Assembly (NCBI GenBank): GCA_021809425.1
Contig: JAKBAA010000001.1
Location: 26,693-90,692 of the forward strand
DNA length: 64,000 nucleotides
From: Actinomycetes bacterium
GTDB lineage: Bacteria; Actinomycetota; Acidimicrobiia; Acidimicrobiales; Bog-793
Reading direction: 5' to 3'
In this document: positions 1 to 64,000 of the stretch, in pieces
Layout of the letters: every line of letters starts with the position of its first letter
Numbering within the stretch: the stretch's first letter is position 1
Made by a program: the position numbers and the translations under genes
The notes under the pieces: model-generated
Databases searched by the model: none
Told to the model about the DNA's origin: nothing
What the model saw: only the letters and a program-made list of their open reading frames with translations

Positions 1-154
1 CCGGTGGATCGCCGACGACCTCCCGGCCGGGGAGCCGCTCGGCGAGCGCATCCGGCGGTGCGCCGCCGAGCTGGGCGCCGTGACCGCCGGCCCGCTCGAC
101 CTCGCTCAGCCCGACTCGGCTGCCGCCACCGCCACCTCGACGGCATCCTCCTGA
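1..154 (+). CDS. 3' end of an unidentified gene (partial, enters from upstream of the window)
   Basis: Frame 2 is open from base 2 to TGA at 152-154, and nearly every codon ends in G/C (..WIADDLPAGEPLGERIRRCAAELGAVTAGPLDL..). It is absent from the ORF track because it has no start in the window. It overlaps the 3' end of the convergent MOSC gene. Confidence 0.3.
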   Translation, partial: RWIADDLPAGEPLGERIRRCAAELGAVTAGPLDLAQPDSAAATATSTASS

Positions 155-870
155 CCGAGCCAGCCGGGCCGGACGACCCGGGCGCGCACGCCCACCACGT
201 TGTCGTGGGCGGCCCGCACGTGGCGCAGCAGGTCCGGCTCGTGCACCAGCCCCCCCGGCTGCGGCCGGGTCGTCATGGCGCACCGGGTGCACCCCTTCAC
301 CACCTCGACGGTGGCGGTGCCGAGCTGCAGCCGCGACCCGACCGCCAGCCACCCGGCCGGGGCCTCGACGACGGCGTTCGGCCGGAACCTGCGGGCGTCC
401 CACTGCAGCTCCGGCCGCTCACCGGCCAGCCGGTCGAGGTCGCCGGTGGTCACCAGGTGGAGATGGCTCTCGTCCACGAACGAGCCGTCGATCCCCTCCC
501 ACCGCACCAACGTCGACGCGTCGTCCCAGGCGTCCTCGTGCGACTCGAACGTGCCCACCCCGTGGGACGCCGCCGCCACCACCCGCGCCGCCAAGCCGAG
601 CCACCGGGTGACGGCGTCGTCGAGGGCTGCCCCGGGCGGCCGCTCGACGCGGTCGCCCGGCACCCGGACGCGCACCTCCCCGTCGCGCCAGCACGCCTGT
701 CCCTCGAGCAGGCGCCCGTCCCGCTTGCCCGACAGGATGGTGCCGGCTGCCACGTCGAGCACGCCGAGGCTGCGGTCGCCGGCGACGCCGCCCGAGGTCA
801 GCTCGAGCGCCTCGCACCGCTCGCCTTGCAGCGACTTGACCGGGAATCGCCACAGTGCCACGGCGCGCAT
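106..870 (-). CDS. MOSC domain-containing protein (YcbX-like)
   Basis: 254-aa ORF. The N-terminus MRAVALWRFPVKSLQGE and the C-terminal GCTRCAMTT motif are typical of MOSC beta-barrel/MOSC proteins. Confidence 0.85.
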   Translation of the reverse strand: MRAVALWRFPVKSLQGERCEALELTSGGVAGDRSLGVLDVAAGTILSGKRDGRLLEGQACWRDGEVRVRVPGDRVERPPGAALDDAVTRWLGLAARVVAAASHGVGTFESHEDAWDDASTLVRWEGIDGSFVDESHLHLVTTGDLDRLAGERPELQWDARRFRPNAVVEAPAGWLAVGSRLQLGTATVEVVKGCTRCAMTTRPQPGGLVHEPDLLRHVRAAHDNVVGVRARVVRPGWLGQEDAVEVAVAAAESG

Positions 871-938
871 CGACGGACATTACCGTCGTAGGGACCCGGC
901 CAGGTGTCCGGCGTGGCCGCCAGCGAGGGAGTCCGACC

Positions 939-1322
939 ATGACCGATGCACGCCCCCGTCTCGAGCCGGGACCGGACCATCCGATCAGCATCGAGCACGC
1001 CACCGAGCAGGTGACCGTCCGCGTCGGCGACGCCGTCGTCGCCGAGAGCCGTCGCGCCCTCGTCCTTCGCGAAGCCTCGTACCCGCCCGTCTACTACCTC
1101 CCCGAGGACGACCTCCGCCCGGGCGTCGTCCGGCCGAACGGCCAGCGCACCTACTGCCCCTACAAGGGCGAGGCCGCCTACTACGACCTCCTCCCCGACG
1201 GTGCGCCGGCGCTCGAGGGGGCCGTCTGGTACTACCCGGCTCCCTACCCTCCCGTCGGGGCGATCGCCGGCCATGTCGCCTTCTATCCCGACCGGGTCGC
1301 CATCTCGGTCTCGCCTGCCTGA
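939..1322 (+). CDS. DUF427 domain-containing protein
   Basis: ORF 855..1322 trimmed to ATG 939, preceded by GAGGGA. The segments ASYPPVYYLPEDD, YCPYKGEAAYY and VWYYP are DUF427-like. Confidence 0.8.
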   Translation: MTDARPRLEPGPDHPISIEHATEQVTVRVGDAVVAESRRALVLREASYPPVYYLPEDDLRPGVVRPNGQRTYCPYKGEAAYYDLLPDGAPALEGAVWYYPAPYPPVGAIAGHVAFYPDRVAISVSPA

Positions 1323-1362
1323 CGGCCGGCGCCCTGCCAGCCGGCGCCCTGCCAGCCGGCGG

Positions 1363-1587
1363 TCAGTCCTTGGTGGCGACGAAGTTGGGGACGACGTTCA
1401 TCTTCGGCTCGTAGGCCGCCGGTCCCCTGGCCGCGTCGTCCCGGCCACGGCGCATCGTGGCGCCGAGCTGCTGGTAGCAGTCGGCGCACGGCCCGTAGAA
1501 GCGCTGGCGGGTGGGCCTGCCGCAGCGGGGGCAGGCGCACTCGATCTCCCCGCCGTCGGTGTGGCGGACGGCGGCGGCTCCGGTCAT
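1363..1587 (-). CDS. small zinc-ribbon protein (hypothetical)
   Basis: 74-aa ORF with CxCxxC (CACPRC) and CxxC (CADC) pairs. The composition is protein-like. Convergent with the DUF427 gene. Confidence 0.5.
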   Translation of the reverse strand: MTGAAAVRHTDGGEIECACPRCGRPTRQRFYGPCADCYQQLGATMRRGRDDAARGPAAYEPKMNVVPNFVATKD

Positions 1588-1773
1588 GGGGCGACCCTAC
1601 CGGCCCGGCGGGCACCCGGGCGAGCCGCTGCCGGGCGGCGACCTCCGGGTGGGAGCGGCCGGCGGCGGTCAGGGGAACGACCGGTTGGCGACCCCCGCCG
1701 GAACGGCGGCCAGGCGAGACTGAGCGCCGTCTGCGGCGGCCGTCGGTGCCGCGCCCGAGCGCGAAGGAGCTGC

Positions 1774-2424
1774 ATGCCCACCCCTGTCCACCTTCCCGGC
1801 ATCTTCGGGGCGCTGGCGCCGCTGCTGTCCCACTACGGCTACCTCGCGGTCGGCGGGTTCGTGCTCCTCGAGGACTTCGGCGTGCCGCTGCCCGGCGAGA
1901 CCGTGCTGGTCGCCGGCGCCCTGTACGCCGGGGCGGGGCGCCTCAACGTGGTGGTGGTGGCGATCGTGGCCTTCGTCGCCGCCGTCGCCGGCGACAACAT
2001 CGGCTACCTGATCGGCCGCTACGCCGGGCATGCCGCCGTGGTGCGGTGGGGACGGCACGTGCTCCTCACGGAGGCCCGGCTGGAGCGGGCCGAGGCCTTC
2101 TTCCAGCGCCGCGGCGGCCGGATCGTGACCGTCGCCCGGTTCGTGGACGGGCTGCGCCAGGTCAACGGGATCGTCGCCGGCATCGTGGAGCTCGGCTGGC
2201 TGCGCTTCCTTTCCTTCAATGCCCTCGGAGCGGCCCTTTGGGTGGGCTGCTGGGTCGCCGTCGGGTCGCTCGCCGGCGACCACATCACGACGATCTACCA
2301 CTGGCTGACCCGGGCGGGCGTCTACGTGCTCATCGCCCTGGCCGTCACCGTGGCGGCCGTCGTCGTCCGCCGGTTGTCCCGCCGGGCCGCCGACCGCCAG
2401 CCCGATCCGGCGCCACGGCCGTGA
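1774..2424 (+). CDS. DedA family membrane protein
   Basis: ORF 1201..2424 trimmed to ATG 1774, preceded by GAAGGAG. The segments LLEDFGVPLPGE, DNIGYLIGRY and ARFVDGLRQ are typical of DedA/SNARE-associated proteins. Confidence 0.85.
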   Translation: MPTPVHLPGIFGALAPLLSHYGYLAVGGFVLLEDFGVPLPGETVLVAGALYAGAGRLNVVVVAIVAFVAAVAGDNIGYLIGRYAGHAAVVRWGRHVLLTEARLERAEAFFQRRGGRIVTVARFVDGLRQVNGIVAGIVELGWLRFLSFNALGAALWVGCWVAVGSLAGDHITTIYHWLTRAGVYVLIALAVTVAAVVVRRLSRRAADRQPDPAPRP

Positions 2425-2903
2425 CCGACCCGGCTGGGCGGCGGTGGGCGTCCTACCGCAGCGCCGTCGTCGACCTGTTCCCCCCGGGCGCACGGCCGCT
2501 GCGCGTCCACCAGCGCCCGGGACCCCCCGGCGTGTTCCCGGCCGGGCTGGAGGAGCCGGCGTTCGTGCTGACGGCGTGCAACCCGGGCAGTGCCCCGCTC
2601 GGTGACGCCGCCAACCGGGCCCGCCAGGCCGAGCTCGCCGCTGCGCTGGCCGCTGCCTCGTGCAGGTGGTGGCCGGCCGTCGGCTGGGACCTGTCGTCGG
2701 ACCACCGGGAGGACAGCGTGCTGGTGGTCGGGCTCGCCGAGGACGAGGCGGTCGCCCTCGGGCGGCGGTTCGGCCAGGAGGCGCTGTACGGGTGGACCCG
2801 ACGCTCGTGGTCGGTCGTGTCGTGCGTCGACGACCGCCGTGACGAGTCCGGCTGGTCGCTCAGCGAGCCCGAGGACGCGGTGGCGCGACCCTTGCCTTTG
2901 TAG
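2421..2903 (+). CDS. DUF3293 domain-containing protein
   Basis: GTG 2421 overlaps the DedA stop (GTGA). The segments FVLTACNPGS...N..R and EDSVLVVGL...A..LGRRFGQEA resemble DUF3293. Confidence 0.6.
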   Translation: MTDPAGRRWASYRSAVVDLFPPGARPLRVHQRPGPPGVFPAGLEEPAFVLTACNPGSAPLGDAANRARQAELAAALAAASCRWWPAVGWDLSSDHREDSVLVVGLAEDEAVALGRRFGQEALYGWTRRSWSVVSCVDDRRDESGWSLSEPEDAVARPLPL

Positions 2904-3034
2904 GACGGCCCGCTTACGCTGACCCGAACGGCCGATCCGTTCCCACGGCGTGTCATCGGCACGGCAGGGGCGGTCGGCTGGGGGGAGCGGTGCGGGGGGC
3001 ACCGCCGGTGCGACATGGTCGCAAGGGGGGAACA

Positions 3035-4708
3035 ATGGGTCACGTTCGGGACCTGTCGGACCGCGTCCGCCGCGCCTGGCGGCCGGCTGGCACCGGCGAG
3101 CGGCCACGGCGACGCCTGGCCGTCGTCGCGGCGGCCGTCGGGGTGGCGTCGCTCGCCACCACCACCGCTGTCGTGCTGCCGGCGTCGGCCACGCTGCGCA
3201 GCCATCGCGTCCATCCGGCCCGGTCCGCCCGGGTGCACTCGGGCGGGACGCTCACCGTGCTCGAGAACACCGCCTACATCGGCGACTGGACGCCCGGGTT
3301 CGACCCGGCGACGAGCACCGACGCGCTGGCCATCGGCTCGGTGATGGACGCCATCTACGGCGAGCTGTTCGAGGTGGGGACGAACAACCAGGGCATCAAC
3401 GACCTGGCCTCGGGCTACGCCTTCAGCAACGGCAACCGGACGCTCACGATCCAGATCCGCAAGGGCGTCACCTTCACCGACGGGACGCCGTTCGACGCCG
3501 CTGCGGTCGTGTTCAACATCAAGCGGGACCTGGCCGCCCACTCGGAGTCGAACCCGGCCTGGCCGCCGCTCACCTCGATCGCCGCCACCGGGCCGGACAC
3601 GGTCGTCCTCAACTTCTCGGCACCCGACGGCGCGGCGGTCAACCAGTTCCAGGACACGAACGAGAACTGGATCGTGTCGCCGACCGCTCTCAAGAAGGAA
3701 GGCGAGACCAAGTTCCGCGCCTACCCGGTCGGGGCGGGGCCGTTCATCATGGTGAGCGACGAGCCGACGACCAAGCTGGTGCTCAAGAAGAACCCGCACT
3801 ACTGGCAGCCCGGTCACCCGTACCTGAACGGGCTCATCTTCCACACGGTGGCCAACGACGAGACGGCCCTCGAGGTGATGCGGTCGGGCGGTGCGCAGGC
3901 GTACAACTACATGGACACCCCCCAGCTCGTCTCCGGGTTCCGCCAGGCCGGCCTGCAGCTGACGACAGACCCGGCCGTGTTCGGCACGGACGTGCAGATG
4001 AACGCCGAGATCCCGCCGTTCAACAACCTGAAGGCCCGCGAGGCCATCTACTACGCCACCGACGCGGCGGCGATCGACAAGGCGGTCTACAACGGGACCT
4101 GCCCGCTCACCGAGTCGTTCACCGGCCCGGGCGGCCTGTTCTACAACCCGAAGGTTCCCGGGTACCGCAACTACGACCTCGCCAAGGCCAAGGCGCTCGT
4201 CAAGCAGATCGGCGGGCTGAGCTTCACGATGTACTACTTCGAGCTCGGCAACGTGAACCAGTCGGAGGCCGAGGCCCTGCAGACGATGTACCAGCAGGCC
4301 GGCATGCAGGTGACCATCAAGGGTGATCCCGACATCGCCTCGCTCGTCGCCACCTACAACACCCACAAGTGGACGATCATCCCGGCGGCCATCGGCGCCT
4401 GGGACCCGGCCACGGCCACCGGGGTCGCCTTCCGGCTGCTCTCGACCGGGCCGTTCACCGGCATCGCCGACAAGTCGGTCGACAAGTACATCAACGCCGG
4501 GGTCGCCACCTCCAACCCGGCGGCCCGCGCCAAGGCGTACGCCAGCTTGGCCAGCGTGCTCAACCAGAAGGCCTACACGCCGTTCATCTGCGCCCCGGAG
4601 AGCTGGGACGTCGTGAAGCCGGGCGTCCAGGGGCCGGGGCTCACCTCGGTGACGGCGGCGTTCGGCGAGGGGCCGCTCACCCTGTGGGAGGACGTCTCGA
4701 TGAAGTAG
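3035..4708 (+). CDS. ABC transporter substrate-binding protein, family 5 (peptide/nickel type)
   Basis: ATG 3035 follows GGGGGGAA. The N-terminal RRRLAVVAAAVGVASLA..ASA looks like a signal peptide. The mature part (GGTLTVLE.., KKNPHYWQPGHPYLNGL) matches DppA/OppA-like SBPs. Confidence 0.85.
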   Translation: MGHVRDLSDRVRRAWRPAGTGERPRRRLAVVAAAVGVASLATTTAVVLPASATLRSHRVHPARSARVHSGGTLTVLENTAYIGDWTPGFDPATSTDALAIGSVMDAIYGELFEVGTNNQGINDLASGYAFSNGNRTLTIQIRKGVTFTDGTPFDAAAVVFNIKRDLAAHSESNPAWPPLTSIAATGPDTVVLNFSAPDGAAVNQFQDTNENWIVSPTALKKEGETKFRAYPVGAGPFIMVSDEPTTKLVLKKNPHYWQPGHPYLNGLIFHTVANDETALEVMRSGGAQAYNYMDTPQLVSGFRQAGLQLTTDPAVFGTDVQMNAEIPPFNNLKAREAIYYATDAAAIDKAVYNGTCPLTESFTGPGGLFYNPKVPGYRNYDLAKAKALVKQIGGLSFTMYYFELGNVNQSEAEALQTMYQQAGMQVTIKGDPDIASLVATYNTHKWTIIPAAIGAWDPATATGVAFRLLSTGPFTGIADKSVDKYINAGVATSNPAARAKAYASLASVLNQKAYTPFICAPESWDVVKPGVQGPGLTSVTAAFGEGPLTLWEDVSMK

Positions 4709-4789
4709 CCGCCTGCTCCGCCCCGTCCGGGCTCTGGCGCCGCCCCTGTGCAAGGGTAGGCGCCGGAGCCGGGCACGGGAGGACGACGG

Positions 4790-5728
4790 GTGAGTGGACA
4801 GCGGTCGGATCGGCGTCGCGTCGGCTGGATCGGGCTCGGGGTGATGGGGGCGCCGATGTGTGGGCACGTGGTCGCCGCCGGCCACGACGTGGTCGTCCAC
4901 ACACGCACGGCGGCAACGGCACAGCCGCTCCTCGACGTGGGCGCACGCTGGGCGGCCACCCCGGCCGAGGCGGCTGCCGGGGCGGACGTGGTGTTCACCA
5001 TGGTGGGCTACCCCGACGACGTCCGCCAGGTGGTGGCCGGTGACGAGGGCGTCCTGTCGACGGTGCCCGGCGGGGCGGTCGTGGTCGACCTGACCACCAG
5101 CCGGCCGTCGCTCGCCGGCGAGCTCGCCGAGCTGGCGTCCGTCCGGGGGGTCGGCATGCTCGACGCCCCGGTGTCGGGCGGCGACGTCGGGGCCCGGGAG
5201 GGCAGGCTCGTGGTGATGGTCGGCGGGGAGGCCGCCCACCTGGCGGCGGTGCGCCCGCTGCTCGACACCTTCGCCCGGTCGGTCACCCACTTCGGGCCGG
5301 CCGGCGCCGGGCAGCACGCCAAGATGGCCAACCAGACGGCCATCGCCTCCACGATGGTCGGGGTGTGCGAGTCGCTCTGCTACGCCGCCGCCGCCGGGCT
5401 CGACCTGGCCGAGCTGATCGGTTGCATCGGCGGGGGGGCGGCCGGGTCGTGGTCGCTCGAGAATTACGGGCCGCGCATCCTGCGCGACGACCTGGCGCCG
5501 GGGTTCAAGGTCGACCACTTCGTGAAGGACCTCGGGATCGCCCTCGAGGAGGCCACCCGCCTCCGCCTCGCCCTCCCCGGGCTGGCGCTCGCCAAGGAGC
5601 TGTACGTGGCCGTCAGCGCCGCCGGTCTCGGGGCCCAGGGGACCCAGGCGCTGGTCACCGCCGTCCAGCGCCTGTCCGGACGGCCCGCCAGCCTTGCCAG
5701 CGGCGGTGGGGCCGCCGGCGGGGAATAG
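4790..5728 (+). CDS. NAD(P)-dependent beta-hydroxyacid dehydrogenase (3-hydroxyisobutyrate dehydrogenase family)
   Basis: Rossmann motif GWIGLGVMG, then DAPVSGG and GAGQHAKMANQ, which are typical of the MmsB/GarR family. Confidence 0.85.
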   Translation: MSGQRSDRRRVGWIGLGVMGAPMCGHVVAAGHDVVVHTRTAATAQPLLDVGARWAATPAEAAAGADVVFTMVGYPDDVRQVVAGDEGVLSTVPGGAVVVDLTTSRPSLAGELAELASVRGVGMLDAPVSGGDVGAREGRLVVMVGGEAAHLAAVRPLLDTFARSVTHFGPAGAGQHAKMANQTAIASTMVGVCESLCYAAAAGLDLAELIGCIGGGAAGSWSLENYGPRILRDDLAPGFKVDHFVKDLGIALEEATRLRLALPGLALAKELYVAVSAAGLGAQGTQALVTAVQRLSGRPASLASGGGAAGGE

Positions 5729-5771
5729 CAGGGCGGCGCCCCCCGTTGGCTACGGGGTGGCGGCACGCCGG

Positions 5772-6182
5772 CTAGCCGGCGAGGAAGCGGTCGAAGGCCC
5801 CCTGGTCCTCCGGGAACAAGTGGATCTCGGCGATCCGGTCGTCCGGGTCGAAGCTGAGGAGGTAGAGGTGGCGACCCTGGTAGACGTGCCCGGGACGCTG
5901 GGCGTGGACGACGAGGAGGGCGGCGACGTGCTGGTCGCCCTCCATGACGTCCTCCCACTTGAGCGCCTCGATGGTGTCGGACACGGTGGCGACGAGCCGG
6001 AGCAGGTGGCCCGCGACCTGGTCGCGTCCGCGGAAGTCACCGGCGAGGTCGCTTCGCCCGGGCACCACCACGCGGACCCCCGGGCTGAGGGAGCCCATGG
6101 CCGAGGTGGCGTCGCCGCGGCTGAGGTGATGGAGGAGCTGGCGGGCCGCCGCCAGCCGGGGCGGGCGTTCGTCATGCACCAC
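5772..6182 (-). CDS. NTF2-like (SnoaL-like) domain protein
   Basis: 136-aa ORF with NTF2-fold-like composition. Divergent from the pirin gene. Confidence 0.55.
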   Translation of the reverse strand: MVHDERPPRLAAARQLLHHLSRGDATSAMGSLSPGVRVVVPGRSDLAGDFRGRDQVAGHLLRLVATVSDTIEALKWEDVMEGDQHVAALLVVHAQRPGHVYQGRHLYLLSFDPDDRIAEIHLFPEDQGAFDRFLAG

Positions 6183-6226
6183 CCTTCGATGCTAGTGGCG
6201 CCGGTCGACGGCGCAAGGAGGATCCG

Positions 6227-7228
6227 ATGCCCGCAGTGACCGTGGACGACCTGCTCGTCCTGCCGAAGGTGCCCGAGCCCGACCCTGCCGTTGCCCGAGA
6301 CCGGCCGGTGGTGTCGGTGACGTCCGCCCCGAGCGGGCTGGAGGGGGAGGGGTTCCCGGTGTACCGGGCGTTCGCCGGCGTCAGCACGGCGACGCTGGAC
6401 CCGTTCATCCACATGGACCAGATGGGCGAGGTCGAGTACGCCCCGGGCGAGCCCAAGGGGACGCCGTGGCATCCCCACCGCGGCTTCGAGACGGTCACCT
6501 ACATCATCGACGGCATCTTCGACCACCAGGACTCGAACGGCGGGGGTGGCCGGATCACCAACGGGGACACCCAGTGGATGACGGCCGGGGCGGGCATCTT
6601 GCACATCGAGGCGCCCCCGGAGTTCCTGGTGGCGAGCGGCGGGCTGTTCCACGGCATCCAGCTGTGGGTCAACCTGCCGGCCGCCAGCAAGTTCCACCCG
6701 CCGCGCTACCAGGACCTGCGGGCGAGCGAGTCGTCGCTGCTGTCGAGCCCGGACGGTGGGGCGCTCGTCCGGGTGATCGCCGGCGAGCTGGCCGGCCACG
6801 AGGGGCCGGGCGTGACGTTCACGCCGATCACGCTGCTGCACGCCACCGTGAGCCCCGGTGCCGAGCTGGCCGTCCCGTGGCGGTCCGACTTCAACGCGCT
6901 CGTGTACGTCCTCTCCGGCCACGGCACCGCCGGGGCCGAGCGCCGCCCGATCGCCAGCCACGAGCTGGCCGTGTTCGGCGCCGGGGACACCTTGCGGGTG
7001 GCTGCCGACCGCCGGCAGGAGGCGCGGCACCCGGCCCTCGACGTGCTCGTCCTCGGCGGCCGCCCGATCCGCGAGCCGGTCGTCCACTACGGCCCGTTCG
7101 TGATGAACCGGCGCGACGAGATCATCCAGGCGATGGAGGACTACCAGGCCGGGCGGCTCGGCGTGGTGCCGGCCTCGGACCTGCCCCATCGACAGCCGGG
7201 CGACGTGGACCCTGGCGGACCGTCCTAG
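6227..7228 (+). CDS. pirin family protein
   Basis: AAGGAGG lies upstream of ATG 6227. The segments HPHRGFETVTYIIDG and QLWVNLP are the pirin cupin signature. Confidence 0.9.
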   Translation: MPAVTVDDLLVLPKVPEPDPAVARDRPVVSVTSAPSGLEGEGFPVYRAFAGVSTATLDPFIHMDQMGEVEYAPGEPKGTPWHPHRGFETVTYIIDGIFDHQDSNGGGGRITNGDTQWMTAGAGILHIEAPPEFLVASGGLFHGIQLWVNLPAASKFHPPRYQDLRASESSLLSSPDGGALVRVIAGELAGHEGPGVTFTPITLLHATVSPGAELAVPWRSDFNALVYVLSGHGTAGAERRPIASHELAVFGAGDTLRVAADRRQEARHPALDVLVLGGRPIREPVVHYGPFVMNRRDEIIQAMEDYQAGRLGVVPASDLPHRQPGDVDPGGPS

Positions 7229-7336
7229 CCCACCCCGGGCCGCCGGAGCGGGCGCGGCGGGGTCAACGGCCGACCCCACGCCGACCTGCCGAGCGGTGCG
7301 TCCGGCCAGCGCCGCACGGGCGGGTCCGCTGGCGCG

Positions 7337-7888
7337 CTAGCCGGGCAGGGGGAACTCGGCGAGCAGCGCCTGGTGCTCGGGCTCGAGGTCGACCTCGAGG
7401 GCGGCGAGCATGCGGACGACGGCGTTGTAGAAGGCGATCGTGACCACGAGCTCCACGAGCTGGCGCTCGTCGAGCTCGTCGGCCAGCGCCGTCCACGTCG
7501 TCGGGGTGATCGTCCCCTCGACGGTCAGCTCGGCGGCGGCGGCCAGCCCGGCCTGCTCGAGGGCCGACAGGCCGGACCGCTCGGGGCCGCCCGGGTCGGT
7601 GACGGCGCGGACGTCCGCGGGGAGGAGGCCGTGGGCCATGCCGATGCGGACGTGATGGGAGAACTCGTACGGGCTGCGCGCCGAGGCCCCCACCTGGAGG
7701 ATGGCCAGCTCGCGCAGCCGGGAGGGGAGCGACTGGGCCTCGCGGATCCACATGCCGAGGCCGTGCAGGTGGACCATGGCATCGGGAGCGTTGGCCAGCG
7801 CCTCGAACAGGTTGACCCGGTAGCCGGCGAGCACCGAGCGGGCGGGCTCGGGAAGGTCGTCGGGCTGGACGTACGGGAGGCGTGCCAT
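7337..7888 (-). CDS. carboxymuconolactone decarboxylase (AhpD-like) family protein
   Basis: C-terminal 183 aa of the artefactual ORF 7337..11812. ATG 7888 gives MARLPYVQPDDLPE, followed by SARSPYEFSHHVRIG, which is typical of CMD-family proteins. Confidence 0.8.
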   Translation of the reverse strand: MARLPYVQPDDLPEPARSVLAGYRVNLFEALANAPDAMVHLHGLGMWIREAQSLPSRLRELAILQVGASARSPYEFSHHVRIGMAHGLLPADVRAVTDPGGPERSGLSALEQAGLAAAAELTVEGTITPTTWTALADELDERQLVELVVTIAFYNAVVRMLAALEVDLEPEHQALLAEFPLPG

Positions 7889-7993
7889 CGACCGGCATGG
7901 TACGGCCCGGACCGACCCGCCGTCCGGTGGGGCGCTCCGGGCTCGTGGGGCGAGCGGTAGGGTGCGCGCCGGGGACAGGGAGGGAGGCGGGCG

Positions 7994-8743
7994 ATGCTGT
8001 CGGCGGAGGAGAACGACCGGCTCTGCCGGGTGGGGCCGGGGTCGCCGGTCGGGGAGGCGCTCCGGCGGTACTGGGTGCCGGCGTTCCAGCTCGGCGACCT
8101 GCCCGAGCCGGACGCCCCGCCGATCCACGTGCGGGTGCTCGGCCAGGACTTCGTGGCGGTGCGCGACACGTCCGGCCGGTACGGGCTGCTCGACGAGCTC
8201 TGCTGCCACCGCAACGCCTCCCTCGTGTACGGCCGGGCCGAGGACGGCGGGCTGCGCTGCCTGTACCACGGCTGGAAGTACGACCTCGACGGTCGGATCC
8301 TGGAGATGCCCAACTGCGCCGACGACCGGCTGCGGGCCCGGTTCCGCCAGGGTGACGGCTGGACCAACGACCCGACCGAGACCCGCCGCTACCGGCTGCC
8401 GGCCCAGGACCGCCGGGCGATGGCCGTCAGGGCGAGCTACGCCGGGTTCCGTGGCGGCAACCGCCCCCAGGACGCCGCCGTCCAGGGCGTCAACGGTCGG
8501 ACCAGCCGGTTCTCGCGGGCCAACGAGAACCTGGTCCCTGCCGATGCCGCCGTCATCCGGTTCCGCCGCCTCCTCCTCGAGGCGGCCCGGGCCGTCGAGC
8601 ACGGTGGCGAGCCGCCGGCGCGCGGCGAGGGCTTCGACTTCTCCGGCGTGCGGGCAGCCGCCGAGGTGGTCGACGACCGGGCCCCCTGGCAGGATCTCGT
8701 CCCGGGCAACGCCGGCCGGACGGCCACCGCCACCGCCCCCTGA
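7994..8743 (+). CDS. Rieske [2Fe-2S] domain protein, apparently lacking the catalytic core (possible decayed oxygenase)
   Basis: Rieske ligands are present: CCHRNASL and CLYHGWKY. The C-terminal tail is oxygenase-like (ADAAVIRFRRLLLEAA). At 249 aa it has no mononuclear-iron domain. Confidence 0.7.
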   Translation: MLSAEENDRLCRVGPGSPVGEALRRYWVPAFQLGDLPEPDAPPIHVRVLGQDFVAVRDTSGRYGLLDELCCHRNASLVYGRAEDGGLRCLYHGWKYDLDGRILEMPNCADDRLRARFRQGDGWTNDPTETRRYRLPAQDRRAMAVRASYAGFRGGNRPQDAAVQGVNGRTSRFSRANENLVPADAAVIRFRRLLLEAARAVEHGGEPPARGEGFDFSGVRAAAEVVDDRAPWQDLVPGNAGRTATATAP

Positions 8744-8815
8744 CCCGGACCGGCGGCGCCGCCCGCCGGGTGGCATCGTGGGAACGCCACCAGAGCCGCC
8801 CCGAAGGGAGCACCG

Positions 8816-9667
8816 TTGATCCGCCGCCGCGCCGCCGCCCTCGCCCGTTGCCTCGTGCCCGCCGGCCCCCTCGCCGGCGCGCTCGCCGGCGCGCTCCTTG
8901 CCGTGCTCGTCGCCGTGCCGCCGGCGTTCGCCGCCGGCCGACCCGCAGCGGTGGCGCCGGCGGTCGCGACGCCTGCTGCTGCGCCTGCCGCTTCGGGGCG
9001 GGCCGCGACGGCCGGCGCGCCGCCGGCCGAGGAGGCGATGCTCGACTGCCAGCACCAGCGGGTGGTCACGCCCCGGTCGTTCGTGATCTCGTGCGCCGAC
9101 GCCAACTCGGGCCTGACCGGGCTGTCGTGGGTGGCGTGGAGCCCGGGCGCGGCGGCGGCGACGGGGACGTACACGTACAACACGTGCACCCCGACCTGTG
9201 CCGCCGGCCACGACGTGTCGTACCCTGCGCTCGTCGAGGTGACCGGCGCCCTCCAGACCAATCTCGGGCTCGTCTACACCGGGCTCGCCTGGCAGTACAC
9301 GGCTGGCGGCACGGCCCACCAGATGACCTTTCCGCTGGTGGCGGTGCCCGAGCAGGTGGTCACCTGCGGGCACGCTCCGGTGGTGCGCCCGCCCAGCTAC
9401 GTCGTCGCCTGTGCCGACGGCAACACCCGGCTCGTCGGGCTGACCTGGCAGTCGTGGCAGCTGGGGGTCGCCACGGCCACGGGGACGCTCGTGTCCAACA
9501 CGTGCACGCCCGACTGCGCCGCCGGCCGGTACGTGCGGGCGCCGGTCACCGTCGAGCTGACCGGCGCCGCGGTGGGTCTGCCGGCCGGGCTGCAGTACAC
9601 GGCGATCGACCTCCAGTGGACGACCAACGGCGCCCACCATGCCGTGAGGTTCCCGCTCGCCTCCTAG
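8816..9667 (+). CDS. secreted protein with two tandem ~100-aa four-Cys domains (uncharacterised)
   Basis: TTG 8816 follows GAAGGGAG. There is a hydrophobic signal-like N-terminus. The two repeats align over C..VV.P.S.V..CAD.N..L.GL.W..W..G.A.ATGT...NTCTP.CAAG..V..P..VE.TG. Confidence 0.65.
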   Translation: MIRRRAAALARCLVPAGPLAGALAGALLAVLVAVPPAFAAGRPAAVAPAVATPAAAPAASGRAATAGAPPAEEAMLDCQHQRVVTPRSFVISCADANSGLTGLSWVAWSPGAAAATGTYTYNTCTPTCAAGHDVSYPALVEVTGALQTNLGLVYTGLAWQYTAGGTAHQMTFPLVAVPEQVVTCGHAPVVRPPSYVVACADGNTRLVGLTWQSWQLGVATATGTLVSNTCTPDCAAGRYVRAPVTVELTGAAVGLPAGLQYTAIDLQWTTNGAHHAVRFPLAS

Positions 9668-9730
9668 GCTGGCGCCGGCGTTCGCCTGGCACCCGGCCAG
9701 GATGGCCGGACGAGGGACGAGGGGAGCACC

Positions 9731-10489
9731 GTGACGACCGACGCGACGACGGCGGCAGCAGCAGCGGGGGTGGCGGCGCTCGCCCGGCGGATCACGGAGG
9801 CGCTCGCGCTCGACGATCCGCCGGTCGGCCTGGCCTTCGTCGAGTCCGCCCCGGACGGCGTGCCGGTGTTCGACGGGGTGGTGCCGTCGGCGTGCAGCTT
9901 CTGGCGGGAAGCCCGGTCGGGGACGTTCTTCGCCTCGGCCGCCCAGCACGCCAACTGCGCCGTCGGCAGCCACGTGATGGGCTTCCCGGCCGCTCCCGCC
10001 GTGCAGTCGGCGTTGCAGGAGGCCATCGAGACGATGGGCGCCTGCGGCTACCTCGGTGCCGACGAGCCGGCGCGCATCCCGACGGTGGGGCGCCCGTCGG
10101 CCGGCATCGTGTACGGGCCGCTGGCCGACCTGCCGGTGGCGGCGGACGTCGTCGTGTGCTGGCTGCAGCCGAGCCAGGCGATGCTGCTGCAGGAGGCGGC
10201 CGGCGAGGTCGACTGGACGAACGCCACCCGTCGCGGCCTCTTCGGCCGCCCGGGCTGCGCCGCCCTGCCGCTGGCGATCGCCGACGGCCGGACCGCCCTG
10301 TCGGCCGGGTGCACCGGCATGCGCATCTTCACCGAGGTGGGCGCCGACCGCCTGCTCGCCGTCCTGGCCGGCGCCGACCTCGAGGCGACCACCGCCCGGC
10401 TCGAGGGGGCCCGTCGTGCCAACGAGACGATGGCCGCCTACTACGACGGGCGCCGCCGCGGGCTCGAGGGGGCGGTCACCGGCGCCTGA
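9731..10489 (+). CDS. DUF169 domain-containing protein
   Basis: 252-aa ORF. The segments ACSFWREA, HANCAVGSHVMGF and GCTGMR are DUF169-like (COG2043). Confidence 0.75.
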   Translation: MTTDATTAAAAAGVAALARRITEALALDDPPVGLAFVESAPDGVPVFDGVVPSACSFWREARSGTFFASAAQHANCAVGSHVMGFPAAPAVQSALQEAIETMGACGYLGADEPARIPTVGRPSAGIVYGPLADLPVAADVVVCWLQPSQAMLLQEAAGEVDWTNATRRGLFGRPGCAALPLAIADGRTALSAGCTGMRIFTEVGADRLLAVLAGADLEATTARLEGARRANETMAAYYDGRRRGLEGAVTGA

Positions 10490-11937
10490 GCCGAGCAGCC
10501 GGCCCCGCCCCCGGTACCGACGCCGCCGCGCTGGCGTCCGGTGGGCTCGGCGCAGCAGAACCACGACTCGCTGAGCCGTGGACGCAGCGGACCGGGCGGC
10601 CCGAGGAGGCCGGCCGGGGCCGGCCGGCCGGCGCCGGACCGCCCGAGGACGTCGAGGGCGGTGGCCCGCACCGCCTCGTAGGCCGCCTCGGCGCCGGCTC
10701 CTTCCGCCTCGAGCGTCTCGGCGCAGGCAGCCACGGCCGCCTGGCAGTGGTCGAGCGCCGGGTCGCCCGAAAGCCAGCCGGTGCCACCGGCCTCCGGGTC
10801 GGCGCCGGTCAGTGCGGCGGCGAGGGCCGGGTCGGGCTCGTCGAGCAGGAGCGAGCCGGGCGGGAGGAGCAGCCGGATGCCGTACTGGACGGCGTCGACG
10901 TTCCAGACGAGGTCCTCGGCGGCGACGAAGTCGAGCAGCGCCACCACGTCGTCCCGGGTCGTCCACGGGGTGAACGGCAGGAACGACGGGCGCGGCTCGA
11001 CGCCGCAGCGGCGTAGCAGTCGGACCGCCCGGCGACCGTCGTCGGCCGTGTGGCCCTTGTCGAGCCGGGCCAGCACCGTGTCGCTCGTCGACTCGAGCGC
11101 GCTGATCACGAACCGCATCCCGCAGGTGGCCAGCTCGCCGACGAGGGCCTCGTGGCGGAGCAGGTGGCTCACCTTGATGGTGGCGTCGAAGGTGACGGCC
11201 GGGAAGGTCCCGGCGAGCGCCTGGGCGAACGCCGCCGCGTGGGCGGGCCGGTTGAGGAAGTCGGGGTCGGCAAGGTGCAGGTGGCGCGCCCCCTCCGCCA
11301 CGAGGGCGGCGGCGTCGGCCATCACCGCCTCGAGGGCGACCGCCCGGGACCGCCCGCCGTAGACGGCCGGGACCGGGCAGTGGCGGCAGCGGTGGTTGCA
11401 GCCGGTCGAGCTCTCGAGGGTGCCGACGAGGCGGGTCTCGCCGTCGACGTGCAGCACGGCGTAGGCGTCGAGGCCGGGTAGGCCGGCGCGGGCCTGGGCC
11501 GGGCGCGGGCCGGGCCGGGCCGGGCCGAGGGTCCGCCTGCGCCTCGGGCCGTCGGCTGCCGGGCGACCGAGCCGGTCGGCCCAGGCGACCAGCTCGGCGG
11601 CCACCTCCCCGCTCGCCGCCACGTCGCCCGGCCCGAGCAGGTCGGCGGCGGCGTCGGCGGCGGCCTCGGCGTACAGGCCGTGGAGGAACAGCGGCAGTTC
11701 GGGCCGCTCGGCCCGCAGCCGCTCGACCACGCCCAGGCCGAGCCGCCAGGCGGTGTGCATCGGGACCGACAGCACCACGCCGTCCACCTCGGCCAGCCGG
11801 TCGGCCGGCCACGGCTCGACCGCCAGGTCGACCGCCACTGCCCCGTGGCCGGCGGCCCCCAGGTGGGCGGCCGGCACCGTGCAGCCGAGCGGCCGGGCAC
11901 CGAGCTCGTAGGTGGACAGCAGCAGGAGCCGGCTCAC
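10441..11937 (-). CDS. CCAEP-tail radical SAM protein (B12-binding-like N-domain plus radical SAM core)
   Basis: CxxxCxxC is present as CNHRCRHC. The C-terminal motif is WFCCAEP (10543-10557). GTG 11937 overlaps the stop of the upstream ATP-grasp gene (GTGA). Confidence 0.85.
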   Translation of the reverse strand: MSRLLLLSTYELGARPLGCTVPAAHLGAAGHGAVAVDLAVEPWPADRLAEVDGVVLSVPMHTAWRLGLGVVERLRAERPELPLFLHGLYAEAAADAAADLLGPGDVAASGEVAAELVAWADRLGRPAADGPRRRRTLGPARPGPRPAQARAGLPGLDAYAVLHVDGETRLVGTLESSTGCNHRCRHCPVPAVYGGRSRAVALEAVMADAAALVAEGARHLHLADPDFLNRPAHAAAFAQALAGTFPAVTFDATIKVSHLLRHEALVGELATCGMRFVISALESTSDTVLARLDKGHTADDGRRAVRLLRRCGVEPRPSFLPFTPWTTRDDVVALLDFVAAEDLVWNVDAVQYGIRLLLPPGSLLLDEPDPALAAALTGADPEAGGTGWLSGDPALDHCQAAVAACAETLEAEGAGAEAAYEAVRATALDVLGRSGAGRPAPAGLLGPPGPLRPRLSESWFCCAEPTGRQRGGVGTGGGAGCSAQAPVTAPSSPRRRPS

Positions 11938-13214
11938 GCCACCGGCCCCGCCGGCTCCACCTGGCCCGCCGGCTCCACCTGGACGTCCAGCTCGCCGTGG
12001 GCGGCGCGCAGTGCCGCCTCGACCTCCTCCGGGGTGTCGCCCCGAGCGAACAGGAACCCGAGGTAGCGGTCGCCGTCCGGCAGCATCTCGATGGTGCCGC
12101 CCACCGGGGTGCTCAGCTCGAGCGCCGTGACGCCGGGCGCCTTGGCCGCCCGGTCGCGCCCGCCGACGGCCACGAGGCGACCGGAGGCCGGGATGGGCAG
12201 CATCATGACGCCGCTGGCCCCGCCGGCGGGCGCCGTGGCGAGCGGGCGACCGAGGGCCTGGGCGAGCACCAGCTCCTCGAGCGACCCGCCGGTGGCGAAG
12301 CGCAGCGCCGAAGCGCACCGCCCCCCGATGGTGCGGGCCGCCACCTCGAGCACCACCGGCTCCGTGTCCGGGCCGGGTGGCAGGCGGAGCTCGGCGTGGA
12401 CCGGGCCGTCGGTCAGCCCGAGCGCCGTGGCGGCGGCCTGCGCCGTGGCGGCGATCGCTGCCTGCACCTCGGGGGCGTGCCGCGACGGGGTGACGTAGAT
12501 GGTCTCCTCGAAGTACGGCCCGACGAGCGGGTCCGGCTTGTCGAACAGCGCCAGCACGGTGAGCCGGCCGTCGTCGACCAGCCCCTCGAGGGCCACCTCG
12601 TCCCCGTCCACGTACCGCTCGACGACGAGCCGCCGGGGCTCGCCGATCCGGTCGAGCAGCGCGATCACCCGGGCTGCCGCCTGCCGGACCTGCCGGGGGT
12701 CGTCGGCCCGGATGACCCCCCGGCTAGCCGACAGGCCCGGCGGCTTCACCACGACGGGGGGGCCGAGCCGGCAGGCCCGCTCGACGGCCCGCTCGACCAC
12801 GGCCTCGACGGCTTCGCCCGGCTCGGCGGCGCAGGCGGCGAAGTCCGGCTGGCGCACCCCGGCGGCGGCCAGCAGGTGGCGCATGGCCACCTTGTCCCGG
12901 GTGACGGCCACGGCCGCCGGCGGGTGGTGGCGAAGGCCGAGCCCGGCGGCGGCGAGGGCGGCGGCCAGCAGGCCCTGGTCGTCGACCGCGACGACGGCGT
13001 CGACCGGGTGGGCGGCAGCGAACGCCTCGATGGCGGCGGCCGCCGCCGGCGGATCGTCGAGCGGGATCTCGACGAACCGGTCGCCCATCACCTCGGCCAG
13101 CAGCTGGCGGCGCTCGGACGCCACCGTCAGGGCCACGCCGAGGCGGTCGGCGGCCGCCAGGAACGCCTCCGCCCGGTAGGTGGCCGTGGGCACGAGCAGC
13201 ACGACGCGCGACAT
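11934..13214 (-). CDS. ATP-grasp domain protein (L-amino-acid-ligase-like)
   Basis: ATG 13214 gives MSRVVLLV. The ATP-grasp segments are VVVKPPGLSASRGV, VVERYVDGDEVALEG and VLEVAARTIGG. Confidence 0.8.
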   Translation of the reverse strand: MSRVVLLVPTATYRAEAFLAAADRLGVALTVASERRQLLAEVMGDRFVEIPLDDPPAAAAAIEAFAAAHPVDAVVAVDDQGLLAAALAAAGLGLRHHPPAAVAVTRDKVAMRHLLAAAGVRQPDFAACAAEPGEAVEAVVERAVERACRLGPPVVVKPPGLSASRGVIRADDPRQVRQAAARVIALLDRIGEPRRLVVERYVDGDEVALEGLVDDGRLTVLALFDKPDPLVGPYFEETIYVTPSRHAPEVQAAIAATAQAAATALGLTDGPVHAELRLPPGPDTEPVVLEVAARTIGGRCASALRFATGGSLEELVLAQALGRPLATAPAGGASGVMMLPIPASGRLVAVGGRDRAAKAPGVTALELSTPVGGTIEMLPDGDRYLGFLFARGDTPEEVEAALRAAHGELDVQVEPAGQVEPAGPVA

Positions 13215-13282
13215 CGCCCACCATTGTGACGGTTCCACGCCACTGCGGACGCGCCCCCCTCCCCGCCCCGTACCATGGGCAG

Positions 13283-13933
13283 GTGACCCCTCCCGACCTG
13301 CCAGGCGACGGCCCGCAGCCGTTGCTGTCGATCACCGAGGCCGCCCTCGCCGCCGTCCTGGCGGCACGTGACGGCGAGCCCGAGCCGGCCGGCCTGGGCC
13401 TGTTCGTCGAGGTTGCCGGCACGAGCAACGGGGCGTACACCTACGACCTGTGGTTCGAGGCGGCCCGGGACGCCGGCCCTGGCGACCACGTCGATCACCA
13501 CGGCGACCTTGCGGTGGTCGTCCAGGAGGGCAGCGCCGAGCGCCTGGCCGGCGCCACGCTCGACGTGGGGAGCAGCGGCCTCGTCGTGCTCAACCCGAAC
13601 ACGCCGCCCCCCGAGCCGGGCGCCGTCGACCTGGCCGCGCTCGGCACCCTCGACGGTCCGGTCGCCGACGCCGTGCGGCGGGTGCTCGCCGAGGAGGTCA
13701 ACCCGCAGATCGCCGGTCATGGCGGGCGGGCCGATCTCGTCGGCGTCGACGACGAGGGTGTCGCCTACCTCGTCCTCTCCGGTGGCTGCCAGGGCTGCGG
13801 GCTGGCGTCGGTGACCCTCAGCCAGGGGATCGCCGTGGCCATCCAGGACGCCGTCCCCGAGGTGCAACGCGTCGTCGACGTCACGGCCCACGCCGAGGGT
13901 GCCAACCCGTTCTACGAGGCCGCCAAGAAGTGA
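13283..13933 (+). CDS. NifU/Nfu-type Fe-S cluster protein
   Basis: The C-terminal Nfu domain reads VNPQIAGHGGRADLVGVDD..VLSGGCQGCG. The N-terminal domain is A-type-like and lacks Cys. The start is uncertain: GTG 13283 or GTG 13226. Confidence 0.75.
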   Translation: MTPPDLPGDGPQPLLSITEAALAAVLAARDGEPEPAGLGLFVEVAGTSNGAYTYDLWFEAARDAGPGDHVDHHGDLAVVVQEGSAERLAGATLDVGSSGLVVLNPNTPPPEPGAVDLAALGTLDGPVADAVRRVLAEEVNPQIAGHGGRADLVGVDDEGVAYLVLSGGCQGCGLASVTLSQGIAVAIQDAVPEVQRVVDVTAHAEGANPFYEAAKK

Positions 13934-14079
13934 CCTGCGGCGGCCCCGGGACGGGCCGCCCGCCGATGCCGCCCGCCGCCACCATCCCGGGCCACCGGCA
14001 GCCCTGCCGTACGCGTTGCGGTCGAGGGACGCCGCAGCCGTCCCGCGAGCCCCCGGTCGTCGCCGCTCGCGCCGCTGCC

Positions 14080-14675
14080 GGGCTGCTGGCGGACAATTTC
14101 CTCGACCTCGCCCACTTGCCGTTCGTCCGTGCGGCCACCCTCGGCGCCGGAGCGCCGGTGGTGCCGCCGCTCGAGGTCCGCGGCGACGGATGGTCGTTCA
14201 TGGCGGGCAGCGAGCACGAGCTCCTCAACCGCGAGGACCCCGGCGTGGCGGCGGGGACCCGCCCGCTGCGCCAGCGCCGGCGGGTCACCTGTCGGGTGAG
14301 CGCCCCGTTCCACCTGGTGCTGCGCCCCGACTTCCTCGATGCCGGCGGCACCAACGTGATCGGGTTCTTCCTCCAGCCCGAGACCGCCGACCATTGCCGG
14401 ATCCAGTGCACGCTGTGGCGCGACGACCTCGACGGCGACCCGGCCCGAACGGCCGTGGCGGTGGCCTTCGAGGAGGCCGTCCTCGCCGAGGACCTTGCCG
14501 TCCAGGAGGCCTACGACGAGCGCAGCCTGCCGCTCGAGCCGACGGCGGAGGTCCACACGCGAGCCGACGGTCGACGATCGAGCCGCGTCGCCTGCTCGCC
14601 GACCTCATCGCCGCCGCCCGCCAGGAGCCACCCGGCTCGCGCGGCGCCGGGGGAGGGGCCGGTGTGCGAGGGTGA
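14080..14675 (+). pseudogene. remnant of a VanA/KshA-type Rieske oxygenase catalytic domain
   Basis: The segment LLADNFLDLAHLPFVRAAT carries the DNxxDxxH iron motif, but the following conserved His is Arg. There is no Rieske domain upstream. The reading frame shifts near 14565-14575 (..EVHTRADG / STIEPRRLLADLIAAARQE*). Confidence 0.55.
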
Positions 14676-14707
14676 GGGGAGGGGCGACCGACAGGAGGCG
14701 AGAGCCG

Positions 14708-15049
14708 ATGGCGGACGACAAGGCACGACAACCCGGAACGGTGCCGACCGAGGTGGACGAGGCGGACTGGCTGGCGAGCCACCAGGCCGCCGACGGGGCG
14801 CTCGAGCATCCCGGGCCACCGGAGGCGCTCGGCGACCGGCTGGCGGGCGCCGACGCGGCGGACCTGCTCGAGTCGGTCGACGACCGGCCGGTGGTCGAGC
14901 TCACCGGTGGCCTCCCGCCGGACGCCTCCGAGGCGGACGTCCTCGAGCAGCATCGGCTGCCCACCGGGGCCGGGTCCGGCTCGGACGACGGGCTCGACGG
15001 CGGCGGGCCGTTGCCCCCCGACGACGGGGAGCGCTGGGACGAGCCCTGA
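14708..15049 (+). CDS. acidic hypothetical protein
   Basis: ATG 14708 follows GGAGGCGAGAG. 113 aa, strongly acidic, with repeated EAD..(L/W)..(Q/H) segments. Confidence 0.5.
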   Translation: MADDKARQPGTVPTEVDEADWLASHQAADGALEHPGPPEALGDRLAGADAADLLESVDDRPVVELTGGLPPDASEADVLEQHRLPTGAGSGSDDGLDGGGPLPPDDGERWDEP

Positions 15050-15089
15050 CCGCGGACCGACCAACGCTCCCGAGCGCCGAACGTCCCGG

Positions 15090-16124
15090 TCAGCCCTGCG
15101 CGGAGGGGCCGGCTGGCCGCTCGTCGTGGCCGCCGAAGCCGCTGCGCATGGCCGACAGCACCTGGTTGGCGAACCGGTCGAGGTCGCGCGAGGAAAAGCG
15201 CGAGTAGAGCGCCGTCGTCAGGGTCGGGGCGGGGACCCCTTCCTCGATGGCGGCGATGGCCGTCCAGCGTCCCTCGCCCGAGTCGGAGACCCGCCCGGCG
15301 AACTCGTCCAGCTGCGGCGAGCGCACGAGGGCGGTCGCCGTGAGGTCGAGGAGCCAGGAGGCGACGACGCTGCCCCGCCGCCAGAGCTCGGCGATCTCCT
15401 TCAGGTCGAGCTCGTACCGGTACGCCTCCGGGTCGTCGAGCGGCGCCGTCTCGGCGTCGGCCTGGCGGTCGAGGCTGCCGGCGTTGGCGTGCCGCAAGAT
15501 GTTGAGCCCCTCGGCGTAGGCGGCCATCAGGCCGTACTCGATCCCGTTGTGGACCATCTTCACGAAGTGGCCGGCTCCGACCGGTCCGCAGTGCAGGTAG
15601 CCGTGCTCGGCCGGGGTCGCCTCGCCGTCCCGCCCGGGGGTGCGCGGCGCCGCCTCCACCCCGGGGGCGATCGCCTCGAAGATCGGGCGGAGCCGGTCCA
15701 CGGCGACGTCGTCGCCGCCGATCATCAGGCAGTAGCCGCGCTCGAGCCCCCAGACGCCGCCGCTCGTGCCCACGTCGAGGTAGTGGAGGCCCTCCGGGGC
15801 GAGCGACGCCGCCCGGGCGAGGTCGTCGCGGTAGTAGGTGTTGCCGCCGTCGATGACGACGTCGTCACGCTCGAGGTGGACTGCCAAGGCGTCGACCGTC
15901 TGCTGGGTGAGCTCGCCGGCCGGCACCATGACCCAGACGGCCCGCGGCGGCTCCAGCTTGGCGACGAGGTCCTCGAGGGAGACCGCCCCGGTGGCGCCCT
16001 CGCCGGCGAGCGTGGCGACGGCGTCCGGGTTGACGTCGTAGACGACGCACGTGTGGCCGGCACGCTGCAGCCGCCGCACGAGGTTGGCGCCCATCCGCCC
16101 CAGTCCGACCATCCCGAGCTGCAT
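15090..16124 (-). CDS. gnd: 6-phosphogluconate dehydrogenase (decarboxylating), short form
   Basis: The segments [40 protein letters not shown] and SDSGEGRW match it. Confidence 0.9.
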
Positions 16125-16185
16125 GTGCCGCCTCCCTCGTCGTCTGACCCCGTCCGGCCGAGGGTACCGCCTCGGGTCGGCGACC

Positions 16186-16947
16186 TCAGTCGCGCCGGGC
16201 CGCCAGGCCGCGCAGGTCGCCGTCCTCGTCGTGCCAGGTCGACCACGAGGCGAAGCCGCTGGCCAGAAGCGTGGGCGCCAGCACCTCGTCCTCGTCGCCG
16301 CCGAGCTCCACCAGCAGCGTCCCGCCCGGGCGGAGGAGCCGGGCCGCCGCCTCCACGACCCGCCGGAGGGTGGTGCACCCGTCCGGTCCGCCGTCGAGGG
16401 CGGCGAGCGGCTCGAAGCGGCGGACGTCGGAGGGGAGGAAGGCGAGGTCGGCGGTCGGCACGTACGGGGCGACGGCGGTCACGACGTCGAACACCCCGCC
16501 GGCCAGCCCGCCGGCCAGGTCGGCACGCACGGCACGTACGCCGTTCGCCCGGGCGCAGGCGAGCGCTGCCGGGTCGAGGTCGGTGCCGACGGCGACGGCC
16601 GACGGGACGGCGCCGGCGACGTGGGCGGCCACGGCGCCGGCGCCGGTGCACAGGTCGGCCAGCCGTCCCCCGGCGGGCAGGACGTCGGCGGCCCGCCGGG
16701 CGAGCGGCTCGCTCTGGCCTCGCGGCACGTAGCAGCCCCGGTGCACGGCCAGGCGGCGGCCGCAGAAGGTGGTGGCGCCGACGAGCCAGGCGAGCGGCTC
16801 GCCTTGCTCACGGCGTCGCACGAGGTCCTCGAGCGCCGCTCCGTCGTCGGTCGTGGCGAGCAGCTCGGCGGCCTCGTCGTCGGCTGCCACGCAGCCCGCC
16901 CGAGCCAGCCGGGCCGCCAGCGCGCCCGCCGTCACCAATCCGGTCAC
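16186..16947 (-). CDS. putative protein N5-glutamine methyltransferase (PrmC/HemK-like, actinobacterial subfamily)
   Basis: The SAM motif is [10 protein letters not shown]. Motif IV region reads AVAPYVP, followed by [13 protein letters not shown]. The start is uncertain: GTG 16947 was chosen, and the ORF is open up to 17013. Confidence 0.7.
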
Positions 16948-17030
16948 GGCGTGCAGTCTGCACGGCCGTACCGGCGATCTGGCAGGGTGCCTTGCAAGAG
17001 CAGGGTCGCGCACCGGTACGCTTGCCGTCC

Positions 17031-18083
17031 ATGGGCGGCGACGGCCGCAAGCGCAAGGTCAAGAAGACCAACGACAAGACCAAGAAGTCCTCGCAGCGGG
17101 GGGGAGCGCCGGCGACGGTCGTCGTCGATCTCCACCTCGACCTGCGCGGGCTTACCGTGCTGCCCGCAGGCGCCGCCGATCCTTCCGGTCGTGGCCGCCC
17201 GCCGGTGGTCGACCCGCCCGTCGTCCCCGTGGCGCGGGCCGTACCCACCGGCGCCGCGGCCGCTGCCGAGCCGGCCGCCGCCAGCGGCCCGGCGATCGCC
17301 CTCGGCCCGGTGCCGGCCGACCAGGCGGTCGATCCCGCCGGCGGGCCGGTGGCCGGACGCGCCGACGTTGCCGGGCCGTCATGGCCGCTCGGTCCCCACT
17401 ACCTGCGCTGGGTCGAGGGCAAGGGGGCCGACGCCTGGGCGCGGTTCAAGCTGCGCTCCGCCGACTGGTACCTCGAGGCGCTCGAGTTCGCCGAGCGAGA
17501 GGTCGGCCTCGACCGGTTCGTCGGGGTGGAGATGGCGATCGACGGCGTCCTTTCCTCGCTGTGCGCTGGCGTCGACGCCGCCGCCCAGGCGCTGCTCGAG
17601 GAGGTCGAGCGCTTCGCCGGACCGTCGCCGCTGCGCACGCACCGGCCGGCCGCCGACGACTGGACGGTGCTCGTGGCGCTCGCCGAGGGAGCCGGGATCG
17701 AGCTCGCCTCGGCCCGGCCGGTGGTGCTCGCCGTGCGCGGCAGCGAGGACGAGACCGAGGGGTGGCTCACCCAGCTGCAGCGCCTCCGGACCCTCGCCGT
17801 TCGACGCAACGTGCTGGTGCGCCGGCCCAACGTGGACGGGGCGGCGCGCAGCCGCCTGCTCGAGGTCCCCGGCCTCGGCCAGCGGCCGGTGGTGCGCTAC
17901 CTGCACGCCACCCGCCGTCGAGCAGACGGGCTGGTCGAGGCGCTGCTCGCCGACGTCGACAGCCTGGCAAGGGAGCGCCAGCGGCCGGGGCCACGCGCCG
18001 GGGCCGGGCGGTTGCCCCTGCCCGACCTGGCGGCGCGGGCCGACCTGCTCGGCGCCCGCTGGCGCAGCTCCGGGACGCGCTGA
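17031..18083 (+). CDS. hypothetical protein (Lys-rich N-terminus, Pro/Ala linker, helical C-terminal domain)
   Basis: ATG 17031 lies within artefactual ORF 14907..18083. GC3 is high throughout. I recognise no family. Confidence 0.55.
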   Translation: MGGDGRKRKVKKTNDKTKKSSQRGGAPATVVVDLHLDLRGLTVLPAGAADPSGRGRPPVVDPPVVPVARAVPTGAAAAAEPAAASGPAIALGPVPADQAVDPAGGPVAGRADVAGPSWPLGPHYLRWVEGKGADAWARFKLRSADWYLEALEFAEREVGLDRFVGVEMAIDGVLSSLCAGVDAAAQALLEEVERFAGPSPLRTHRPAADDWTVLVALAEGAGIELASARPVVLAVRGSEDETEGWLTQLQRLRTLAVRRNVLVRRPNVDGAARSRLLEVPGLGQRPVVRYLHATRRRADGLVEALLADVDSLARERQRPGPRAGAGRLPLPDLAARADLLGARWRSSGTR

Positions 18084-18095
18084 GCCGGCTCCGGC

Positions 18096-18955
18096 TCAGC
18101 CGCCCGCCCGCTCCGGCCTCGGGGCCGTCGGCGAGCCGGCCGGCGCGATGGCGGGCCAGAGCGCGTGGAAGTGGTGCACGGGGCCGTGGCCGTGGCCGAC
18201 GTCGAGCTGGCTGGCGGCGGCGAGGGCGCCGGTGAGGTAGGTCTTGGCGTCCGCCACGGCCGCATGCCAGCTCGGGCGGCGCGGCCGGAGCGCGGCGATG
18301 GCCGACGAGAGGGTGCAGCCGGTGCCGTGGTCGTTGGTCGTGGCGATCCGCCCCGCCGCCAGCTCGACCGGGGCGGCGCCGGCTTCGGCGAGGACGTCGA
18401 TGCACTGGCCGCCGGCGAGGTGGCCCCCCTTCAGCAGGACCCTGCGTGCGCCGAGGGCGAGCAGCGCCGCCGCTTGGCGGTGCATGGCGGCCAGGTCGGC
18501 GGCCGGCTCGCCGCCGAGCAAGGCCGCCGCCTCGTCGAGGTTGGGCGTGACGAGGTCGGCGCGGGGCAGCACCACCGAGCGCAGCGCCTCGACCGTGTCG
18601 ACGTCGGCCAGCCGGTCACCGCTCTTTGCCACGAGCACCGGGTCGACGACCACGAACGGAAGGCGCCAGCGGGCGATCGCCTCGGCGACGGCGACGGCGA
18701 CCTCGGCGTTCGGGAGCAGACCCACCTTGACGGCGTCGACGCGTACGTCGGCGCACAGCACGTCGAGCTGGGCCGTGACGAACGAGGCGTCGACGGCCAC
18801 TGCCGAGCGCACGCCGGTGGTGGTCTGGGCGACCAGGCAGGTGACGGCGGCCATGGCGTAGGCGCCGTTCGCCGACATCGCCTTGAGGTCCGCCTGGATG
18901 CCGGCGCCCCCGCTCGGGTCGGTGCCGGCGATCGACAGGACGTTCGGGACGGCGC

Positions 18956-18959
<4 letters not shown>
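18096..18959 (-). CDS. thiD: hydroxymethylpyrimidine/phosphomethylpyrimidine kinase
   Basis: The segments VLSIAGTDPSGGAGIQADLK and NDHGTGCTLSSAIAA match ThiD. GTG 18959 overlaps the thiE stop (GTGA). Confidence 0.9.
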
Positions 18960-19630
<671 letters not shown>

Positions 19631-19635
19631 CCTTG

Positions 19636-19728
19636 CGCTCCCTTCGCCGGCATGACCCGGATCAGGTTCGACGGTCGGCGCGCCGTGGCGCCCTCTCAGC
19701 CCGGATGGGCTCCCGTGGTCGACTGGAT
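19636..19728 (-). promoter_or_regulatory. TPP (THI-box) riboswitch upstream of thiE-thiD
   Basis: The minus strand reads CACGGGAGCCCAUCCGGGCUGAGAGGGCGCC...GACCGUCGAACCUGAUCCGGGUCAUGCCGGCGAAGGGAGC. It contains the CUGAGA and ACCUGAUCCGG.UAAUGCCGGCG.AGGGA cores. The 3' arm includes the thiE SD. Confidence 0.85.
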
Positions 19729-19751
19729 GGTAGCCGCGCGAGGATGTCGCC

Positions 19752-20822
19752 GTGCTCGAGGTACCGGCAGGCTTCGCCGACGTGACCCCGGCGCTCGTCA
19801 CGGCGGCGCTGCAGCGGCGCTGCCCGGGCGCGGTCGTGTCGGGCGCCGAGGTGGGCGCGGTCACCGACGGCACCAACCGCCGGGCCAGCGTTCGGCTCAC
19901 CTACGCCCGCGGCGACGGGCCGCCGGCCGTGTTCGTCAAGCTGAGCGCACGCCGGCTCAACCGGCTGGCCCTCGTGGCCCTCGGGGCGCTCGCCGCCGAG
20001 GCGCGCCTCGCCGAGGCGGCCGTCGGCCTGCCGATCGCCCACCCCCGCCTGCACGGCGGCGGCCTCGACCGGCGGCGGCTGGCGACGGTGGTGGTGATGG
20101 ACGACGTCACGACCGACGGGGGCCGCCCGAATGCGGCGACCGCCCCGCTGTCGGTCGGCGAGGTGGGCGACGGGCTCGGCGAGCTGGCCCGCCTGCACGG
20201 TGCCTTCGCCGGGCGCCCGCTGCCGCCGGCGCTCGCGTTCCTCCGGCCGTGGCGGCTGGGCGCCGCCTGGGCGGCGCTGTCCGCCGCCAGCCTGTGGCGG
20301 GGCCTGCAGAAGATGGACCGGCTCGGGGTCCGCCTGCCGGTGCTCGGCCGGGGCGGCCCGGTCGCCCTCGAGCGCCAGTTCCGGCGCAGCGCCCACCTGG
20401 CGGCGACGGGCCTGCAGACGGTGCTCCACGGGGACCCGCACCCGGGCAACACCTACGGCTACGGCGCCGGCCGCACCGGGTTCTACGACTGGCAGCTCGT
20501 CCGCCTCGGCCACCCGCTGCACGACGTCGGCTACTTCGTCGTGTCGAGCCTCGCCGTCGAGGACCGCCGCGCCCACGAGCAGTCGTTGCTCGACCGCTAC
20601 CTCGACGAGCTTCGCCGCCGGTGGCCCGAGGCGCCGTCGGGCGCCGAGGCGACCGCCCGGTACCGGGCGGCCCCGGCGTTCGGCCTTGCGTCGTGGCTGC
20701 ACACGCTGGCGGCCGGCACGTTCCAGCCGAGCGCGTTGTGCGCCGCCACCCTCGAGCGGTTCGCCGCCGCCTTCGACGACCTCGACACGAGCCGCTCGCC
20801 GGCGCTCGCCGCGATGGCGTGA
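19752..20822 (+). CDS. phosphotransferase family protein (APH/choline-kinase fold)
   Basis: The Brenner-type motif is LHGDPHPGN, followed by FYDWQ. Confidence 0.8.
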   Translation: MLEVPAGFADVTPALVTAALQRRCPGAVVSGAEVGAVTDGTNRRASVRLTYARGDGPPAVFVKLSARRLNRLALVALGALAAEARLAEAAVGLPIAHPRLHGGGLDRRRLATVVVMDDVTTDGGRPNAATAPLSVGEVGDGLGELARLHGAFAGRPLPPALAFLRPWRLGAAWAALSAASLWRGLQKMDRLGVRLPVLGRGGPVALERQFRRSAHLAATGLQTVLHGDPHPGNTYGYGAGRTGFYDWQLVRLGHPLHDVGYFVVSSLAVEDRRAHEQSLLDRYLDELRRRWPEAPSGAEATARYRAAPAFGLASWLHTLAAGTFQPSALCAATLERFAAAFDDLDTSRSPALAAMA

Positions 20823-21733
20823 CGGCACGACCGCGCGTCGGCGCCATCGAGGCCGGCGGGACGAAGATGGTCTGCGGCGTCGGCCGCACCCTGGAAGAGC
20901 TGCTCGACCCGTCCAGCCAGGCGGTCGTCCCGACCGGGCCCGACCCCCGGGCCACCTGGGCCGAGGTGCGAGACTTCTTCGTCGGGGCCGGGCCGGTGGA
21001 CGCCCTCGGTGTGGCCTCGTTCGGCCCGCTCGACCTGGACGCCGGCACGATCGTCAGCACGCCGAAGGCCGGCTGGGACGGCTTCTCGTGGCGCGAGCGG
21101 GCGAGGGAGCTGACCGGGGGGCCCCTCGTGCTCGACAGCGACGTCGACGCCGCCGCCCTCGCCGAGTGGCACCACGGGGCCGCACGGGGCGCCGCGGTGG
21201 CGGTGTACGTCACGGTCGGCACCGGGATCGGCGGCGGCTGCGTGCTCGACGGCCGGGTGCTGCGCGGCCGGCGCCACCCCGAGATGGGCCACCTGCGGCT
21301 CCGCCGCCGCCCCGGGGACGAGGCGGCGAGCACCTGCCCGTACCACGACGACTGCTGGGAGGGCCTCGCCTCCGGCGAGGCGATGCGCCGCCGCCACGGC
21401 AGCCGGGCCGAGGAGCTGCCCGCCGACCATCCGGGCTGGGCGGTCGAGGCCGACTACCTCGGTCTCGGCGTGGCCGACCTGCTCGTGACGCTGGCCCCCG
21501 ACCGGCTCGTGCTGGGTGGCGGCGTGCTGGCCCACCCCGGGCTGCTGGAGGACGTCCGCCGTCACGCCGGCGCCCACCTCAACGGCTACGCCGGCCTCGG
21601 CCGGACGGGCGAGGGGGGGACCGGACCGCTCGACGACCTCGTCGTCGCTCCCGGGCTCGGATCGCGTGCCGGTCTCGTCGGCGCCTTCGAGCTGGCCGTC
21701 CGAGGGCTCGACGGCAGCCCCCCGACCGGCTAG
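20819..21733 (+). CDS. ROK family sugar kinase (fructokinase/glucokinase-like)
   Basis: GTG 20819 overlaps the upstream stop (GTGA). The segments GAIEAGGTKMVCG and VTVGTGIGGG match ROK proteins, and the Zn motif is HPEMGH...CPYHDDCWEG. Confidence 0.85.
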   Translation: MTARPRVGAIEAGGTKMVCGVGRTLEELLDPSSQAVVPTGPDPRATWAEVRDFFVGAGPVDALGVASFGPLDLDAGTIVSTPKAGWDGFSWRERARELTGGPLVLDSDVDAAALAEWHHGAARGAAVAVYVTVGTGIGGGCVLDGRVLRGRRHPEMGHLRLRRRPGDEAASTCPYHDDCWEGLASGEAMRRRHGSRAEELPADHPGWAVEADYLGLGVADLLVTLAPDRLVLGGGVLAHPGLLEDVRRHAGAHLNGYAGLGRTGEGGTGPLDDLVVAPGLGSRAGLVGAFELAVRGLDGSPPTG

Positions 21734-22311
21734 CCGCCCTCGCCCTCGCCCTCGCCCTCGCCCCCGCCCTCGCCCTCGCCCTCGCCCCCGCCCTCGCCCT
21801 CGCCCCCGCCCCCGCCGTCGGTGCCGTCGGTCGGCTCGACCTGGTAGAGCTCGAGGTGGAACCGGACGGCGCCGAGCGGGACGACCCGGTGCGGGACGCC
21901 GGGCGGCACGGCAGCCCGCTCGCCGGCGACCAGCTTGCGCTCGAGCGGCGGTGGCTGGCCGATGGTCGGCGCCGACAGCACGAGATCGCCTTCCTCGACG
22001 ACCACCTCGCCCCAGGTCGTCGGGCCGAGCCGGTGGTCGTCGCGCAGGCGCTCCGGCATGGAGCGCTCGTCCCAGCTCGGCGTGCGGCGCGCCGCCAGGG
22101 CGGCCTCAGGCAGCTCTCCCCGGTCGCACAGCGGGCACGACAGGGGCGTGCCGAGGTGCTCGTGCCGCCCGCCAGCCTCGCGCACCCAGGGGTGGACGAC
22201 GAAGGGCGGTCGGTGGCGGACGTGCTGGCGGTGCCCGCAGGCGAGGTGGGCCACCCAGTCGCCCTCCTCGTCCCGGTGGTAGCCGACGATGAGCCGTTGC
22301 ATCGCTGCCAC
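21730..22311 (-). CDS. DUF3565 / DUF1971 (TehB-like cupin) fusion protein with a (Gly-Glu)n tail
   Basis: The N-terminal part GYHRDEEGDWVAHLACGHRQHVRHRPPF is DUF3565-like. The central part MPERLRDDHRLGPTTWGEVVVEEG is DUF1971-like. An alternative start is ATG 22302. Confidence 0.7.
   Translation of the reverse strand: MAAMQRLIVGYHRDEEGDWVAHLACGHRQHVRHRPPFVVHPWVREAGGRHEHLGTPLSCPLCDRGELPEAALAARRTPSWDERSMPERLRDDHRLGPTTWGEVVVEEGDLVLSAPTIGQPPPLERKLVAGERAAVPPGVPHRVVPLGAVRFHLELYQVEPTDGTDGGGGGEGEGGGEGEGEGGGEGEGEGEGG
21734..21816. repeat. hexanucleotide repeat (CCCTCG/CCCCCG)n encoding the GE-rich tail
   Basis: Direct reading of the sequence. It lies inside the 3' end of the 21730..22311 CDS. Confidence 0.9.
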
Positions 22312-22341
22312 CGTAGCCAGGGCGATGGCCGACTCCCGGGC

Positions 22342-23211
22342 TCAGGGGCGGGTGAAGCTCCACGAGGGGCGGCCGTTGCCGGGCAGCAGCCGGCCGAACA
22401 CGACGTCGGGGAAGTGCGGTCCGGCGGCGATCGTCCCGGGCCGGAGCAGCTCCTGCTCGAGGTGGCGACGGGTGCGCTGGGCGAGCGCCGGGTCGACGTC
22501 GACCACGAAGGCCAGCTCGGGCTCGGTGATCTCGACCGGGCAGTGCACGGCGTCGCCGAGCACGACCGCCCGCCCGTCGCCGGAGGACAGGACGAAGCTG
22601 AGGTGGCCCGGGGTGTGACCGGGCGTGGCGAGCACGGAGATGCCAGGGAACGGCGTGTCGCCGTCGGCGACGGCGTGCCCGCGCCCCTCGACCGCCGCCA
22701 GCTGCTCCGCCGTCGGCGCCGGCCCGATGCCGGTGCGCCCGGCGCCACGCCAGTGGTCGAGCTCGGCGTCTGCCACGAGATAGGTGGCGCTCGGGAAGGT
22801 CGGGTGACCGGGGTCACCGAGCCAGCCGACGTGGTCGCGGTGGAGGTGCGAGAACAGCACCGCCTCCACCTCGGCCGGCGCCACCCCGATCGCCGCCAGG
22901 CTGTCGAGCAGCTGGCCCCCCTCGATCCGGCCGTTCGGCGCGCCGGTCGCCGGGTCGACGAGGTCGGTCGACGACGGGCCCCAGCCGAGGTCGACCAGCA
23001 CCGTATGGCCGCCGGTGCGGACGAGGAGCGCCCCCAGGCTCATCACGAGGCGCCCGTCCTCGTCCAGGTACTCCGCCGACGACGCCCACAGGGCGTGGCT
23101 GCTGCCCGGGTAGGAGGCAGCCGGGTCGTGGCGGATGGCGCCGTCGGGGAGGAAGTCGACGGCGATGTCGCCGACGTCGAGCCGGCCGGGGCCGGAGGGG
23201 CGAGCAGGCAT
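22342..23211 (-). CDS. MBL-fold metallo-hydrolase (lactonase-like)
   Basis: ATG 23211 gives MPARPSG. The HxHxDH motif is HLHRDH, and ATPGHTPGH follows. Confidence 0.85.
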   Translation of the reverse strand: MPARPSGPGRLDVGDIAVDFLPDGAIRHDPAASYPGSSHALWASSAEYLDEDGRLVMSLGALLVRTGGHTVLVDLGWGPSSTDLVDPATGAPNGRIEGGQLLDSLAAIGVAPAEVEAVLFSHLHRDHVGWLGDPGHPTFPSATYLVADAELDHWRGAGRTGIGPAPTAEQLAAVEGRGHAVADGDTPFPGISVLATPGHTPGHLSFVLSSGDGRAVVLGDAVHCPVEITEPELAFVVDVDPALAQRTRRHLEQELLRPGTIAAGPHFPDVVFGRLLPGNGRPSWSFTRP

Positions 23212-23255
23212 GCCCCATGCTCGCACGACTCCGCCGCCGCCGCCCTGGCTCGCCT

Positions 23256-23384
23256 CCCCCCCCTGGCCCCCTGGCCCCCTGGCCCCCTGGCGCTGGCTCC
23301 CTGGCGCCCTGGCGCCCTGGCTCCCTGGCTCCCTGGTGCTGGCCCCTGGCGCTGGCTCCCTGGCGCTGGCCCCCTGGCCCAGGC
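23256..23384. repeat. intergenic array of 8-nt/6-nt units (YNCCCTGG / CGCTGG), G-rich on the sense (minus) strand
   Basis: There are about 18 consecutive units ending in TGG or AGG. The 8-nt period is incompatible with coding. The array lies between the SDR stop (23385) and the MBL start (23211). Confidence 0.85.
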
Positions 23385-24422
23385 TCAGGTGTCGGCGCCG
23401 AGCCCGGTGCGCTCTGCGCAGAAGCCCCAGAGGGCGGCCGCCTCGGCGGCCGCCGTGGCCGGGGGCATCGTCGTGGCGGGGAGCCGGTGGAGGGAGCGGC
23501 GGTGCCGGTCGTGGTAGAAGCCGCGCCGTTCGGGCAGGGCGCCGCCGGCCGCCAGCCAGACCGCCGTGTCGGCGCCCTCGTCCGGCCGGCGGAGCAACGG
23601 ACCGAGGTGGGTGAAGCCGGGCAGGCCGGAGGCGAGGCCGGGCGTGTCGACCCAGCCGGGATGCTGGGCGTAGCTCGCCACGTCGCCTCCGAGGCGGTCG
23701 GCCCAGAGGTCGGCGAGCACCACCTGGGCCCGCTTGGCGAGCGCATAGGAACGCCGGCCGTCGTAGGCGGCCGGGCCGGGATCGAGTCGGGCCACGTCGA
23801 GCCGGGCGAGGTACATCCCTCCCGACGACACCGTCACGATCCGGCCACCGCCCGCCCGGAGCAGCGGGGCGAGCAGGAGGGTGAGGCGGAACGGCGCCAG
23901 CACGTGGGTGGCGACGGTCGCCTCGGTGCCGTCGGCCACCACCGTGTGACGCCGGAGGAGGTTGCCTGCCGCGTGCACGAGCACGGTGAGCCGGTCGTGC
24001 TCGTCCGCCAGCCGCCGGACGAAGGCGCCGGTGGCGACGGCGTCGGTGACGTCGACCGACGCCGTCCGTGCCGGGCGGCCGTCCCCGGCTGACCCGGCTG
24101 ACCCGGCTGACCCGGCTACCCGGGCCCGGTCCGCCGCTGCCGCCGCCTCGGCGAGGCGCCGCTCGTCGCGCCCGACGAGGCACACCTCGGCGCCGGCTGC
24201 GGCGAGGCCGACGGCGATCGCCCGTCCGATGCCCGAGGATGCACCGACGACGACGGCGTTGGCCCCGGGGATCCCCGGCGGCGGCCCCCACCGCTCGACG
24301 CCGCGCCGGAGCAGGTAGCCGAGCCGGGAGAAGCCGCCGACGACGGATGCGTCGAGCGCGGCGTCGAGGGCCCGGGCGAGACCGGGACCACCGGGGGACT
24401 GCGGACCGCCCATGTCGGGCAA
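23385..24422 (-). CDS. SDR family oxidoreductase
   Basis: The cofactor motif is VVGASSGIGRA. The segments SSGGMY and YALAKRA supply the Ser and YxxxK catalytic residues. The CDS contains a 9-nt x 3.7 repeat (24084-24122) giving AGSAGSAGSAG. Confidence 0.85.
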   Translation of the reverse strand: MPDMGGPQSPGGPGLARALDAALDASVVGGFSRLGYLLRRGVERWGPPPGIPGANAVVVGASSGIGRAIAVGLAAAGAEVCLVGRDERRLAEAAAAADRARVAGSAGSAGSAGDGRPARTASVDVTDAVATGAFVRRLADEHDRLTVLVHAAGNLLRRHTVVADGTEATVATHVLAPFRLTLLLAPLLRAGGGRIVTVSSGGMYLARLDVARLDPGPAAYDGRRSYALAKRAQVVLADLWADRLGGDVASYAQHPGWVDTPGLASGLPGFTHLGPLLRRPDEGADTAVWLAAGGALPERRGFYHDRHRRSLHRLPATTMPPATAAAEAAALWGFCAERTGLGADT

Positions 24423-24451
24423 CTCTACGCTTAGTGCTAACTTCGCACACC

Positions 24452-25732
24452 ATGCGGGTGGCGATCGTCGGGACGGGCGTCGCCGGGCTGACGGCGGCCC
24501 ACCTCCTGGCCCCGCGCCACCAGCTGACGGTGTTCGAGCAGGATCGCCGGCCCGGGGGTCACGTCCGGACGTTGCGGGTGGACCTCGCCGACGAGACCCA
24601 CGCCGTGGACACGGGGTTCATCGTCTACAACGAGCGGTGCTACCCGGGCTTCACGCGGCTGCTCCGGCGGCTCGGGGTGGCGACCAAGCCGAGCGAGATG
24701 AGCTTCTCGATGTCGGACGAGGCGAGCGGCGTCGAGTGGCGGGGCACCTCGGCCACGACCCTGTTCGCCCAACGCCGCAACCTGCTGCGGCCGCAGCTCT
24801 ACCGGATGGCGCGCGACGTCGTCCGGTTCCGAAGGGTGGCGCGCCGCCTGCTCGAGGCGGCAGGCCCGGCGGGCGGGAGGGCGGCGGGGCCGGCGGGCGG
24901 GGCGTCGACGGTGACCCTGGGGGCGCTCGTCGAGCAGGAAGGCCTGTCGCGCGAGCTGGTCGACTGGTACCTGGTACCGCTCGGCTCGGCCATCTGGTCG
25001 GCAGCGCCGGACCGGCTGCTCGAGTTCCCGGCAGCCACCGTGGCGCGGTTCTTCGACAACCACGGCCTGCTGTCGGTGGGCGACCAGCCGGAGTGGCGCA
25101 CCGTCGACGGCGGCGCGGCCCGCTACGTCGAGGCGATCCTCGCACCGCTCGGCCGGCGGGTGCGGCTCGGCACGCCGGTGCGCCTGCTGCGGCGGGCCGG
25201 CGACGGCGTCGAGGTGGTGACCGACGGCGGACGGGAGCGGTTCGACCACGTGGTGGTGGCCACCCACAGCGACGAGGCGCTCGCCCTGCTCGAGCAGCCG
25301 GTCGGGGCGGAGAAGGAGGTGCTCGGGGCGATCGCCTACCAGCCGAACCGGGCGGTGCTCCACACCGACGCCTCGGTGCTGCCGCGCACGGCACGGGCCC
25401 GGGCGAGCTGGAACTACTTCCGCCCCGCCCAGCGGTCGCGTTCGGCGACGCTGACCTACGACCTCGTCCGGCTCCAGTCGATCCGGTCGCGCCACGCCCT
25501 GTGCGTCACGCTCAACCGGCCGGAGGCCATCGCCGACGAGCACGTGCTGGCCGAGCTCGACTTCGCCCACCCGGTGCTCGACGCCGCGGCAGTCGCCGCC
25601 CAGGCTCGCCACGGGGAGATCAGCGGCCGTCAGCGGATCTCCTACGCCGGCGCCTACTGGGGCTACGGGTTCCACGAGGACGGGGTGCAGAGCGCGCTGC
25701 GCGTGTGCGCCGCCCTCGGGGTCGGGTGGTGA
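24452..25732 (+). CDS. NAD(P)/FAD-dependent oxidoreductase (amine-oxidase/desaturase fold)
   Basis: ATG 24452 gives MRVAIVGTGVAGLTAAH...FEQDRRPGGH, a dinucleotide-binding motif. The C-terminus reads YAGAYWGYGFHEDG. Confidence 0.85.
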   Translation: MRVAIVGTGVAGLTAAHLLAPRHQLTVFEQDRRPGGHVRTLRVDLADETHAVDTGFIVYNERCYPGFTRLLRRLGVATKPSEMSFSMSDEASGVEWRGTSATTLFAQRRNLLRPQLYRMARDVVRFRRVARRLLEAAGPAGGRAAGPAGGASTVTLGALVEQEGLSRELVDWYLVPLGSAIWSAAPDRLLEFPAATVARFFDNHGLLSVGDQPEWRTVDGGAARYVEAILAPLGRRVRLGTPVRLLRRAGDGVEVVTDGGRERFDHVVVATHSDEALALLEQPVGAEKEVLGAIAYQPNRAVLHTDASVLPRTARARASWNYFRPAQRSRSATLTYDLVRLQSIRSRHALCVTLNRPEAIADEHVLAELDFAHPVLDAAAVAAQARHGEISGRQRISYAGAYWGYGFHEDGVQSALRVCAALGVGW

Positions 25733-26472
25733 GCCGGCCGCTGCGCAGCGCCGTGTACGAGGGCACCCTGCGCCACTCCCGCCAGACCGAGGTCCGCCAC
25801 GGGTTCACCTACCGGGTGGCCATGCCGCTGCTCGACCTCGCCGAGGTCGGCGAGGTGATGGCCCTTCACCCGCTGTTCTCGGCCGAGCGGGCGAACGTGG
25901 CGAGCTTCAACCGGCGCGACCACTTGGGCGATGCCGCACGGCCGCTCGACGACACGGTGCGTGCCGCGGCGGCGGCGCTCGGGACGCGCCCGGCCGGACC
26001 GGTCGCCGCGCTCGGCCACCTGCGGACCTTCGGGTGGCTGTTCAACCCCATCACGTGCTACTTCTGCTACGGCAGCGACGACCGGGACGACGTGGTGGCG
26101 CTCGTGGCCGAGGTGCGAAACACGCCGTGGCACGAGCGCCACACCTACGTGGTGGGCCCGCCCGGCGAGCACCGGTTTGCGAAGGCGCTGCACGTGTCGC
26201 CGTTCTTGCCGATGGACCAGACCTACGTGCTCGACTACCGGGCGCCCGGCGAGGAGCTCGTCGTGCGCCTCGGCAACGAGGAGGGCGGGGCGCGGGTGTT
26301 CCAGGCCAGCCTCGAGCTGCGCCGCCGCCCGATGAGCCGGGCGGCGCTGCAGCGGCTGCTGACGGCGTACCCGCTCGCCAGCCTGGGGGTGTCGGCAGGC
26401 ATCTACCGGCAGGCGTTTGCCCTGTGGCGTGCCGGTGCGCCCTTCGTCCGTCACCCGCGCCGGGCCGGATGA
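25729..26472 (+). CDS. DUF1365 domain-containing protein
   Basis: GTG 25729 overlaps the upstream stop (GTGA). The segments YEGTLRHSR....HGFTYRV, FGWLFNPITCYFCY and NTPWHERH are DUF1365-like. Confidence 0.85.
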   Translation: MSRPLRSAVYEGTLRHSRQTEVRHGFTYRVAMPLLDLAEVGEVMALHPLFSAERANVASFNRRDHLGDAARPLDDTVRAAAAALGTRPAGPVAALGHLRTFGWLFNPITCYFCYGSDDRDDVVALVAEVRNTPWHERHTYVVGPPGEHRFAKALHVSPFLPMDQTYVLDYRAPGEELVVRLGNEEGGARVFQASLELRRRPMSRAALQRLLTAYPLASLGVSAGIYRQAFALWRAGAPFVRHPRRAG

Positions 26473-27764
26473 GCGCCGAGGAGCTGCTCGAGCGGGCGGG
26501 CCGGGCCCGCCGCCCCGGCGGGCCGGTCACCGGAGGCAGCCGGGCGGGCGCCCTGGCCGGGAGGCTCGGGGTGGTGCTGCTCCGCCAGCTCGGCCGCCAA
26601 CTGGACGTCGGGTCGGTGACGGTGACGGCGGCCGGCCGGAGCTGGAGGGCCGGGGAGGGTGAGCCGCACGCCTCGGTCGTGGTCCACGACGACCGTGCCG
26701 TCGCGGCCCTCGTGGCCCGCGGCTCGGTCGGGCTCGGCGAGGGGTACATCGAAGGGTGGTGGGACGCCGACGACCTGACGGCGCTCGTGCGCGTCCTCGT
26801 GGCCAACCGGGGCCGCCTGGGCAAGGTCAGGGACGACCTCGGTCGGCTCGTGCACCCGCTGCTCGACCCGCTGCGCCGGCTCGGGGCTCCGGCGAAGGCC
26901 GACGACCGGCGCCGGGTGCGGGCCCACTACGACCTCGGCGACGAGCTGTTCGCGCTGATGCTCGACCCGACGATGAGCTACTCCTGCGCCGTGTTCGAGC
27001 GGCCGGGGATGTCGCTCGAGGAGGCGTCGGTCGCGAAGCTCGACCGGATCTGCCGCCGGCTCGGCCTCGGGCCAGGTGTCCACCTGCTCGAGATCGGCGC
27101 CGGCTGGGGTGGTCTCGCCTGCCACGCCGCCGCCCGCTACGGGTGCAGGGTCACCACCACCACCATCTCGGCTGCCCAGGAGGCGGCCGTGCGGGAGCGG
27201 GTGGCCCGCGAGGGGCTGGGCCGGCTGGTCGAGGTGCGGGGTGACGACTACCGCGACCTCGCCGGCCACGGGCGGTTCGATCGGCTGGTGTCGATCGAGA
27301 TGGTGGAGGCGGTCGACTGGCGCCGGCTCGACACGTTCTTCTCGACCTGTGCCCGGCTGCTCCGCCCGGACGGGCTGATGGCGCTGCAGGCCATCACCAT
27401 CGACGACCGCAGCTACCACCGGGCCAAGGCCGGGACCGACTTCGTCAAGGCGTACGTGTTCCCCGGCTCCTGCCTGCCGTCGGTCGAGGTGCTGGTGCGC
27501 GCAGCGGCGAGGGTCGGCCTTCGGCTGACCGGGCTCGAGGACATCGGCCACCACTACGCCGAGACGTTGCGGCGGTGGCGGGCCAACCTCGACGAGCGCG
27601 CCGACGAGGTGGCAGCCCTCGGGCTCGGGGAGCGGTTCGAGCGGCTGTGGCGGCTGTACCTCAGCTACTGCGAGGCGGCGTTCCTCGAGCGGCACGTGAG
27701 CGACGTGCAGATGGTGCTGGCAACGCCGGGGTGGCGCGACCAGCTCGCGGGTTGCGCCGGCTGA
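26469..27764 (+). CDS. cyclopropane-fatty-acyl-phospholipid synthase family SAM-dependent lipid methyltransferase
   Basis: ATG 26469 overlaps the upstream stop (ATGA). The segments HYDLGDELFALMLDPTMSYSCAVF, LLEIGAGWGG and RLYLSYCEAAF match the Cfa family. Confidence 0.9.
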   Translation: MSAEELLERAGRARRPGGPVTGGSRAGALAGRLGVVLLRQLGRQLDVGSVTVTAAGRSWRAGEGEPHASVVVHDDRAVAALVARGSVGLGEGYIEGWWDADDLTALVRVLVANRGRLGKVRDDLGRLVHPLLDPLRRLGAPAKADDRRRVRAHYDLGDELFALMLDPTMSYSCAVFERPGMSLEEASVAKLDRICRRLGLGPGVHLLEIGAGWGGLACHAAARYGCRVTTTTISAAQEAAVRERVAREGLGRLVEVRGDDYRDLAGHGRFDRLVSIEMVEAVDWRRLDTFFSTCARLLRPDGLMALQAITIDDRSYHRAKAGTDFVKAYVFPGSCLPSVEVLVRAAARVGLRLTGLEDIGHHYAETLRRWRANLDERADEVAALGLGERFERLWRLYLSYCEAAFLERHVSDVQMVLATPGWRDQLAGCAG

Positions 27765-28635
27765 GCAGCGACTCGACGGCGACGAGCGCCGCCTGGGCGT
27801 CGAGACCGCTCCAGCCGTCGGCACCGAGGTCGCGTGCGGCGACGGCCACCGGCACGCCGGCGCCACCGAGCAGCACGGGCACCTCGGCGGCATCGTGGAC
27901 GGCGGAGGCGACCGTGCGCAGCGCCTCGGCGTGGCCGGTCCCGGTGGCCCCGACGAGCACGGCAAGCGGCCGGAGGCGGCTGGCAGCGGCGGCGAAGGCC
28001 TCGGGGGGCGTGTCGGCTCCGAAGTCGACCACCTCGAAGCCGGCACCGCGCAGCTGGTCGGCCAGCATCGCCCCGGGAAGCTCGTGTCGCTCGCCGGCGA
28101 CGGCGCCGACGACGACGACCGCCCGCTTCCTGCCGCGGCGGGTGAACCGGGGGCCGAGCCGGCCGACGACCCGCCGTGCCGCAGCGGTCGCCAGGTGCTC
28201 CTCGCCGACGGACAGCTCCCCGGCCGCCCAGCGCTCGCCGATCGACCGCAGGGCGGGGGCCAGCATGGCGAGATGGATCTCGACCGGCTCGGCCCCCGAG
28301 GCGAGGGCGGCCTCCACCACGTTCCAGGCGCCGAGCTCGTCGCCGGCGAGCAGGCGCTGCTCGAGCTGCCGGCGAGCGGTCGAGCGGGGGAGCGGCCGCG
28401 GGGGAGGCACCTGGCCGGCGCCGCACAGCCGGGCGAGCTCGTCCTCGGCAACCCGCCACTCGCTCCCGTCCTTCGTGGCCGCCAGCCGCCCGGTGCGCAC
28501 GTAGCGGTAGGCGGTCATGTAGTGCACCCCGAGCCGCCCGGCCGCCTCGGCCAGCCCGACCGTGGCGTCGCCGCCGGCTCCCGGCCGCGCTCCCGGCCGC
28601 CCCGCCGGCCGCCCCGTCGTGGCCCCGGCGGTCAT
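27661..28635 (-). CDS. HTH (MerR/excisionase-type) plus B12-binding domain regulator, CarH/LitR-like
   Basis: The HTH is LAEAAGRLGVHYMTAYRYVRTGRL. The B12-binding_2 helix bundle carries W-x9-EH (ERWAAGELSVGEEH). The Rossmann B12 domain reads VVVVGAVAGERHELPG...VLLGGAG. The 3' end overlaps the cfa-like gene by 104 nt. Confidence 0.8.
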   Translation of the reverse strand: MTAGATTGRPAGRPGARPGAGGDATVGLAEAAGRLGVHYMTAYRYVRTGRLAATKDGSEWRVAEDELARLCGAGQVPPPRPLPRSTARRQLEQRLLAGDELGAWNVVEAALASGAEPVEIHLAMLAPALRSIGERWAAGELSVGEEHLATAAARRVVGRLGPRFTRRGRKRAVVVVGAVAGERHELPGAMLADQLRGAGFEVVDFGADTPPEAFAAAASRLRPLAVLVGATGTGHAEALRTVASAVHDAAEVPVLLGGAGVPVAVAARDLGADGWSGLDAQAALVAVESLLSRRNPRAGRATPALPAPSARRSRAARGTPPRSS

Positions 28636-28690
28636 TTACTGAGAATACCCCCGGCCGCCGGCGCGCCAGGAGGGACGGTGGCACGCCGGG

Positions 28691-29143
28691 TCACCGTGAC
28701 CGCCAGGCATCCGGGTCGGCGACGAGGGCGGCGAGGGCGTCGGGCAGCTCGCCGGCGGCGAGCTCGGCGAGGGTGACGCCCTCGAGCACGGTGCGCAGGC
28801 TGGCTCGCAGCGCCACCCACAGCCGCTGCAGGGGCTCGGCGGCGTCCTCGTAGGTCGCCGCCTCCGGTCGTAGGCCGCGCACCTCGGCGAGCGGCCCCTC
28901 GAGCGCACGCATCACGTCCGCCGGGGTCACCGTCGCCGGGTCGCGCCGGAAGCGGTAGCCGCCGGTCGGGCCCCGCCGGCTCGCCACGATGCCGGCGCGG
29001 CGTAGGTCGAGAAGGGTGGCCTCGAGGTAGCTCACCGGGAGGTGCTGGCGGCTGGCGAGCTCCTCGGCCGTGCGCGGGACGCCGTCGCTCGCGAGGGTGA
29101 GCAGCGCCCGGAGCGCGTAGTCGCAGCGGGCCGACACGTACAT
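28691..29143 (-). CDS. Rrf2 family transcriptional regulator
   Basis: ATG 29143 gives MYVSARCDYALRALLTLA, and SYLEATLLDLRRAGIV..RGPTGGY follows. There is no C-terminal Cys cluster. Confidence 0.85.
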   Translation of the reverse strand: MYVSARCDYALRALLTLASDGVPRTAEELASRQHLPVSYLEATLLDLRRAGIVASRRGPTGGYRFRRDPATVTPADVMRALEGPLAEVRGLRPEAATYEDAAEPLQRLWVALRASLRTVLEGVTLAELAAGELPDALAALVADPDAWRSR

Positions 29144-29193
29144 GGCACCAGTGTCGCCGCTCGGCCGCCGCGGAGGGGCGTCGAGCACAAAAG

Positions 29194-29222
29194 TTGACTT
29201 ACACGATCTACTTTGCTGAAAT
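29194..29222 (+). promoter_or_regulatory. candidate sigma70-type promoter for the TauE-like gene
   Basis: TTGACT (29194-29199), a 17-nt spacer, then TGAAAT (29217-29222). It sits in a rare AT-rich patch of the Rrf2/TauE divergent intergenic region. Confidence 0.35.
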
Positions 29223-29263
29223 AGTGGTCAGCTCGCCGGAGGGCGGCGGCGGGAGGGCGGCGG

Positions 29264-30184
29264 GTGAACGGGGACGTGGTGCTCGGCAGTGCCCTCGTCG
29301 GGCTGCTGGTCGGGCTGACGGGGGCGGGCGGCGGTGCGTTGATGACGCCGATGCTGACCCTCCTCTTGTCGGTCAAGCCGTCAGCCGCCATCTCGTCCGA
29401 CCTCGTGGCAGCGGTGTGCATGCGCCCGTTCGGGGCCGCCGTGCACCTTCGGCGCGGCAACGTCAACGGGCGCCTCGTCGCCTGGCTTGCGGTCGGGTCG
29501 GTGCCGGCGGCGGTCGCCGGCACGGCGCTGCTGCACGTGCTCGGGGCGGCGAGCGGCGCCCCGGCCGCGCTCGAGCTGGCGCTCGGGACGGCGCTGCTGG
29601 CGGGGGCGGCGGCGATGGTGCTGCGCCACGAGCTCGACCGGCGTTCGGGCCGCCGGCGCGACCAGCGGCTGGACGAGCTCGCCGTCCGCCCGTTCCTGAG
29701 CGTGGCGGTGGGTGCCGTCGGCGGCCTCGTGGTGGGGACGACGTCGGTGGGCGCCGGCAGCCTGATGACGGTGCTGCTGCTGTTCGTCTACCCGTGCATC
29801 GGGGCGCGGGCGCTCGTCGGGACCGACCTGGCACAGGCCATCCCGCTGTCGCTGGCGGCCGCGGCCGGGGCGCTGGCGTTCGGCCACGTGGCGCTCGGCT
29901 TGACGGCGGCGGTCGTGGTGGGCAGCGTGCCGGCGGTCGTGGTGGGCGCCCTCTGTTCGTCGCGCCTTCCCGACGCCGCCGTGCGCCCGGCCATGGCGCT
30001 GGCTATACTGGCGTCTGGGTGCAAGTATATAGGGTTGGGGCCGGCGCCGCTCATGGTGGTGGTGGCCGGTGCCGCGGCCGTCGCCGGGTCGGTCGCCCTG
30101 TGGCGGCGGCGCGGCCCGTCGGGTGGCCTTCGCCTCGCCGGCGCTCCGGCCGACGGGGAGCTGGGCGAACTGGCCGGTCGCTGA
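29264..30184 (+). CDS. sulfite exporter TauE/SafE family membrane protein
   Basis: Polytopic membrane protein with LTGAGGGALMTP and GVGAGSLMT repeats, typical of TauE/SafE. Confidence 0.85.
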   Translation: MNGDVVLGSALVGLLVGLTGAGGGALMTPMLTLLLSVKPSAAISSDLVAAVCMRPFGAAVHLRRGNVNGRLVAWLAVGSVPAAVAGTALLHVLGAASGAPAALELALGTALLAGAAAMVLRHELDRRSGRRRDQRLDELAVRPFLSVAVGAVGGLVVGTTSVGAGSLMTVLLLFVYPCIGARALVGTDLAQAIPLSLAAAAGALAFGHVALGLTAAVVVGSVPAVVVGALCSSRLPDAAVRPAMALAILASGCKYIGLGPAPLMVVVAGAAAVAGSVALWRRRGPSGGLRLAGAPADGELGELAGR

Positions 30185-30486
30185 AGCTGGCCACCTGGCC
30201 GGCCGTGGTGCGGCGCGGCTACACTTCCCGGCCGACGAAGCCCTCGTGCCCCGAGGAGGTGAGCCAGGTTGAGATCCGAGCCCCCCAGTAACTGGCCGCT
30301 CCGCGGCGCGTCCGGCCCGTCGTCTCGTTGAGACGGCGCTGATCCGAGGGCGCTGAGCCGGCGGCTCCGGGCGGCGCTTGCTCCGCCACCGCCGCGCCGA
30401 CCGCGGAGCGCACCACGCCGGCACCCGTGCGATGGCACGGCCGTGCCGGTCGTCCCGTGCCCGTCGGTTGTCCCGGAGGTCGTCCC

Positions 30487-32232
30487 ATGTCCCGCGCCCG
30501 CCCGCCCGTCGCGTCCCGCGGCGTCCCACGTCTCCGCCGCCCCCAGGCGACCTCGGCCCCTGCCGCCCTCGACACCGCCGGCGCCGCCGTCCTCGACACC
30601 GCCGGCGCCGCCGTCCTCGACACCGCCGGCGCCGCCGTCCTCGACACCGAGCACGTCGGCGACATCCGGGGCGCGCTCGGCACGATCGGCCGAGCCGACC
30701 TCGGGCCCCGACCGGCGATGTCGGCCAAGCTGAAGACGCTGCTCGCCATCGTCGGGCCCGGCCTCATCGTGATGGTGGGCGACAACGACGCCGGGGCGTT
30801 CAGCACGTACGGGCAGGCCGGCCAGAGCTTCGGGACGCACCTGCTGTGGACGCTGCTGCTGCTGGTGCCGGTGCTGTACGTGAACCAGGAGATGGTGCTG
30901 CGCCTCGGGGCGGTGACCGGGGTGGGGCACGCCCGACTGATCCTCGAGCGCTTCGGCAAGGTGTGGGGCGCCTTCTCGGTGATCGACCTGTTCGTGCTGA
31001 ACGCCCTCACGATCGTGACCGAGTTCATCGGGGTGACGCTCGCCACCGGCTACCTCGGCGTGCCGAAGGTCCCGGCGGTGGTGCTGGCCGGGCTGCTCGT
31101 TGTCGGCGCGGCGAGCACGGGGAGCTTCCGGCGGTTCGAGCGGATCTGCCTGACCCTCGTCGCCGGGTCGCTGCTGCTGCTGCCCATCTACCTGCTCGTC
31201 CACCCGAGCGTCGGCCAGATGGCGCACGGGCTGCTCGTGCCGGGGCTCCCGAAGGGCCAGCTGTCGACGGTGATGCTGCTCGTGATCGCCATCGTCGGGA
31301 CGACGGTGGCACCGTGGCAGCTGTTCTTCCAGCAGTCGTACGTCATCGACAAGCGGATCACGCCGCGCTTCATCCGCTACGAGCGGGTCGACCTGTGGCT
31401 CGGCATCGCCGTCGCCGTGGCGGGCGGCGCCGCCATGATCGGCTTCTCGGCCGCTGCTGCCGGCGGGCACGGGACGCCGTTCACCAATGCCGCCGGGGTG
31501 GCTGCCGCCCTCGGCCGGCACGCCGGGCGGATCGCCGGGGACCTGTTCGCCGTGGCGCTGCTCGACGCCAGCATCATCGGTGCCTGTGCCGTCAGCCTGT
31601 CGACGGCCTACGCCACAGCGGACGTGCTCGGGGTGAACCACTCGTTGCACCGCCCGGTGACCAAGGCGAAGGGGTTCTACGTCTGCTACGCCGGGCTGGT
31701 CGCCGCCGCCGGGGCGATCGTGCTCGTCCCGGGCGCCCCGCTCGGCCTGCTCACCGAGGGCGTCCAGACGCTCGCCGGCGTGCTGCTTCCGAGCGCCACG
31801 GTGTTCCTGCTGCTGCTGTGCAACGACAAGGCCGTGCTCGGCCCGTGGGTGAATTCGCGGTGGCTCAACGCCTTCACGGCTGCCGTCGTCTGGGTGCTGC
31901 TCCTGCTGTCGGTGGTGCTGACGGCGAGCGTGCTGTTCCCGGCGATCAGCGGGCGGGCGATCGTCGCCATCCTCGTCGGCGGCGCCATCCTCGGGATGGC
32001 GCTCGGTGCCTTCGTGGCGCTGTCGGCCCGGCGGGCCCCCGTCGGGGTGGCCGACGTCGTCACCGAGGTGACGCCGGGGCGTCGCGCCACCTGGCGGATG
32101 CCGGCGCTCAGCCTGCTGGAGCAGCCCCTGCTCAACCGGCAGCGCAAGGCGGGGCTCCTGGCGCTCCGGCTCTACCTGCTCGTGGCGTTCGCCCTCGTCA
32201 TCGTGAAGGTCGTCCAGGTCGCCGTCCGCTAG
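30487..32232 (+). CDS. NRAMP (SLC11) family transporter with non-canonical metal-site residues
   Basis: The core from 30718 aligns to MntH (GPGLIVMVGDNDAGAFSTYGQAG; IVGTTVAPWQLFF). ATG 30487 was chosen because GGAGG lies 7 nt upstream and GC3 is high. An alternative start is ATG 30718. Confidence 0.8.
   Translation: MSRARPPVASRGVPRLRRPQATSAPAALDTAGAAVLDTAGAAVLDTAGAAVLDTEHVGDIRGALGTIGRADLGPRPAMSAKLKTLLAIVGPGLIVMVGDNDAGAFSTYGQAGQSFGTHLLWTLLLLVPVLYVNQEMVLRLGAVTGVGHARLILERFGKVWGAFSVIDLFVLNALTIVTEFIGVTLATGYLGVPKVPAVVLAGLLVVGAASTGSFRRFERICLTLVAGSLLLLPIYLLVHPSVGQMAHGLLVPGLPKGQLSTVMLLVIAIVGTTVAPWQLFFQQSYVIDKRITPRFIRYERVDLWLGIAVAVAGGAAMIGFSAAAAGGHGTPFTNAAGVAAALGRHAGRIAGDLFAVALLDASIIGACAVSLSTAYATADVLGVNHSLHRPVTKAKGFYVCYAGLVAAAGAIVLVPGAPLGLLTEGVQTLAGVLLPSATVFLLLLCNDKAVLGPWVNSRWLNAFTAAVVWVLLLLSVVLTASVLFPAISGRAIVAILVGGAILGMALGAFVALSARRAPVGVADVVTEVTPGRRATWRMPALSLLEQPLLNRQRKAGLLALRLYLLVAFALVIVKVVQVAVR
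30567..30649 (+). repeat. perfect 24-bp tandem repeat x3.5 (CCTCGACACCGCCGGCGCCGCCGT)
   Basis: Direct reading of the sequence. It is in frame with the NRAMP ORF and encodes (LDTAGAAV)n. Confidence 0.95.
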
Positions 32233-32285
32233 CGGAGGCCCGCCCCGGCGTCGGGCCGGGGCCGGGCCGGGGCCGGGGCGGCGCG

Positions 32286-33404
32286 CTAGTAGCGGATGAC
32301 GCCGCGGATGTTCTTGCCGGCGTGCATGTCCTCGTAGCCGCGTGCGACCTCGTCGAGGGAGTACTCGGTGGTGACGAGCTCGTCCAGCTTGAGGCGGCCC
32401 TCCCGGTAGAGGCGGGCCTGGCGAAGGATGTCCGAGCTCGGCCGGGACGAGCCGAACACGGTGCCCTGGATCCGCTTCTGGAAGGTGGTCAGCTCGACGA
32501 AGGAGACCGGGATGCCCTTCTCCCCGGCGTCGCCGAGCCCGGTGATGACGACGGTGCCGGCCTTGCGGATGGCCGAGACGGCTTCGGCGACGTGCTCGCC
32601 GTGGACGACGCCGATGGCGACGATGCAGGCATCCGCGCCCTGGCCGTTCGTGACGCTGCGGGCGAGGTCGGCGGCCTCGTCGATCGTGGCGAAGGCGTGG
32701 GTGGCGCCGAACACGGGTGCCTGCTCGCGCTTGAAGGCGACCGGGTCGACGGCGATGACGTGGGAGGCGCCGGCGTGGGCGGCGCCCTGGACGGCGTTCA
32801 TGCCGATCCCGCCGAGGCCCATCACGATGACGGTCTCGCCCGGCTTGACCCCGGCGGCGTACACGGACGAGCCCCAGCCGGTGCCGACGGCGCAGCCGAG
32901 CAGGCAGAGCCGCTCGAGCGGGAGGTCCCGGTCGACCTTCACCGCCGAGTTGACGTCGACCACGGTGTGCTCGGCGAACGACCCGACGCCGAGCAGCTGG
33001 GCGACCGGGGTGCCGTCGGTCAGGTGGAACCGGTAGCTGTCGTGGTCGAAGAACCGGTGGCCCGCCAGCGCGTAGGCGCCGAGGTCGCACAGGTTCTGCA
33101 TGCCCTCGGCGCACCAGCGGCAGCGGCCGCACCCGGGGAGGAACGAGAACACCACGTGGTCGCCCACCTCCCAGCCCGGCGTGCCGGGGCCGACCGACTC
33201 CACGACGCCGGCGCCCTCGTGGCCGCCGAGGCAGGGGTACCGGGCGACGGCCATGTCGCCGGTGGCCACGTGGTCGTCCGAGTGGCACAGGCCGCTCGCC
33301 ACCATCCGCACGCCGAGCTCGCCCTGGCGGGGGGCGTCCAGCTCGAGATCGACCACCTCGAAGCTGCCGGGCGTCTTCCTGACGACTGCGCCGCGGGTCC
33401 GCAC
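32286..33404 (-). CDS. zinc-dependent alcohol dehydrogenase (NDMA-dependent-ADH-like)
   Basis: GTG 33404 follows GGAGG. The segments GLCHSDDH, GHEGAGVV and CGRCRWC match Zn-ADHs. The C-terminus is GKNIRGVIRY. Confidence 0.9.
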   Translation of the reverse strand: MRTRGAVVRKTPGSFEVVDLELDAPRQGELGVRMVASGLCHSDDHVATGDMAVARYPCLGGHEGAGVVESVGPGTPGWEVGDHVVFSFLPGCGRCRWCAEGMQNLCDLGAYALAGHRFFDHDSYRFHLTDGTPVAQLLGVGSFAEHTVVDVNSAVKVDRDLPLERLCLLGCAVGTGWGSSVYAAGVKPGETVIVMGLGGIGMNAVQGAAHAGASHVIAVDPVAFKREQAPVFGATHAFATIDEAADLARSVTNGQGADACIVAIGVVHGEHVAEAVSAIRKAGTVVITGLGDAGEKGIPVSFVELTTFQKRIQGTVFGSSRPSSDILRQARLYREGRLKLDELVTTEYSLDEVARGYEDMHAGKNIRGVIRY

Positions 33405-33529
33405 GCCGACCACCTCCAGACCCCGGGCCCCACCGCCCGGATCGGCGTGAGCGTAGCCCCGCCGCCGCCGGACGTGGCCCGGTCGGTGGTCGCGCCGACC
33501 GAGGCATGCGCCGGCCGTGCGGCCAGCGC

Positions 33530-35041
33530 TCAGCGCCCGGTGCCGCTCGCAGCAGCGAGGGCGGCGAGCGCTGCCGCCTCGGCGGCGACGGCCGCCGCCA
33601 GCTCTGTGTCGTCGGCGAGCGGCGGGTCGAGCGCGGCCAGCGCCCGCCGGGCCGCCTCCGGGCCGTGGCCGGCCCCGACCGGCAGGTCGCCGGCACGGGC
33701 GTCCCGCACCGGGGCGCCCAGGCCGTCGAGGTGGCACAGCCAGGCGGCCACGAGCCGCACGACGCCGGGCGGCAGCCGCCGCCCGGCGCGTGCCGCCGCG
33801 AGCACCGGGACGACCCGCACCCGCAGCTTGTCGGTACCGTCCGCGGCGATCCGCTCCAGGCGGTCGGCGAGGCGGACGTTGGCGAACCGGCCGAGCAACG
33901 TCGCTCGATAGGCGGCGAGGTCGCTCTCCCCGAGCGGGTCGCCCGCCCCGGCATCGACCCCGCCCGCGCTGGCCGCGCTGCCCTGGCCAGCAGGGCCACC
34001 GGCGCCACCGGGGCCACCGGGGCCACCGGGGCCACCGGGGCCAGCAGGGCCACCGGGGCCACCGGCCAGAACGGTGGCGGCCTCGTCCCACCACTGCTCG
34101 AGCCATTCCTGGCAGCGCTCGTCGGCGACGGCCTCGTCGATCTGGCGGTGGCCGAGCAGGCCGCCGGCGTAGGCGAGGAGCGAGTGCCCGCCGTTCAGCA
34201 GGAGGAGCTTGCGGGTGGCATACGGCCGCACGTCGTCGACGAGGCGCGCCCCGGCCGCTTCCCAGGAGGGGCGGCCGGCAGGGAAGTCGCCGGCGAGGAC
34301 CCACTCGGCGAACGGCTCGGTGACGACCGGAGCGGCGTCGTCGGCCCCGGTGGCGGCGGCGACGAGCCGCCGGTCGGCGTCGGTGGCGGCAGGGGTGATC
34401 CGGTCGACGACCGTCGTCACCGGCACGAGCAGGGCGACGAGCGCGGCGGCACGCCGGGCGTCGACCCGCTCGGCGAGCTGGCGGACGGCCCCGGCCAGCA
34501 CGGCGCCGTTGGAGGGGAGGTTGTCGCAGGCGACGAGCGCCACCGGCGGTGCCCCGGCCGCTGCCCGGGCGGCCAGACCGGCGAGCAGGCGCCCCGGCGC
34601 GGTACGCGCCGGCCCTTCCGGGGAGCGGCGCAGGGCGGCGACGTCGTCGTCGAGGTCCGGATCCCCCTGGCGCAGGCGCCCGGCCGGGTCGAGGTGATGG
34701 CCGGCCTCGGTGACGGTGACCGTGACGGCCTGCAGCGCCGGGTCCCGCCAGCGGCGGCGCCACGCGGCGTCGTCGCTTCCCGGGTAGGCCTCGGCGACGG
34801 CGTCGACCACCTCGAAGGCGTCGGTGGCACCCCGGGTGACCAGCGTGTAGCGGCCCCCCTGGCGCTCGAGGGCCTCGGCGAGGGCGGCGGAGCGACCGGA
34901 GAAGGCGGCGTAGCCGTGCTCGGCGGCGTCGGGGGCGTGGGCCGTGTACCAGGCGGCATGCGCCCGGAAGAAGTTGCCGAGACCGAGGTGGACCAGGCGG
35001 ACCGGTGGTGCCGGCCGGTGCCGGGCGAGCGGTTGGCTCAC
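33530..35041 (-). CDS. mannitol dehydrogenase family oxidoreductase (UxuB/UxaB-like)
   Basis: GTG 35041 overlaps the uxaC stop (GTGA). The segments VHLGLGNFFRAH, CDNLPSNG and KLLLLNGGHS match the family. Confidence 0.85.
   Translation of the reverse strand: MSQPLARHRPAPPVRLVHLGLGNFFRAHAAWYTAHAPDAAEHGYAAFSGRSAALAEALERQGGRYTLVTRGATDAFEVVDAVAEAYPGSDDAAWRRRWRDPALQAVTVTVTEAGHHLDPAGRLRQGDPDLDDDVAALRRSPEGPARTAPGRLLAGLAARAAAGAPPVALVACDNLPSNGAVLAGAVRQLAERVDARRAAALVALLVPVTTVVDRITPAATDADRRLVAAATGADDAAPVVTEPFAEWVLAGDFPAGRPSWEAAGARLVDDVRPYATRKLLLLNGGHSLLAYAGGLLGHRQIDEAVADERCQEWLEQWWDEAATVLAGGPGGPAGPGGPGGPGGPGGAGGPAGQGSAASAGGVDAGAGDPLGESDLAAYRATLLGRFANVRLADRLERIAADGTDKLRVRVVPVLAAARAGRRLPPGVVRLVAAWLCHLDGLGAPVRDARAGDLPVGAGHGPEAARRALAALDPPLADDTELAAAVAAEAAALAALAAASGTGR
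33985..34074. repeat. 9-nt tandem repeat (GGCCACCGG)x10 inside the mannitol dehydrogenase CDS
   Basis: Direct reading of the sequence. It encodes GGPGGPAGPGGPGGPGGPGGAGGPAG on the minus strand. Confidence 0.9.
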
Positions 35042-36453
35042 AGCTTGAAGGCGGTGCGCGCCTGGGAGACGAGGCCGGCCGCTACCTCGGCGGCCTCGTC
35101 CTCGCCGAGGCGGTGCTCGGCGACGAGCCGGGCCAGCGTGCCCGCCTCGATCCGGCGTGCCATGTCGTGACGCGCCGGGATGGAGCAGAAGGCACGGGTG
35201 TCGTCGACGAAGCCCGACAGGCGGCTGAACCCTGCCGTCTCGGTGACGGCCTCGTGGAAGCGGCGGATGGCATCGGGGGCGTCGAGGAACCACCACGGCA
35301 CGCCGGCGTACACGCTCGGGTAGAACCCGGCGAGGGGGGCCAGCTCGCGCGACCAGACGGTCTCGTCGGTGCTGAACACGACGAGGTGGAAGCCGTGCAC
35401 GGTGCCGAACCGCTCGAGCAGCGGCCGGAGGGAACGGGTGAGCTCGAGGCGGACCGGGATGTCGTGGCCGGTGTCCGGTCCGAACCGCTCGGTGGTGGGG
35501 CCGTGGTGGCCGCGCAGCACGCCGGCGTGCAGGGCCATGACGAGGCCGTCCTCGCACGAGCAGCGGGCCATCTCGAGCAGCAGGTGGCGGCGAAGGGCCG
35601 CCGCCTCGGCCGGGGTCGCCGTGCCGGCGCGGGCGCTCCGGTGGATCCGCTCGGCCTCCGATGCCGACAGCGGCTCGGTGCCGGCGTCGAGGTGGGCGTG
35701 GTCGCTCGCCGTGGCGCCGTTCTCGATGAAGTGGCGCCGTCGTACAGAAAGTGCCTCGACCAGGCCGGCTGCCGTGCCGGTGTCGGTGTCGGCCGCCTTT
35801 GCCAGGCGCGTGAGGTGGGCTGGCCAGCCCGGGCGGCCGGGCTCGAGGTAGGGGTCGGGGCGGAACGTCGGGCGCACGGAGAAGCCGGCCGCCTGGAGGG
35901 CGGCGTGCGCGGCGAGGTCGTCGCAGGGATCGTCGGTGGTGGCGAGCACGTCGAGGCGGAACCGGCGGAACAGCGCCCTCGGGCGGAATGCCGGCTCGGC
36001 GAGCCGGGCGGCGACGGCGTCGTAGGTGCGCTCGGCCGAGGCCGCCGACAGGGGCTCGTCGACGCCGAACAGGTCGGCGAGCTCGTGCTCGAGCCACCAC
36101 CGCACCGGGGTTCCCCGGAACCGGGTCCACCGCTCGCACAGCCGCTGCCAGATGGCCCGCGCCTCGGCCTCGCTCGGCGGCGAGCTCGCCACGCCGGCCG
36201 GACGCCGCCCGAGGAGCTCGAGCGGGACGCCGTCGGCGTGGAGGAGTCGGGTGACGTAGTGGTCGGGGGTGACGAGCAGGCTGGCCGGGTCGGCGAACGG
36301 GGCGTCGTCCAGCAGCACCCGGGCGTCGACGTGCCCGTGGGGCGACACGATCGGGGCGTCGCGCACCGCCTCGTAGAGCCGGCGGGCGATCGGGCGCAGC
36401 GCCGGGTCGGGCGGGAGCAGGCGGTCGGGGTGGGGGGTTCCGGTGGCCGGCAC
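35038..36453 (-). CDS. uxaC: glucuronate (uronate) isomerase
   Basis: 471 aa. The segments IVSPHGHVD, LLVTPDHYVTRLL and VFSTDETVWSREL are characteristic of UxaC. Confidence 0.9.
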   Translation of the reverse strand: MPATGTPHPDRLLPPDPALRPIARRLYEAVRDAPIVSPHGHVDARVLLDDAPFADPASLLVTPDHYVTRLLHADGVPLELLGRRPAGVASSPPSEAEARAIWQRLCERWTRFRGTPVRWWLEHELADLFGVDEPLSAASAERTYDAVAARLAEPAFRPRALFRRFRLDVLATTDDPCDDLAAHAALQAAGFSVRPTFRPDPYLEPGRPGWPAHLTRLAKAADTDTGTAAGLVEALSVRRRHFIENGATASDHAHLDAGTEPLSASEAERIHRSARAGTATPAEAAALRRHLLLEMARCSCEDGLVMALHAGVLRGHHGPTTERFGPDTGHDIPVRLELTRSLRPLLERFGTVHGFHLVVFSTDETVWSRELAPLAGFYPSVYAGVPWWFLDAPDAIRRFHEAVTETAGFSRLSGFVDDTRAFCSIPARHDMARRIEAGTLARLVAEHRLGEDEAAEVAAGLVSQARTAFKL

Positions 36454-36507
36454 CCCCCTAGTTTGGCCGCCGGGGAGGGGCGGTGCGCGACGTGCCGGCG
36501 CCGCGCG

Positions 36508-37794
36508 TCATGCCGGGGGGCCGCCCGTCGCCGTACCGAGCGCCTGGTCGAGGTCGTCGAGCAGGTCGTCGACGTGCTCGAGGCCGAGCGACAGCCGGAT
36601 CATGTCCGGGCGGATGCCCACCGCCTCGAGGTCGGCCGGGCCGAGCTGGCGGTGGGTGGTCGAGGCGGGGTGGACCACGAGCGAGCGGGTGTCGCCCAGG
36701 TTGAGCATGCGCTTGAACAGCTGCACGGCGTCGAAGAAGGCAAGGCCGGCCTCGTAGCCGCCGGCGACCCCGAAGGTGAGCACCGACGGGCAGCGCCCGC
36801 CGAGGTAGCGGGCGACGAGGTCGTGGCTCGGGTGGTCGGGGAAGCCGGCATAGCTGACCCAGGCGACTCGCGGGTCGTCGCGCAGGTACTCGGCGACGGC
36901 CCGGGCGTTGGCCATCTGCCGCTCGAGCCGCACGGCCAGCGTCTCGAGCCCCTGGAGGGCGAGGAAGGCGTTGAAGGGTGCCAGGGTCGGCCCGCCGTTG
37001 CGCATCCCGACGGTGCGGCACCGCACGAGGTAGGCGCGCTCGGGGAAGTCGCGGGCGTACACCACGCCGTGGAAGGCCGGCTCGGGCTCGTTGAGCATCG
37101 GGAAGCGCCCGGGGTGGTCGCCCCAGGGAAAGCGGCCGGCGTCGACGACGACGCCGCCGAGCAGCGTGCCGTGTCCGCCGACGAACTTCGTGAGCGAGTG
37201 CACGACCACGTCGGCGCCGTGGTCGATCGGCTTCAGGAGCAGCGGCGTGGCCATCGTGTTGTCGACGACCAGCGGAACGCCGGCCTCGTGGGCCACCTCG
37301 GCGAGGGCGGCGAGGTCGACCAGGTTGCCGGCCGGGTTGCCGATGCTCTCGCAGTAGACGAGCCGGGTGTCGTCGTCGATCAGGCGGGCCACCGCCTCCG
37401 GGCGGTCGTCGGTGGAGAAGCGCGCCTCGATGCCCTCCTCGGCGAGCCCGTGGGCGAACAGCGTGTAGGTCGCCCCGTACAGGTTGGGCACCGTCACCAC
37501 GTTGCTGCCGGCAGTCGCAAGGTTGCGCACGGCCTGGTACACGGCAGCCATGCCCGAGGCGTAGCTGAGGGCGCCGGTGCCGTGCTCGAGGGCGGCCATG
37601 CGACGCTCGAGGACGTCGTTGGTCGGGTTGGCCAGCCGGTTGTAATGGAAGCCGGGCTGCTCGAGGTCGAAGATCCTCCCGGCCACCTCGGCGCTCTCGA
37701 GCTCGTGGGACACCGTCTGGTAGATCGGCACGGCGCCTGCCCCGGTCGCCTCGCCGGCGTAGCCGCCGTGGATCGCTACGGTCTCGTCGCGCAC
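36508..37794 (-). CDS. metY: O-acetylhomoserine/O-succinylhomoserine sulfhydrylase-type PLP enzyme
   Basis: GTG 37794 follows GAGGAGG. The segments VAIHGGY, NPTNDVLE and the PLP lysine motif HSLTKFVGGHG match MetY. The C-terminus reads IRLSLGLEHVDDL. Confidence 0.9.
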   Translation of the reverse strand: MRDETVAIHGGYAGEATGAGAVPIYQTVSHELESAEVAGRIFDLEQPGFHYNRLANPTNDVLERRMAALEHGTGALSYASGMAAVYQAVRNLATAGSNVVTVPNLYGATYTLFAHGLAEEGIEARFSTDDRPEAVARLIDDDTRLVYCESIGNPAGNLVDLAALAEVAHEAGVPLVVDNTMATPLLLKPIDHGADVVVHSLTKFVGGHGTLLGGVVVDAGRFPWGDHPGRFPMLNEPEPAFHGVVYARDFPERAYLVRCRTVGMRNGGPTLAPFNAFLALQGLETLAVRLERQMANARAVAEYLRDDPRVAWVSYAGFPDHPSHDLVARYLGGRCPSVLTFGVAGGYEAGLAFFDAVQLFKRMLNLGDTRSLVVHPASTTHRQLGPADLEAVGIRPDMIRLSLGLEHVDDLLDDLDQALGTATGGPPA

Positions 37795-37807
37795 GCGCCC
37801 TCCTCGC

Positions 37808-38746
37808 TCAGCCCGCCCGCCGGGTCGTCGCAGCCTTGCGGTGGGCGACCTCGTCGAGCCAGTTGGCGAGCAGGCGCACCATCGGCGGCCGCCAGGTGGC
37901 GTCGAGGCCGGCAGCGCACGCCTCGAAGGGGAACGCGTCCGCCAGGCCCGACGGGCGCCCGATGGCCCGAAGGCGGAAGTCCCGGAGGCGGGCGGCGCCG
38001 CTGGCCGGGAGGTAGCCGGAGGGCAGCTCGGGGTACTTGTCCTGCTCACCGGCCAGGTAGCGGCGCACGTCACGCCGGTACTCCCGCAGCAGCGTCGTGG
38101 CGTCGTACTCGGGGTGCCCCTGGAGCAGCAGGCGGAGGCAGCCGTCGTCGCGGGCGGCGACCGTCCAGCCGACGGTGTCCGACCCGGCCAGCACCTGATA
38201 GCCGCTCGCCTCGAGGTCGGCTGGGGTGACGTCGTGCAGGCGCGAGTGCGGGCAGGCGACGGGGCCGACGTCCCGGGTGAGCCGGTGGGTGGCGTCGACC
38301 CACTGGGGGAACACCCCGCTCAGCTTCTGCGGCAGCCGCCGCCGCTCGACGCCGTCGCCGGCGAGGAGGGCACCGTGGGCGGCGAGGCACGACAGGGCAA
38401 CCGAGTGGGTCGACTGCTTCGCCCAGTCGAGCAGCGACGAGAGGGAAGCCCAGGTCGGCTCCTCGCGCAGGTCGCGACAGCGGGGCTCGCTGCCCGTGAC
38501 GACGAGGGCATCGGGCGGCCGGCGCTGCAGGTCCTCAACGGCCTCGTAGCGCCCGTCGAGCTCGTGGCGCACGCCGTCCCCCCGGCCGGGATCCGGGAGC
38601 GAGGTCAGGCGCAGCACGAACGGCCGCCCGCCCGCCGCCGCCTCGAGCAGGTCACGAAACTGGCGCTCGGTCGCCAGGAAAGCGGCGTCGGGCATGTTGT
38701 TGACGAGCGCCACCTCGACGGCGGCCGGCCGCGAGCCCATCGTCAC
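37808..38746 (-). CDS. metA: homoserine O-acyltransferase, MetA family
   Basis: The sequence aligns with E. coli MetA. LVNNMPD corresponds to ILNLMPKK, the nucleophile Cys lies in LSCLAAH, and PHSRL and GHPEYD are present. GTG 38746 overlaps the upstream stop (GTGA). Confidence 0.85.
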   Translation of the reverse strand: MTMGSRPAAVEVALVNNMPDAAFLATERQFRDLLEAAAGGRPFVLRLTSLPDPGRGDGVRHELDGRYEAVEDLQRRPPDALVVTGSEPRCRDLREEPTWASLSSLLDWAKQSTHSVALSCLAAHGALLAGDGVERRRLPQKLSGVFPQWVDATHRLTRDVGPVACPHSRLHDVTPADLEASGYQVLAGSDTVGWTVAARDDGCLRLLLQGHPEYDATTLLREYRRDVRRYLAGEQDKYPELPSGYLPASGAARLRDFRLRAIGRPSGLADAFPFEACAAGLDATWRPPMVRLLANWLDEVAHRKAATTRRAG

Positions 38747-40101
38747 GCCACCGCCGGCCGCCGCTCCGCCAGGGCCGCCTGCTGCTGGGGCGCCCTGCCG
38801 ACCGTCCTGCCGTCCTCGCCGCCCTCAGCGAGCGCGTAGTCATCGGCGAGCTCGTAGCGGGCCTCGACGAGGTCGTCCAGCTGGCGGCGTGCGGCTGCCA
38901 CCCCGGCCAGGTCGGGCGCTGTGCCGACGACCGAGAAGAGGAACGACCGGGAGCCGAGGCGCGGGTCGAAGGTGCTCCCGGGCGGCAGGTGCGGCGCCAC
39001 GCTCTCCACCCCGGGTGCCGAGGCGAGCTCGCGCAGCCCGGAGAGCGAGACGAGCCGGCGGGCCTCGACGGGCGGCTGGTAGAAGAACCGGTAGCCGAAC
39101 CGCTGGCAGGGGAGGAGGGCCGGGCAGTCGACCGGCAGGTCGAGCGCGCCGCGCAGATGGTCGACCAGCAGGTCCCGCCCGGAGGCGGCGAGCAGCAGGT
39201 CGCGGATGCCACCGCCCATCCGGCCGTTGACCTCGAGGATGCGCGGGCCGTCCGGGGTGAGCTTGACCTCGGTGTGCAAGCAGCCGGTCGTCACCTCGAG
39301 CGCCTCGAGGGCAGCAGTGGCCGTCGACAGGACGGCGGCGGTGGCGGCCCGGTCGAGGTGGCCGGCCGGAAGGAAGAACCCGGTCTCGCGAAAGGGCGCC
39401 ACCGGCGGTGTGCGGCCGGTGACGGCCACGTGCACGAGGCCGCGCGAGGTGGCGAGCGTCTCCACCGACACGTAGTCGGCGAACGGCCCGTCGGTGGCCC
39501 CTTGCATGCTCGGGAGGTACTCCTCGAGCACCATCGCCGAGGGGGCACCGGCCGAGCCGGACACCTCGCCCAACGCCCTCGCCAGGTCGCCGGGGTCCTC
39601 GACGAGGAACGTGTGGTAGCTGCCCGAGCCCTGTCGCGGCTTGAGCACGGCCGGAAAGTCGACGTGCCGGGCGGCCTCCGCCGCCGCCTCGAGGTCGCTC
39701 GGGTCGAGGAGGGGCACGATCGCCGGGCCGGGCAGGCCGGCGCTGGCGAGCGCCCGGCGCTGGGTCAGCTTGTCGGCCAGCCGCTCGGCCACCTCGGGAC
39801 GGTGGAAGCGCAGGCCGAGCGCCGCCGCCAGGCGGGCGACGAGAACGAGGTCGTCGTCGCGGAAGGCGACCGCCCCGGCCAGCTCGTGGCCGGCGAGCTC
39901 GGCGACGAGGACGGCGAACGGCTGGTCCGTGCGCACGACCGGGCCCAGGTGGTCGAGCAGGCGGCGGGTCGCCACGACGTCGGGGTCGGACGGATCGACG
40001 AGGAAGACCGGCCGGCACAGCCCGGAGGCGGCACCGGCCAGCTGGAGGACCGGCAGCGAGCGGTAGCCGTGCGGGACGAGCACGGCGGGGAGCCCGCTCA
40101 C
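38743..40101 (-). CDS. ATP-grasp domain protein (L-amino-acid-ligase-like)
   Basis: GTG 40101 overlaps the upstream stop (GTGA). The ATP-grasp segments are AVLKPRQGSGSYHTF, VLEEYLP and ILEVNGRMGGG. Confidence 0.8.
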   Translation of the reverse strand: MSGLPAVLVPHGYRSLPVLQLAGAASGLCRPVFLVDPSDPDVVATRRLLDHLGPVVRTDQPFAVLVAELAGHELAGAVAFRDDDLVLVARLAAALGLRFHRPEVAERLADKLTQRRALASAGLPGPAIVPLLDPSDLEAAAEAARHVDFPAVLKPRQGSGSYHTFLVEDPGDLARALGEVSGSAGAPSAMVLEEYLPSMQGATDGPFADYVSVETLATSRGLVHVAVTGRTPPVAPFRETGFFLPAGHLDRAATAAVLSTATAALEALEVTTGCLHTEVKLTPDGPRILEVNGRMGGGIRDLLLAASGRDLLVDHLRGALDLPVDCPALLPCQRFGYRFFYQPPVEARRLVSLSGLRELASAPGVESVAPHLPPGSTFDPRLGSRSFLFSVVGTAPDLAGVAAARRQLDDLVEARYELADDYALAEGGEDGRTVGRAPQQQAALAERRPAVA

Positions 40102-41954
40102 GGGGCGCCCCCGGCGATCTCGTCGACGCAGCGCCCGGCGTCGAGGAACGCCCGGACCCTGCTGGCCGGCGACGGGAGGTAGGCCGTGTAGTACCGCACC
40201 CCTTCGCTCGGAGCGCCGAACACCCAGAGCCGTCGCTCCACACCGCTCGCCGTGCGCGGGTGGAAGTCGTCGGTGAGGTCGATCGAGCCGACGTCCTCGC
40301 CGTCGAGGTGCAGCTGGCGGATGCGGCCCCGGTCGTACAGGCGACGGAGCAGCGGCGAGCTCGAGCGGTGGATGGTCGGCTCGTCGAGGTGGCCGACGAC
40401 CACGTGGTCCACGCGCTCGGCGTGCGGGTTGTCGAGGAACCGGGACACCACGACCGCCCCCTGCTTCGCCGGCAGCACGGCGGGGGCCGGCCCGAAGGGC
40501 ATGCGGACGATCTCGGCGTCCATCAACGCCAGCAGCTGCTCGGAGCGGTGCACCGGCGGCCCGGCGACCAGCCGGGCGAGCGGGTTGCGCAGGTTGGCCT
40601 GGAAGTCCCGGTACGAGGCGGCGGTGAGCCCGCCGAACTCGAGGGCGAGCCGCAAGGTGTCTCGCAGCGCCCGCAGCACCTCCTGGGCGCGCTTGTGCGG
40701 GCTCGACCCGTTGGGCACCCGCGCCGCCGCGACGTCCTGCTCGAGCATCGCCGAGACGTGGGTCTGGTAGTCCTTGCCGCTGAGGAACGAGCCGCCGCCC
40801 TTGGCGAACAGCGCCTCGGTGGCGTCGAACGGTCCGAAGCGCTCGGCGAGGTCGGCGACGGCTGCCGGGTAGGTGCCGGTGCGCCACGCAGCGGCCAGCG
40901 TCGCGGCGACGGCCCGGCCCGCCTCGGGACCCTGCTCCGCCGCGGCGCACTCGTGGTAGTAGCACGACGTCATCTCGGCGAGCACGAGCGGCACCAGCTC
41001 GCGCCGGGCGTCGATCGGTCGGCCGCCCGGTCGCGGCGGCGCGGCACCGTCGGGTGCCAGCGGCGAGGCCGCTGGCGGCCCCGGGATGCGCCGCAGGTTG
41101 GCCACCGCCTCCGGCGTCAGGATGGTGGGCCGGTAGCCACCGGTCATGTCGGCCGCCCCGAGCGACTTCGCGCAGTACGGGTAGCCGGAGCGCGAGAACA
41201 GGCTGAGCCTCGGCTCCTCGCCGGAGGGCAGGTAGTGCAGTCCGCCGTTGCGTCGGACGAACGTCCCGCCGCGGCCCACGGTGAGCGCCGTGACGACGTC
41301 GACGGCGACGAGCCCCATTCCGCGAATGGCGACCGACGACCCGGGACGGATGGCGCGCTGCAGGGCTCCCACCGGGTACGGCGCCAGCATGAACTCCGGC
41401 AGCGACCGCTCGTTGGCGGTGTGACCGGTCGTGAGCACCACGTGGTCCACCTCGAGGACGGCGCCGTTCGCCAGCTGCACCCGCTCCCTGCCTTCACGGG
41501 TGGCCACGTCGACGGCGAGCGTCTCGTGGTGCACGATGCGGACCGAGGCAGGTGCCTCCTCGACGAGGCAGCGGTAGAACCAGGCGAGGTACTCGCCCAT
41601 CAGCCGGCGCGGCAGGAAGTCGTGGGGGCTGATCGGCCGGCCTGCCGTCGTCCGCTCGCAGCGGTCGCCGACCCACTGGTACCCCTCGTTGACGGCCCAC
41701 TCGTGGAACCCGGTCGCCCGCCGGCCGCGCGCCGCCTCGGGGAACGGGTACATCGAGTGCTCCCCGCAGGGGGTGTTGAGGATCAGGTAGTCGGGCTGGT
41801 CGCCGCCGAAGACCCCCGGGCCGGGCATGCTCGGGTCGATCACGTGCACGGTGAGGCCGGGGATGTCGGAGCGCTCCATCCACGTCGTGACGAGGCGTTC
41901 GAGCACGGCAAGGCCCCAGGGGCCCATGCCGATGACTGCGACGTCGATCATCAT
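40098..41954 (-). CDS. FAD/NAD(P)-binding protein (NAD_binding_9-like, about 618 aa)
   Basis: ATG 41954 gives MMIDVAVIGMGPWGLAVLERL. A second dinucleotide motif is VAIRGMGLVAVDVV. The overall architecture matches the uncharacterised FAD-NAD(P)-binding proteins. Confidence 0.8.
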   Translation of the reverse strand: MMIDVAVIGMGPWGLAVLERLVTTWMERSDIPGLTVHVIDPSMPGPGVFGGDQPDYLILNTPCGEHSMYPFPEAARGRRATGFHEWAVNEGYQWVGDRCERTTAGRPISPHDFLPRRLMGEYLAWFYRCLVEEAPASVRIVHHETLAVDVATREGRERVQLANGAVLEVDHVVLTTGHTANERSLPEFMLAPYPVGALQRAIRPGSSVAIRGMGLVAVDVVTALTVGRGGTFVRRNGGLHYLPSGEEPRLSLFSRSGYPYCAKSLGAADMTGGYRPTILTPEAVANLRRIPGPPAASPLAPDGAAPPRPGGRPIDARRELVPLVLAEMTSCYYHECAAAEQGPEAGRAVAATLAAAWRTGTYPAAVADLAERFGPFDATEALFAKGGGSFLSGKDYQTHVSAMLEQDVAAARVPNGSSPHKRAQEVLRALRDTLRLALEFGGLTAASYRDFQANLRNPLARLVAGPPVHRSEQLLALMDAEIVRMPFGPAPAVLPAKQGAVVVSRFLDNPHAERVDHVVVGHLDEPTIHRSSSPLLRRLYDRGRIRQLHLDGEDVGSIDLTDDFHPRTASGVERRLWVFGAPSEGVRYYTAYLPSPASRVRAFLDAGRCVDEIAGGAP

Positions 41955-42148
41955 CCTCCCGCCTCGCTCCCGGGCTCCAGGCCGCTCGCTCACCCGAAAC
42001 CTACGAAGGGTGCGTCTCAGGCCCGTCTGCTTGCCGTCTCGACCTCCGACACCACGTACCGGGTGGCGCGGCCAACGGGAGCGACGGCACCCAGACGCAC
42101 GCGAGCGGGCCGACGGGGCCTGCACCGACCGGCCGGCGGTAGCTTGAG

Positions 42149-43039
42149 GTGGGCGAGGAGGTGGCGTTGGCCGTCGGCGTGGTGCATCCGGGAGCGATGG
42201 GCGCGGCGGTGGGGGCGGCGTTGCGGGCGGTCGGCACGGAGGTGTGCTGGGCGTCCGAGGGCCGCAGCCCTGCGACGGTCGACCGGGCGGCGGCGGCCGG
42301 GTTGACCGACGTCCGGACGCTGTCGGCCCTGGCCCGCCGCTGCCCGCTCGTCCTGTCCATCTGCCCGCCGCACGCGGCCCTTGCCGTCGCCGGCCAGGTG
42401 GCCGGCGCCGGGTTCGCCGGTTGCTTCGTCGACGCCAACGCCGTGTCGCCGGCGACGGCCCGCTCGGTCGCCGCCGCCGTCGAGGCGGCCGGCGCCCGCT
42501 ACGTCGACGGCAGCCTGATCGGCCCACCGCCGGCGCCGGGGCGACCCGTCCACCTGTGGCTCTCCGGCCGTGGCGCCGACGAGGTGGCGGCGCGCTTTGC
42601 CCGGACCGACGTGCGCGCCCGTGTCGTGCAGGCCGGGGACACGGCCGCGTCCTCGTTGAAGGCCGCCTTCGCCGCCTGGACGAAGGGTTCGGCGGCGCTG
42701 CTGCTCGCTGTCCGGGCCCTGGCGCGCGCGAGCGGCGTCGAGCAGGAGCTGCTCCTCGAGTGGGCCGACCTGTCCCCGGCCCTCACCGGCGACAGCGACC
42801 GGGCGGCCCTGCAGGCGGCGCGCAAGGGCTGGCGGTGGGTCGGCGAGATGCACGAGATCGCCGCGACCTTCGCGGCGGTTGGTATTCCCCCTGGATTCCA
42901 CGAGGCAGCAGCCGAGGTCTATGGCGCCGTCGCGCCCGAGCCGCATGTGCCGCCCGAGCATCCCGTGCCGCCCGTGCCGCCCGTGCCGCCCGTGCCGCCC
43001 GGACGAGCGGCGCCGGCGACGGGCGCCCGGGCAGGCTGA
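42149..43039 (+). CDS. NAD(P)-binding dehydrogenase with a DUF1932-like C-domain
   Basis: The segments GVVHPGAMGAAVG and SSLKAAFAAWTKG are typical. The start is uncertain: GTG 42149, or TTG 42167 after GAGGAGG. The C-terminal (PVP)n tail comes from a 9-nt repeat at 42947-43000. Confidence 0.7.
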   Translation: MGEEVALAVGVVHPGAMGAAVGAALRAVGTEVCWASEGRSPATVDRAAAAGLTDVRTLSALARRCPLVLSICPPHAALAVAGQVAGAGFAGCFVDANAVSPATARSVAAAVEAAGARYVDGSLIGPPPAPGRPVHLWLSGRGADEVAARFARTDVRARVVQAGDTAASSLKAAFAAWTKGSAALLLAVRALARASGVEQELLLEWADLSPALTGDSDRAALQAARKGWRWVGEMHEIAATFAAVGIPPGFHEAAAEVYGAVAPEPHVPPEHPVPPVPPVPPVPPGRAAPATGARAG

Positions 43040-43042
43040 ACC

Positions 43043-43528
43043 GTGCGCTTCCACGCCGAGCACCGGTTCGCCTCGCCGCCGCCGGCCGTGGCCGACGTGC
43101 TGGCGGACGCCGACTTCTATCGCAGCCTCGACCTCGCCGACGTCGCCGTCCCCGAGGTGCTGGCAGCGGCGAGCGACGGGACGAGTGCCGTCGTGCGCCT
43201 CCGCTACGAGTTCACCGGCCACCTCGATCCGCTGGTGCGCCGGCTGCTCGCCGGGCGGCCGCTCACCTGGCTGCAGGAGCTTCGCCTGGACCGGGCAGAC
43301 GGGACCGGCGAGCTCGAGCTCCACGCCGAGGCCGCCCCGGGGCGCTTGCGGGGTCGGGCGACCTTCCAGCTGGTCGCCGACGGCGCCGGCACGCTGCGGC
43401 GGCTGGACGGCGAGCTCGTGGTCGCCCTGGTTGGGCTCGGCCGGGGGGTCGAGGGGCGGATCGTCCCCGGCATCCTCGCCCGGCTCGACCGGGAGGCCGA
43501 CGCCGTCCGGGCCCGCCTGGACGTCTGA
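43043..43528 (+). CDS. DUF2505 (SRPBCC-like) domain protein
   Basis: 161-aa ORF. The sequence runs MRFHAEHRF...DADFY, then LRYEF, then the C-terminus, as in DUF2505 proteins. Confidence 0.65.
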   Translation: MRFHAEHRFASPPPAVADVLADADFYRSLDLADVAVPEVLAAASDGTSAVVRLRYEFTGHLDPLVRRLLAGRPLTWLQELRLDRADGTGELELHAEAAPGRLRGRATFQLVADGAGTLRRLDGELVVALVGLGRGVEGRIVPGILARLDREADAVRARLDV

Positions 43529-43914
43529 CCCGGCACCGCGTCCGCAGGCCGGGACCGGTGAGCCCGCCGGCCCGGTCCGGCGCGTTTGCCCGGTCGCCCG
43601 GGAGGGCAGGCGGTTGGTGCACGCCGGCACCGACGACCGGTGGCCAAGCGGGGTGCTGTGACCGCAGGGTCGCGGCAGAGGCGAGGAGGGAGTGGTCGAT
43701 GATGCGACGGTCCTTGCGACGGCCCGGCCCGGGCAGGCGTACCCGCACGAGCACGAGCGGTCCGTGCCCCTGGTCGGCGGGCTCGTGGTCGCCGCCGTGC
43801 GCCGGTGCGCTCGTGCTGCGGGCGCCGGTGCGCACGGCGGCCGAGCTCGCCGCCACCGGCGTGGCCCACCCGACCGTCTAGGACCCCGCCGCCGCCGCCC
43901 GCTACGCTGCCCGG

Positions 43915-44493
43915 ATGGGCCTGGCGGGGGAGTTCGGCTCGGTCCGCCACCTCGTCGGGCGCTTCTTCGGCGCCCTGTCGCCGGCCGGCCCCCGGCCGGA
44001 CGACGAGCAGTGGGCGCTCGCCCAGCTGCTGCCGGGCGAGCAGGCGCTGTGGGCGCGCATGTCCGGGCCCGATCGCCGGCACGCCGTCGGGGTCGCCCGG
44101 GACGCCCTGGGGCGTCTCTCGGAGGACGGCGGGACCCCGGGCCGCGAGGTGGCGGCGAGCGCCCTGCTCCACGACGTCGGCAAGGTGGCATCCGGGCTCG
44201 GCACCTTCGGCCGGGTCGGGGCGACGGTGGTGACGCTCGTCGTGGGCCGCGACCGTCTTGTCGGACCCGGACCCGGACCCGGCGCAGGCCCTCGGGCGGG
44301 GGACCGGCCGGGGAGCTGGCGGCAGCGCCTTGCCGCCTACCTGACCCACGACCGGATCGGCGCCGAGCTGCTGCGTGCCGCCGGCAGCCACCCCGACACC
44401 GTGGCGTGGGCCGGCGAGCACCACCTGCCGAGCGGGCAGTGGACCCTGGAGCGCCGGGTGGCCGACGCCCTCAAGGCGGCGGACGGCGACTGA
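43915..44493 (+). CDS. HD domain-containing protein
   Basis: The segments RRHAVGVA and LLHDVGK match HD proteins. The C-terminus reads W.GEHH. Confidence 0.75.
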   Translation: MGLAGEFGSVRHLVGRFFGALSPAGPRPDDEQWALAQLLPGEQALWARMSGPDRRHAVGVARDALGRLSEDGGTPGREVAASALLHDVGKVASGLGTFGRVGATVVTLVVGRDRLVGPGPGPGAGPRAGDRPGSWRQRLAAYLTHDRIGAELLRAAGSHPDTVAWAGEHHLPSGQWTLERRVADALKAADGD

Positions 44494-44544
44494 GCTCCAG
44501 GCGGGTCGGGCCAGGCGGGCCGGCGCACGCCCGGGCGGGGCGGC

Positions 44545-45273
44545 CTAGTCGGGCGGGGCGGCGTCCTTCGAGAGGATGCGGACCGTCGGGACCGGCTCGA
44601 CCCGGCGGCTGCCCGGCGGCGGTGTCGGCGTGCGGCGACCGCCCGGGGCAGTCGCCTGCTGGCCGTCGGCGGTCGCCCGCTTGTAGGAGCGGTAGCGGTG
44701 GACGATGGCGAGGGCGAGGGCGACGACGGCGAGCGCCCCGAGCAGGTAGCCGGCGTCGTTGAACCCGTGGACGATCGTCTGCCAGCGCGTGCCGACCCCG
44801 TAGCCGATGCCGGCCCAGGCGCCGTCCCAGATGAGCGAGCCGAGCAGGGTCAAGAGGCCGAAGCGGACGAGGGGCACCTCGGCGACACCGGCCGGGAGGG
44901 CGACGAAGTTGCGGATGACCGGAAGAAGCCGGCTGCCGAACACGCCGAAGCGGCCGTGCCGCTGGTACCAGGCCTCGGCCCGGTTGAGGTCGTGGTGGCT
45001 GAGCAGGACGTACTTGCCGAACCGGTCCACGAAGGCCCGTCCGCCGGTGCGCCCGATGATCCAGGCGATGTAGGCACCGACGAGCTCGCCGCCGGCTCCG
45101 GCGGCGATGGCGTAGGGGAGGCTCAGCTTGTGCTCGGCGGCGAGCACGCCGGCGAAGCCGAGGGTGAGCTCCGACGAGGTCGGGACGCAGCAGGACTGCA
45201 GCACCGAGAGGAAGAAGATCGCGGCGTAACCGGACGAGGCGACGAGCGTCTGCGGGTTGAGGAGCGCGAGCAC
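44545..45273 (-). CDS. DedA family membrane protein
   Basis: The segments SSELTLGFAG, RLLPVIRNFVALPAG and SLIWDG match DedA proteins. Confidence 0.85.
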   Translation of the reverse strand: MLALLNPQTLVASSGYAAIFFLSVLQSCCVPTSSELTLGFAGVLAAEHKLSLPYAIAAGAGGELVGAYIAWIIGRTGGRAFVDRFGKYVLLSHHDLNRAEAWYQRHGRFGVFGSRLLPVIRNFVALPAGVAEVPLVRFGLLTLLGSLIWDGAWAGIGYGVGTRWQTIVHGFNDAGYLLGALAVVALALAIVHRYRSYKRATADGQQATAPGGRRTPTPPPGSRRVEPVPTVRILSKDAAPPD

Positions 45274-45510
45274 ATGCCTACGCTAGGCGATGGAGCCAGC
45301 GGCGTGGTGCCACGGCGCGTGCTGCCTCCCGCCGTTCCGGCCGGACGCGTGGGCGCACCGAGCGGCGGCCGGCGGATCGCCCGCCGCTCGTGACGTTCGG
45401 CCCTAGGTCGGCGGGGGCGGGTGGGCGATGGTGGGGTTGGCCCATGACCAGGGCCCCGCCGCCGGCGGGAGCGCCGCCGGCGCGGCCAAGGCGACGAGGG
45501 ACGGTGCGAC

Positions 45511-47940
45511 ATGGCGACCTACGTGCGCTTCTTCGAGGAGATCGGCATGGGGGACGTCGCCGTGGCGGGGGGCAAGAACGCCAACCTCGGCGAGCTGTAC
45601 CGCAACCTTTCGGCGGCCGGGATCCGGGTCCCGAACGGCTTCGTGCTGACGGCGGACGCCTACCGGTACGTGATGGACGAGGCGAAGGCGTGGGAGCCGC
45701 TGCACGAGGCGCTCGACGGGCTCGACCCGAGCGACCTCGAGGACCTGGCGCGGCGCGGTCGCCGGGCGCGGGAGATCGTGTACGGCGCCGGCATGCCCCA
45801 CCCGCTCGTCGACGAGCTGCTCGCCGGCTACCACGAGCTGCAGCGGCAGTACGGGCCCGAGCTGCGCCTCGCCGTGCGGTCGTCGGCGACGGCGGAGGAC
45901 CTGCCGACGGCGAGCTTCGCCGGCCAGCAGGAGACGTTCCTCAACGTACGCGGCGACGACCAGCTGGTGGATGCCTGCCGCCGCTGCTTCGCCAGCCTGT
46001 TCACCGACCGGTCGATCCATTACCGGATCGACCAGGGATTCGACCACTACTCGGTGGCGCTGTCGATCGGGGTGATGAAGCTCGTCCGCTCCGACCTGGC
46101 CTCGTCGGGCGTCATGTTCAGCATCGACACCGAGACGGGCTTCCCCGACGTCGTGTTCATCACCGGCTCGTACGGGCTCGGCGAGAACGTGGTCCAGGGC
46201 ACCGTCGACCCGGACGAGCTGTACGTGCACAAGCCGACCTACGAGCGCGGCCACCGGACCGTGCTGCGGCGACGCCGCGGCGACAAGGCGGTCAAGCTGG
46301 TGCTGGTCGACGGGGAGACCGGTCGCACCACCCGCAACGTGCCGACGCCGAAGGCCGACCGGGCGCGGTTCTGCCTGACCGACGACGAGGCGCTCGAGCT
46401 CGCCGGCTACGCCGTGGCGATCGAGCGCCACTACGACCGTCCGATGGACATGGAGTGGGCGAAGGATGGCATCGACGGCCTGCTCTACATGGTCCAGGCC
46501 CGCCCGGAGACGGTGGCGTCGCAGCGGGCGGCGACGACGCTCGAGCGCTACCTGCTGGACGTGCCAGAGGGCGGCGAGGTCACGGTGCTCGTCGAGGGCC
46601 GGGCCGTCGGCGAGCGTGCGGCATCGGGCGAGGTCCGGGTGATCGACCGGCTCGACCAGCTGTCGAGGTTCCGGCCGGGCGAGGTCCTCGTCGCCGACAC
46701 GACGACGCCGGACTGGGAGCCGGTGATGAAGAAGGCAAAGGCCATCGTGACGAACCGGGGCGGGCGGACCTGCCACGCCGCCATCGTCGCCCGCGAGCTC
46801 GGGATCCCGGCAGTGGTGGGCACGGCGACGGCGACACAGGTCCTGCACAGCGGCGCCCCCGTCACCGTGTCGTGCGCCGAGGGGGAGACCGGGCGGGTCT
46901 ACGCCGGGGCGCTCCCGTTCCACGTCGAGCGGTCCGAGCTCGGCGAGCTCGCCCGGCCGGCGACCGAGGTGATGGTCAACCTGGGCAATCCCGACCTGGC
47001 CTTCTCGACGTCGTTCCTTCCGAACGACGGCGTCGGTCTGGCCCGGATGGAGTTCATCGTGAGCGAGCACGTCCGTGCCCACCCGCTCGCCCTGCTCCAT
47101 CCCGAGCGGGTGGTCGACCCGTCGGAGCGGGCCGCCATCGCCGAGCTCGTGGCCGGCTACCCGGACGGCGGTGCCTACTTCGTCGAGCGGCTGTCGGAGG
47201 GCATCGGCACGATCGCGGCGGCGTTCTACCCGAAGCCGGTGGTCGTGCGGATGTCGGACTTCAAGACCAACGAGTACGCCACCCTGCTCGGCGGGGCGGC
47301 GTTCGAGCCGGTCGAGGACAACCCGATGCTCGGGTTCCGGGGTGCCAGCCGGTACGCCCACCCGGCCTACGAGGAGGGGTTCGCCCTCGAGTGCGCCGCC
47401 ATGCGCCGGGTGCGAGAGGACATGGGGCTCGACAACGTCGTGCTCATGCTGCCGTTCGTGCGGCGGGTCGACGAGGCCGAGCGGGTGCTCGGGCGGATGG
47501 CCGACCTCGGCCTTCGCCGGGGCGAGCACGGGCTGAAGATCTACGCCATGTGCGAGGTGCCGAGCAACGTCGTCGCCATCGACCGGTTCGCCCCGCTGTT
47601 CGACGGGCTCTCGATCGGCTCGAACGACCTCACCCAGCTCACCCTCGGGGTCGACCGGGACAGCGAGCTCGTGGCGTTCGACTACGACGAGCGGGACGAG
47701 GCGGTGAAGGAGATGCTGCGGCTCGCCGTCGAGGGGTGCGCCCGCAACGGGATCCACTCGGGACTGTGCGGCCAGGCGCCGTCGGACCTGCCCGAGATCG
47801 CCGAGTACCTGGTCGAGCTCGGGATCGACTCGGTCAGCCTCAACCCCGACAGCGTGCTGCGGGTGACCCGGCACCTGCACGAGGTCGAGCAGCGGATCGG
47901 CCGGTCGCCACGCCCGGACCCGGCGGGTTCGGCCGTCTGA
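45511..47940 (+). CDS. ppsA: phosphoenolpyruvate synthase
   Basis: 809 aa. The N-terminus includes GGKNANLGEL. The phosphohistidine motif is GGRTCHAAIVARELGIP. The C-terminus is a PEP-utilising TIM barrel. Confidence 0.95.
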   Translation: MATYVRFFEEIGMGDVAVAGGKNANLGELYRNLSAAGIRVPNGFVLTADAYRYVMDEAKAWEPLHEALDGLDPSDLEDLARRGRRAREIVYGAGMPHPLVDELLAGYHELQRQYGPELRLAVRSSATAEDLPTASFAGQQETFLNVRGDDQLVDACRRCFASLFTDRSIHYRIDQGFDHYSVALSIGVMKLVRSDLASSGVMFSIDTETGFPDVVFITGSYGLGENVVQGTVDPDELYVHKPTYERGHRTVLRRRRGDKAVKLVLVDGETGRTTRNVPTPKADRARFCLTDDEALELAGYAVAIERHYDRPMDMEWAKDGIDGLLYMVQARPETVASQRAATTLERYLLDVPEGGEVTVLVEGRAVGERAASGEVRVIDRLDQLSRFRPGEVLVADTTTPDWEPVMKKAKAIVTNRGGRTCHAAIVARELGIPAVVGTATATQVLHSGAPVTVSCAEGETGRVYAGALPFHVERSELGELARPATEVMVNLGNPDLAFSTSFLPNDGVGLARMEFIVSEHVRAHPLALLHPERVVDPSERAAIAELVAGYPDGGAYFVERLSEGIGTIAAAFYPKPVVVRMSDFKTNEYATLLGGAAFEPVEDNPMLGFRGASRYAHPAYEEGFALECAAMRRVREDMGLDNVVLMLPFVRRVDEAERVLGRMADLGLRRGEHGLKIYAMCEVPSNVVAIDRFAPLFDGLSIGSNDLTQLTLGVDRDSELVAFDYDERDEAVKEMLRLAVEGCARNGIHSGLCGQAPSDLPEIAEYLVELGIDSVSLNPDSVLRVTRHLHEVEQRIGRSPRPDPAGSAV

Positions 47941-47946
47941 GCGGGG

Positions 47947-48423
47947 GTGGGGGCCATGGCCGAGGTGCGCACCGGCGTGTCGGGGGTCCCCCCGGCGCCC
48001 GAGCGGGCGGGTCGACCGGTAGTCGTCGGGGTCGACGGCTCGTCAGGGAGCGTGGCGGCGCTCCGCTGGGCGGCCGACTACGCCGCGCTGACCGGCTCGT
48101 CCCTCCATGCCGTCATCGCCTGGGAGCACGACACGGGCTTCGGGTTCCAGCTGCGCGGCGGCACCCTCCACGACGAGGCCCGGCACCGCCTGGAGCAGGC
48201 TGTCCACAAGGCCATCGGCGCCGGGGCCGACCGGGTGGTGCTCGAGGTCGTCGAAGGCCGGCCGGAGGAGGTGCTCGTCCAGGCGTCGCGGGGCGCCGGG
48301 CTGCTCGTTGTCGGCGAGCGTGGCTACGCCGGGGTCGCCGGCCTCCTGCTCGGCCACTGCGGCGAGGCGTGCATGCGGCACGCTGCGTGCACCACCGTGC
48401 TCGTGCGCGGCGACGGCCACTGA
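47947..48423 (+). CDS. universal stress protein
   Basis: The segments VVVGVDGSSGSVAALRWA and LLVVGERG.....LLGHCGEACMRHAACTTVLV match UspA-family proteins. An alternative start is ATG 47956. Confidence 0.8.
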   Translation: MGAMAEVRTGVSGVPPAPERAGRPVVVGVDGSSGSVAALRWAADYAALTGSSLHAVIAWEHDTGFGFQLRGGTLHDEARHRLEQAVHKAIGAGADRVVLEVVEGRPEEVLVQASRGAGLLVVGERGYAGVAGLLLGHCGEACMRHAACTTVLVRGDGH

Positions 48424-48463
48424 CCTTCCGGGGTGCCCGGCGGGCGGCCGCTACGGTGTGGCC

Positions 48464-49810
48464 ATGCCTGCCGGGAGCGACGCCGGGCCCGGCAGGGCGG
48501 TCCGGGGCGTCGGCACGACCGCCGTGGTGCTGCTCACGCGGGACCTGCGCGTGCACGACAACCCGGCCCTCGTTGCTGCCTGTGCCACCCACGAGCGGGT
48601 GCTGCCGCTGTTCGTGCTGGACGACCGGATCGTGGCCGGGGCACGCTCGTCGCTCCTCGCCGACGCGCTCGGGGCGCTCCGGACGGGCCTGCGGGCGCGC
48701 GGCGGCGACCTCGTCGTGCGCCGGGGCGACCCGGTCGCCTGCGCCGTGGCGCTCGCCCGCGACCACGCGGCCGACACGGTGGTGTGCGGGCGCGACGTGA
48801 CGGCGTTCGCGGCCCGACGGGAGCGGCGGCTGGCGGTCGCCTGCGGCAGCGATCGGATGGCGCTCCGGCTCGTGGACGCCGTCGGCGTGGTGGCTCCCGG
48901 CGCGCTCCGGCCGGCAAGCGGTGACCACTACAAGGTGTTCACCCCTTACTTCCGGGCGTGGTCGGGCGCCCGGTGGCGGACCGTGCTCGACCCGCCGGCC
49001 GCCGTGCGGCTCCCCGAGGGCGTCGAGGTGGGGGCCCTCCCGCCGGGAGGCGACGGGTCGGGCCGCCCCCATCCCTTCGGCGGTGGCGAGCCGGCCGCCC
49101 GCCGGCGGATGGCTCGGTTCCTCGGGGACGGTCTCGGCGCCTACCTTGTCGCCCAGACCGACCTCGCGGCGGACGCCACGAGCCGGCTGTCGGCCGATCT
49201 CCACCTCGGTTGCCTGTCGGCGCTCGAGCTGGCGACGGCGGCCCGCGACGCCGAAGCGGGCGGTGACGCGGGCGCGGGCGGTGGCGCGGGCGGGGCGGCG
49301 ACGGCGTCCGGCGTGACGGCGGCGTCCGAGAGCGCGGCGGCCTTCGCCCGGTCGCTGTGCTGGCGGGACTTCTTCGACCAGGTGCTCGCCGCCCGCCCGT
49401 CGGTCGCGGTCGAGGACTACCGGCCCCGCCGGCAACCCTGGCGGGACGACCCGGGCGCGCTCGCCGCCTGGCGGGAGGGGCGCACGGGGGTGGCGCTCGT
49501 CGACGCCGGCATGCGCCAGCTGGCGAGCGAGGGGTACCTGCACAACCGGGTGCGGCTGCTCGTGGCCTCGTACCTGACGAAGCAGCTCGGGGTGCACTGG
49601 CGGGAGGGGGCCGACCACTTCGAGCGGCTGCTCGTCGACGCCGACGTGGCGAACAACCGGATGAACTGGCAGTGGGCGGCCGGCACGGGCAACGACCCGC
49701 GGCCCAACCGGATGCTCAGCCCCGAGCGACAGGCCGCCAAGCTCGACCCGACCGGCGCCTACGTGCGCCGCCACCTCGGCGACCGGCCGCGGCCGGGCCG
49801 CCTGTGGTGA
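48464..49810 (+). CDS. phr: deoxyribodipyrimidine photolyase / cryptochrome family protein
   Basis: ATG 48464. The segments LRVHDNPAL, YKVFTPY, TSRLSADLHLGC and DADVANNRMNWQWAAG match photolyases. Confidence 0.85.
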   Translation: MPAGSDAGPGRAVRGVGTTAVVLLTRDLRVHDNPALVAACATHERVLPLFVLDDRIVAGARSSLLADALGALRTGLRARGGDLVVRRGDPVACAVALARDHAADTVVCGRDVTAFAARRERRLAVACGSDRMALRLVDAVGVVAPGALRPASGDHYKVFTPYFRAWSGARWRTVLDPPAAVRLPEGVEVGALPPGGDGSGRPHPFGGGEPAARRRMARFLGDGLGAYLVAQTDLAADATSRLSADLHLGCLSALELATAARDAEAGGDAGAGGGAGGAATASGVTAASESAAAFARSLCWRDFFDQVLAARPSVAVEDYRPRRQPWRDDPGALAAWREGRTGVALVDAGMRQLASEGYLHNRVRLLVASYLTKQLGVHWREGADHFERLLVDADVANNRMNWQWAAGTGNDPRPNRMLSPERQAAKLDPTGAYVRRHLGDRPRPGRLW

Positions 49811-49823
49811 GCGGCGCCGGTGG

Positions 49824-50120
49824 TCAGCCGCCGGCCATGGCCCCGACGACGTGGAACGGCTCGACGCCGGCGGTGACCGCTGCCGGCAGTGGGGCGTCGG
49901 GGTCGTCGTGGGAGCGGTCCTCCTCGCAGGCGAAGAACCGGACGAACGGGCGGCGCCGGCCGGTGGACCGGTCCCGGATCGTCCCGCCGAGCACCGGGTA
50001 GGCGGCCTCGAGGGCGTCGAGCAGGCTGCGCTGGGTGGCGTCGTCGCCGAGATCGAGGCGCACCTCGCCGTCGACCGCCGCCAGCCGGCGGAGGTGGTAG
50101 GGGAGGACGACGCGGATCAG
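49824..50120 (-). CDS. MoaD/ThiS-like ubiquitin-fold protein ending in Gly-Gly
   Basis: The sequence (L/M)[13 protein letters not shown]...[13 protein letters not shown]...VVGAMAGG* looks like a beta-grasp protein with a GG terminus. The only in-frame start abutting the conserved N-terminus is CTG 50120, which overlaps the upstream stop (CTGA). An alternative is GTG 50177. Confidence 0.6.
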
Positions 50121-51229
50121 AGCGTCTGCACCTCGACCGACAGCACGGGCGGGAGGTCGCGCACGATGGGCGCCCACGAGTCGCCGTCGTCGGCCGACGC
50201 GTACACCTGGCCGCCGGTCGTGCCCACGTAGATGCCGCACGGGTCGACCCGGTCGACGGCGAGGGCGTCACGGAGCACGTCGACGTAGCAGTGCTCCTGG
50301 GGGAGCCCGGTGGTGAGCGGCTCCCACTCGCCGCCGCCGGCCCGGCTGCGGTAGACGGCGAGCCGGCCGTCGGGCGGGTAGTGCTGGCTGTCGCTCGTGA
50401 TGGGCACGACGTACACCGTGTCGGGCTCGTGGGCGTGGACGTCGATGGCGAAGCCGAAGTCGGTCGGCAGGTCGCCGCTCACCTCGGCCCAGGTGCGTCC
50501 GCCGTCGTCGCTGCGCATGACGTCCCAGTGCTTCTGCATGAAGATGGTGTCGGGTCGGTCGGGGTGGTGGGCCAGCTTGTGGACGCAGTGGCCGACCTCG
50601 GCGTCCCCGTCCGGGAGCTGGGGGGAGCGCAGCCCGGCGTTGGACGGCTGCCAGGTGGTGCCGCCGTCGTCGCTGCGGAACACGCCGGCCGCCGAGATGG
50701 CAGCGAGGAGGCGATCGGGGCGCCCGGGAGAGAGCAGGAGGGTGTGCAGGCACATCCCCCCGGCGCCCGGCGACCAGGCGTCGCCGGAGCCGGTGGCGCG
50801 CAGGCCGGGCAGCTCGGACCAGTGCTGGCCGCCGTCGCTCGACCGGAACAGGGCGGCGTCCTGGACGCCGGCGTAGACGGCATCGGGGTCGGCGAGGTCG
50901 GGCTCGAAGTGCCAGACACGGGTGAACTCGAACGGGCGGGGCGTCCCGTCGTACCACTGGTGGGTGGCCGGGCCGCCGTCGTAGGCGAACTCGTTGCCGA
51001 CCGCCGCCCAGGTCCGCCCGCCGTCGTCGCTTCGCTGGACCACCTGGCCGAACCACCCGCTCGACTGCGAGGCGTACAGGCGGTCGGGGTCGGCCGGCGA
51101 GCCCTTCACGTGGTAGACCTCCCAGCCGCCGAAGAACGGCCCGTCCACCTCCCACGAGGCCCGGGATCCGTCCGAGCGCAGCACGAAGGCGCCCTTCCGC
51201 GTCCCCACGAGCACGCGTACCGCGGTCAC
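50117..51229 (-). CDS. BNR/Asp-box repeat beta-propeller protein (sialidase-fold, function unknown)
   Basis: GTG 51229 follows GAGGAGG. There are five Asp-boxes: RSDDGGRTW (twice), [17 protein letters not shown] and SADDGDSW. Confidence 0.8.
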
Positions 51230-51321
51230 GGTCCCTCCTCCCGGCGCCGGCCCCCCCGGCGTCCCTCGTCGCATCCTGCCGGCTGCGGGCGCTCGTTGCA
51301 AGGGGACTGCGACTGGCCGCC

Positions 51322-52791
51322 CTACTGCCGCGTCGGTGCCGCTCGTGGCGCCGAAGGAGCGCTGCGAGCCTCGTGGCCGAGGTCGGAGTAGACGCTGCGG
51401 GCGACCGCCATCGAGCGGCGGCTGGTGGTGACGAGGCCGACCACGGCACAGCCGAGCCCGCAGGCCACGAAGAGGGCCCACGGGGCCCGCCCGAGGGCAG
51501 CGAGGTGGGCGTGGACCTGGGTGGCGAGCAGCGCGCCGCCGAGGGCAACCCCGAGGACGTTGCCGAGCTGGCGTGTCGCCGACGTGACCGCCGACGCGAC
51601 GCCGGCCTGCGCCGGGGGCATCGAGGTGACGGCGGTGTTCGTGATCGGCGGGTTGATCACGCCGAAGCCGGTGCCGAGCAGGACGTAGGCGACCACGAGC
51701 ACGCCGTACGGGGTGGCGCGGCCGGCGCCGTACAGGATGGCGGCGCCACCCGCCTGGAGCAGCCCGGCGACGACGAGCGGCCAGCGCGGGCCGTGGCGGG
51801 CGACGACACGGCCGGCGAAGGGGGCGGAGGCGGCGATGAGCGCCGTCGCCGGCAGCGTCTCGAGGCCGGCGACGAGCGCCGAGGCGCCGCGGACGTCCTG
51901 CAGGTAGAGCGTGTTCACGAACAGGAACCCGGCGAGGACGGTGAAGGTGAGCACGGCGATCGCCGACGCCCCGGCGAAGGGCGGGCTGCGGAAGAAGCGG
52001 GTCTCGAGCAGCGGCTCCACCCTCCGTCGCTCCACGGCGACGAGAGCGGCGAACGCCGCCGCCGAGGCGGCGAGCAGGCCGAGCGTGGTCGGTGCCGTCC
52101 AGCCCCAGCTCGGCCCCTCGATGATGGCGTAGGTGCAGCTGGCCAGCGCCACCACGACGAGGGCCTGGCCGGGCGGGTCCACCCGGCGGGGTCGGTCGGC
52201 GGTGGACTCGGGGATGAACCGGCGGGTGAGCAGGAAGGCGGCGATGCCGACGGGCAGGTTGACCCAGAACACGGACCGCCAGCCGACGAGGTCGACGAGC
52301 AGGCCGCCGAGCGGCGGGCCGCAGGCGGTGGCCAGCCCGAAGACACCGCTCCACAGGCCGAGCGCCCGGGCGCGCTCGCCGGGGTCGGTGAAGGTGGTTC
52401 GCACGATCGAGAGGGACACCGGCGTGAGCATCGACCCGCCGGCCGCCTGCAGCGCCCGGAAGGCGATGAGCCAACCGACGCTCGGAGCGAGGCTGCACAG
52501 CAGCGAGCCGGCGGCGAAGGTGAGCAGGCCGACGCTGAACATCGCTCGCCGCCCGATCCGGTCGGCAGTTGCGCCGGCGACGAGGAGCAGGCTGGCGAGC
52601 ACCACCATGTAGGCGTCGACCACCCACTGCAGCTGGGACAGGCTCGCGTGCAGCTGGTGCTCGACGGTGGGCAGGGCGACGTTCAGGATCGTGCTGTCCA
52701 GGTAGGTCATGAACAGGCTGAACGCGCAGATGACGAGGATGAGCAGCCGCCGGCGCCGGCCCGCCTCGCCGGCGGGTGGCGCGGCCGGCAT
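51322..52791 (-). CDS. MFS transporter, DHA2 (EmrB/QacA) type
   Basis: About 14 predicted TM segments. The segments [18 protein letters not shown] and [12 protein letters not shown] match DHA2 pumps. Confidence 0.85.
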
Positions 52792-52808
52792 CGGCCGTCG
52801 CACGGGCG

Positions 52809-54347
52809 CTAGCCGGGAAGCACCGGGTCGGCCGGCACCTCGCCGCGGGCGTGGCCGGGTGACAGTGGCGACTGCCGGCGGTGCACCACGCGGTACGCCG
52901 AAAGCGCCATGGCGGCCACGAGGAGGCCGATCGACACGAGGAAGGCGGCGCGCAGGCCGTTGGTGAACTGGACCCCGGCCCGGTGGGTCAGCTTGGTGGT
53001 GCCGACGAAGATGGCAAAGGCCACCTGGCGCGGGATGGTGCGGGAGGCGACGAGCAGGGCGACCGAGAAGGAGAAGACCATGCCGGTGTTGGAGAACGTC
53101 CGCAGCAGCCCCGAGCCGACGCCGAACGCCTTCGGGCCGGCGACCGTCATCACCGCCGAGGTGTTGGCCGGGTAGAACAGCCCGCTGCCGAGCCCGTTCA
53201 CGATGCTCGCCGCCACGACCAGCACGAGGGTCGTGCGAGGCCCGAGCGCCGCGTAGCCGATCAGGGCGACGATGGAGGCGCCGATACCGATGGTGGCCGG
53301 CAGGACGGGACCGACACGGTCGGCGAGGCGGCCCCCGAGCGGTGCGGCGAGCGCGCCCACGAGGTAGCCCGGGACGAGCAGACCGCTCGCCGCGATCGGC
53401 GACAGGCCGCGCACGCCCTGGAGGTACATGGTGAGGAGGAAGAGCACGGCGAAGGTGCCGAGCGCCTGGAGCATCGAGGCGAGCAGGCTGGGCGTCATCG
53501 TCCGCACCCGCAAGAGCGCAAGGTCGACCATCGGCTCGGCCGTGCGGCGCTCGACGACGACGAACGCCACGAGCAGCACCGCCCCGCCGGCGATGGCGGC
53601 GGCGATGCGCCCGTCGAACGGGGCGGTGGCGAGCTCGACCATCGCCCACAGGATGCCGAGCAGGCCGAGGCCGACGAGCAGGGCACCGGCCACGTCGAGC
53701 CGCCTGGCCGCACGCGGGCTGCGGTCGTGCAGCACGCGTAGCCCGACGAGGAAGGCCACGGTGCCGATCGGCACGTTGATGCCGAAGATCCAGCGCCACG
53801 AGATGTAGGTGGTGATGAGCCCGCCGAGCAGGATGCCGAGGATGGCGCCGAGGTTCCAGCCGACCGCCAGCAGGCCGAACGCCCGGCCGCGGGTGCGCGG
53901 CGGCACCGTGTCCGCGATGACGGCGCCCGAGTTGGCCGTGAGCAGCGCCCCGCCGACCCCCTGCAGGATGCGGAACACCACCATCGAGGTGACGTCCCAC
54001 GACAGGGCGCACAGCAGGGAGCCGACGACGAAGACGGCGAAGCCGGCCTGGTACATACGGACGCGCCCGTACATGTCGCCGAGGCGGCCGACCTGGATGG
54101 CGAGGAGCGTGATGACGAGCAGGTAGCCGATGATCACCCACGTCAGCGAGGCCAGGCCGGCGTGCAGGGCCCGCTGGATGTCGGGCAGGGCGAGCACGAC
54201 GATCGTCGTGTCGATGGCGGCGACGAGGACGCCGGTGATGATGACGGCGAGCGCCAGCCCCGCCCGCTGCTCGGTCGGGTCGTGCACCGGGGCAGCGGGG
54301 GGCGAGGTCACGGGAGCAGTCTTCCAGCTCCGCGCCTCCGGGCGCAT
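52809..54347 (-). CDS. MFS transporter, DHA2 (EmrB/QacA) type
   Basis: The segments [17 protein letters not shown] and [12 protein letters not shown] match DHA2 pumps. The start is uncertain: ATG 54347 or GTG 54311. Confidence 0.85.
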
Positions 54348-54391
54348 CCTCCCCGTCGCTATTGGCGGGCTCGTGCACCGAGCGGAGCGGC

Positions 54392-55189
54392 TCAGCCGGC
54401 GACGGCCTTCACCACCTGGGCGACCGTGCGTGACCCGGCCGGCGCGGCGACGGCGAGGTGGGAGGGGTAGCCGAACAGGATCGTCCCGCTCGCCGACCCG
54501 GCGCGGGCGACGAAGCCGACCGGTCGGGCGGGGCCGCGTGCGGCCACGTAGAGCGTCCCGCCCTTGCTCGAGGTGACCGGGACGACGAGGTGGCCGCGGA
54601 AGTGGGTGAGCCGGCCCTTGTGGAGCGTGCCGAGGGCACGGGCCGACAGCAGCGTGCGGGCGAAGTCGGCTGGACGGGTGAGCGGGCCGACGCTCGCCTC
54701 CATCGCCTTGGCCGACGTCCCGGTCATCTCGATCCAGCGCCCGGCGAGGACGGCCGCCGCCGCGGCTCGCTGGGCCGGCGTCAGGGAGGCGCCGCCCCTT
54801 GCCACCTCGGCCGCCCAGAAGGCCCGCCCGGCGTGCAGGTAGACGGCGCCGCGGCGCTCGACGAAGTCCAGCCGGCCGGTGAAGCCGACGCTGCGGGCGT
54901 GCGACACGAAGACGCCGCGGGCGGCGGTGCCGTGGGCCGTGCTCGCCACGTCGAAGGCGAGCCGGCCGCTCCCCGAGCGGAGCGTGCCGGTGAGCACGAG
55001 GGCGCTGGCGCTCCGGACGCTGTCGGTGGCGCGCGTCACCACGGCCGACGGCGGCAGCCCGGCGACGCCGGTCGCTCCGGCCACACCGGCGAGCGGGGCG
55101 GCGAGCCCGGCGGCGAGCGCCGCGGCACCGGCGAGCGTTGCGGCCACTCCGTGCGCGCCGGGTCGGGGGCGGTGCGGGTGGGAGGTCAT
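54392..55189 (-). CDS. secreted hypothetical protein
   Basis: 265-aa ORF with an Ala-rich signal-like N-terminus. No family recognised. Confidence 0.55.
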   Translation of the reverse strand: MTSHPHRPRPGAHGVAATLAGAAALAAGLAAPLAGVAGATGVAGLPPSAVVTRATDSVRSASALVLTGTLRSGSGRLAFDVASTAHGTAARGVFVSHARSVGFTGRLDFVERRGAVYLHAGRAFWAAEVARGGASLTPAQRAAAAAVLAGRWIEMTGTSAKAMEASVGPLTRPADFARTLLSARALGTLHKGRLTHFRGHLVVPVTSSKGGTLYVAARGPARPVGFVARAGSASGTILFGYPSHLAVAAPAGSRTVAQVVKAVAG

Positions 55190-55322
55190 GCGTGGAGGGT
55201 CCCCTCGTGGTGGCGAACGCCGGGCACGCCGCGGCGCTCCGGCTCCTTCGGACCCTCAGTCGACTACCGGCGCGCCGGCGATGCCAGTCATCGGGCAAAC
55301 GCTGCCCGATGGGGCGATCCGC

Positions 55323-58046
55323 TCAGGCGGCGTCGGGCTCGGCGAGCTGCACCTCGACGACGAGCTCGGGTGCACCGCCGTCCAGCTCGAGCAGCTCGAC
55401 GTTCCCGGCCGCCCGGAGGTCGTCGGCCGCCAGCCGGATCCGTTCGATCAGGGCGGCCGGGCCGACGACGGCCACCCGGCGGACGCGGGCCCGCATCGAC
55501 ACCTTGGCGGTCGTCTTGGCCCGGCGGATCTCGCCGAGCACACGGGCGACCCCGTCGAGCAGGTCGCCGTCCCCTTCGACCAGGCCGGCCGTCGCCTCCT
55601 CGGCGGACGGCCACGGGGCGAGGTGGACCGAGGTGTCGTGCGACCACGACCACGCCTCCTCGGTGGCGAACGGAAGGAACGGGGCGAACAGGCGGAGCAG
55701 CACCTCGAGGGCACGCCGCAGGGCGAGGCGGGCCGAGGCGGCCGGGCCGCCGGCCTCGTAGGCGCGGCCTTTGACGAGCTCCAGGTAGTCGTCGCAGAAC
55801 GCCCAGAAGAACCGCTCGGTGGCCTCGAGGGCACGGGCGTGCTCGTAGGCGCCGAGGGCGGCGGTCGCCTCGGCTACGACCTCGCCGAGGCGGGCGAGCA
55901 TCGCCTCGTCGAGCGGCTCGAGCCGCCCGGCGCCGCTCCCGCCGGCAGGTGGCCGCCCGCCGTCCGCTCTCGCGCCGGCATCGGCATCGGCCCCGGCATC
56001 GGCATCGGCATCGGCATCGGCCCCGGCTTCGGCTTCGGCTTCGGCGAGGCGCGAGAGGATGAAGCGGCTGGCATTGAGCAGCTTGATGGCGAGGCGCCGG
56101 CCGATCTTCATCTGCTGGGGGTCGAACACGGTGTCGACCCCGAGACGTGCCGAGGCGGCCCAGTAGCGGACGGCATCGGTGCCGTGCTCCTCCAGCAGGT
56201 CGGTGGGGACGACCACGTTGCCCTTGGACTTGGACATCTTCTTGCGGTCCGGGTCGAGGATCCACCCGGAGATGGCCACGTTGCTCCAGGGGAGGCTGTC
56301 GTGGGAGAGGTGGGCCCGCACGACGGTGGTGAAGAGCCAGGTGCGGATGATCTCGTGGGCCTGCGGGCGCAGGTCCATCGGGAAGACGGCGTCCATCAGC
56401 GAGCCGTCCTCCCCCCAGCCGGCGGCGATCTGGGGGGTGAGGGAGGAGGTCGCCCACGTGTCCATCACGTCCGGGTCGCCGACGAAGCCGCCCGGCACGC
56501 CGCGCTGGGCCTCGTCGTAGCCGTCGGGGGCGTCGACCGAGGGGTCCACCGGGAGGCGCGCCCCGTCGGCGAGGATCGGGTGGGCGTCGTCGACCGTGCC
56601 GTCGGCCAGCACCGGGTACCAGACCGGGAACGGGACGCCGAAGAAGCGCTGGCGGGAGATGTTCCAGTCGCCGTTCAGCCCCTCGACCCACGCCTCGTAG
56701 CGGGTGCGCATGAAGGCCGGGTGCCACGCCAGGGCACGACCGGCGTCGAGCAGGTCGGCACGGTGGGCGATCGTCCGCACGTACCACTGGCGCGACGACA
56801 CGATCTCGAGCGGCCGCTCGCCGCGCTCGTAGAACTTGACGGCGTGGCGGATCGGGCGCGGATCGCCCACGAGGTCGCCGGCGGCGGCGAGCAGCTCGAC
56901 GATGCGGCGCTGTGCCTGGCGGACCGTCGACCCTTCGAGGTCGGCGTAGGCGGCCGCAGCCGCCGGGGGGTCGGTGCTCTCCCAGCCGGGCTCGCCGAAG
57001 GGGGCGTGCTCGAGGCGGCCGTCGCGCCCGACCACGGTGCGGGTCGGAAGGGACAGCTCGCGCCACCAGGTGACGTCGGTGAGGTCGCCGAAGGTGCACA
57101 CCATGGCGATCCCGGTCCCCTTCTCGGGGTCGGCCAGGGCGTGGGCGAGCACCGGCACCTCGACGCCGAACAGCGGGGTGCGGGCGGCCTTGCCGAACAG
57201 TGGGCGGTACCGCTCGTCGTCCGGGTGGGCGACGAGGGCCACGCAGGCCGGCAGCAGCTCGGGCCGGGTCGTCTCGATCTCCACCGGGGCGCCGTCGCCG
57301 GCGAGGGTGAACCGCAGCCGATGGTAGGACCCGGCGATCTCGCGGTCCTCGAGCTCGGCCTGGGCGACGGCCGAGCCGAAGTCGACGTCCCACAGGGTCG
57401 GCGCCTCCTGGCGGTAGGCGTGGCCGTCGGCCAGCAGGCGGAGGAAGCCGCGCTGGGAGATGCGCCGGGCCCGCTCGCCGATCGTCGTGTAGGCGAGCCG
57501 CCAGTCGACCGAGAGGCCGAGGCGACGGAAGAGGGTCTCGAAGGCCGCCTCGTCCTCCTCGGTCAGCCGCCGGCACAGCTCGATGAAGGTGGGGCGCGAG
57601 ACGGCCACGGGTGGGTCGGCAGGCGACGCGCCGGGCTCGAACCCGCCGTCGTCGACGATCGACGGGTCGCAACGGACCCCGTAGCGGTGCTGCACGCGGC
57701 GCTCTGTCGGCAGCCCGTTGTCGTCGAAGCCGATCGGGTAGAACACCCGCTTCCCCGACATCCGCTGGAAGCGGGCGACGACGTCGGTCTGGGTGTAGGA
57801 GAACACGTGGCCGACGTGCAGCGAGCCGGAGACGGTGGGCGGCGGGGTGTCGATGGCGAACACGCCCGAGCGGCCGCCGGCCGGGTCGAACCGGTAGCAC
57901 CCGTCGGCCTCCCAGCGGGCCGCCCAGCGGGCCTCGAGCCCGTCGACGCTCACCTTGTCGGGGGTACGGGCGCGCCCGGACGGCGCCGGGGCGGTCCCGG
58001 TGGCGGGCGCGGTCGGGTCGCTGCGGGGCTGGTCCTCGGCGGGCAT
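55323..58046 (-). CDS. valS: valine--tRNA ligase
   Basis: The HIGH region is GSLHVGH and KMSKS is KMSKSKGN. Length is about 900 aa. An alternative start is GTG 57953. Confidence 0.95.
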   Translation of the reverse strand: MPAEDQPRSDPTAPATGTAPAPSGRARTPDKVSVDGLEARWAARWEADGCYRFDPAGGRSGVFAIDTPPPTVSGSLHVGHVFSYTQTDVVARFQRMSGKRVFYPIGFDDNGLPTERRVQHRYGVRCDPSIVDDGGFEPGASPADPPVAVSRPTFIELCRRLTEEDEAAFETLFRRLGLSVDWRLAYTTIGERARRISQRGFLRLLADGHAYRQEAPTLWDVDFGSAVAQAELEDREIAGSYHRLRFTLAGDGAPVEIETTRPELLPACVALVAHPDDERYRPLFGKAARTPLFGVEVPVLAHALADPEKGTGIAMVCTFGDLTDVTWWRELSLPTRTVVGRDGRLEHAPFGEPGWESTDPPAAAAAYADLEGSTVRQAQRRIVELLAAAGDLVGDPRPIRHAVKFYERGERPLEIVSSRQWYVRTIAHRADLLDAGRALAWHPAFMRTRYEAWVEGLNGDWNISRQRFFGVPFPVWYPVLADGTVDDAHPILADGARLPVDPSVDAPDGYDEAQRGVPGGFVGDPDVMDTWATSSLTPQIAAGWGEDGSLMDAVFPMDLRPQAHEIIRTWLFTTVVRAHLSHDSLPWSNVAISGWILDPDRKKMSKSKGNVVVPTDLLEEHGTDAVRYWAASARLGVDTVFDPQQMKIGRRLAIKLLNASRFILSRLAEAEAEAGADADADADAGADADAGARADGGRPPAGGSGAGRLEPLDEAMLARLGEVVAEATAALGAYEHARALEATERFFWAFCDDYLELVKGRAYEAGGPAASARLALRRALEVLLRLFAPFLPFATEEAWSWSHDTSVHLAPWPSAEEATAGLVEGDGDLLDGVARVLGEIRRAKTTAKVSMRARVRRVAVVGPAALIERIRLAADDLRAAGNVELLELDGGAPELVVEVQLAEPDAA
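55977..56045. repeat. hexanucleotide repeat (GGCATC/GGCCCC/GGCTTC)n inside valS
   Basis: Direct reading of the sequence. It encodes AEAEAEAGADADADADAGADADAG on the minus strand. Confidence 0.9.
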
Positions 58047-58066
58047 CGGCCTAGTACGGTACTCCC

Positions 58067-59461
58067 GTGCTCCGGCTGTACGACACGGCGTCCGAGCGCG
58101 CCCACGAGCTGGTCCCGAGCTCGGGCGTCCTCGGCCTGTACGTGTGCGGACCGACCGTCTACGGGCCGCCGCACGTCGGCCACGGGCGGCTCGCCCTCGT
58201 GTTCGACGTGCTCCGCCGCTACCTCGAGCACCGCGGGGAGACCGTGCGGCACGTGTCCAACGTGACCGACGTCGACGACAAGATCATCGACCGGTCCCGT
58301 GCCGAGGGGCGCCCGTGGCAGGCGATCGCCGAGGAGGCCGAGGCCGCCTGGTGGTCGGCCATGTCCGACCTGTCGGTGCTCCGGCCGCACGAGGTGCCCC
58401 ACGCCACGTCCTACGTCGAGGGGATGGTGGAGCTCGTCGAGGACCTCCTCGGTCGCGGGGCCGCCTACCGGGCGCCCGACGGCGTGTACCTCTCGGTGGC
58501 GGCCGTCGACGGCTACGGGCTGCTGGCGCACCAGGACCTCGAGGCGCTGCGGGCCGGGGAGCGGGTGCACGCCGAGGCGGGCAAGCGGTCCCCGCTCGAC
58601 TTCGCCCTGTGGAAGGCCGCCAAGGCAGGGGAGCCGAGCTGGCCGGCGCCGTTCGGCGCCGGCCGCCCCGGCTGGCACACCGAGTGCGTGGTCATGTCGC
58701 TGGCGCTGCTCGGCGAGGCCTTCTCGCTGCACGGCGGCGGCTACGACCTGCGGTTCCCGCACCACGAGAACGAGCGTGCGCAGGCGGTGGCGCTCGGGCG
58801 GCCGTTCGCCCGGCACTGGGTCCACAGCGGGCTCGTCGAGGTGGGCGGCCAGAAGATGTCGAAGTCGCTCGGCAACTACCTGACCCTCGCCGATCTCGTC
58901 GAGCGGGCCGATCCGCGCGCCTACCGGTTGCTCGTGCTGCGCGCCAAGTACCGCTCGCCGCTCGAGGTGACGCCCGAGCTGCTCGGCGAGGCCGGCCGGG
59001 CCGTCGAGCGCCTGGACGAGCTGGCCGGGCGCCTCGCGACCGCCCGGCCGGCCGCCGCCGACCCCGACCCCGGGGGCCCCGGCGAGCGGTCGGCCACCAC
59101 GGCGGCGGACGCCCTGGCGGCGCGGTTCCAGTCGGCGATGGACGACGACCTCGACACGGCGGGCGCCGTGGCGGCCCTCTTCGACGGGGTGCGAGAGGCC
59201 AACCGGCTCCTCGACGCCGCCGACCCCGCCGGGGCCGTCGCCGTCGGCGGGCGCGCCCTCGAGTGCTTCTCGGCCGTGGGGCTCGCCACGAGCGACCCGT
59301 TCTCGCAGGCGCCCGACGAGGCGGTTCAGGCGCTGGCACGACGCCGCGACGCGGCCCGGGCGGCGCGGGACTGGGCGGCGGCCGACGCGGCGCGCGCCGA
59401 GATCGAGGCGCTCGGCTGGCGGGTGGAGGACTCCCCGTCCGGCACCCGTCTTCGCCGCTGA
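58067..59461 (+). CDS. cysS: cysteine--tRNA ligase
   Basis: The HIGH region is PHVGHG and KMSKS is present. The Zn ligands are CGPTVY, WHTEC and HGGG.DL.FPHHENE. The C-terminal domain reads ARDWAAADAARAEIEALGW. Confidence 0.9.
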   Translation: MLRLYDTASERAHELVPSSGVLGLYVCGPTVYGPPHVGHGRLALVFDVLRRYLEHRGETVRHVSNVTDVDDKIIDRSRAEGRPWQAIAEEAEAAWWSAMSDLSVLRPHEVPHATSYVEGMVELVEDLLGRGAAYRAPDGVYLSVAAVDGYGLLAHQDLEALRAGERVHAEAGKRSPLDFALWKAAKAGEPSWPAPFGAGRPGWHTECVVMSLALLGEAFSLHGGGYDLRFPHHENERAQAVALGRPFARHWVHSGLVEVGGQKMSKSLGNYLTLADLVERADPRAYRLLVLRAKYRSPLEVTPELLGEAGRAVERLDELAGRLATARPAAADPDPGGPGERSATTAADALAARFQSAMDDDLDTAGAVAALFDGVREANRLLDAADPAGAVAVGGRALECFSAVGLATSDPFSQAPDEAVQALARRRDAARAARDWAAADAARAEIEALGWRVEDSPSGTRLRR

Positions 59462-59480
59462 CGGCGGCGGCACGAGCACC

Positions 59481-59503
59481 CCGCGCGCGCCGGAGGCGCG
59501 CGG
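59481..59503 (+). terminator. GC-rich hairpin after cysS (possible intrinsic terminator)
   Basis: CCGCGCGC (59481-88) pairs with GCGCGCGG (59496-503) across a 7-nt loop. It lies 20 nt after the cysS stop. The downstream T-tract is weak (..AAACTCTTTCC). Confidence 0.35.
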
Positions 59504-59705
59504 ACGGGTAAACTCTTTCCAACCCCCATGACGCCGCCTCGTCCGGCTGCTAGCGTGCGCGTCGAGAGCTAAGCGGGCCCTCAGCGGTGCCGCTCGCAGT
59601 CCTTCGGCAAGGCCCGTCGTGGGCAGCGCCCGGCGCTGCGTGCGACGCCACGACCGGCTCGATCCCTCTCGCACCAGAAGCATCGAACGAAGGGGGATCG
59701 CCGAG

Positions 59706-59906
59706 GTGGCGACCGGAACGGTTAAGTGGTTCAACGCTGAGAAGGGCTACGGCTTCATCTCGCAGGCCGGCGGCGCGGACGTCTTCGTCCACCACTCCGC
59801 AATCCAGATGAACGGGTACCGTAGCCTCGAGGAGGGGCAGGCGGTGGAGTTCGAGGTCCAGGAAGGCCAGAAGGGGCTCCAGGCGGCGAACGTCCGACCC
59901 GCCTAG
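59706..59906 (+). CDS. cspA: cold-shock protein
   Basis: GTG 59706 follows GAAGGGGG. The segments [15 protein letters not shown] and VFVHHSAI are the RNP1/RNP2 motifs. A leader of about 240 nt lies upstream. Confidence 0.9.
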
Positions 59907-60036
59907 CAGGACGTCGGTAGCTCGGCGCCGGGCGCGCCGCTGGCCAGGCCGGCGGGTGACCCGGCGCCGACGTGCCGGGGGAGGCCGGTGTGCGGCCCCC
60001 GCCGGTTGCGCTGCGCCGGCCGTCTAGCGTGTCGGC

Positions 60037-62205
<2,169 letters not shown>

Positions 62206-62251
62206 CGCTCGCCGGCTGGGCGGAGCACCCCCGGCGGGGCAGGCGCGCCGT

Positions 62252-64000
62252 TCAGCGGCGCTCGGCCACCCGGCTGCCCACGAGGACGCCGACCGGCAGC
62301 TCGCCGAGCGCCTCGGCGACCGCCAGCCTGCGGCCGTGGCAGGACACCTCCCGGCCGGACAGCACCTCCCGCCAGCGGCCCGGTGCACCGGCCGGCAGCT
62401 CGAGGGCGGTGTGGCTGAAGCTCGCCCCGCTCGGCAGGTCGCCCGGGTCGGCCTCGAGGCGGCCGGCGAGGCGGGTGGTGACGGCGAGCACCACCCCGCC
62501 GGCACGGCCGACGCGCAGGAAGGCGACGGCGCTGCCCGCCTGCGGGCCCTCGGCGGCGACGGCGTGGTACCCGGCATCGGGCGCCAGGGCGTCCGGGGCG
62601 ATCCGGCGGGCGGAGAGGCTGCGGGAGGTCACCAGCAGCTTGATGGCGCCGTCACGCCACGATCGCCGTAGCCCGGCCACGGCACCGGGCAGGGGCGGAT
62701 CGAGCGCCGCGACCCGGGCGGCGAGCGCCGTCAGGTGCGCCTCGTCCACCGGCCGCCGGTTGTCGGGGTCGACGAGCGACAGCTGCCAGGCCTCGTCGCC
62801 CTCGTAGCAGTCGGGCGTCCCGGGCAGGGTTGCCCGCAGCACGACGCCCGCCAGCGAGGCGACGGCCCCGAGCCGGGCAACCTCGTCGACGAGCGAGCCG
62901 AACGCCGCCCGCACGAGCCGCCCGTCCTCGGCGAGGGCAGCCGCGGCGAGGCGTCGCAGCCCGTCCTCGTACGCCACGTCGGGTGTCGTCCACGACGACC
63001 GTTGCTTCCCCTCCCGGGCGCCCTTCACGAGGGCCTCGCCGACCCGCTCGCCGAGGTCGCCTCTGCCCGCCCCACCCCCTCCGTCCTGGCCGGCGGCCGG
63101 CAGCACGCCGAGGCAGAGCTGGGCGAGCGTACGCGTGAGGGTCGCCTCACCGGCCGGGTCGGGCACCGACCCGTCGCCGGGGGGTACGGCGTGGGCGAGG
63201 TGGCGGCGGAAGGCGCCGAGGCCCTCCTCGAAGGCGTCGACCCGCTCGGTCAGCGCGTAGAGCCTCGCTCGGACGTCGCCGGAGCGCTTCGTGTCGTGGG
63301 TGGACGAGGGGACCAGCCCGGCGCGGCCGTCGGCGGCCCGCTCGGCGGCGCGCAGATGGAGGCGGGCCACCCCGTCCCGCCGGTCGCGGGCCGGGTCGCC
63401 GCCGACCTCGCAGAAGGCGAGCGGGCCCGCCAGGCGGTACCAGGCGGTGTCCTCCACCCCCTTCGCCATGACGGCGCCCATCAGCTGCTGGAGGGCGAGC
63501 GTCGCCGTCAGGCGGCCCGGGTCGAGGAGCGCCCCGACGACCTGCTCGGCCTGGGCGGCGGCGCCGGCGGCCCCGAGCACCTCGAGGTCCTCCGGCGCCA
63601 CCGCCGGGGCGGAGCCCACCCGCGCCGGCATGGCGAGGTAGGTGCGGTAGACGGGTAGGTGGGCGAGCAGCGCCCCGAGGCCGTCCGGGTCGACGTCGAG
63701 CGCCCGGGCGAGCCGGTCGAGCTCACCGGGGAAGTGCTCGCCGACGACGAGGCGGCGGCCGGCATCGGTGGCCTCGGCGACGGCGGGGTCACCGTCGACC
63801 CGTCCGGCGGCGACGAGCCGGGCGTAGCCGTCCGGGTCGACGAGGGCGCCGCCGACGTCGTCGATCACCTCGTAGCCGGTCGTGCCGCGCACCGGCCAGA
63901 TCCGGCGGAGGCGCTCGTCGCCGGTGAGGATCTTCTCGACCACGATCGGCAGCCCGGTCGCCGACTGCAGTCGGCGAAGGTAGGCGGCCGGCTCGCGCAG
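62252..64000 (-). CDS. treY: malto-oligosyltrehalose synthase (partial; the N-terminus lies beyond the window end)
   Basis: The segments VVEKIL..E.L...WPV.GTTGY and STHDTKRS match TreY. The frame stays open upstream of the track's start at 63943, right to base 64000 (..LREPAAYLRRLQSATGLPIVVEKIL). Confidence 0.85.
   Translation of the reverse strand: MREPAAYLRRLQSATGLPIVVEKILTGDERLRRIWPVRGTTGYEVIDDVGGALVDPDGYARLVAAGRVDGDPAVAEATDAGRRLVVGEHFPGELDRLARALDVDPDGLGALLAHLPVYRTYLAMPARVGSAPAVAPEDLEVLGAAGAAAQAEQVVGALLDPGRLTATLALQQLMGAVMAKGVEDTAWYRLAGPLAFCEVGGDPARDRRDGVARLHLRAAERAADGRAGLVPSSTHDTKRSGDVRARLYALTERVDAFEEGLGAFRRHLAHAVPPGDGSVPDPAGEATLTRTLAQLCLGVLPAAGQDGGGGAGRGDLGERVGEALVKGAREGKQRSSWTTPDVAYEDGLRRLAAAALAEDGRLVRAAFGSLVDEVARLGAVASLAGVVLRATLPGTPDCYEGDEAWQLSLVDPDNRRPVDEAHLTALAARVAALDPPLPGAVAGLRRSWRDGAIKLLVTSRSLSARRIAPDALAPDAGYHAVAAEGPQAGSAVAFLRVGRAGGVVLAVTTRLAGRLEADPGDLPSGASFSHTALELPAGAPGRWREVLSGREVSCHGRRLAVAEALGELPVGVLVGSRVAERR

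Follow-up and report, generated by a model that had tools for sequence, protein, structure and literature searches.

An amino-acid-ligase-type ATP-grasp gene coupled to a CCAEP-tail radical SAM gene from a sister family of ArsL

To our knowledge, reductive cleavage of SAM to a 3-amino-3-carboxypropyl (ACP) radical is known from just two enzymes, ArsL and Dph2, and ArsL has so far been regarded as a one-off. Three further systems serve as background here. NfuA re-loads the iron-sulfur clusters of LipA and MiaB, thioredoxin reductases show interchange of Cys-Sec and Cys-Cys at a vicinal C-terminal pair, and the ATP-grasp enzymes RimK and LysX modify the C-termini of proteins. In ArsL, the CCxxC motif is the As(III)-binding site and the enzyme makes no 5'-deoxyadenosyl (5'-dA) radicals (10.64898/2026.04.29.721666). 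More generally, the vicinal CC/CU motif has been described as a recurrent heavy-metal-binding signature (Haft & Gwadz, bioRxiv 10.1101/2022.07.06.499078).

We examine a locus in a window of 64,000 nucleotides (the whole stretch of DNA that was analysed, from an Actinomycetes bacterium) whose radical SAM enzyme falls, as judged by sequence, in the much larger sister family of ArsL, a family with no assigned reaction. A sequence-only reading of the same DNA had described this CUAEP/CCAEP-tail family as lacking an assigned reaction, and the sole mention of it that we find in the literature does term it uncharacterised. The same reading knew of no described pathway that pairs such an enzyme with an ATP-grasp ligase; our search agrees, since no paper found in the searchable literature describes the pairing, and we find no published function for the module.

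Layout of the locus

The locus consists of four genes, all at the coordinates first assigned to them. The features referred to below, with positions counted from the first letter of the window, are as follows.

9731-10489, plus strand: DUF169 protein, 252 aa, a convergent accessory gene (PF02596)
10441-11937, minus strand: CCAEP-tail radical SAM enzyme, 498 aa (NF040546)
10441-10512, minus strand: C-terminal extension of the radical SAM enzyme, non-conserved and predicted to be disordered; its last 49 nt (10441-10489) overlap the DUF169 gene
10543-10557, minus strand: CCAEP motif, C461-P465 (in WFCCAEPT, residues 459-466), a proposed acceptor-binding or redox site
11377-11400, minus strand: CX3CX2C motif (C180-N-H-R-C184-R-H-C187), ligands of the radical SAM [4Fe-4S] cluster
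11934-11937, minus strand: GTGA overlap of the ATP-grasp stop (TGA, 11934-11936) and the radical SAM start (GTG, 11935-11937)
11934-13214, minus strand: L-amino-acid-ligase-type ATP-grasp, 426 aa, first gene of the operon (ATPgrasp_N + ATP-grasp_4 + LAL_C2)
13220-13226, minus strand: candidate -10 box (cAATGGT), 6-12 nt 5' of the ATP-grasp ATG; the box recurs across related loci
13226/13283-13933, plus strand: NfuA-like protein, divergent (NifU domain, NfuA-type matches)
13787-13798, plus strand: CQGC motif of the NfuA-like protein (residues 188-191), predicted to be cluster-binding

Read directly, the minus strand at the junction of the ATP-grasp and radical SAM genes is ...CCG GTG GCG TGA / GTG AGC CGG..., which bears out the GTGA stop/start overlap on which the sequence-only reading had based co-translation of the two genes. 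The pair is operonic and tightly coupled both here and in most relatives: the same 4-nt NTGA overlap occurs in 15 of 63 loci with the same gene order, and in about 52 of the 63 the gap lies between -16 and +62 nt. At the other end of the operon, the radical SAM stop (TAG, 10441-10443) sits 49 nt within the 3' end of the DUF169 gene (TGA, 10487-10489), so that the convergent 49-nt overlap is likewise present in the sequence. The start of the Nfu gene is ambiguous, either GTG 13226 or GTG 13283; homology begins near residue 33-36, GTG 13283 is the likely start, and with it the proposed divergent gap of about 70 nt to the ATP-grasp gene is plausible.

An assembly chimera is ruled out: the 4.25-kb stretch is near-complete in four independent metagenome runs, whose contigs retain 97-99% of it (in sampled words). 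DNA of the window occurs in metagenomes from mine drainage and from mine tailings.

Upstream of the ATP-grasp gene, we find a recurrent pattern in 72 related loci, where position -11 is A in 74%, position -8 is A in 67% and position -7 is T in 71%; the resulting A-N3-T box is present in 60 of the 72, versus 6 of 72 in a control window. A consensus sigma-70 scan gives no match, and the window's own box is shifted by one base relative to that of the related loci. Because the candidate box lies so close to the ATG, the operon mRNA is probably leaderless or near-leaderless.

The radical SAM enzyme and its relation to ArsL

Profile searches match all four proteins to the families that the sequence-only reading had named. 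The radical SAM enzyme matches NF040546, 'CUAEP/CCAEP-tail radical SAM (seleno)protein', across profile positions 2-466 of 468 with 445.4 bits (E 2.2e-133), against an NCBI curated equivalog cut-off of 500, and is a divergent high-GC member of this family; many of its close homologues carry the bare NCBI name 'radical SAM protein'. The protein is composed of a Rossmann-like N-domain, a radical SAM core and a C-terminal domain. The CX3CX2C motif is invariant in alignments A1 and A2, and all 20 of the aligned homologues keep the C-(C/U)-A-E-P tail motif, where E457, W459, C461, C462, A463, E464, P465, T466 and Q469 do not vary and F460 is near-invariant (Y in some relatives). This leaves five invariant cysteines, the three cluster ligands and the tail pair, and a three-Cys site for an auxiliary cluster is not obvious among them. 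In many relatives the second Cys of the motif is selenocysteine (UGA), with at least 139 UGA forms carrying a SECIS-like hairpin, and the Cys/Sec interchange together with the covarying hairpin suggests that the second tail Cys is chemically active.

The AlphaFold2 model of the enzyme has a pLDDT of 89.9. At the CCAEP motif the confidence is still about 86-87, and the model predicts an ordered, packed motif rather than a flexible tail; residues 476-496 have a pLDDT below 50, and the tails beyond CCAEPTxxQ differ in both length and sequence between relatives. The nearest solved fold is AprD4 (6FD2, TM 0.62-0.68, 17% identity in the fold match), and the folds of MiaB and RimO also resemble the model.

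By sequence, the second match of the enzyme is the ArsL model NF040542, with 210.8 bits over profile positions 2-377 of 423 (cut-off 450), and the next family follows at 45 bits. The enzyme and ArsL are 30% identical over their full length and have many invariant residues in common. MAFFT aligns C461, across a gapped region, under the first Cys of the ArsL CCLKC; the three-Cys RCCLKC tail itself is absent, and CCAEP places Pro at the position of the third ArsL Cys. On this comparison the enzyme belongs to a sister family of ArsL. There is no ArsM, ArsQ, ArsN1 or ArsR near the window locus, in contrast to the true ArsL loci L207, L214 and L215. In ArsL-type (RCCLKC) clusters on B. cereus and Alicyclobacillus plasmids, an LAL-type ATP-grasp sharing all three domains of the window ligase stands beside ArsM, ArsN1 and ArsR; such clusters also encode, directly 5' of the ligase, small proteins of the CMD family whose sequences end in CCE or CCK.

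Some members of the CUAEP/CCAEP family stand in organometal contexts. One (P0465) is fused to a MerB domain, and in loci L130 and L209 the radical SAM gene has a MerB gene as its immediate neighbour. The operon of L153 runs from the CUAEP radical SAM gene through DUF169 and a UbiE methyltransferase to HgcAB-like proteins, L156 is the same without DUF169, and in L210 the radical SAM gene is surrounded by ArsR regulators, a ligase-GNAT fusion, a decarboxylase and an exporter. These contexts are few and fall in the other clade of the family, 37-41% identical to the window enzyme; the window holds no mer, hgc or ars genes, and an unbiased census of 150 + 150 neighbouring ORFs shows no enrichment of metal regulators or transporters. 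Every point of the sequence-only reading that could be put to the test held up; what it had missed were the ArsL kinship and the selenocysteine forms, the links to MerB, HgcAB-like proteins and ArsR, and the alternative partners YggX, DsrE-like and DUF3109 described below.

Partner proteins and conservation of the module

Among solved structures, the ATP-grasp protein is nearest by sequence to the L-amino acid ligase BL00235 (3VOT, E 2.7e-30, residues 22-411). It has the full LAL-type domain set and conserved putative ATP/Mg residues: K108, K157, E199, E206, E275, E290 and R294 are invariant in alignment A6, and we infer that they sit at the usual catalytic (ATP/Mg-binding) positions. Its profile is that of a free-amino-acid ligase, closest to BL00235 and BacD, in a large unnamed family of its own with at least 8000 database proteins, which are labelled only 'ATP-grasp domain-containing protein' or 'biotin carboxylase'. 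The gaps in the core (63, -4 and 11-68 nt) leave no space for a precursor-peptide ORF, as was first proposed, about 200 related loci likewise show no small ORF that is conserved, and the locus has no precursor-peptide gene beside its modifying enzymes of the kind that marks a RiPP cluster. Given a core without room for a precursor and a ligase of LAL type, the earlier preference for a small-molecule substrate over a RiPP is retained.

The Nfu protein matches PF01106 (NifU, 65.5 bits, E 4.8e-18) and, over profile positions 3-190 of 190, TIGR03341 (NfuA, 86 bits against an equivalog cut-off of 269). It has the C-terminal NifU domain with CXXC that defines the NfuA type and is a distant NfuA relative of the same architecture. 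The divergent placement of Nfu and ATP-grasp noted at first sight proves to be conserved: of the 28 Cys-form loci with full flanks, 26 show it. Other lineages place Nfu elsewhere, and in some YggX joins the pair. Most of the related loci with sufficient flank have such an Fe-S or Fe helper, be it Nfu or YggX, together with the pair.

The DUF169 protein matches PF02596 with 63.9 bits (gathering cut-off 27, E 2.5e-17) and has invariant residues C55, H73, C76, C176, C194 and R198; its AlphaFold2 model (pLDDT 92.5) finds no fold match in the PDB (best E 0.24, TM 0.22). For three of six sampled DUF169 homologues, a CCAEP radical SAM gene is found no more than 2 kb away. DUF169 is a recurrent, not universal, accessory of this neighbourhood. 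The slot after the radical SAM gene is filled by one of three small Cys-bearing proteins: DUF169, a DsrE-like protein (convergent, in 15 loci) or a DUF3109/Rv0495c-like protein (the third operon gene, in 17 loci). Rv0495c has been linked to redox homeostasis (bioRxiv 10.1101/2023.08.22.554105).

How general is the pairing itself? In 47 of 55 related loci with at least 4.5 kb of flank, an ATP-grasp gene is found no more than 5 kb from the radical SAM gene and mostly adjoins it directly, which answers the question of recurrence raised by the sequence-only reading. The pairing occurs in both Cys (CCAEP) and selenocysteine (CUAEP) forms, spans phyla and both family clades, and sampling from the ATP-grasp side returns the triad in 2 of 2 look-ups. 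Several gene orders are seen: ATP-grasp>rSAM, rSAM>ATP-grasp, rSAM>Nfu>ATP-grasp, and a separated yet divergent Nfu/ATP-grasp pair. Relatives of the radical SAM enzyme are present in at least 588 GTDB species and number in the thousands among metagenomic proteins; many are selenoproteins. Chance does not explain the adjacency. In Acidimicrobiia the triad lies within a conserved core-genome housekeeping region, beside aroC-aroK-aroB-efp, and part of the recurrence is therefore shared descent; in one lineage aconitase and G6PD flank the module.

A possible reaction and its rivals, and comparison with known systems

The module probably makes an unusual amino acid and then a dipeptide from that amino acid. 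The reading we prefer, to which we give somewhat less than an even chance, is an ArsL-like reaction in which the 3-amino-3-carboxypropyl group of SAM passes to a soft heteroatom bound at the Cys-Cys pair, and the product is then ligated into a dipeptide. The radical SAM enzyme would cleave SAM to methylthioadenosine and the ACP radical, a chemistry ascribed to it only on its 30% identity to ArsL, and would attach ACP to a heteroatom on its C-terminal Cys-Cys pair (Cys-Sec in relatives), giving 2-amino-4-(X)-butanoate, an amino acid that resembles methionine or glutamate and in which X may be a thiophilic metal(loid) or persulfide sulfur or selenium. The coupled ligase would join this product to a second amino acid to form the dipeptide, although the two steps could run in either order. 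Nfu (YggX in some lineages) would keep the oxygen- and metal-sensitive [4Fe-4S] cluster loaded, and DUF169 would deliver or remove the acceptor or re-reduce the Cys pair. In favour of this reading count the ArsL kinship, the Cys/Sec interchange, the free-amino-acid type of the ligase, its recurrence in ArsL-type clusters, the conservation of the module, the organometal contexts within the family, the mine metagenomes and the lack of room for a precursor ORF. Several observations sit awkwardly with it: the third As-binding Cys of ArsL is missing, the segment of about 60 residues before the motif is without an ArsL counterpart, the organometal contexts are few and lie in the other clade, the census of neighbouring ORFs shows no metal enrichment, and it is difficult to see why an enzyme that makes C-metal bonds should be fused to one that breaks them (MerB). 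Within the window clade, the partners (Nfu, DUF3109/Rv0495c-like, DsrE-like) and the aroC-aroK-aroB-efp setting point to redox or sulfur housekeeping over metal handling. The wider proposal, that CUAEP/CCAEP-tail enzymes form a large class of carbon-heteroatom bond-forming enzymes that has gone unnoticed, we regard as rather unlikely as it stands. In it they would, like ArsL, transfer the ACP group of SAM, but to a non-arsenic element on a Cys-Cys or Cys-Sec pair, and with the ligase they would yield an organo-element amino acid and its dipeptide. Its candidate elements are mercury, another thiophilic metal(loid), selenium and sulfur, and its hosts would be hundreds of aerobic soil and mine species of Actinomycetota, Chloroflexota and others.

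An alternative that is unlikely, yet deserves serious weight, is a canonical 5'-deoxyadenosyl-radical enzyme acting on the amino acid or dipeptide of the ATP-grasp, by sulfur insertion or another radical step. The sulfur source would be sacrificial or a relay, with Nfu rebuilding the cluster; the Cys-Cys or Cys-Sec pair would carry a persulfide or supply reducing equivalents; and the product would be a thiol dipeptide, for example a low-molecular-weight thiol for redox or Fe-S homeostasis. The recurrent Fe-S and sulfur-relay partners (NfuA-like, Nfu, YggX, DsrE-like) suit such a scheme, as do the DUF3109/Rv0495c-like third gene, the aconitase and G6PD flanks, the core-genome synteny in Acidimicrobiia and a fold that resembles MiaB and RimO as well as AprD4. 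However, the five invariant cysteines offer no obvious auxiliary-cluster site, ArsL, an enzyme without 5'-dA radicals, is the nearest family by a wide margin, and the aconitase/YggX/G6PD setting is probably the synteny of one lineage.

We consider it improbable that the tail Cys pair is a redox shuttle like that of thioredoxin reductase, re-reduced by DUF169, DsrE-like or DUF3109 and driving a net reductive radical reaction (an AprD4-like dehydration or reduction) on an amino-acid-derived substrate. Such a shuttle would account for the Cys-Sec/Cys-Cys interchange at a vicinal C-terminal pair and for the three different Cys-bearing proteins in the following slot, and AprD4, a cobalamin-independent radical SAM diol dehydratase, is the nearest solved fold. 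But the motif is predicted to be packed instead of sitting on a flexible tail, the sequence is much nearer to ArsL than to AprD4, and the MerB fusion and HgcAB-like operons are left unexplained.

A protein or peptide target is very unlikely: the ATP-grasp would ligate an amino acid onto the rSAM tail, Nfu or a carrier, or a ribosomal peptide encoded at a distance would be matured. RimK/LysX-type ATP-grasps set a precedent, translational coupling suits a stoichiometric complex, and CCE- or CCK-ending proteins precede the ligase in ArsL-type clusters; against this stand the LAL architecture with LAL_C2 aligned end to end with BL00235, the absence of a conserved small ORF in or beside the core, and the variable, disordered tails past CCAEPTxxQ. 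That the genes adjoin by inherited synteny alone, with no functional link, fits the housekeeping setting in Acidimicrobiia and is still highly improbable, for the pairing outlasts rearrangement into several gene orders, spans phyla and both clades, and recurs in the sister ArsL family.

The preferred ArsL-like reading takes the locus as one copy of a small-molecule module that is widely conserved and passed on vertically. The conserved partners of the radical SAM family are now defined (the ligase, the Fe-S/Fe helpers and three interchangeable Cys-bearing proteins), its physical links to MerB and HgcAB-like proteins are now shown, and both DUF169 and a very large, unnamed family of amino-acid ligases gain a first clue to their function. 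It raises the question of whether radical formation of C-metal(loid) or C-chalcogen bonds extends beyond arsenic, and may be relevant to how metal(loid)s are cycled in the microbiomes of mines and soils.

How, then, does the locus compare with described systems? With the L-amino acid ligases (BL00235, BacD/YwfE, RizA, TabS, DdaF) the ATP-grasp shares the domains ATPgrasp_N, ATP-grasp_4 and LAL_C2, whereas its identity to any characterised ligase is at most about 30% and, unlike them, it has a gene translationally coupled to that of a radical SAM enzyme. With organomercurial systems (MerB, the C-terminal Cys-Cys of MerA, HgcAB, Haft's SAO locus) the family shares the vicinal CC/CU motif, and some of its members are fused or adjacent to MerB or lie in HgcAB-like, UbiE-type operons; unlike those systems, the window is without mer or hgc, and such contexts are rare and confined to the other clade. 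Compared with the NfuA/Nfu carriers that serve radical SAM enzymes (LipA, MiaB), the Nfu protein resembles NfuA in its C-terminal NifU domain with CXXC and its Cys-less A-type-like N-domain, and its gene is linked to a radical SAM gene; in contrast to the NfuA system, YggX accompanies the ATP-grasp/radical SAM pair in some other lineages.

From ArsL the window enzyme differs in having two thiolates (CCAEP) to the three of CCLKC, about 60 extra residues before the motif with no ArsL counterpart, and selenocysteine forms in its family; the window and most related loci lack ars genes, and the partners are Nfu, YggX, DUF169, DsrE-like or DUF3109 instead of ArsM and ArsQ. Like ArsL, it combines a Rossmann-like N-domain, a radical SAM core with CX3CX2C and a C-terminal vicinal Cys pair, and the ArsL-type clusters of Bacillus and Alicyclobacillus, like the window module, also hold an LAL-type ATP-grasp.

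A four-gene locus and its surroundings

The sequence-only reading had described four genes in the window, whose base composition is about 75% G+C. Their positions stand, and HMM assignment of the four proteins, which that reading had proposed as a check, gives the following features:

9731-10489, + strand: DUF169 protein (PF02596, E 2.5e-17, HMM scan)
10441-11937, - strand: CCAEP-tail radical SAM enzyme (NF040546, 445 bits, E 2e-133, whole profile covered)
11934-13214, - strand: ATP-grasp enzyme of the L-amino-acid-ligase (LAL) type (ATPgrasp_N, ATP-grasp_4 and LAL_C2, HMM scan)
13226-13933, + strand: NfuA-like protein (Cys-less A-type-like N-domain, NifU domain with CQGC, HMM scan)
within 13215-13245, - strand: -10-like box cAATGGT, the window copy being one base out of register

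Although the 445 bits of the radical SAM enzyme fall below the curated NCBI cut-off of 500, its motif and full-length sequence alignment show it to be a member of the CUAEP/CCAEP family, in which CUAEP is the selenocysteine (Sec) form and CCAEP the Cys form. Direct reading of the minus strand gives CCG GTG GCG TGA and, in the next frame, GTG AGC CGG, so that the stop of the ATP-grasp gene and the start of the radical SAM gene have GTGA in common; this overlap had been claimed before, as had the 49-nt overlap at the other end of the gene, and both are there (the radical SAM stop lies 49 nt within the DUF169 end). The open frame of the radical SAM gene comprises 625 codons and extends upstream of 11937, but we place the start at 11937 because the N-termini of 20 homologues coincide there. 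The conserved -10-like box just upstream speaks for 13214 as the start of the ATP-grasp gene. For the Nfu gene the start may be either 13226 or 13283, with homology from about residue 33-36.

In 72 related loci, an A-N3-T box directly precedes the ATP-grasp start codon 60 times, as against 6/72 in a control window, positions -11, -8 and -7 being A, A and T in 74%, 67% and 71%, respectively. Conservation of this box implies that the ligase/radical SAM operon would be transcribed leaderless in most lineages. Scans for sigma-70 and terminator consensus sequences gave zero matches in this 77% G+C stretch, and inspection of the Nfu/ATP-grasp intergenic regions by eye revealed the -10-like box and no conserved palindromic operator. 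Contigs from four independent metagenome runs, each of them from mine drainage, contain the 4.25-kb stretch nearly whole, and the related runs come from mine tailings; partial matches to 9700-13950 occur in sediment, soil and wastewater runs. Every run with the sequence is metagenomic DNA, and no RNA-seq run was found for the organism.

Several other features lie around these genes. Upstream of DUF169 by 63 nt, on the same strand, is a gene for a 283-aa protein (8816-9667, +) whose N-terminus resembles a signal peptide and which contains two internal repeats, each bearing conserved Cys (…CADxN…L.GL.W…NTCTP.CAAG…). Pfam gives no match for it, the related loci contain no homologue, and it is not tied to the module elsewhere. 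The CMD-family gene at 7337-7870 likewise shows no association with the module in other loci. Two partial Rieske-oxygenase genes sit on either side of the five-gene block, one at 7994-8743 (+; 249 aa, a Rieske domain and LigXa_C-like end without a catalytic domain) and one at about 14020-14700 (+; a VanA_C catalytic domain without a Rieske domain), and may be pseudogenes or rearrangement remnants. Elsewhere in the window are a DUF3565+DUF1971 protein (21730-22341, -), a TauE/SafE-type exporter with an Nramp transporter after it (29225-32232, +), and a PLP enzyme of Cys/Met metabolism whose N-terminal extension is long (36508-38319, -).

Conservation of the ligase/radical SAM module

Searching one genome per GTDB species, we find a relative in at least 588 species. 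The best 80 loci belong to Acidimicrobiia, Thermoleophilia/Solirubrobacterales, other Actinomycetota and Chloroflexota MAGs, and at least 120 further metagenomic loci match the DNA pattern W-(F/Y)-C-UGA-A-E-P-T. We then class loci by motif, requiring at least 4.5 kb of flank on both sides and counting genes within 5 kb of the motif.

Neighbour counts by motif class
WFCC, 28 loci: ATP-grasp 26, Nfu 26, YggX 0
WFCU, 21 loci: ATP-grasp 16, Nfu 14, YggX 4
WYCU, 5 loci: ATP-grasp 4, Nfu 0, YggX 4
WYCC, 1 locus: ATP-grasp 1, Nfu 0, YggX 0

Overall an ATP-grasp gene is near the motif in 47/55 loci, so the adjacency on which the sequence-only reading had staked its claim is conserved. The arrangement varies: Nfu may be divergent from an ATP-grasp/radical SAM pair (Nfu< ATP-grasp> rSAM>), YggX may converge on the ligase (rSAM> ATP-grasp> YggX<), Nfu may lie between the two (rSAM> Nfu> ATP-grasp>), or the Nfu/ATP-grasp pair may be detached and still divergent. 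Among the 63 loci whose ligase gene comes before the radical SAM gene, the gap is -16 to +62 nt in about 52, and 15 have the identical 4-nt overlap. Starting from the ATP-grasp side recovered the same triad in 2/2 look-ups. The ligase and radical SAM enzyme thus form a conserved operonic module, accompanied by helpers of the Fe-S or Fe type and by a Cys-bearing partner that varies.

De novo ORF clustering and two Pfam censuses (150 ORFs each) gave no other enriched neighbours beyond lineage-specific synteny (aroC/aroK/aroB, RNase D, aconitase, G6PD); YggX, aconitase and G6PD surround the module in one Sec-form lineage. Several clustering 'families' proved to be antisense-frame artefacts and were dropped.

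The variable partner often occupies the slot after the radical SAM gene, which in the window holds DUF169 instead of one of the following:

L001 9421-10272, L201 11497-12198 and 15 other loci: DUF3109/Rv0495c-like gene
L020 9473-9838 and 14 other loci: DsrE-like gene

The first, on the same strand, fills the slot in 17 loci of the window's closest relatives; in M. tuberculosis, Rv0495c has been linked to redox homeostasis (bioRxiv 10.1101/2023.08.22.554105). The second lies beside the radical SAM gene in 15 Thermoleophilia-type loci and converges directly on its 3' end in 14 of them. DUF169 itself is within 5 kb in roughly one fifth of loci, at varying positions, and three of six independently sampled DUF169 homologues have a CCAEP radical SAM gene less than 2 kb away (L209, L210, L212). 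Its invariant residues are four Cys, one His and one Arg; its model (pLDDT 92.5) has no significant fold match, and its sequence no match, in the PDB.

Kinship with ArsL

The second-best NCBIfam model for the window radical SAM enzyme is ArsL, the radical SAM enzyme of arsinothricin biosynthesis, at 211 bits, and the next family scores 45 bits. A true ArsL from a Pseudomonas amygdali ars/AST cluster is 30% identical to it over the full length. The family forms two clades, both ~30% identical to ArsL: the window enzyme joins Acidimicrobiia at 52% identity and is 37-41% identical to the other clade. Sequence comparison shows the family to be sister to ArsL. In ArsL, the three Cys of CCLKC bind As(III), onto which SAM's 3-amino-3-carboxypropyl (ACP) moiety is moved (bioRxiv 10.64898/2026.04.29.721666; 10.1101/2024.02.01.577332); MAFFT places the window Cys pair under CCLKC, via a gapped region.

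Invariant in 20 homologues are the cluster Cys C180, C184 and C187 and a block comprising E457, W459, C461, C462, A463, E464, P465, T466 and Q469, and the alignment holds no additional invariant Cys. In the AlphaFold2 model (pLDDT 89.9) the CCAEP stretch is predicted to be ordered, at about 86-87, and residues 476-496, below 50, form a predicted-disordered, non-conserved tail, which is the part overlapping DUF169. The closest solved fold is AprD4 (TM 0.62-0.68), then TsrM, OxsB and MiaB. This match agrees with a review, which notes that a Rossmann-like domain is present, but cobalamin is not bound, in ArsL homologues and AprD4 (PMC12931638). We rejected cobalamin dependence; a weak B12-binding match (E 0.0046) is probably just a Rossmann-like domain.

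The Sec forms are, on the evidence of their sequences, genuine, and many of the best 80 'genome' loci are Sec and not Cys forms. A SECIS-like 7-bp hairpin with an AGUUN loop and compensatory changes begins 15 nt past the UGA (L017-L072, L081-L200; e.g. L017, L021, L035). On the Thermomicrobium roseum DSM 5159 megaplasmid NC_011961.1 (L206, 8422-9858), the RefSeq gene WP_012643191.1 is annotated to end at ...ESWFC, which is the Sec codon; its neighbours encode a PLP aminotransferase and an MFS transporter, and an ATP-grasp gene is absent.

An end-to-end alignment joins the ligase to BL00235 (3VOT, E 2.7e-30), itself an L-amino acid ligase, and the match to BacD is weaker. Its family is very large and has no name. 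K108, K157, E199, E206, E275, E290 and R294 are invariant, also in the ligases of ArsL-type clusters. At the N-terminal position BL00235 favours Met or Leu, a preference that would suit a methionine-shaped ACP-derived amino acid, and we take this analogy as a lead. ArsL-type (RCCLKC-tail) clusters on two plasmids, with ArsM, ArsN1, ArsR or ACR3, include a ligase with the same three Pfam domains (22-24% identity to the window ligase, E about 1e-20). In both, a CMD-family protein of roughly 100 aa ending in CCE or CCK directly precedes the ligase gene:

L214 614-2142 (Bacillus cereus pBFR_2): CMD-family protein and ATP-grasp
L215 1635-3185 (Alicyclobacillus pAACI01): CMD-family protein and ATP-grasp

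A CobW-type GTPase and a 126-aa protein are also common to both. Both families therefore show the combination of an ArsL-family radical SAM enzyme and a LAL-type ligase, and we found no discussion of it in the literature.

What the module may do

The sequence-only reading held that the family has no assigned reaction and that its pairing is undescribed. A literature search agrees: it returned no function for the CUAEP/CCAEP family or for its pairing with an ATP-grasp ligase, and the sole paper found to mention the family calls it uncharacterised (Haft & Gwadz 2022).

Our tentative reading, which we rate somewhat short of probable, is ACP radical chemistry as in ArsL followed by dipeptide ligation. 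The radical SAM enzyme would yield an ACP radical, as ArsL does; ACP would be bonded to a soft atom held by the Cys-Cys or Cys-Sec pair, and the ligase would build a dipeptide from the amino acid so formed. The cluster would be maintained by Nfu or YggX, and DUF169, the DsrE-like protein or DUF3109 might relay the acceptor or reducing equivalents.

Candidate acceptors are suggested by a few neighbourhoods, all in the clade without the window enzyme. In the metagenomic protein P0465 (JGI metagenome 3300047160), a CCAEP radical SAM enzyme is naturally fused to a MerB (alkylmercury lyase) domain (E 1.2e-14); its 8.3-kb contig also carries a second MerB gene and a carbamoyltransferase. L130 has, in order, an aminotransferase, a WelO5-like oxygenase, MerB (E 4e-25) and a CUAEP enzyme, and genes for DUF169 and an MFS transporter are close by. 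In L209, two MerB genes and an ArsR-type regulator accompany DUF169 and the radical SAM gene. In L153 (1069-5293) a CUAEP gene is followed by DUF169, a UbiE-type methyltransferase and an HgcAB-like fusion with an NVWCAA-type cap-helix motif. L156 (8558-11901) is similar, and in L208 (2198-6762) DUF169 is linked to the methyltransferase/HgcAB-like pair and a P-type ATPase. The fusions in these three loci have a corrinoid domain with NVWCAA/DVWCAA and a ferredoxin end, and together with the methyltransferase they are in one operon with a CUAEP radical SAM gene, DUF169 or both. L210 has the look of a biosynthetic cluster for a small molecule: besides the radical SAM gene and DUF169 it carries two ArsR genes, a ligase-GNAT fusion, an exporter and a PLP decarboxylase. 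Queries with ArsR, MerB, P-type ATPase, decarboxylase and GNAT against all loci matched only in the few loci named here, and the two unbiased censuses (150 ORFs each) gave no metal-gene enrichment among neighbouring ORFs. The MerB, HgcAB-like and ArsR contexts point to a thiophilic metal(loid) as acceptor; sulfur or selenium and redox housekeeping are suggested by the DsrE-like, Nfu and Rv0495c-like partners and by the place of the module in the core genome of Acidimicrobiia.

Those sulfur-related partners can also be set beside canonical 5'-deoxyadenosine chemistry with sulfur insertion, giving a thiol dipeptide, which we consider rather unlikely given the kinship with ArsL. A reductive reaction with the Cys-Cys or Cys-Sec tail as a redox shuttle, which DUF169, the DsrE-like protein or DUF3109 would re-reduce, seems to us distinctly improbable. 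Still less do we expect a protein or peptide target: the module is shown to contain no precursor peptide, for which the earlier reading had rightly seen no room. That the genes share no functional link is barely credible, as the variable gene order argues for function over mere shared descent.

With ACP transfer and ligation as the favoured reading, we class the module as one that combines ArsL-type radical chemistry with LAL-type ligation, and it raises the question of whether elements other than arsenic also receive ACP by radical transfer. A pair of thiolates fits a linear ligand field of the Hg(II) type, whereas ArsL has three for As(III).

Follow-up and report, generated by a model that had tools for sequence, protein, structure and literature searches.

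A recurrent gene module linking a CreE/FzmM-like flavoprotein and an ATP-grasp enzyme to MetA and MetY in uncultured bacteria

Within the window (the whole 64,000-nucleotide stretch of DNA analysed here), four minus-strand open reading frames follow one another in tight series, encoding in turn a flavoprotein, an ATP-grasp enzyme, MetA and MetY (Table 1). All four lie where the original prediction had placed them, and the junctions it described, i.e. two GTGA overlaps and a 13-nt gap containing GAGGAGG, are as claimed when read from the sequence. The first overlap joins the flavoprotein and ATP-grasp genes (...CCCGTGAGC...) and the second joins the ATP-grasp and MetA genes (...GGCGTGACGATG...), tying MetA to the stop codon of the ATP-grasp gene; public gene calls start MetA at an ATG 6 nt downstream of the GTG, giving a product of 310 aa. 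An HMM check bore out the family assignments (matches to PF13454, PF13535, PF04204, PF01053 and TIGR01326), and the proposed catalytic signatures LSCLAAH, GHPEYD and SLTKFVGGHG are present and line up, in solved MetA structures, with the catalytic Cys, His and Glu and, in solved MetY structures, with the PLP lysine.

Table 1 Features of the four-gene operon and its immediate borders (positions are those of the window).
Feature	Positions	Strand	Remarks
Flavoprotein gene	40098-41954	minus	618 aa; first gene of the operon
ATP-grasp gene	38743-40101	minus	452 aa; GTG start overlaps flavoprotein stop
MetA gene	37808-38746	minus	312 aa from GTG; 310 aa from ATG at 38740
MetA/MetY spacer	37795-37807	minus	13 nt, GCGAGGAGGGCGC, with Shine-Dalgarno-like GAGGAGG; read directly
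MetY gene	36508-37794	minus	428 aa
Intergenic region upstream of operon	41955-42148		Shared with divergent NAD-binding/DUF1932 gene; presumed promoter region
Gap between MetY stop and uxaC	36454-36507	minus	54 nt; uxaC on same strand

Little in the surroundings of the operon recurs elsewhere. The divergent NAD-binding/DUF1932 gene is not kept beside the module in other genomes, while UxaC, encoded here at 35038-36453, comes after MetY in close relatives (L089-L091) alone and is absent from that position in the 80 other genomes. No terminator is predicted in the 54-nt gap between MetY and uxaC, and read-through from MetY into uxaC and a mannitol-dehydrogenase-family gene is possible. No match to the sigma-70 consensus was found between 34800 and 42400. 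An Rfam search of positions 30000-48000 (E ≤ 0.1) matched no family, and hence no SAM riboswitch, and none reached the gathering score at seven related loci. Elsewhere in the window, the second ATP-grasp gene noted near a radical SAM gene does exist (11934-13238, overlapping the radical SAM gene by 4 nt), though it proves to be a distant paralogue only (64 bits, E 4e-20).

The strongest evidence that the four genes belong together comes from other genomes. Among 60 species-level genomes whose flanking sequence extends 5 kb or more on both sides, MetA and MetY lie within 6 kb of the flavoprotein in 50, and the ATP-grasp gene is also kept in 24 (in 17 it stands directly upstream of metA), in agreement with the co-occurrence that had been proposed as a check. 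The conserved neighbourhood spans Acidimicrobiales, Solirubrobacterales, Dormibacterota and one Acidiferrales MAG; gene order is rearranged among these genomes, yet the linkage is kept across phyla. In addition, three pairwise fusions occur, with the flavoprotein N-terminal to MetA in many cases, the ATP-grasp enzyme fused to MetA (P0150) and the ATP-grasp enzyme fused to the flavoprotein (P0427). Conservation across phyla together with gene fusion puts the coupling of the four genes far beyond chance.

The module is nevertheless patchy in its distribution, as relatives turned up in just 252 of the 185,579 species genomes, spread across several phyla, and it is confined to uncultured lineages, for which the names of the host MAG records (palsa, fen, SPRUCE) point to soil and peat. 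Given this patchiness and the absence of a SAM riboswitch, the operon does not resemble a regulated met operon. In Dormibacterota the module consists of metA-metY-flavoprotein only, a minimal three-gene form that stands alone, and the ligase step would therefore be optional. Among 80 loci, genes within 10 kb of the flavoprotein include a stand-alone A domain (37/80), a PCP (27/80), a large alpha/beta hydrolase (27/80), a PPTase (19/80) and a SerRS-like ligase (11/80), and CapK-like and glycosyltransferase genes occur there too. No CreD/FzmL-type lyase is encoded in the operon or in the Pfam-scanned flanks (32286-35041 and 42149-44493), nor does one figure in the families that recur as neighbours at the 80 loci; likewise no sulfur-assimilation, rhodanese or ThiS-like genes were seen as neighbours of the module. 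No published description of the four-gene module was found in the literature searched, in keeping with the novelty originally suggested for the arrangement.

MetA and MetY taken by themselves look canonical. MetA matches PF04204 (HTS) with 167 bits (cutoff 27) and falls below the cutoffs of the corresponding NCBIfam equivalog models of succinyl or acetyl type (NF003776, 309.7 vs 358; TIGR01001, 100 vs 495; NF047918, 92 vs 460), so that these scores assign it no acyl donor. Its residues Cys120, His211 and Glu213 align with those of solved MetA and are invariant across the MetA alignment, and it shares motifs with MetAs of 45-47% identity from plain metY-metA pairs that have no accompanying flavoprotein. 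MetY matches PF01053 (396 bits) and TIGR01326 (549 bits, cutoff 495), and its nearest solved relatives, which align over nearly the full length, are those of T. maritima (E 3e-128) and T. thermophilus (E 3.5e-127). The active site is kept (PLP Lys203, Tyr51, Arg53, Tyr106 and Asn153), and on these grounds MetY would be expected to make homocysteine from sulfide.

One further residue of MetY carries particular weight. Arg270 of T. maritima MetY forms a wall that limits the enzyme to bisulfide (PMC8191291), and this gate Arg is present both in the window copy, as R265, and in all 58 of the 58 module-linked MetYs. Relative to three canonical MetYs, the module MetYs differ systematically at two positions only. 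Near the gate they carry an invariant Asn266, which is Asp in five solved sulfhydrylases, and Phe241, which is Tyr in canonical MetYs. These two changes might tune the choice of nucleophile.

The flavoprotein is, as judged from sequence and predicted structure, a member of the CreE/FzmM-type class B N-monooxygenase fold family, within which it would form a separate clade, one with a pocket unlike that for aspartate. CreE and FzmM are L-aspartate N-oxygenases (nitrosuccinate synthases), and PcxL is a related N-oxygenase of 2-aminoethylphosphonate. Besides its match to PF13454 (116 bits), the flavoprotein aligns with 8CP2 over residues 2-597 (phmmer E 1e-53), while a Foldseek search with its AlphaFold model (pLDDT 83) places 8CP2/8CP5 first (TM 0.82, 30% identity), then DesB, SidA and BVMOs, with Bdr/YpdA further down at rank 27. 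Asn60, equivalent to the Asn62 that lies above flavin C4a, and Arg428, Arg431 and Arg435, equivalent to Arg409, Arg412 and Arg416, are kept and are invariant in 120 homologues. The aspartate entry chamber, by contrast, has been replaced (R13→W, R276→G, R577→S and V571→Y), the equivalents of Arg13, Arg276, Asn413, Arg577 and the small residue at 571 being W13, G273, D432, S595 and Y589, respectively; across the 120 homologues these positions show W13, D/E/G/V at 273, S595 and F/Y589. Of these, D432 and F/Y589 also occur widely in the superfamily at large and so do not single out this clade. In FzmM itself, N413E and V571F impair aspartate turnover, N413E abolishing hydroxylation, and the Km for aspartate exceeds 1 mM in N413A and 4 mM in V571F (PMC10404684). 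From the fold and the kept core together with these pocket losses we infer that the flavoprotein is an oxygenase acting on a substrate other than aspartate.

Two other features set the clade apart, namely an insert at roughly residues 78-100 and three invariant cysteines, Cys63, Cys99 and Cys609. One of these cysteines lies three residues past the Asn over the flavin, and another is on the C-terminal helix, near the position of the tunnel-entrance arginines of FzmM. A simple monooxygenase role does not explain them, and they could take part in thiol/disulfide or persulfide chemistry.

The ATP-grasp enzyme scores 29.2 bits to PF13535 (ATP-grasp_4, cutoff 27) and 22.1 bits to LAL_C2 (PF18603), the latter below the cutoff of 29.4. 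It has orthologues of 42-70% identity in the same lineages. Formation of a dipeptide is plausible because its nearest solved relatives (E 9e-12 to 3e-9) are L-amino-acid ligases, namely BL00235 (3VOT, E 9e-12, 48 bits, and thus distant) and BacD.

Taking these observations of gene anatomy, family and fold, linkage and fusion, and canonical MetA and MetY active-site residues together, the explanation favoured here, which we would put at somewhat short of an even chance, is that the operon is a self-contained, specialised amino-acid module, rather than a plain methionine operon: homocysteine supplied by MetA and MetY, or a derivative of it, would be oxygenated by the flavoenzyme and then coupled by the ligase. 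What we infer in this scheme is the order of the steps, the substrate of the flavoenzyme and the atom oxygenated, and the partners of the ligase. MetA would O-acylate L-homoserine and MetY would exchange the acyl group for sulfide to give L-homocysteine, the two thus acting as a dedicated supply pair. The NADPH- and FAD-dependent class B monooxygenase, its aspartate pocket rebuilt and made less basic, might then add oxygen to a heteroatom in homocysteine or something closely derived from it, either at the amine, yielding an N-hydroxy, oxime or nitro compound, or at sulfur, yielding a sulfenate, sulfinate or sulfonate. Finally, the L-amino-acid-ligase-type ATP-grasp enzyme would activate a carboxylate as the acyl phosphate and form an amide or hydroxamate bond, giving a dipeptide-like product; where carrier-protein or polysaccharide genes adjoin, it may hand the residue on to them. 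It is probable that the product is not just methionine but some modified amino acid as yet unknown. A narrower version, in which the product is an N- or S-oxidised homocysteine (N-hydroxy, oxime, sulfinate or sulfonate) that is ligated to a dipeptide and passed to carrier-protein or envelope-glycopolymer machinery in many uncultured Acidimicrobiia, is more speculative and should be regarded as doubtful.

A different division of labour, along the lines of the original prediction, follows the logic of D-cycloserine biosynthesis, in which DcsE is an O-acetyltransferase, DcsD a PLP enzyme catalysing beta-replacement with hydroxyurea and DcsG an ATP-grasp cyclase. That pathway draws on other protein families, with MetX-like and OASS-like enzymes and a haem N-hydroxylase whose substrate is arginine. 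By analogy with this precedent, the flavoprotein would N-hydroxylate a common amine, MetY would attach the resulting N-O nucleophile to the gamma-carbon of O-acylhomoserine to give a canaline-like aminooxy or N-hydroxy amino acid, and the ATP-grasp enzyme would ligate or cyclise it. The flavoprotein does come from an N-oxygenase family, the fusion of flavoprotein to MetA would give both co-substrates of MetY from one protein, and the invariance of Asn266 (for Asp) and Phe241 (for Tyr) beside the nucleophile gate of the module MetYs would fit such a role; moreover, aminooxy amino acids derived from homoserine, such as AOVG and FVG, do exist (PMC13232609). Nevertheless, we consider this scheme unlikely: the Arg that shuts out any nucleophile bigger than bisulfide never varies, the other active-site residues of MetY are canonical (PMC8191291), no CreD/FzmL-type lyase that could free a small N-oxide species turned up in the operon, the scanned flanks or the 80 loci, and gamma-replacement with an N-O nucleophile was not found in the literature searched. 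The earlier proposal that the flavoprotein makes the nucleophile which MetY then installs is disfavoured on the same grounds, the gating Arg and the paucity of systematic differences, although MetY may still receive a nucleophile of this origin if it is small.

Alternatively, MetA and MetY might simply be the homocysteine route of the cell, with the flavoprotein serving as an NADPH-dependent reductase that works through its invariant cysteines, either freeing sulfide from a persulfide, polysulfide or disulfide or keeping a homocysteine-derived thiol (perhaps made by the ATP-grasp enzyme) reduced. The canonical character of MetA and MetY, the minimal three-gene form that stands alone in Dormibacterota, and the three clade-specific cysteines, with one near the flavin Asn and one on the C-terminal helix, would all suit such a thiol system. 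The fold match at rank 27, Bdr/YpdA, is a solved flavoprotein thiol reductase; Bdr/YpdA has no CxxC motif. Against this, the hallmarks of an oxygenase are kept (the Asn over C4a, the Arg cluster and the full three-domain fold of FzmM), there is neither a SAM riboswitch nor any sulfur-assimilation, rhodanese or ThiS-like neighbour to be seen, the distribution is patchy, and the recurrent carrier-protein, A-domain and glycosyltransferase genes would not be explained by a housekeeping methionine route. Furthermore, Actinomycetota normally use MetX rather than MetA, which suggests that the MetA of the module is an extra copy. This explanation, too, is given a low probability.

The last alternative, already raised in the original prediction, is that a housekeeping metAY pair simply happens to have unrelated genes upstream of it; although MetA and MetY look ordinary and the nearest MetA relatives outside the clade are in plain metY-metA pairs, linkage in 50 of the 60 genomes across phyla despite reordered genes, the three pairwise fusions and the translational coupling at the GTGA overlaps in the window make it so improbable that it is rejected here, and the view of the four genes as a functional unit is supported.

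If the narrower reading above, with an oxidised homocysteine as product, is true, the flavoprotein would be the first enzyme of the CreE/FzmM family known to act on a substrate beyond aspartate or aminoethylphosphonate. The findings widen this flavoenzyme family, among whose roughly 2,200 matching clusters (at 50% identity) only two substrates are known. More generally, a recurrent, fusion-confirmed module with no assigned function points to a metabolite or cell-surface modification not yet known, and annotations of MetA and MetY in genomes that carry the module should not be taken at face value as evidence for methionine biosynthesis. Being short and lying next to one another, the four genes are practical to express.

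Comparison with known systems brings out what is shared and what is distinctive. With CreE/FzmM (8CP2/8CP5) and PcxL the flavoprotein has in common the three-domain class B fold, the FAD and NADPH motifs, the Asn over C4a and the Arg409/412/416 cluster; in contrast to CreE/FzmM, it has a replaced aspartate chamber, the insert at about residues 78-100 and the three invariant cysteines, and its genetic partners are MetA, MetY and the ATP-grasp enzyme, to which it is linked or fused, rather than a nitrosuccinate lyase. Methionine operons for direct sulfhydrylation (metA-metY or metY-metA) share both enzyme families and their catalytic residues with the module, but in the module a flavin monooxygenase gene and an ATP-grasp gene stand ahead of the pair, are translationally coupled to it and in other genomes are fused with it, and the module lacks a SAM riboswitch, is patchy and occurs only in uncultured lineages. 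The resemblance to the D-cycloserine pathway is one of logic only (acyl activation of a hydroxy amino acid, PLP-dependent replacement, an ATP-grasp enzyme and an N-oxygenating enzyme), since the protein families are different, the chemistry is at the gamma- rather than the beta-position, and the module MetY keeps its bisulfide gate. L-Amino-acid ligases such as BacD/YwfE, BL00235 and those of RizA type provide the best solved matches to the ATP-grasp enzyme, which also has a weak, below-cutoff match to the LAL C-terminal domain, but the similarity is distant, and the module enzyme is sometimes fused to MetA or to the flavoprotein. Finally, the oxyvinylglycines (AOVG, FVG and GOVG) of the Pseudomonas gvg cluster are non-proteinogenic amino acids with a homoserine skeleton and an N-O function; that cluster is proteobacterial, and the gvg genes named for it, a formyltransferase and an amidinotransferase, are of other enzyme classes (PMC13232609).

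The original prediction had placed four genes in tandem on the minus strand, and direct reading of the sequence shows the ORFs (collected in the table) and their junctions to be exactly as it stated. The flavoprotein gene ends ...GCC CCG TGA, where GTGA is common to that stop and to the GTG start of the ATP-grasp gene; the latter ends ...GTG GCG TGA, where the overlapping GTG is a possible MetA start (public gene calls choose instead an ATG 6 nt downstream of it, giving 310 aa), and the MetA/MetY spacer consists of 13 nt, GCGAGGAGGGCGC. The family calls were likewise upheld in Pfam and NCBIfam (PF13454, ATP-grasp_4, PF04204 and PF01053, in gene order), MetY also scoring over the trusted cutoff of TIGR01326. 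For the ATP-grasp the Pfam ATP-grasp_4 score is barely over cutoff and the LAL_C2 match is sub-threshold, and the best solved relatives, to which similarity is distant, are the L-amino-acid ligases BL00235 and BacD. The G+C content of the window is about 75%, and the host is an uncultured high-GC bacterium represented by MAG contigs only. The window holds the module in its bare four-gene form, which on sequence grounds we would classify as a specialised amino-acid biosynthetic operon; the best fit to the data, put forward tentatively, is that MetA and MetY would serve as a dedicated source of homocysteine for a flavin monooxygenase and a ligase.

Genes of the four-gene operon in the window
Gene	Position	Strand	Product
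flavoprotein	40098-41954	minus	618 aa ORF
ATP-grasp	38743-40101	minus	452 aa ORF
MetA	37808-38746	minus	312 aa ORF from overlapping GTG
MetY	36508-37794	minus	428 aa ORF

Alignment of MetA with solved MetAs identifies Cys120, His211 and Glu213 as its catalytic residues. Its closest relatives outside the module clade (45-47% identity, about 350 aa, NF003776 type, e.g. from Steroidobacteraceae) are housed in plain metY-metA pairs that have no flavoprotein, and the strongly conserved motifs are all common to these and to the module MetA; since the window MetA reaches none of the NCBIfam equivalog cutoffs, no acyl donor is assigned to it. MetY aligns over nearly the whole length with the MetYs of T. 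maritima (E 3e-128) and T. thermophilus (E 3.5e-127). In the T. maritima enzyme Arg270 walls off the site and limits the second substrate to bisulfide (PMC8191291); the equivalent residue is R265 in the window, and is Arg in all 58 of 58 module-linked MetYs, and conservation extends to the residues numbered Tyr58, Arg60, Tyr113, Asn161 and Lys210 in T. maritima. Systematic differences between the module MetYs and three canonical MetYs are confined to two positions, K188 and F241, and the residue following the gate Arg is an invariant Asn in the module MetYs as against Asp in five solved sulfhydrylases. Apart from these two or three small differences close to the gate, MetY has the look of a true homocysteine synthase that uses sulfide. 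It is because this active site, bisulfide gate included, is canonical that oxygenation would be placed after MetY, in preference to the order of the original prediction, where the flavoprotein would make or modify a nucleophile ahead of MetY; that order is now considered unlikely.

The sole solved sequence relative of the flavoprotein is the L-aspartate N-hydroxylase of Streptomyces sp. V2 (8CP2, FzmM/CreE type), matched over the full length with E 1e-53. Its AlphaFold model (pLDDT 83, pTM 0.82) aligns structurally with 8CP2/8CP5 (TM 0.82), subsequent matches of the model being to three N-hydroxylases (DesB, putrescine N-hydroxylase, SidA), and then to BVMOs and FMOs. When the residues named in PMC10404684 were mapped onto an alignment of 120 homologues, N60 (the Asn on flavin C4a) and the catalytic R428, R431 and R435 proved invariant; in the aspartate entry chamber R13 has become W in 110 of 111 homologues and R577 has become S in 118 of 120, and the clade shows further changes there (R276 to G/D/E/V, V571 to F/Y, N413 to D). 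Two of these positions, D432 and F/Y589 in the clade's own numbering, were dropped as clade-specific pocket evidence, as an alignment of 50%-identity cluster representatives showed them to be common in the wider superfamily. The clade markers are W13, S595, the invariant Cys63, Cys99 and Cys609, and an insert at about residues 78-100. The flavoprotein is thus predicted, from alignment and model, to be a class B monooxygenase dependent on NADPH and FAD that would act on a substrate other than aspartate and less acidic than it. Residues for binding a second carboxylate are gone from the pocket; this would fit homocysteine or another zwitterionic amino acid, and is a further reason for favouring oxygenation after MetY. 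The three invariant cysteines (63, 99, 609), for which monooxygenase action does not account, leave room for a methionine or thiol-redox variant in which the flavoprotein would be a thiol, disulfide or persulfide reductase; Bdr/YpdA, among the model's fold matches, would provide a precedent at the level of the fold, and this variant is regarded as doubtful.

With about 2,200 clusters at 50% identity, the flavoprotein superfamily is a large one, nearly all of it uncharacterised; to our knowledge the only substrates established within it are aspartate (CreE/FzmM) and 2-aminoethylphosphonate (PcxL). Distant members (P0514, P0501, P0512, P0497 and P0503) are fused to other domains, the partners being NUDIX, PEP mutase plus HAD (phosphonate metabolism) and metallo-beta-lactamase; one such member is contained within P0503, a protein of 5,264 aa.

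A first search gave 892 flavoprotein homologues, all of metagenome or MAG origin, including many proteins of about 950 aa at about 50% identity that carry both PF13454 and PF04204, the flavoprotein being N-terminal and MetA C-terminal. When a single genome from each species was scanned, relatives turned up in 252 of 185,579 species, and the best 80 of the 252, nowhere more than 65% identical to the window flavoprotein, are all MAGs, from Acidimicrobiales/Acidimicrobiaceae, Solirubrobacterales and Dormibacterota, together with one Acidiferrales and one "Mycobacterium" bin that is mislabelled or atypical. Every ORF of these 80 loci was searched with the window's four proteins, and in the 60 loci flanked on each side by 5 kb or more the families do recur as neighbours: MetA and MetY both lie within 6 kb of the flavoprotein in 50, and the ATP-grasp is present in 24, immediately upstream of metA in 17. 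Several seeming gene absences are accounted for by frameshifted long-read assemblies. Among the layouts are a co-directional four-gene form like that of the window, a grasp-metA-metY run that converges on the flavoprotein and, in Dormibacterota, the order metA-metY-flavoprotein, and since gene order and orientation vary in this way the linkage must have survived rearrangement. Flavoprotein::MetA fusions occur in 8 of the 80 loci, and single proteins join ATP-grasp to MetA (P0150) and to a flavoprotein part 39% identical to the window's (P0427). That flavoprotein and ligase are unrelated passengers on a housekeeping metAY pair is very improbable and was rejected, given the linkage kept across rearranged loci, the three types of pairwise fusion, and the fact that elsewhere the module is not accompanied by the genes that flank it in the window. 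In a soil metagenome contig (L001, 10999-12290) a flavoprotein::MetA fusion gene is separated from MetY by two small ORFs and a toxin-antitoxin pair of the RHH-PIN type, so that the module evidently tolerates interruption. In two further loci (L057 and L084) MetA and MetY are seemingly split or degraded beside an intact flavoprotein gene, which could stem from frameshifts introduced in long-read MAG assembly or from genuine pseudogenisation. Searches of the open full text found this gene combination described nowhere; the protein families are known, and what is new is their combination, fusions and distribution.

About one genome in three, all of them from Acidimicrobiia, has extra genes around the module. 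Within 10 kb of the flavoprotein in the 80 loci are found a stand-alone adenylation domain (37 loci), a carrier protein (27), a large two-lobed alpha/beta hydrolase (27), a phosphopantetheinyl transferase (PPTase; 19) and a 300-aa SerRS-like protein akin to amino-acid:carrier-protein ligases (11, counted with a clean query that kept antisense ORFs of the ATP-grasp apart). Glycosyltransferase, flippase and CapK-like genes often adjoin the module, and in Solirubrobacterales its neighbours are sugar-nucleotide modification genes; none of these genes occurs in the window. In two Acidimicrobiales loci (L003, 4535-8004; L011, 5738-9252) genes for a PPTase, an 85-aa carrier protein, the 300-aa SerRS-like protein (a weak PF00587 match) and a 567-aa alpha/beta hydrolase precede the module in one operon, which adjoins Wzy and flippase genes.

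UxaC, the mannitol-dehydrogenase-family gene, a DUF1932 gene, DUF2505 and the radical SAM gene were excluded as parts of the module, none being conserved beside it elsewhere. The uxaC (uronate isomerase) gene starts 54 nt past the MetY stop and overlaps the mannitol-dehydrogenase-family gene by 4 nt (33530-36453, minus), with no terminator predicted between MetY and uxaC; as this arrangement is limited to very close relatives (L089-L091), the adjacency is probably read-through, outside the module. A short Gly/Pro-rich stretch (...GGPGGPAGPGGPGGPGGPGGAGGPAG...) within the mannitol-dehydrogenase-family gene, at about 33900-34100, reads in other frames as apparent PRWPRWPRW or ATGATGATG repeats; the Pfam C-terminal-domain match of this enzyme is split into two stretches, and the insert may be hypervariable or slippage-prone. 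SAM riboswitches are common ahead of actinobacterial met genes; an Rfam scan of the window from 30 to 48 kb and of seven diverse related loci gave no family, these included, and a promoter/terminator scan was of little help, matching no promoter and giving a single terminator-like site, which lies inside a gene and is no better than chance. The second ATP-grasp gene, at 11934-13238 (minus), does exist as predicted (434 aa, LAL-type, with strong ATP-grasp_4, LAL_C2 and ATPgrasp_N matches), though as a paralogue it is only remote (64 bits). It overlaps a 498-aa radical SAM gene by 4 nt, the two together spanning 10441-13238 (minus). Around the pair lie genes of the DUF169, Rieske and NifU-like kinds, the plus-strand stretches of the locus being 7994-8743, 9731-10489 and 13226-13933, and the whole could constitute a small biosynthetic locus of its own.

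To return to the preferred route, homocysteine made by MetA and MetY would pass to the flavin monooxygenase and then to the ligase, the amine and the sulfur both being kept as alternatives for the atom oxygenated; whatever probability lies beyond the four readings weighed here belongs to something unforeseen. FzmM carries out three successive oxygenations with its intermediates held (PMC10404684), and a series from amine to oxime/nitro, or from thiol to sulfinate/sulfonate, would be a natural analogue of these.
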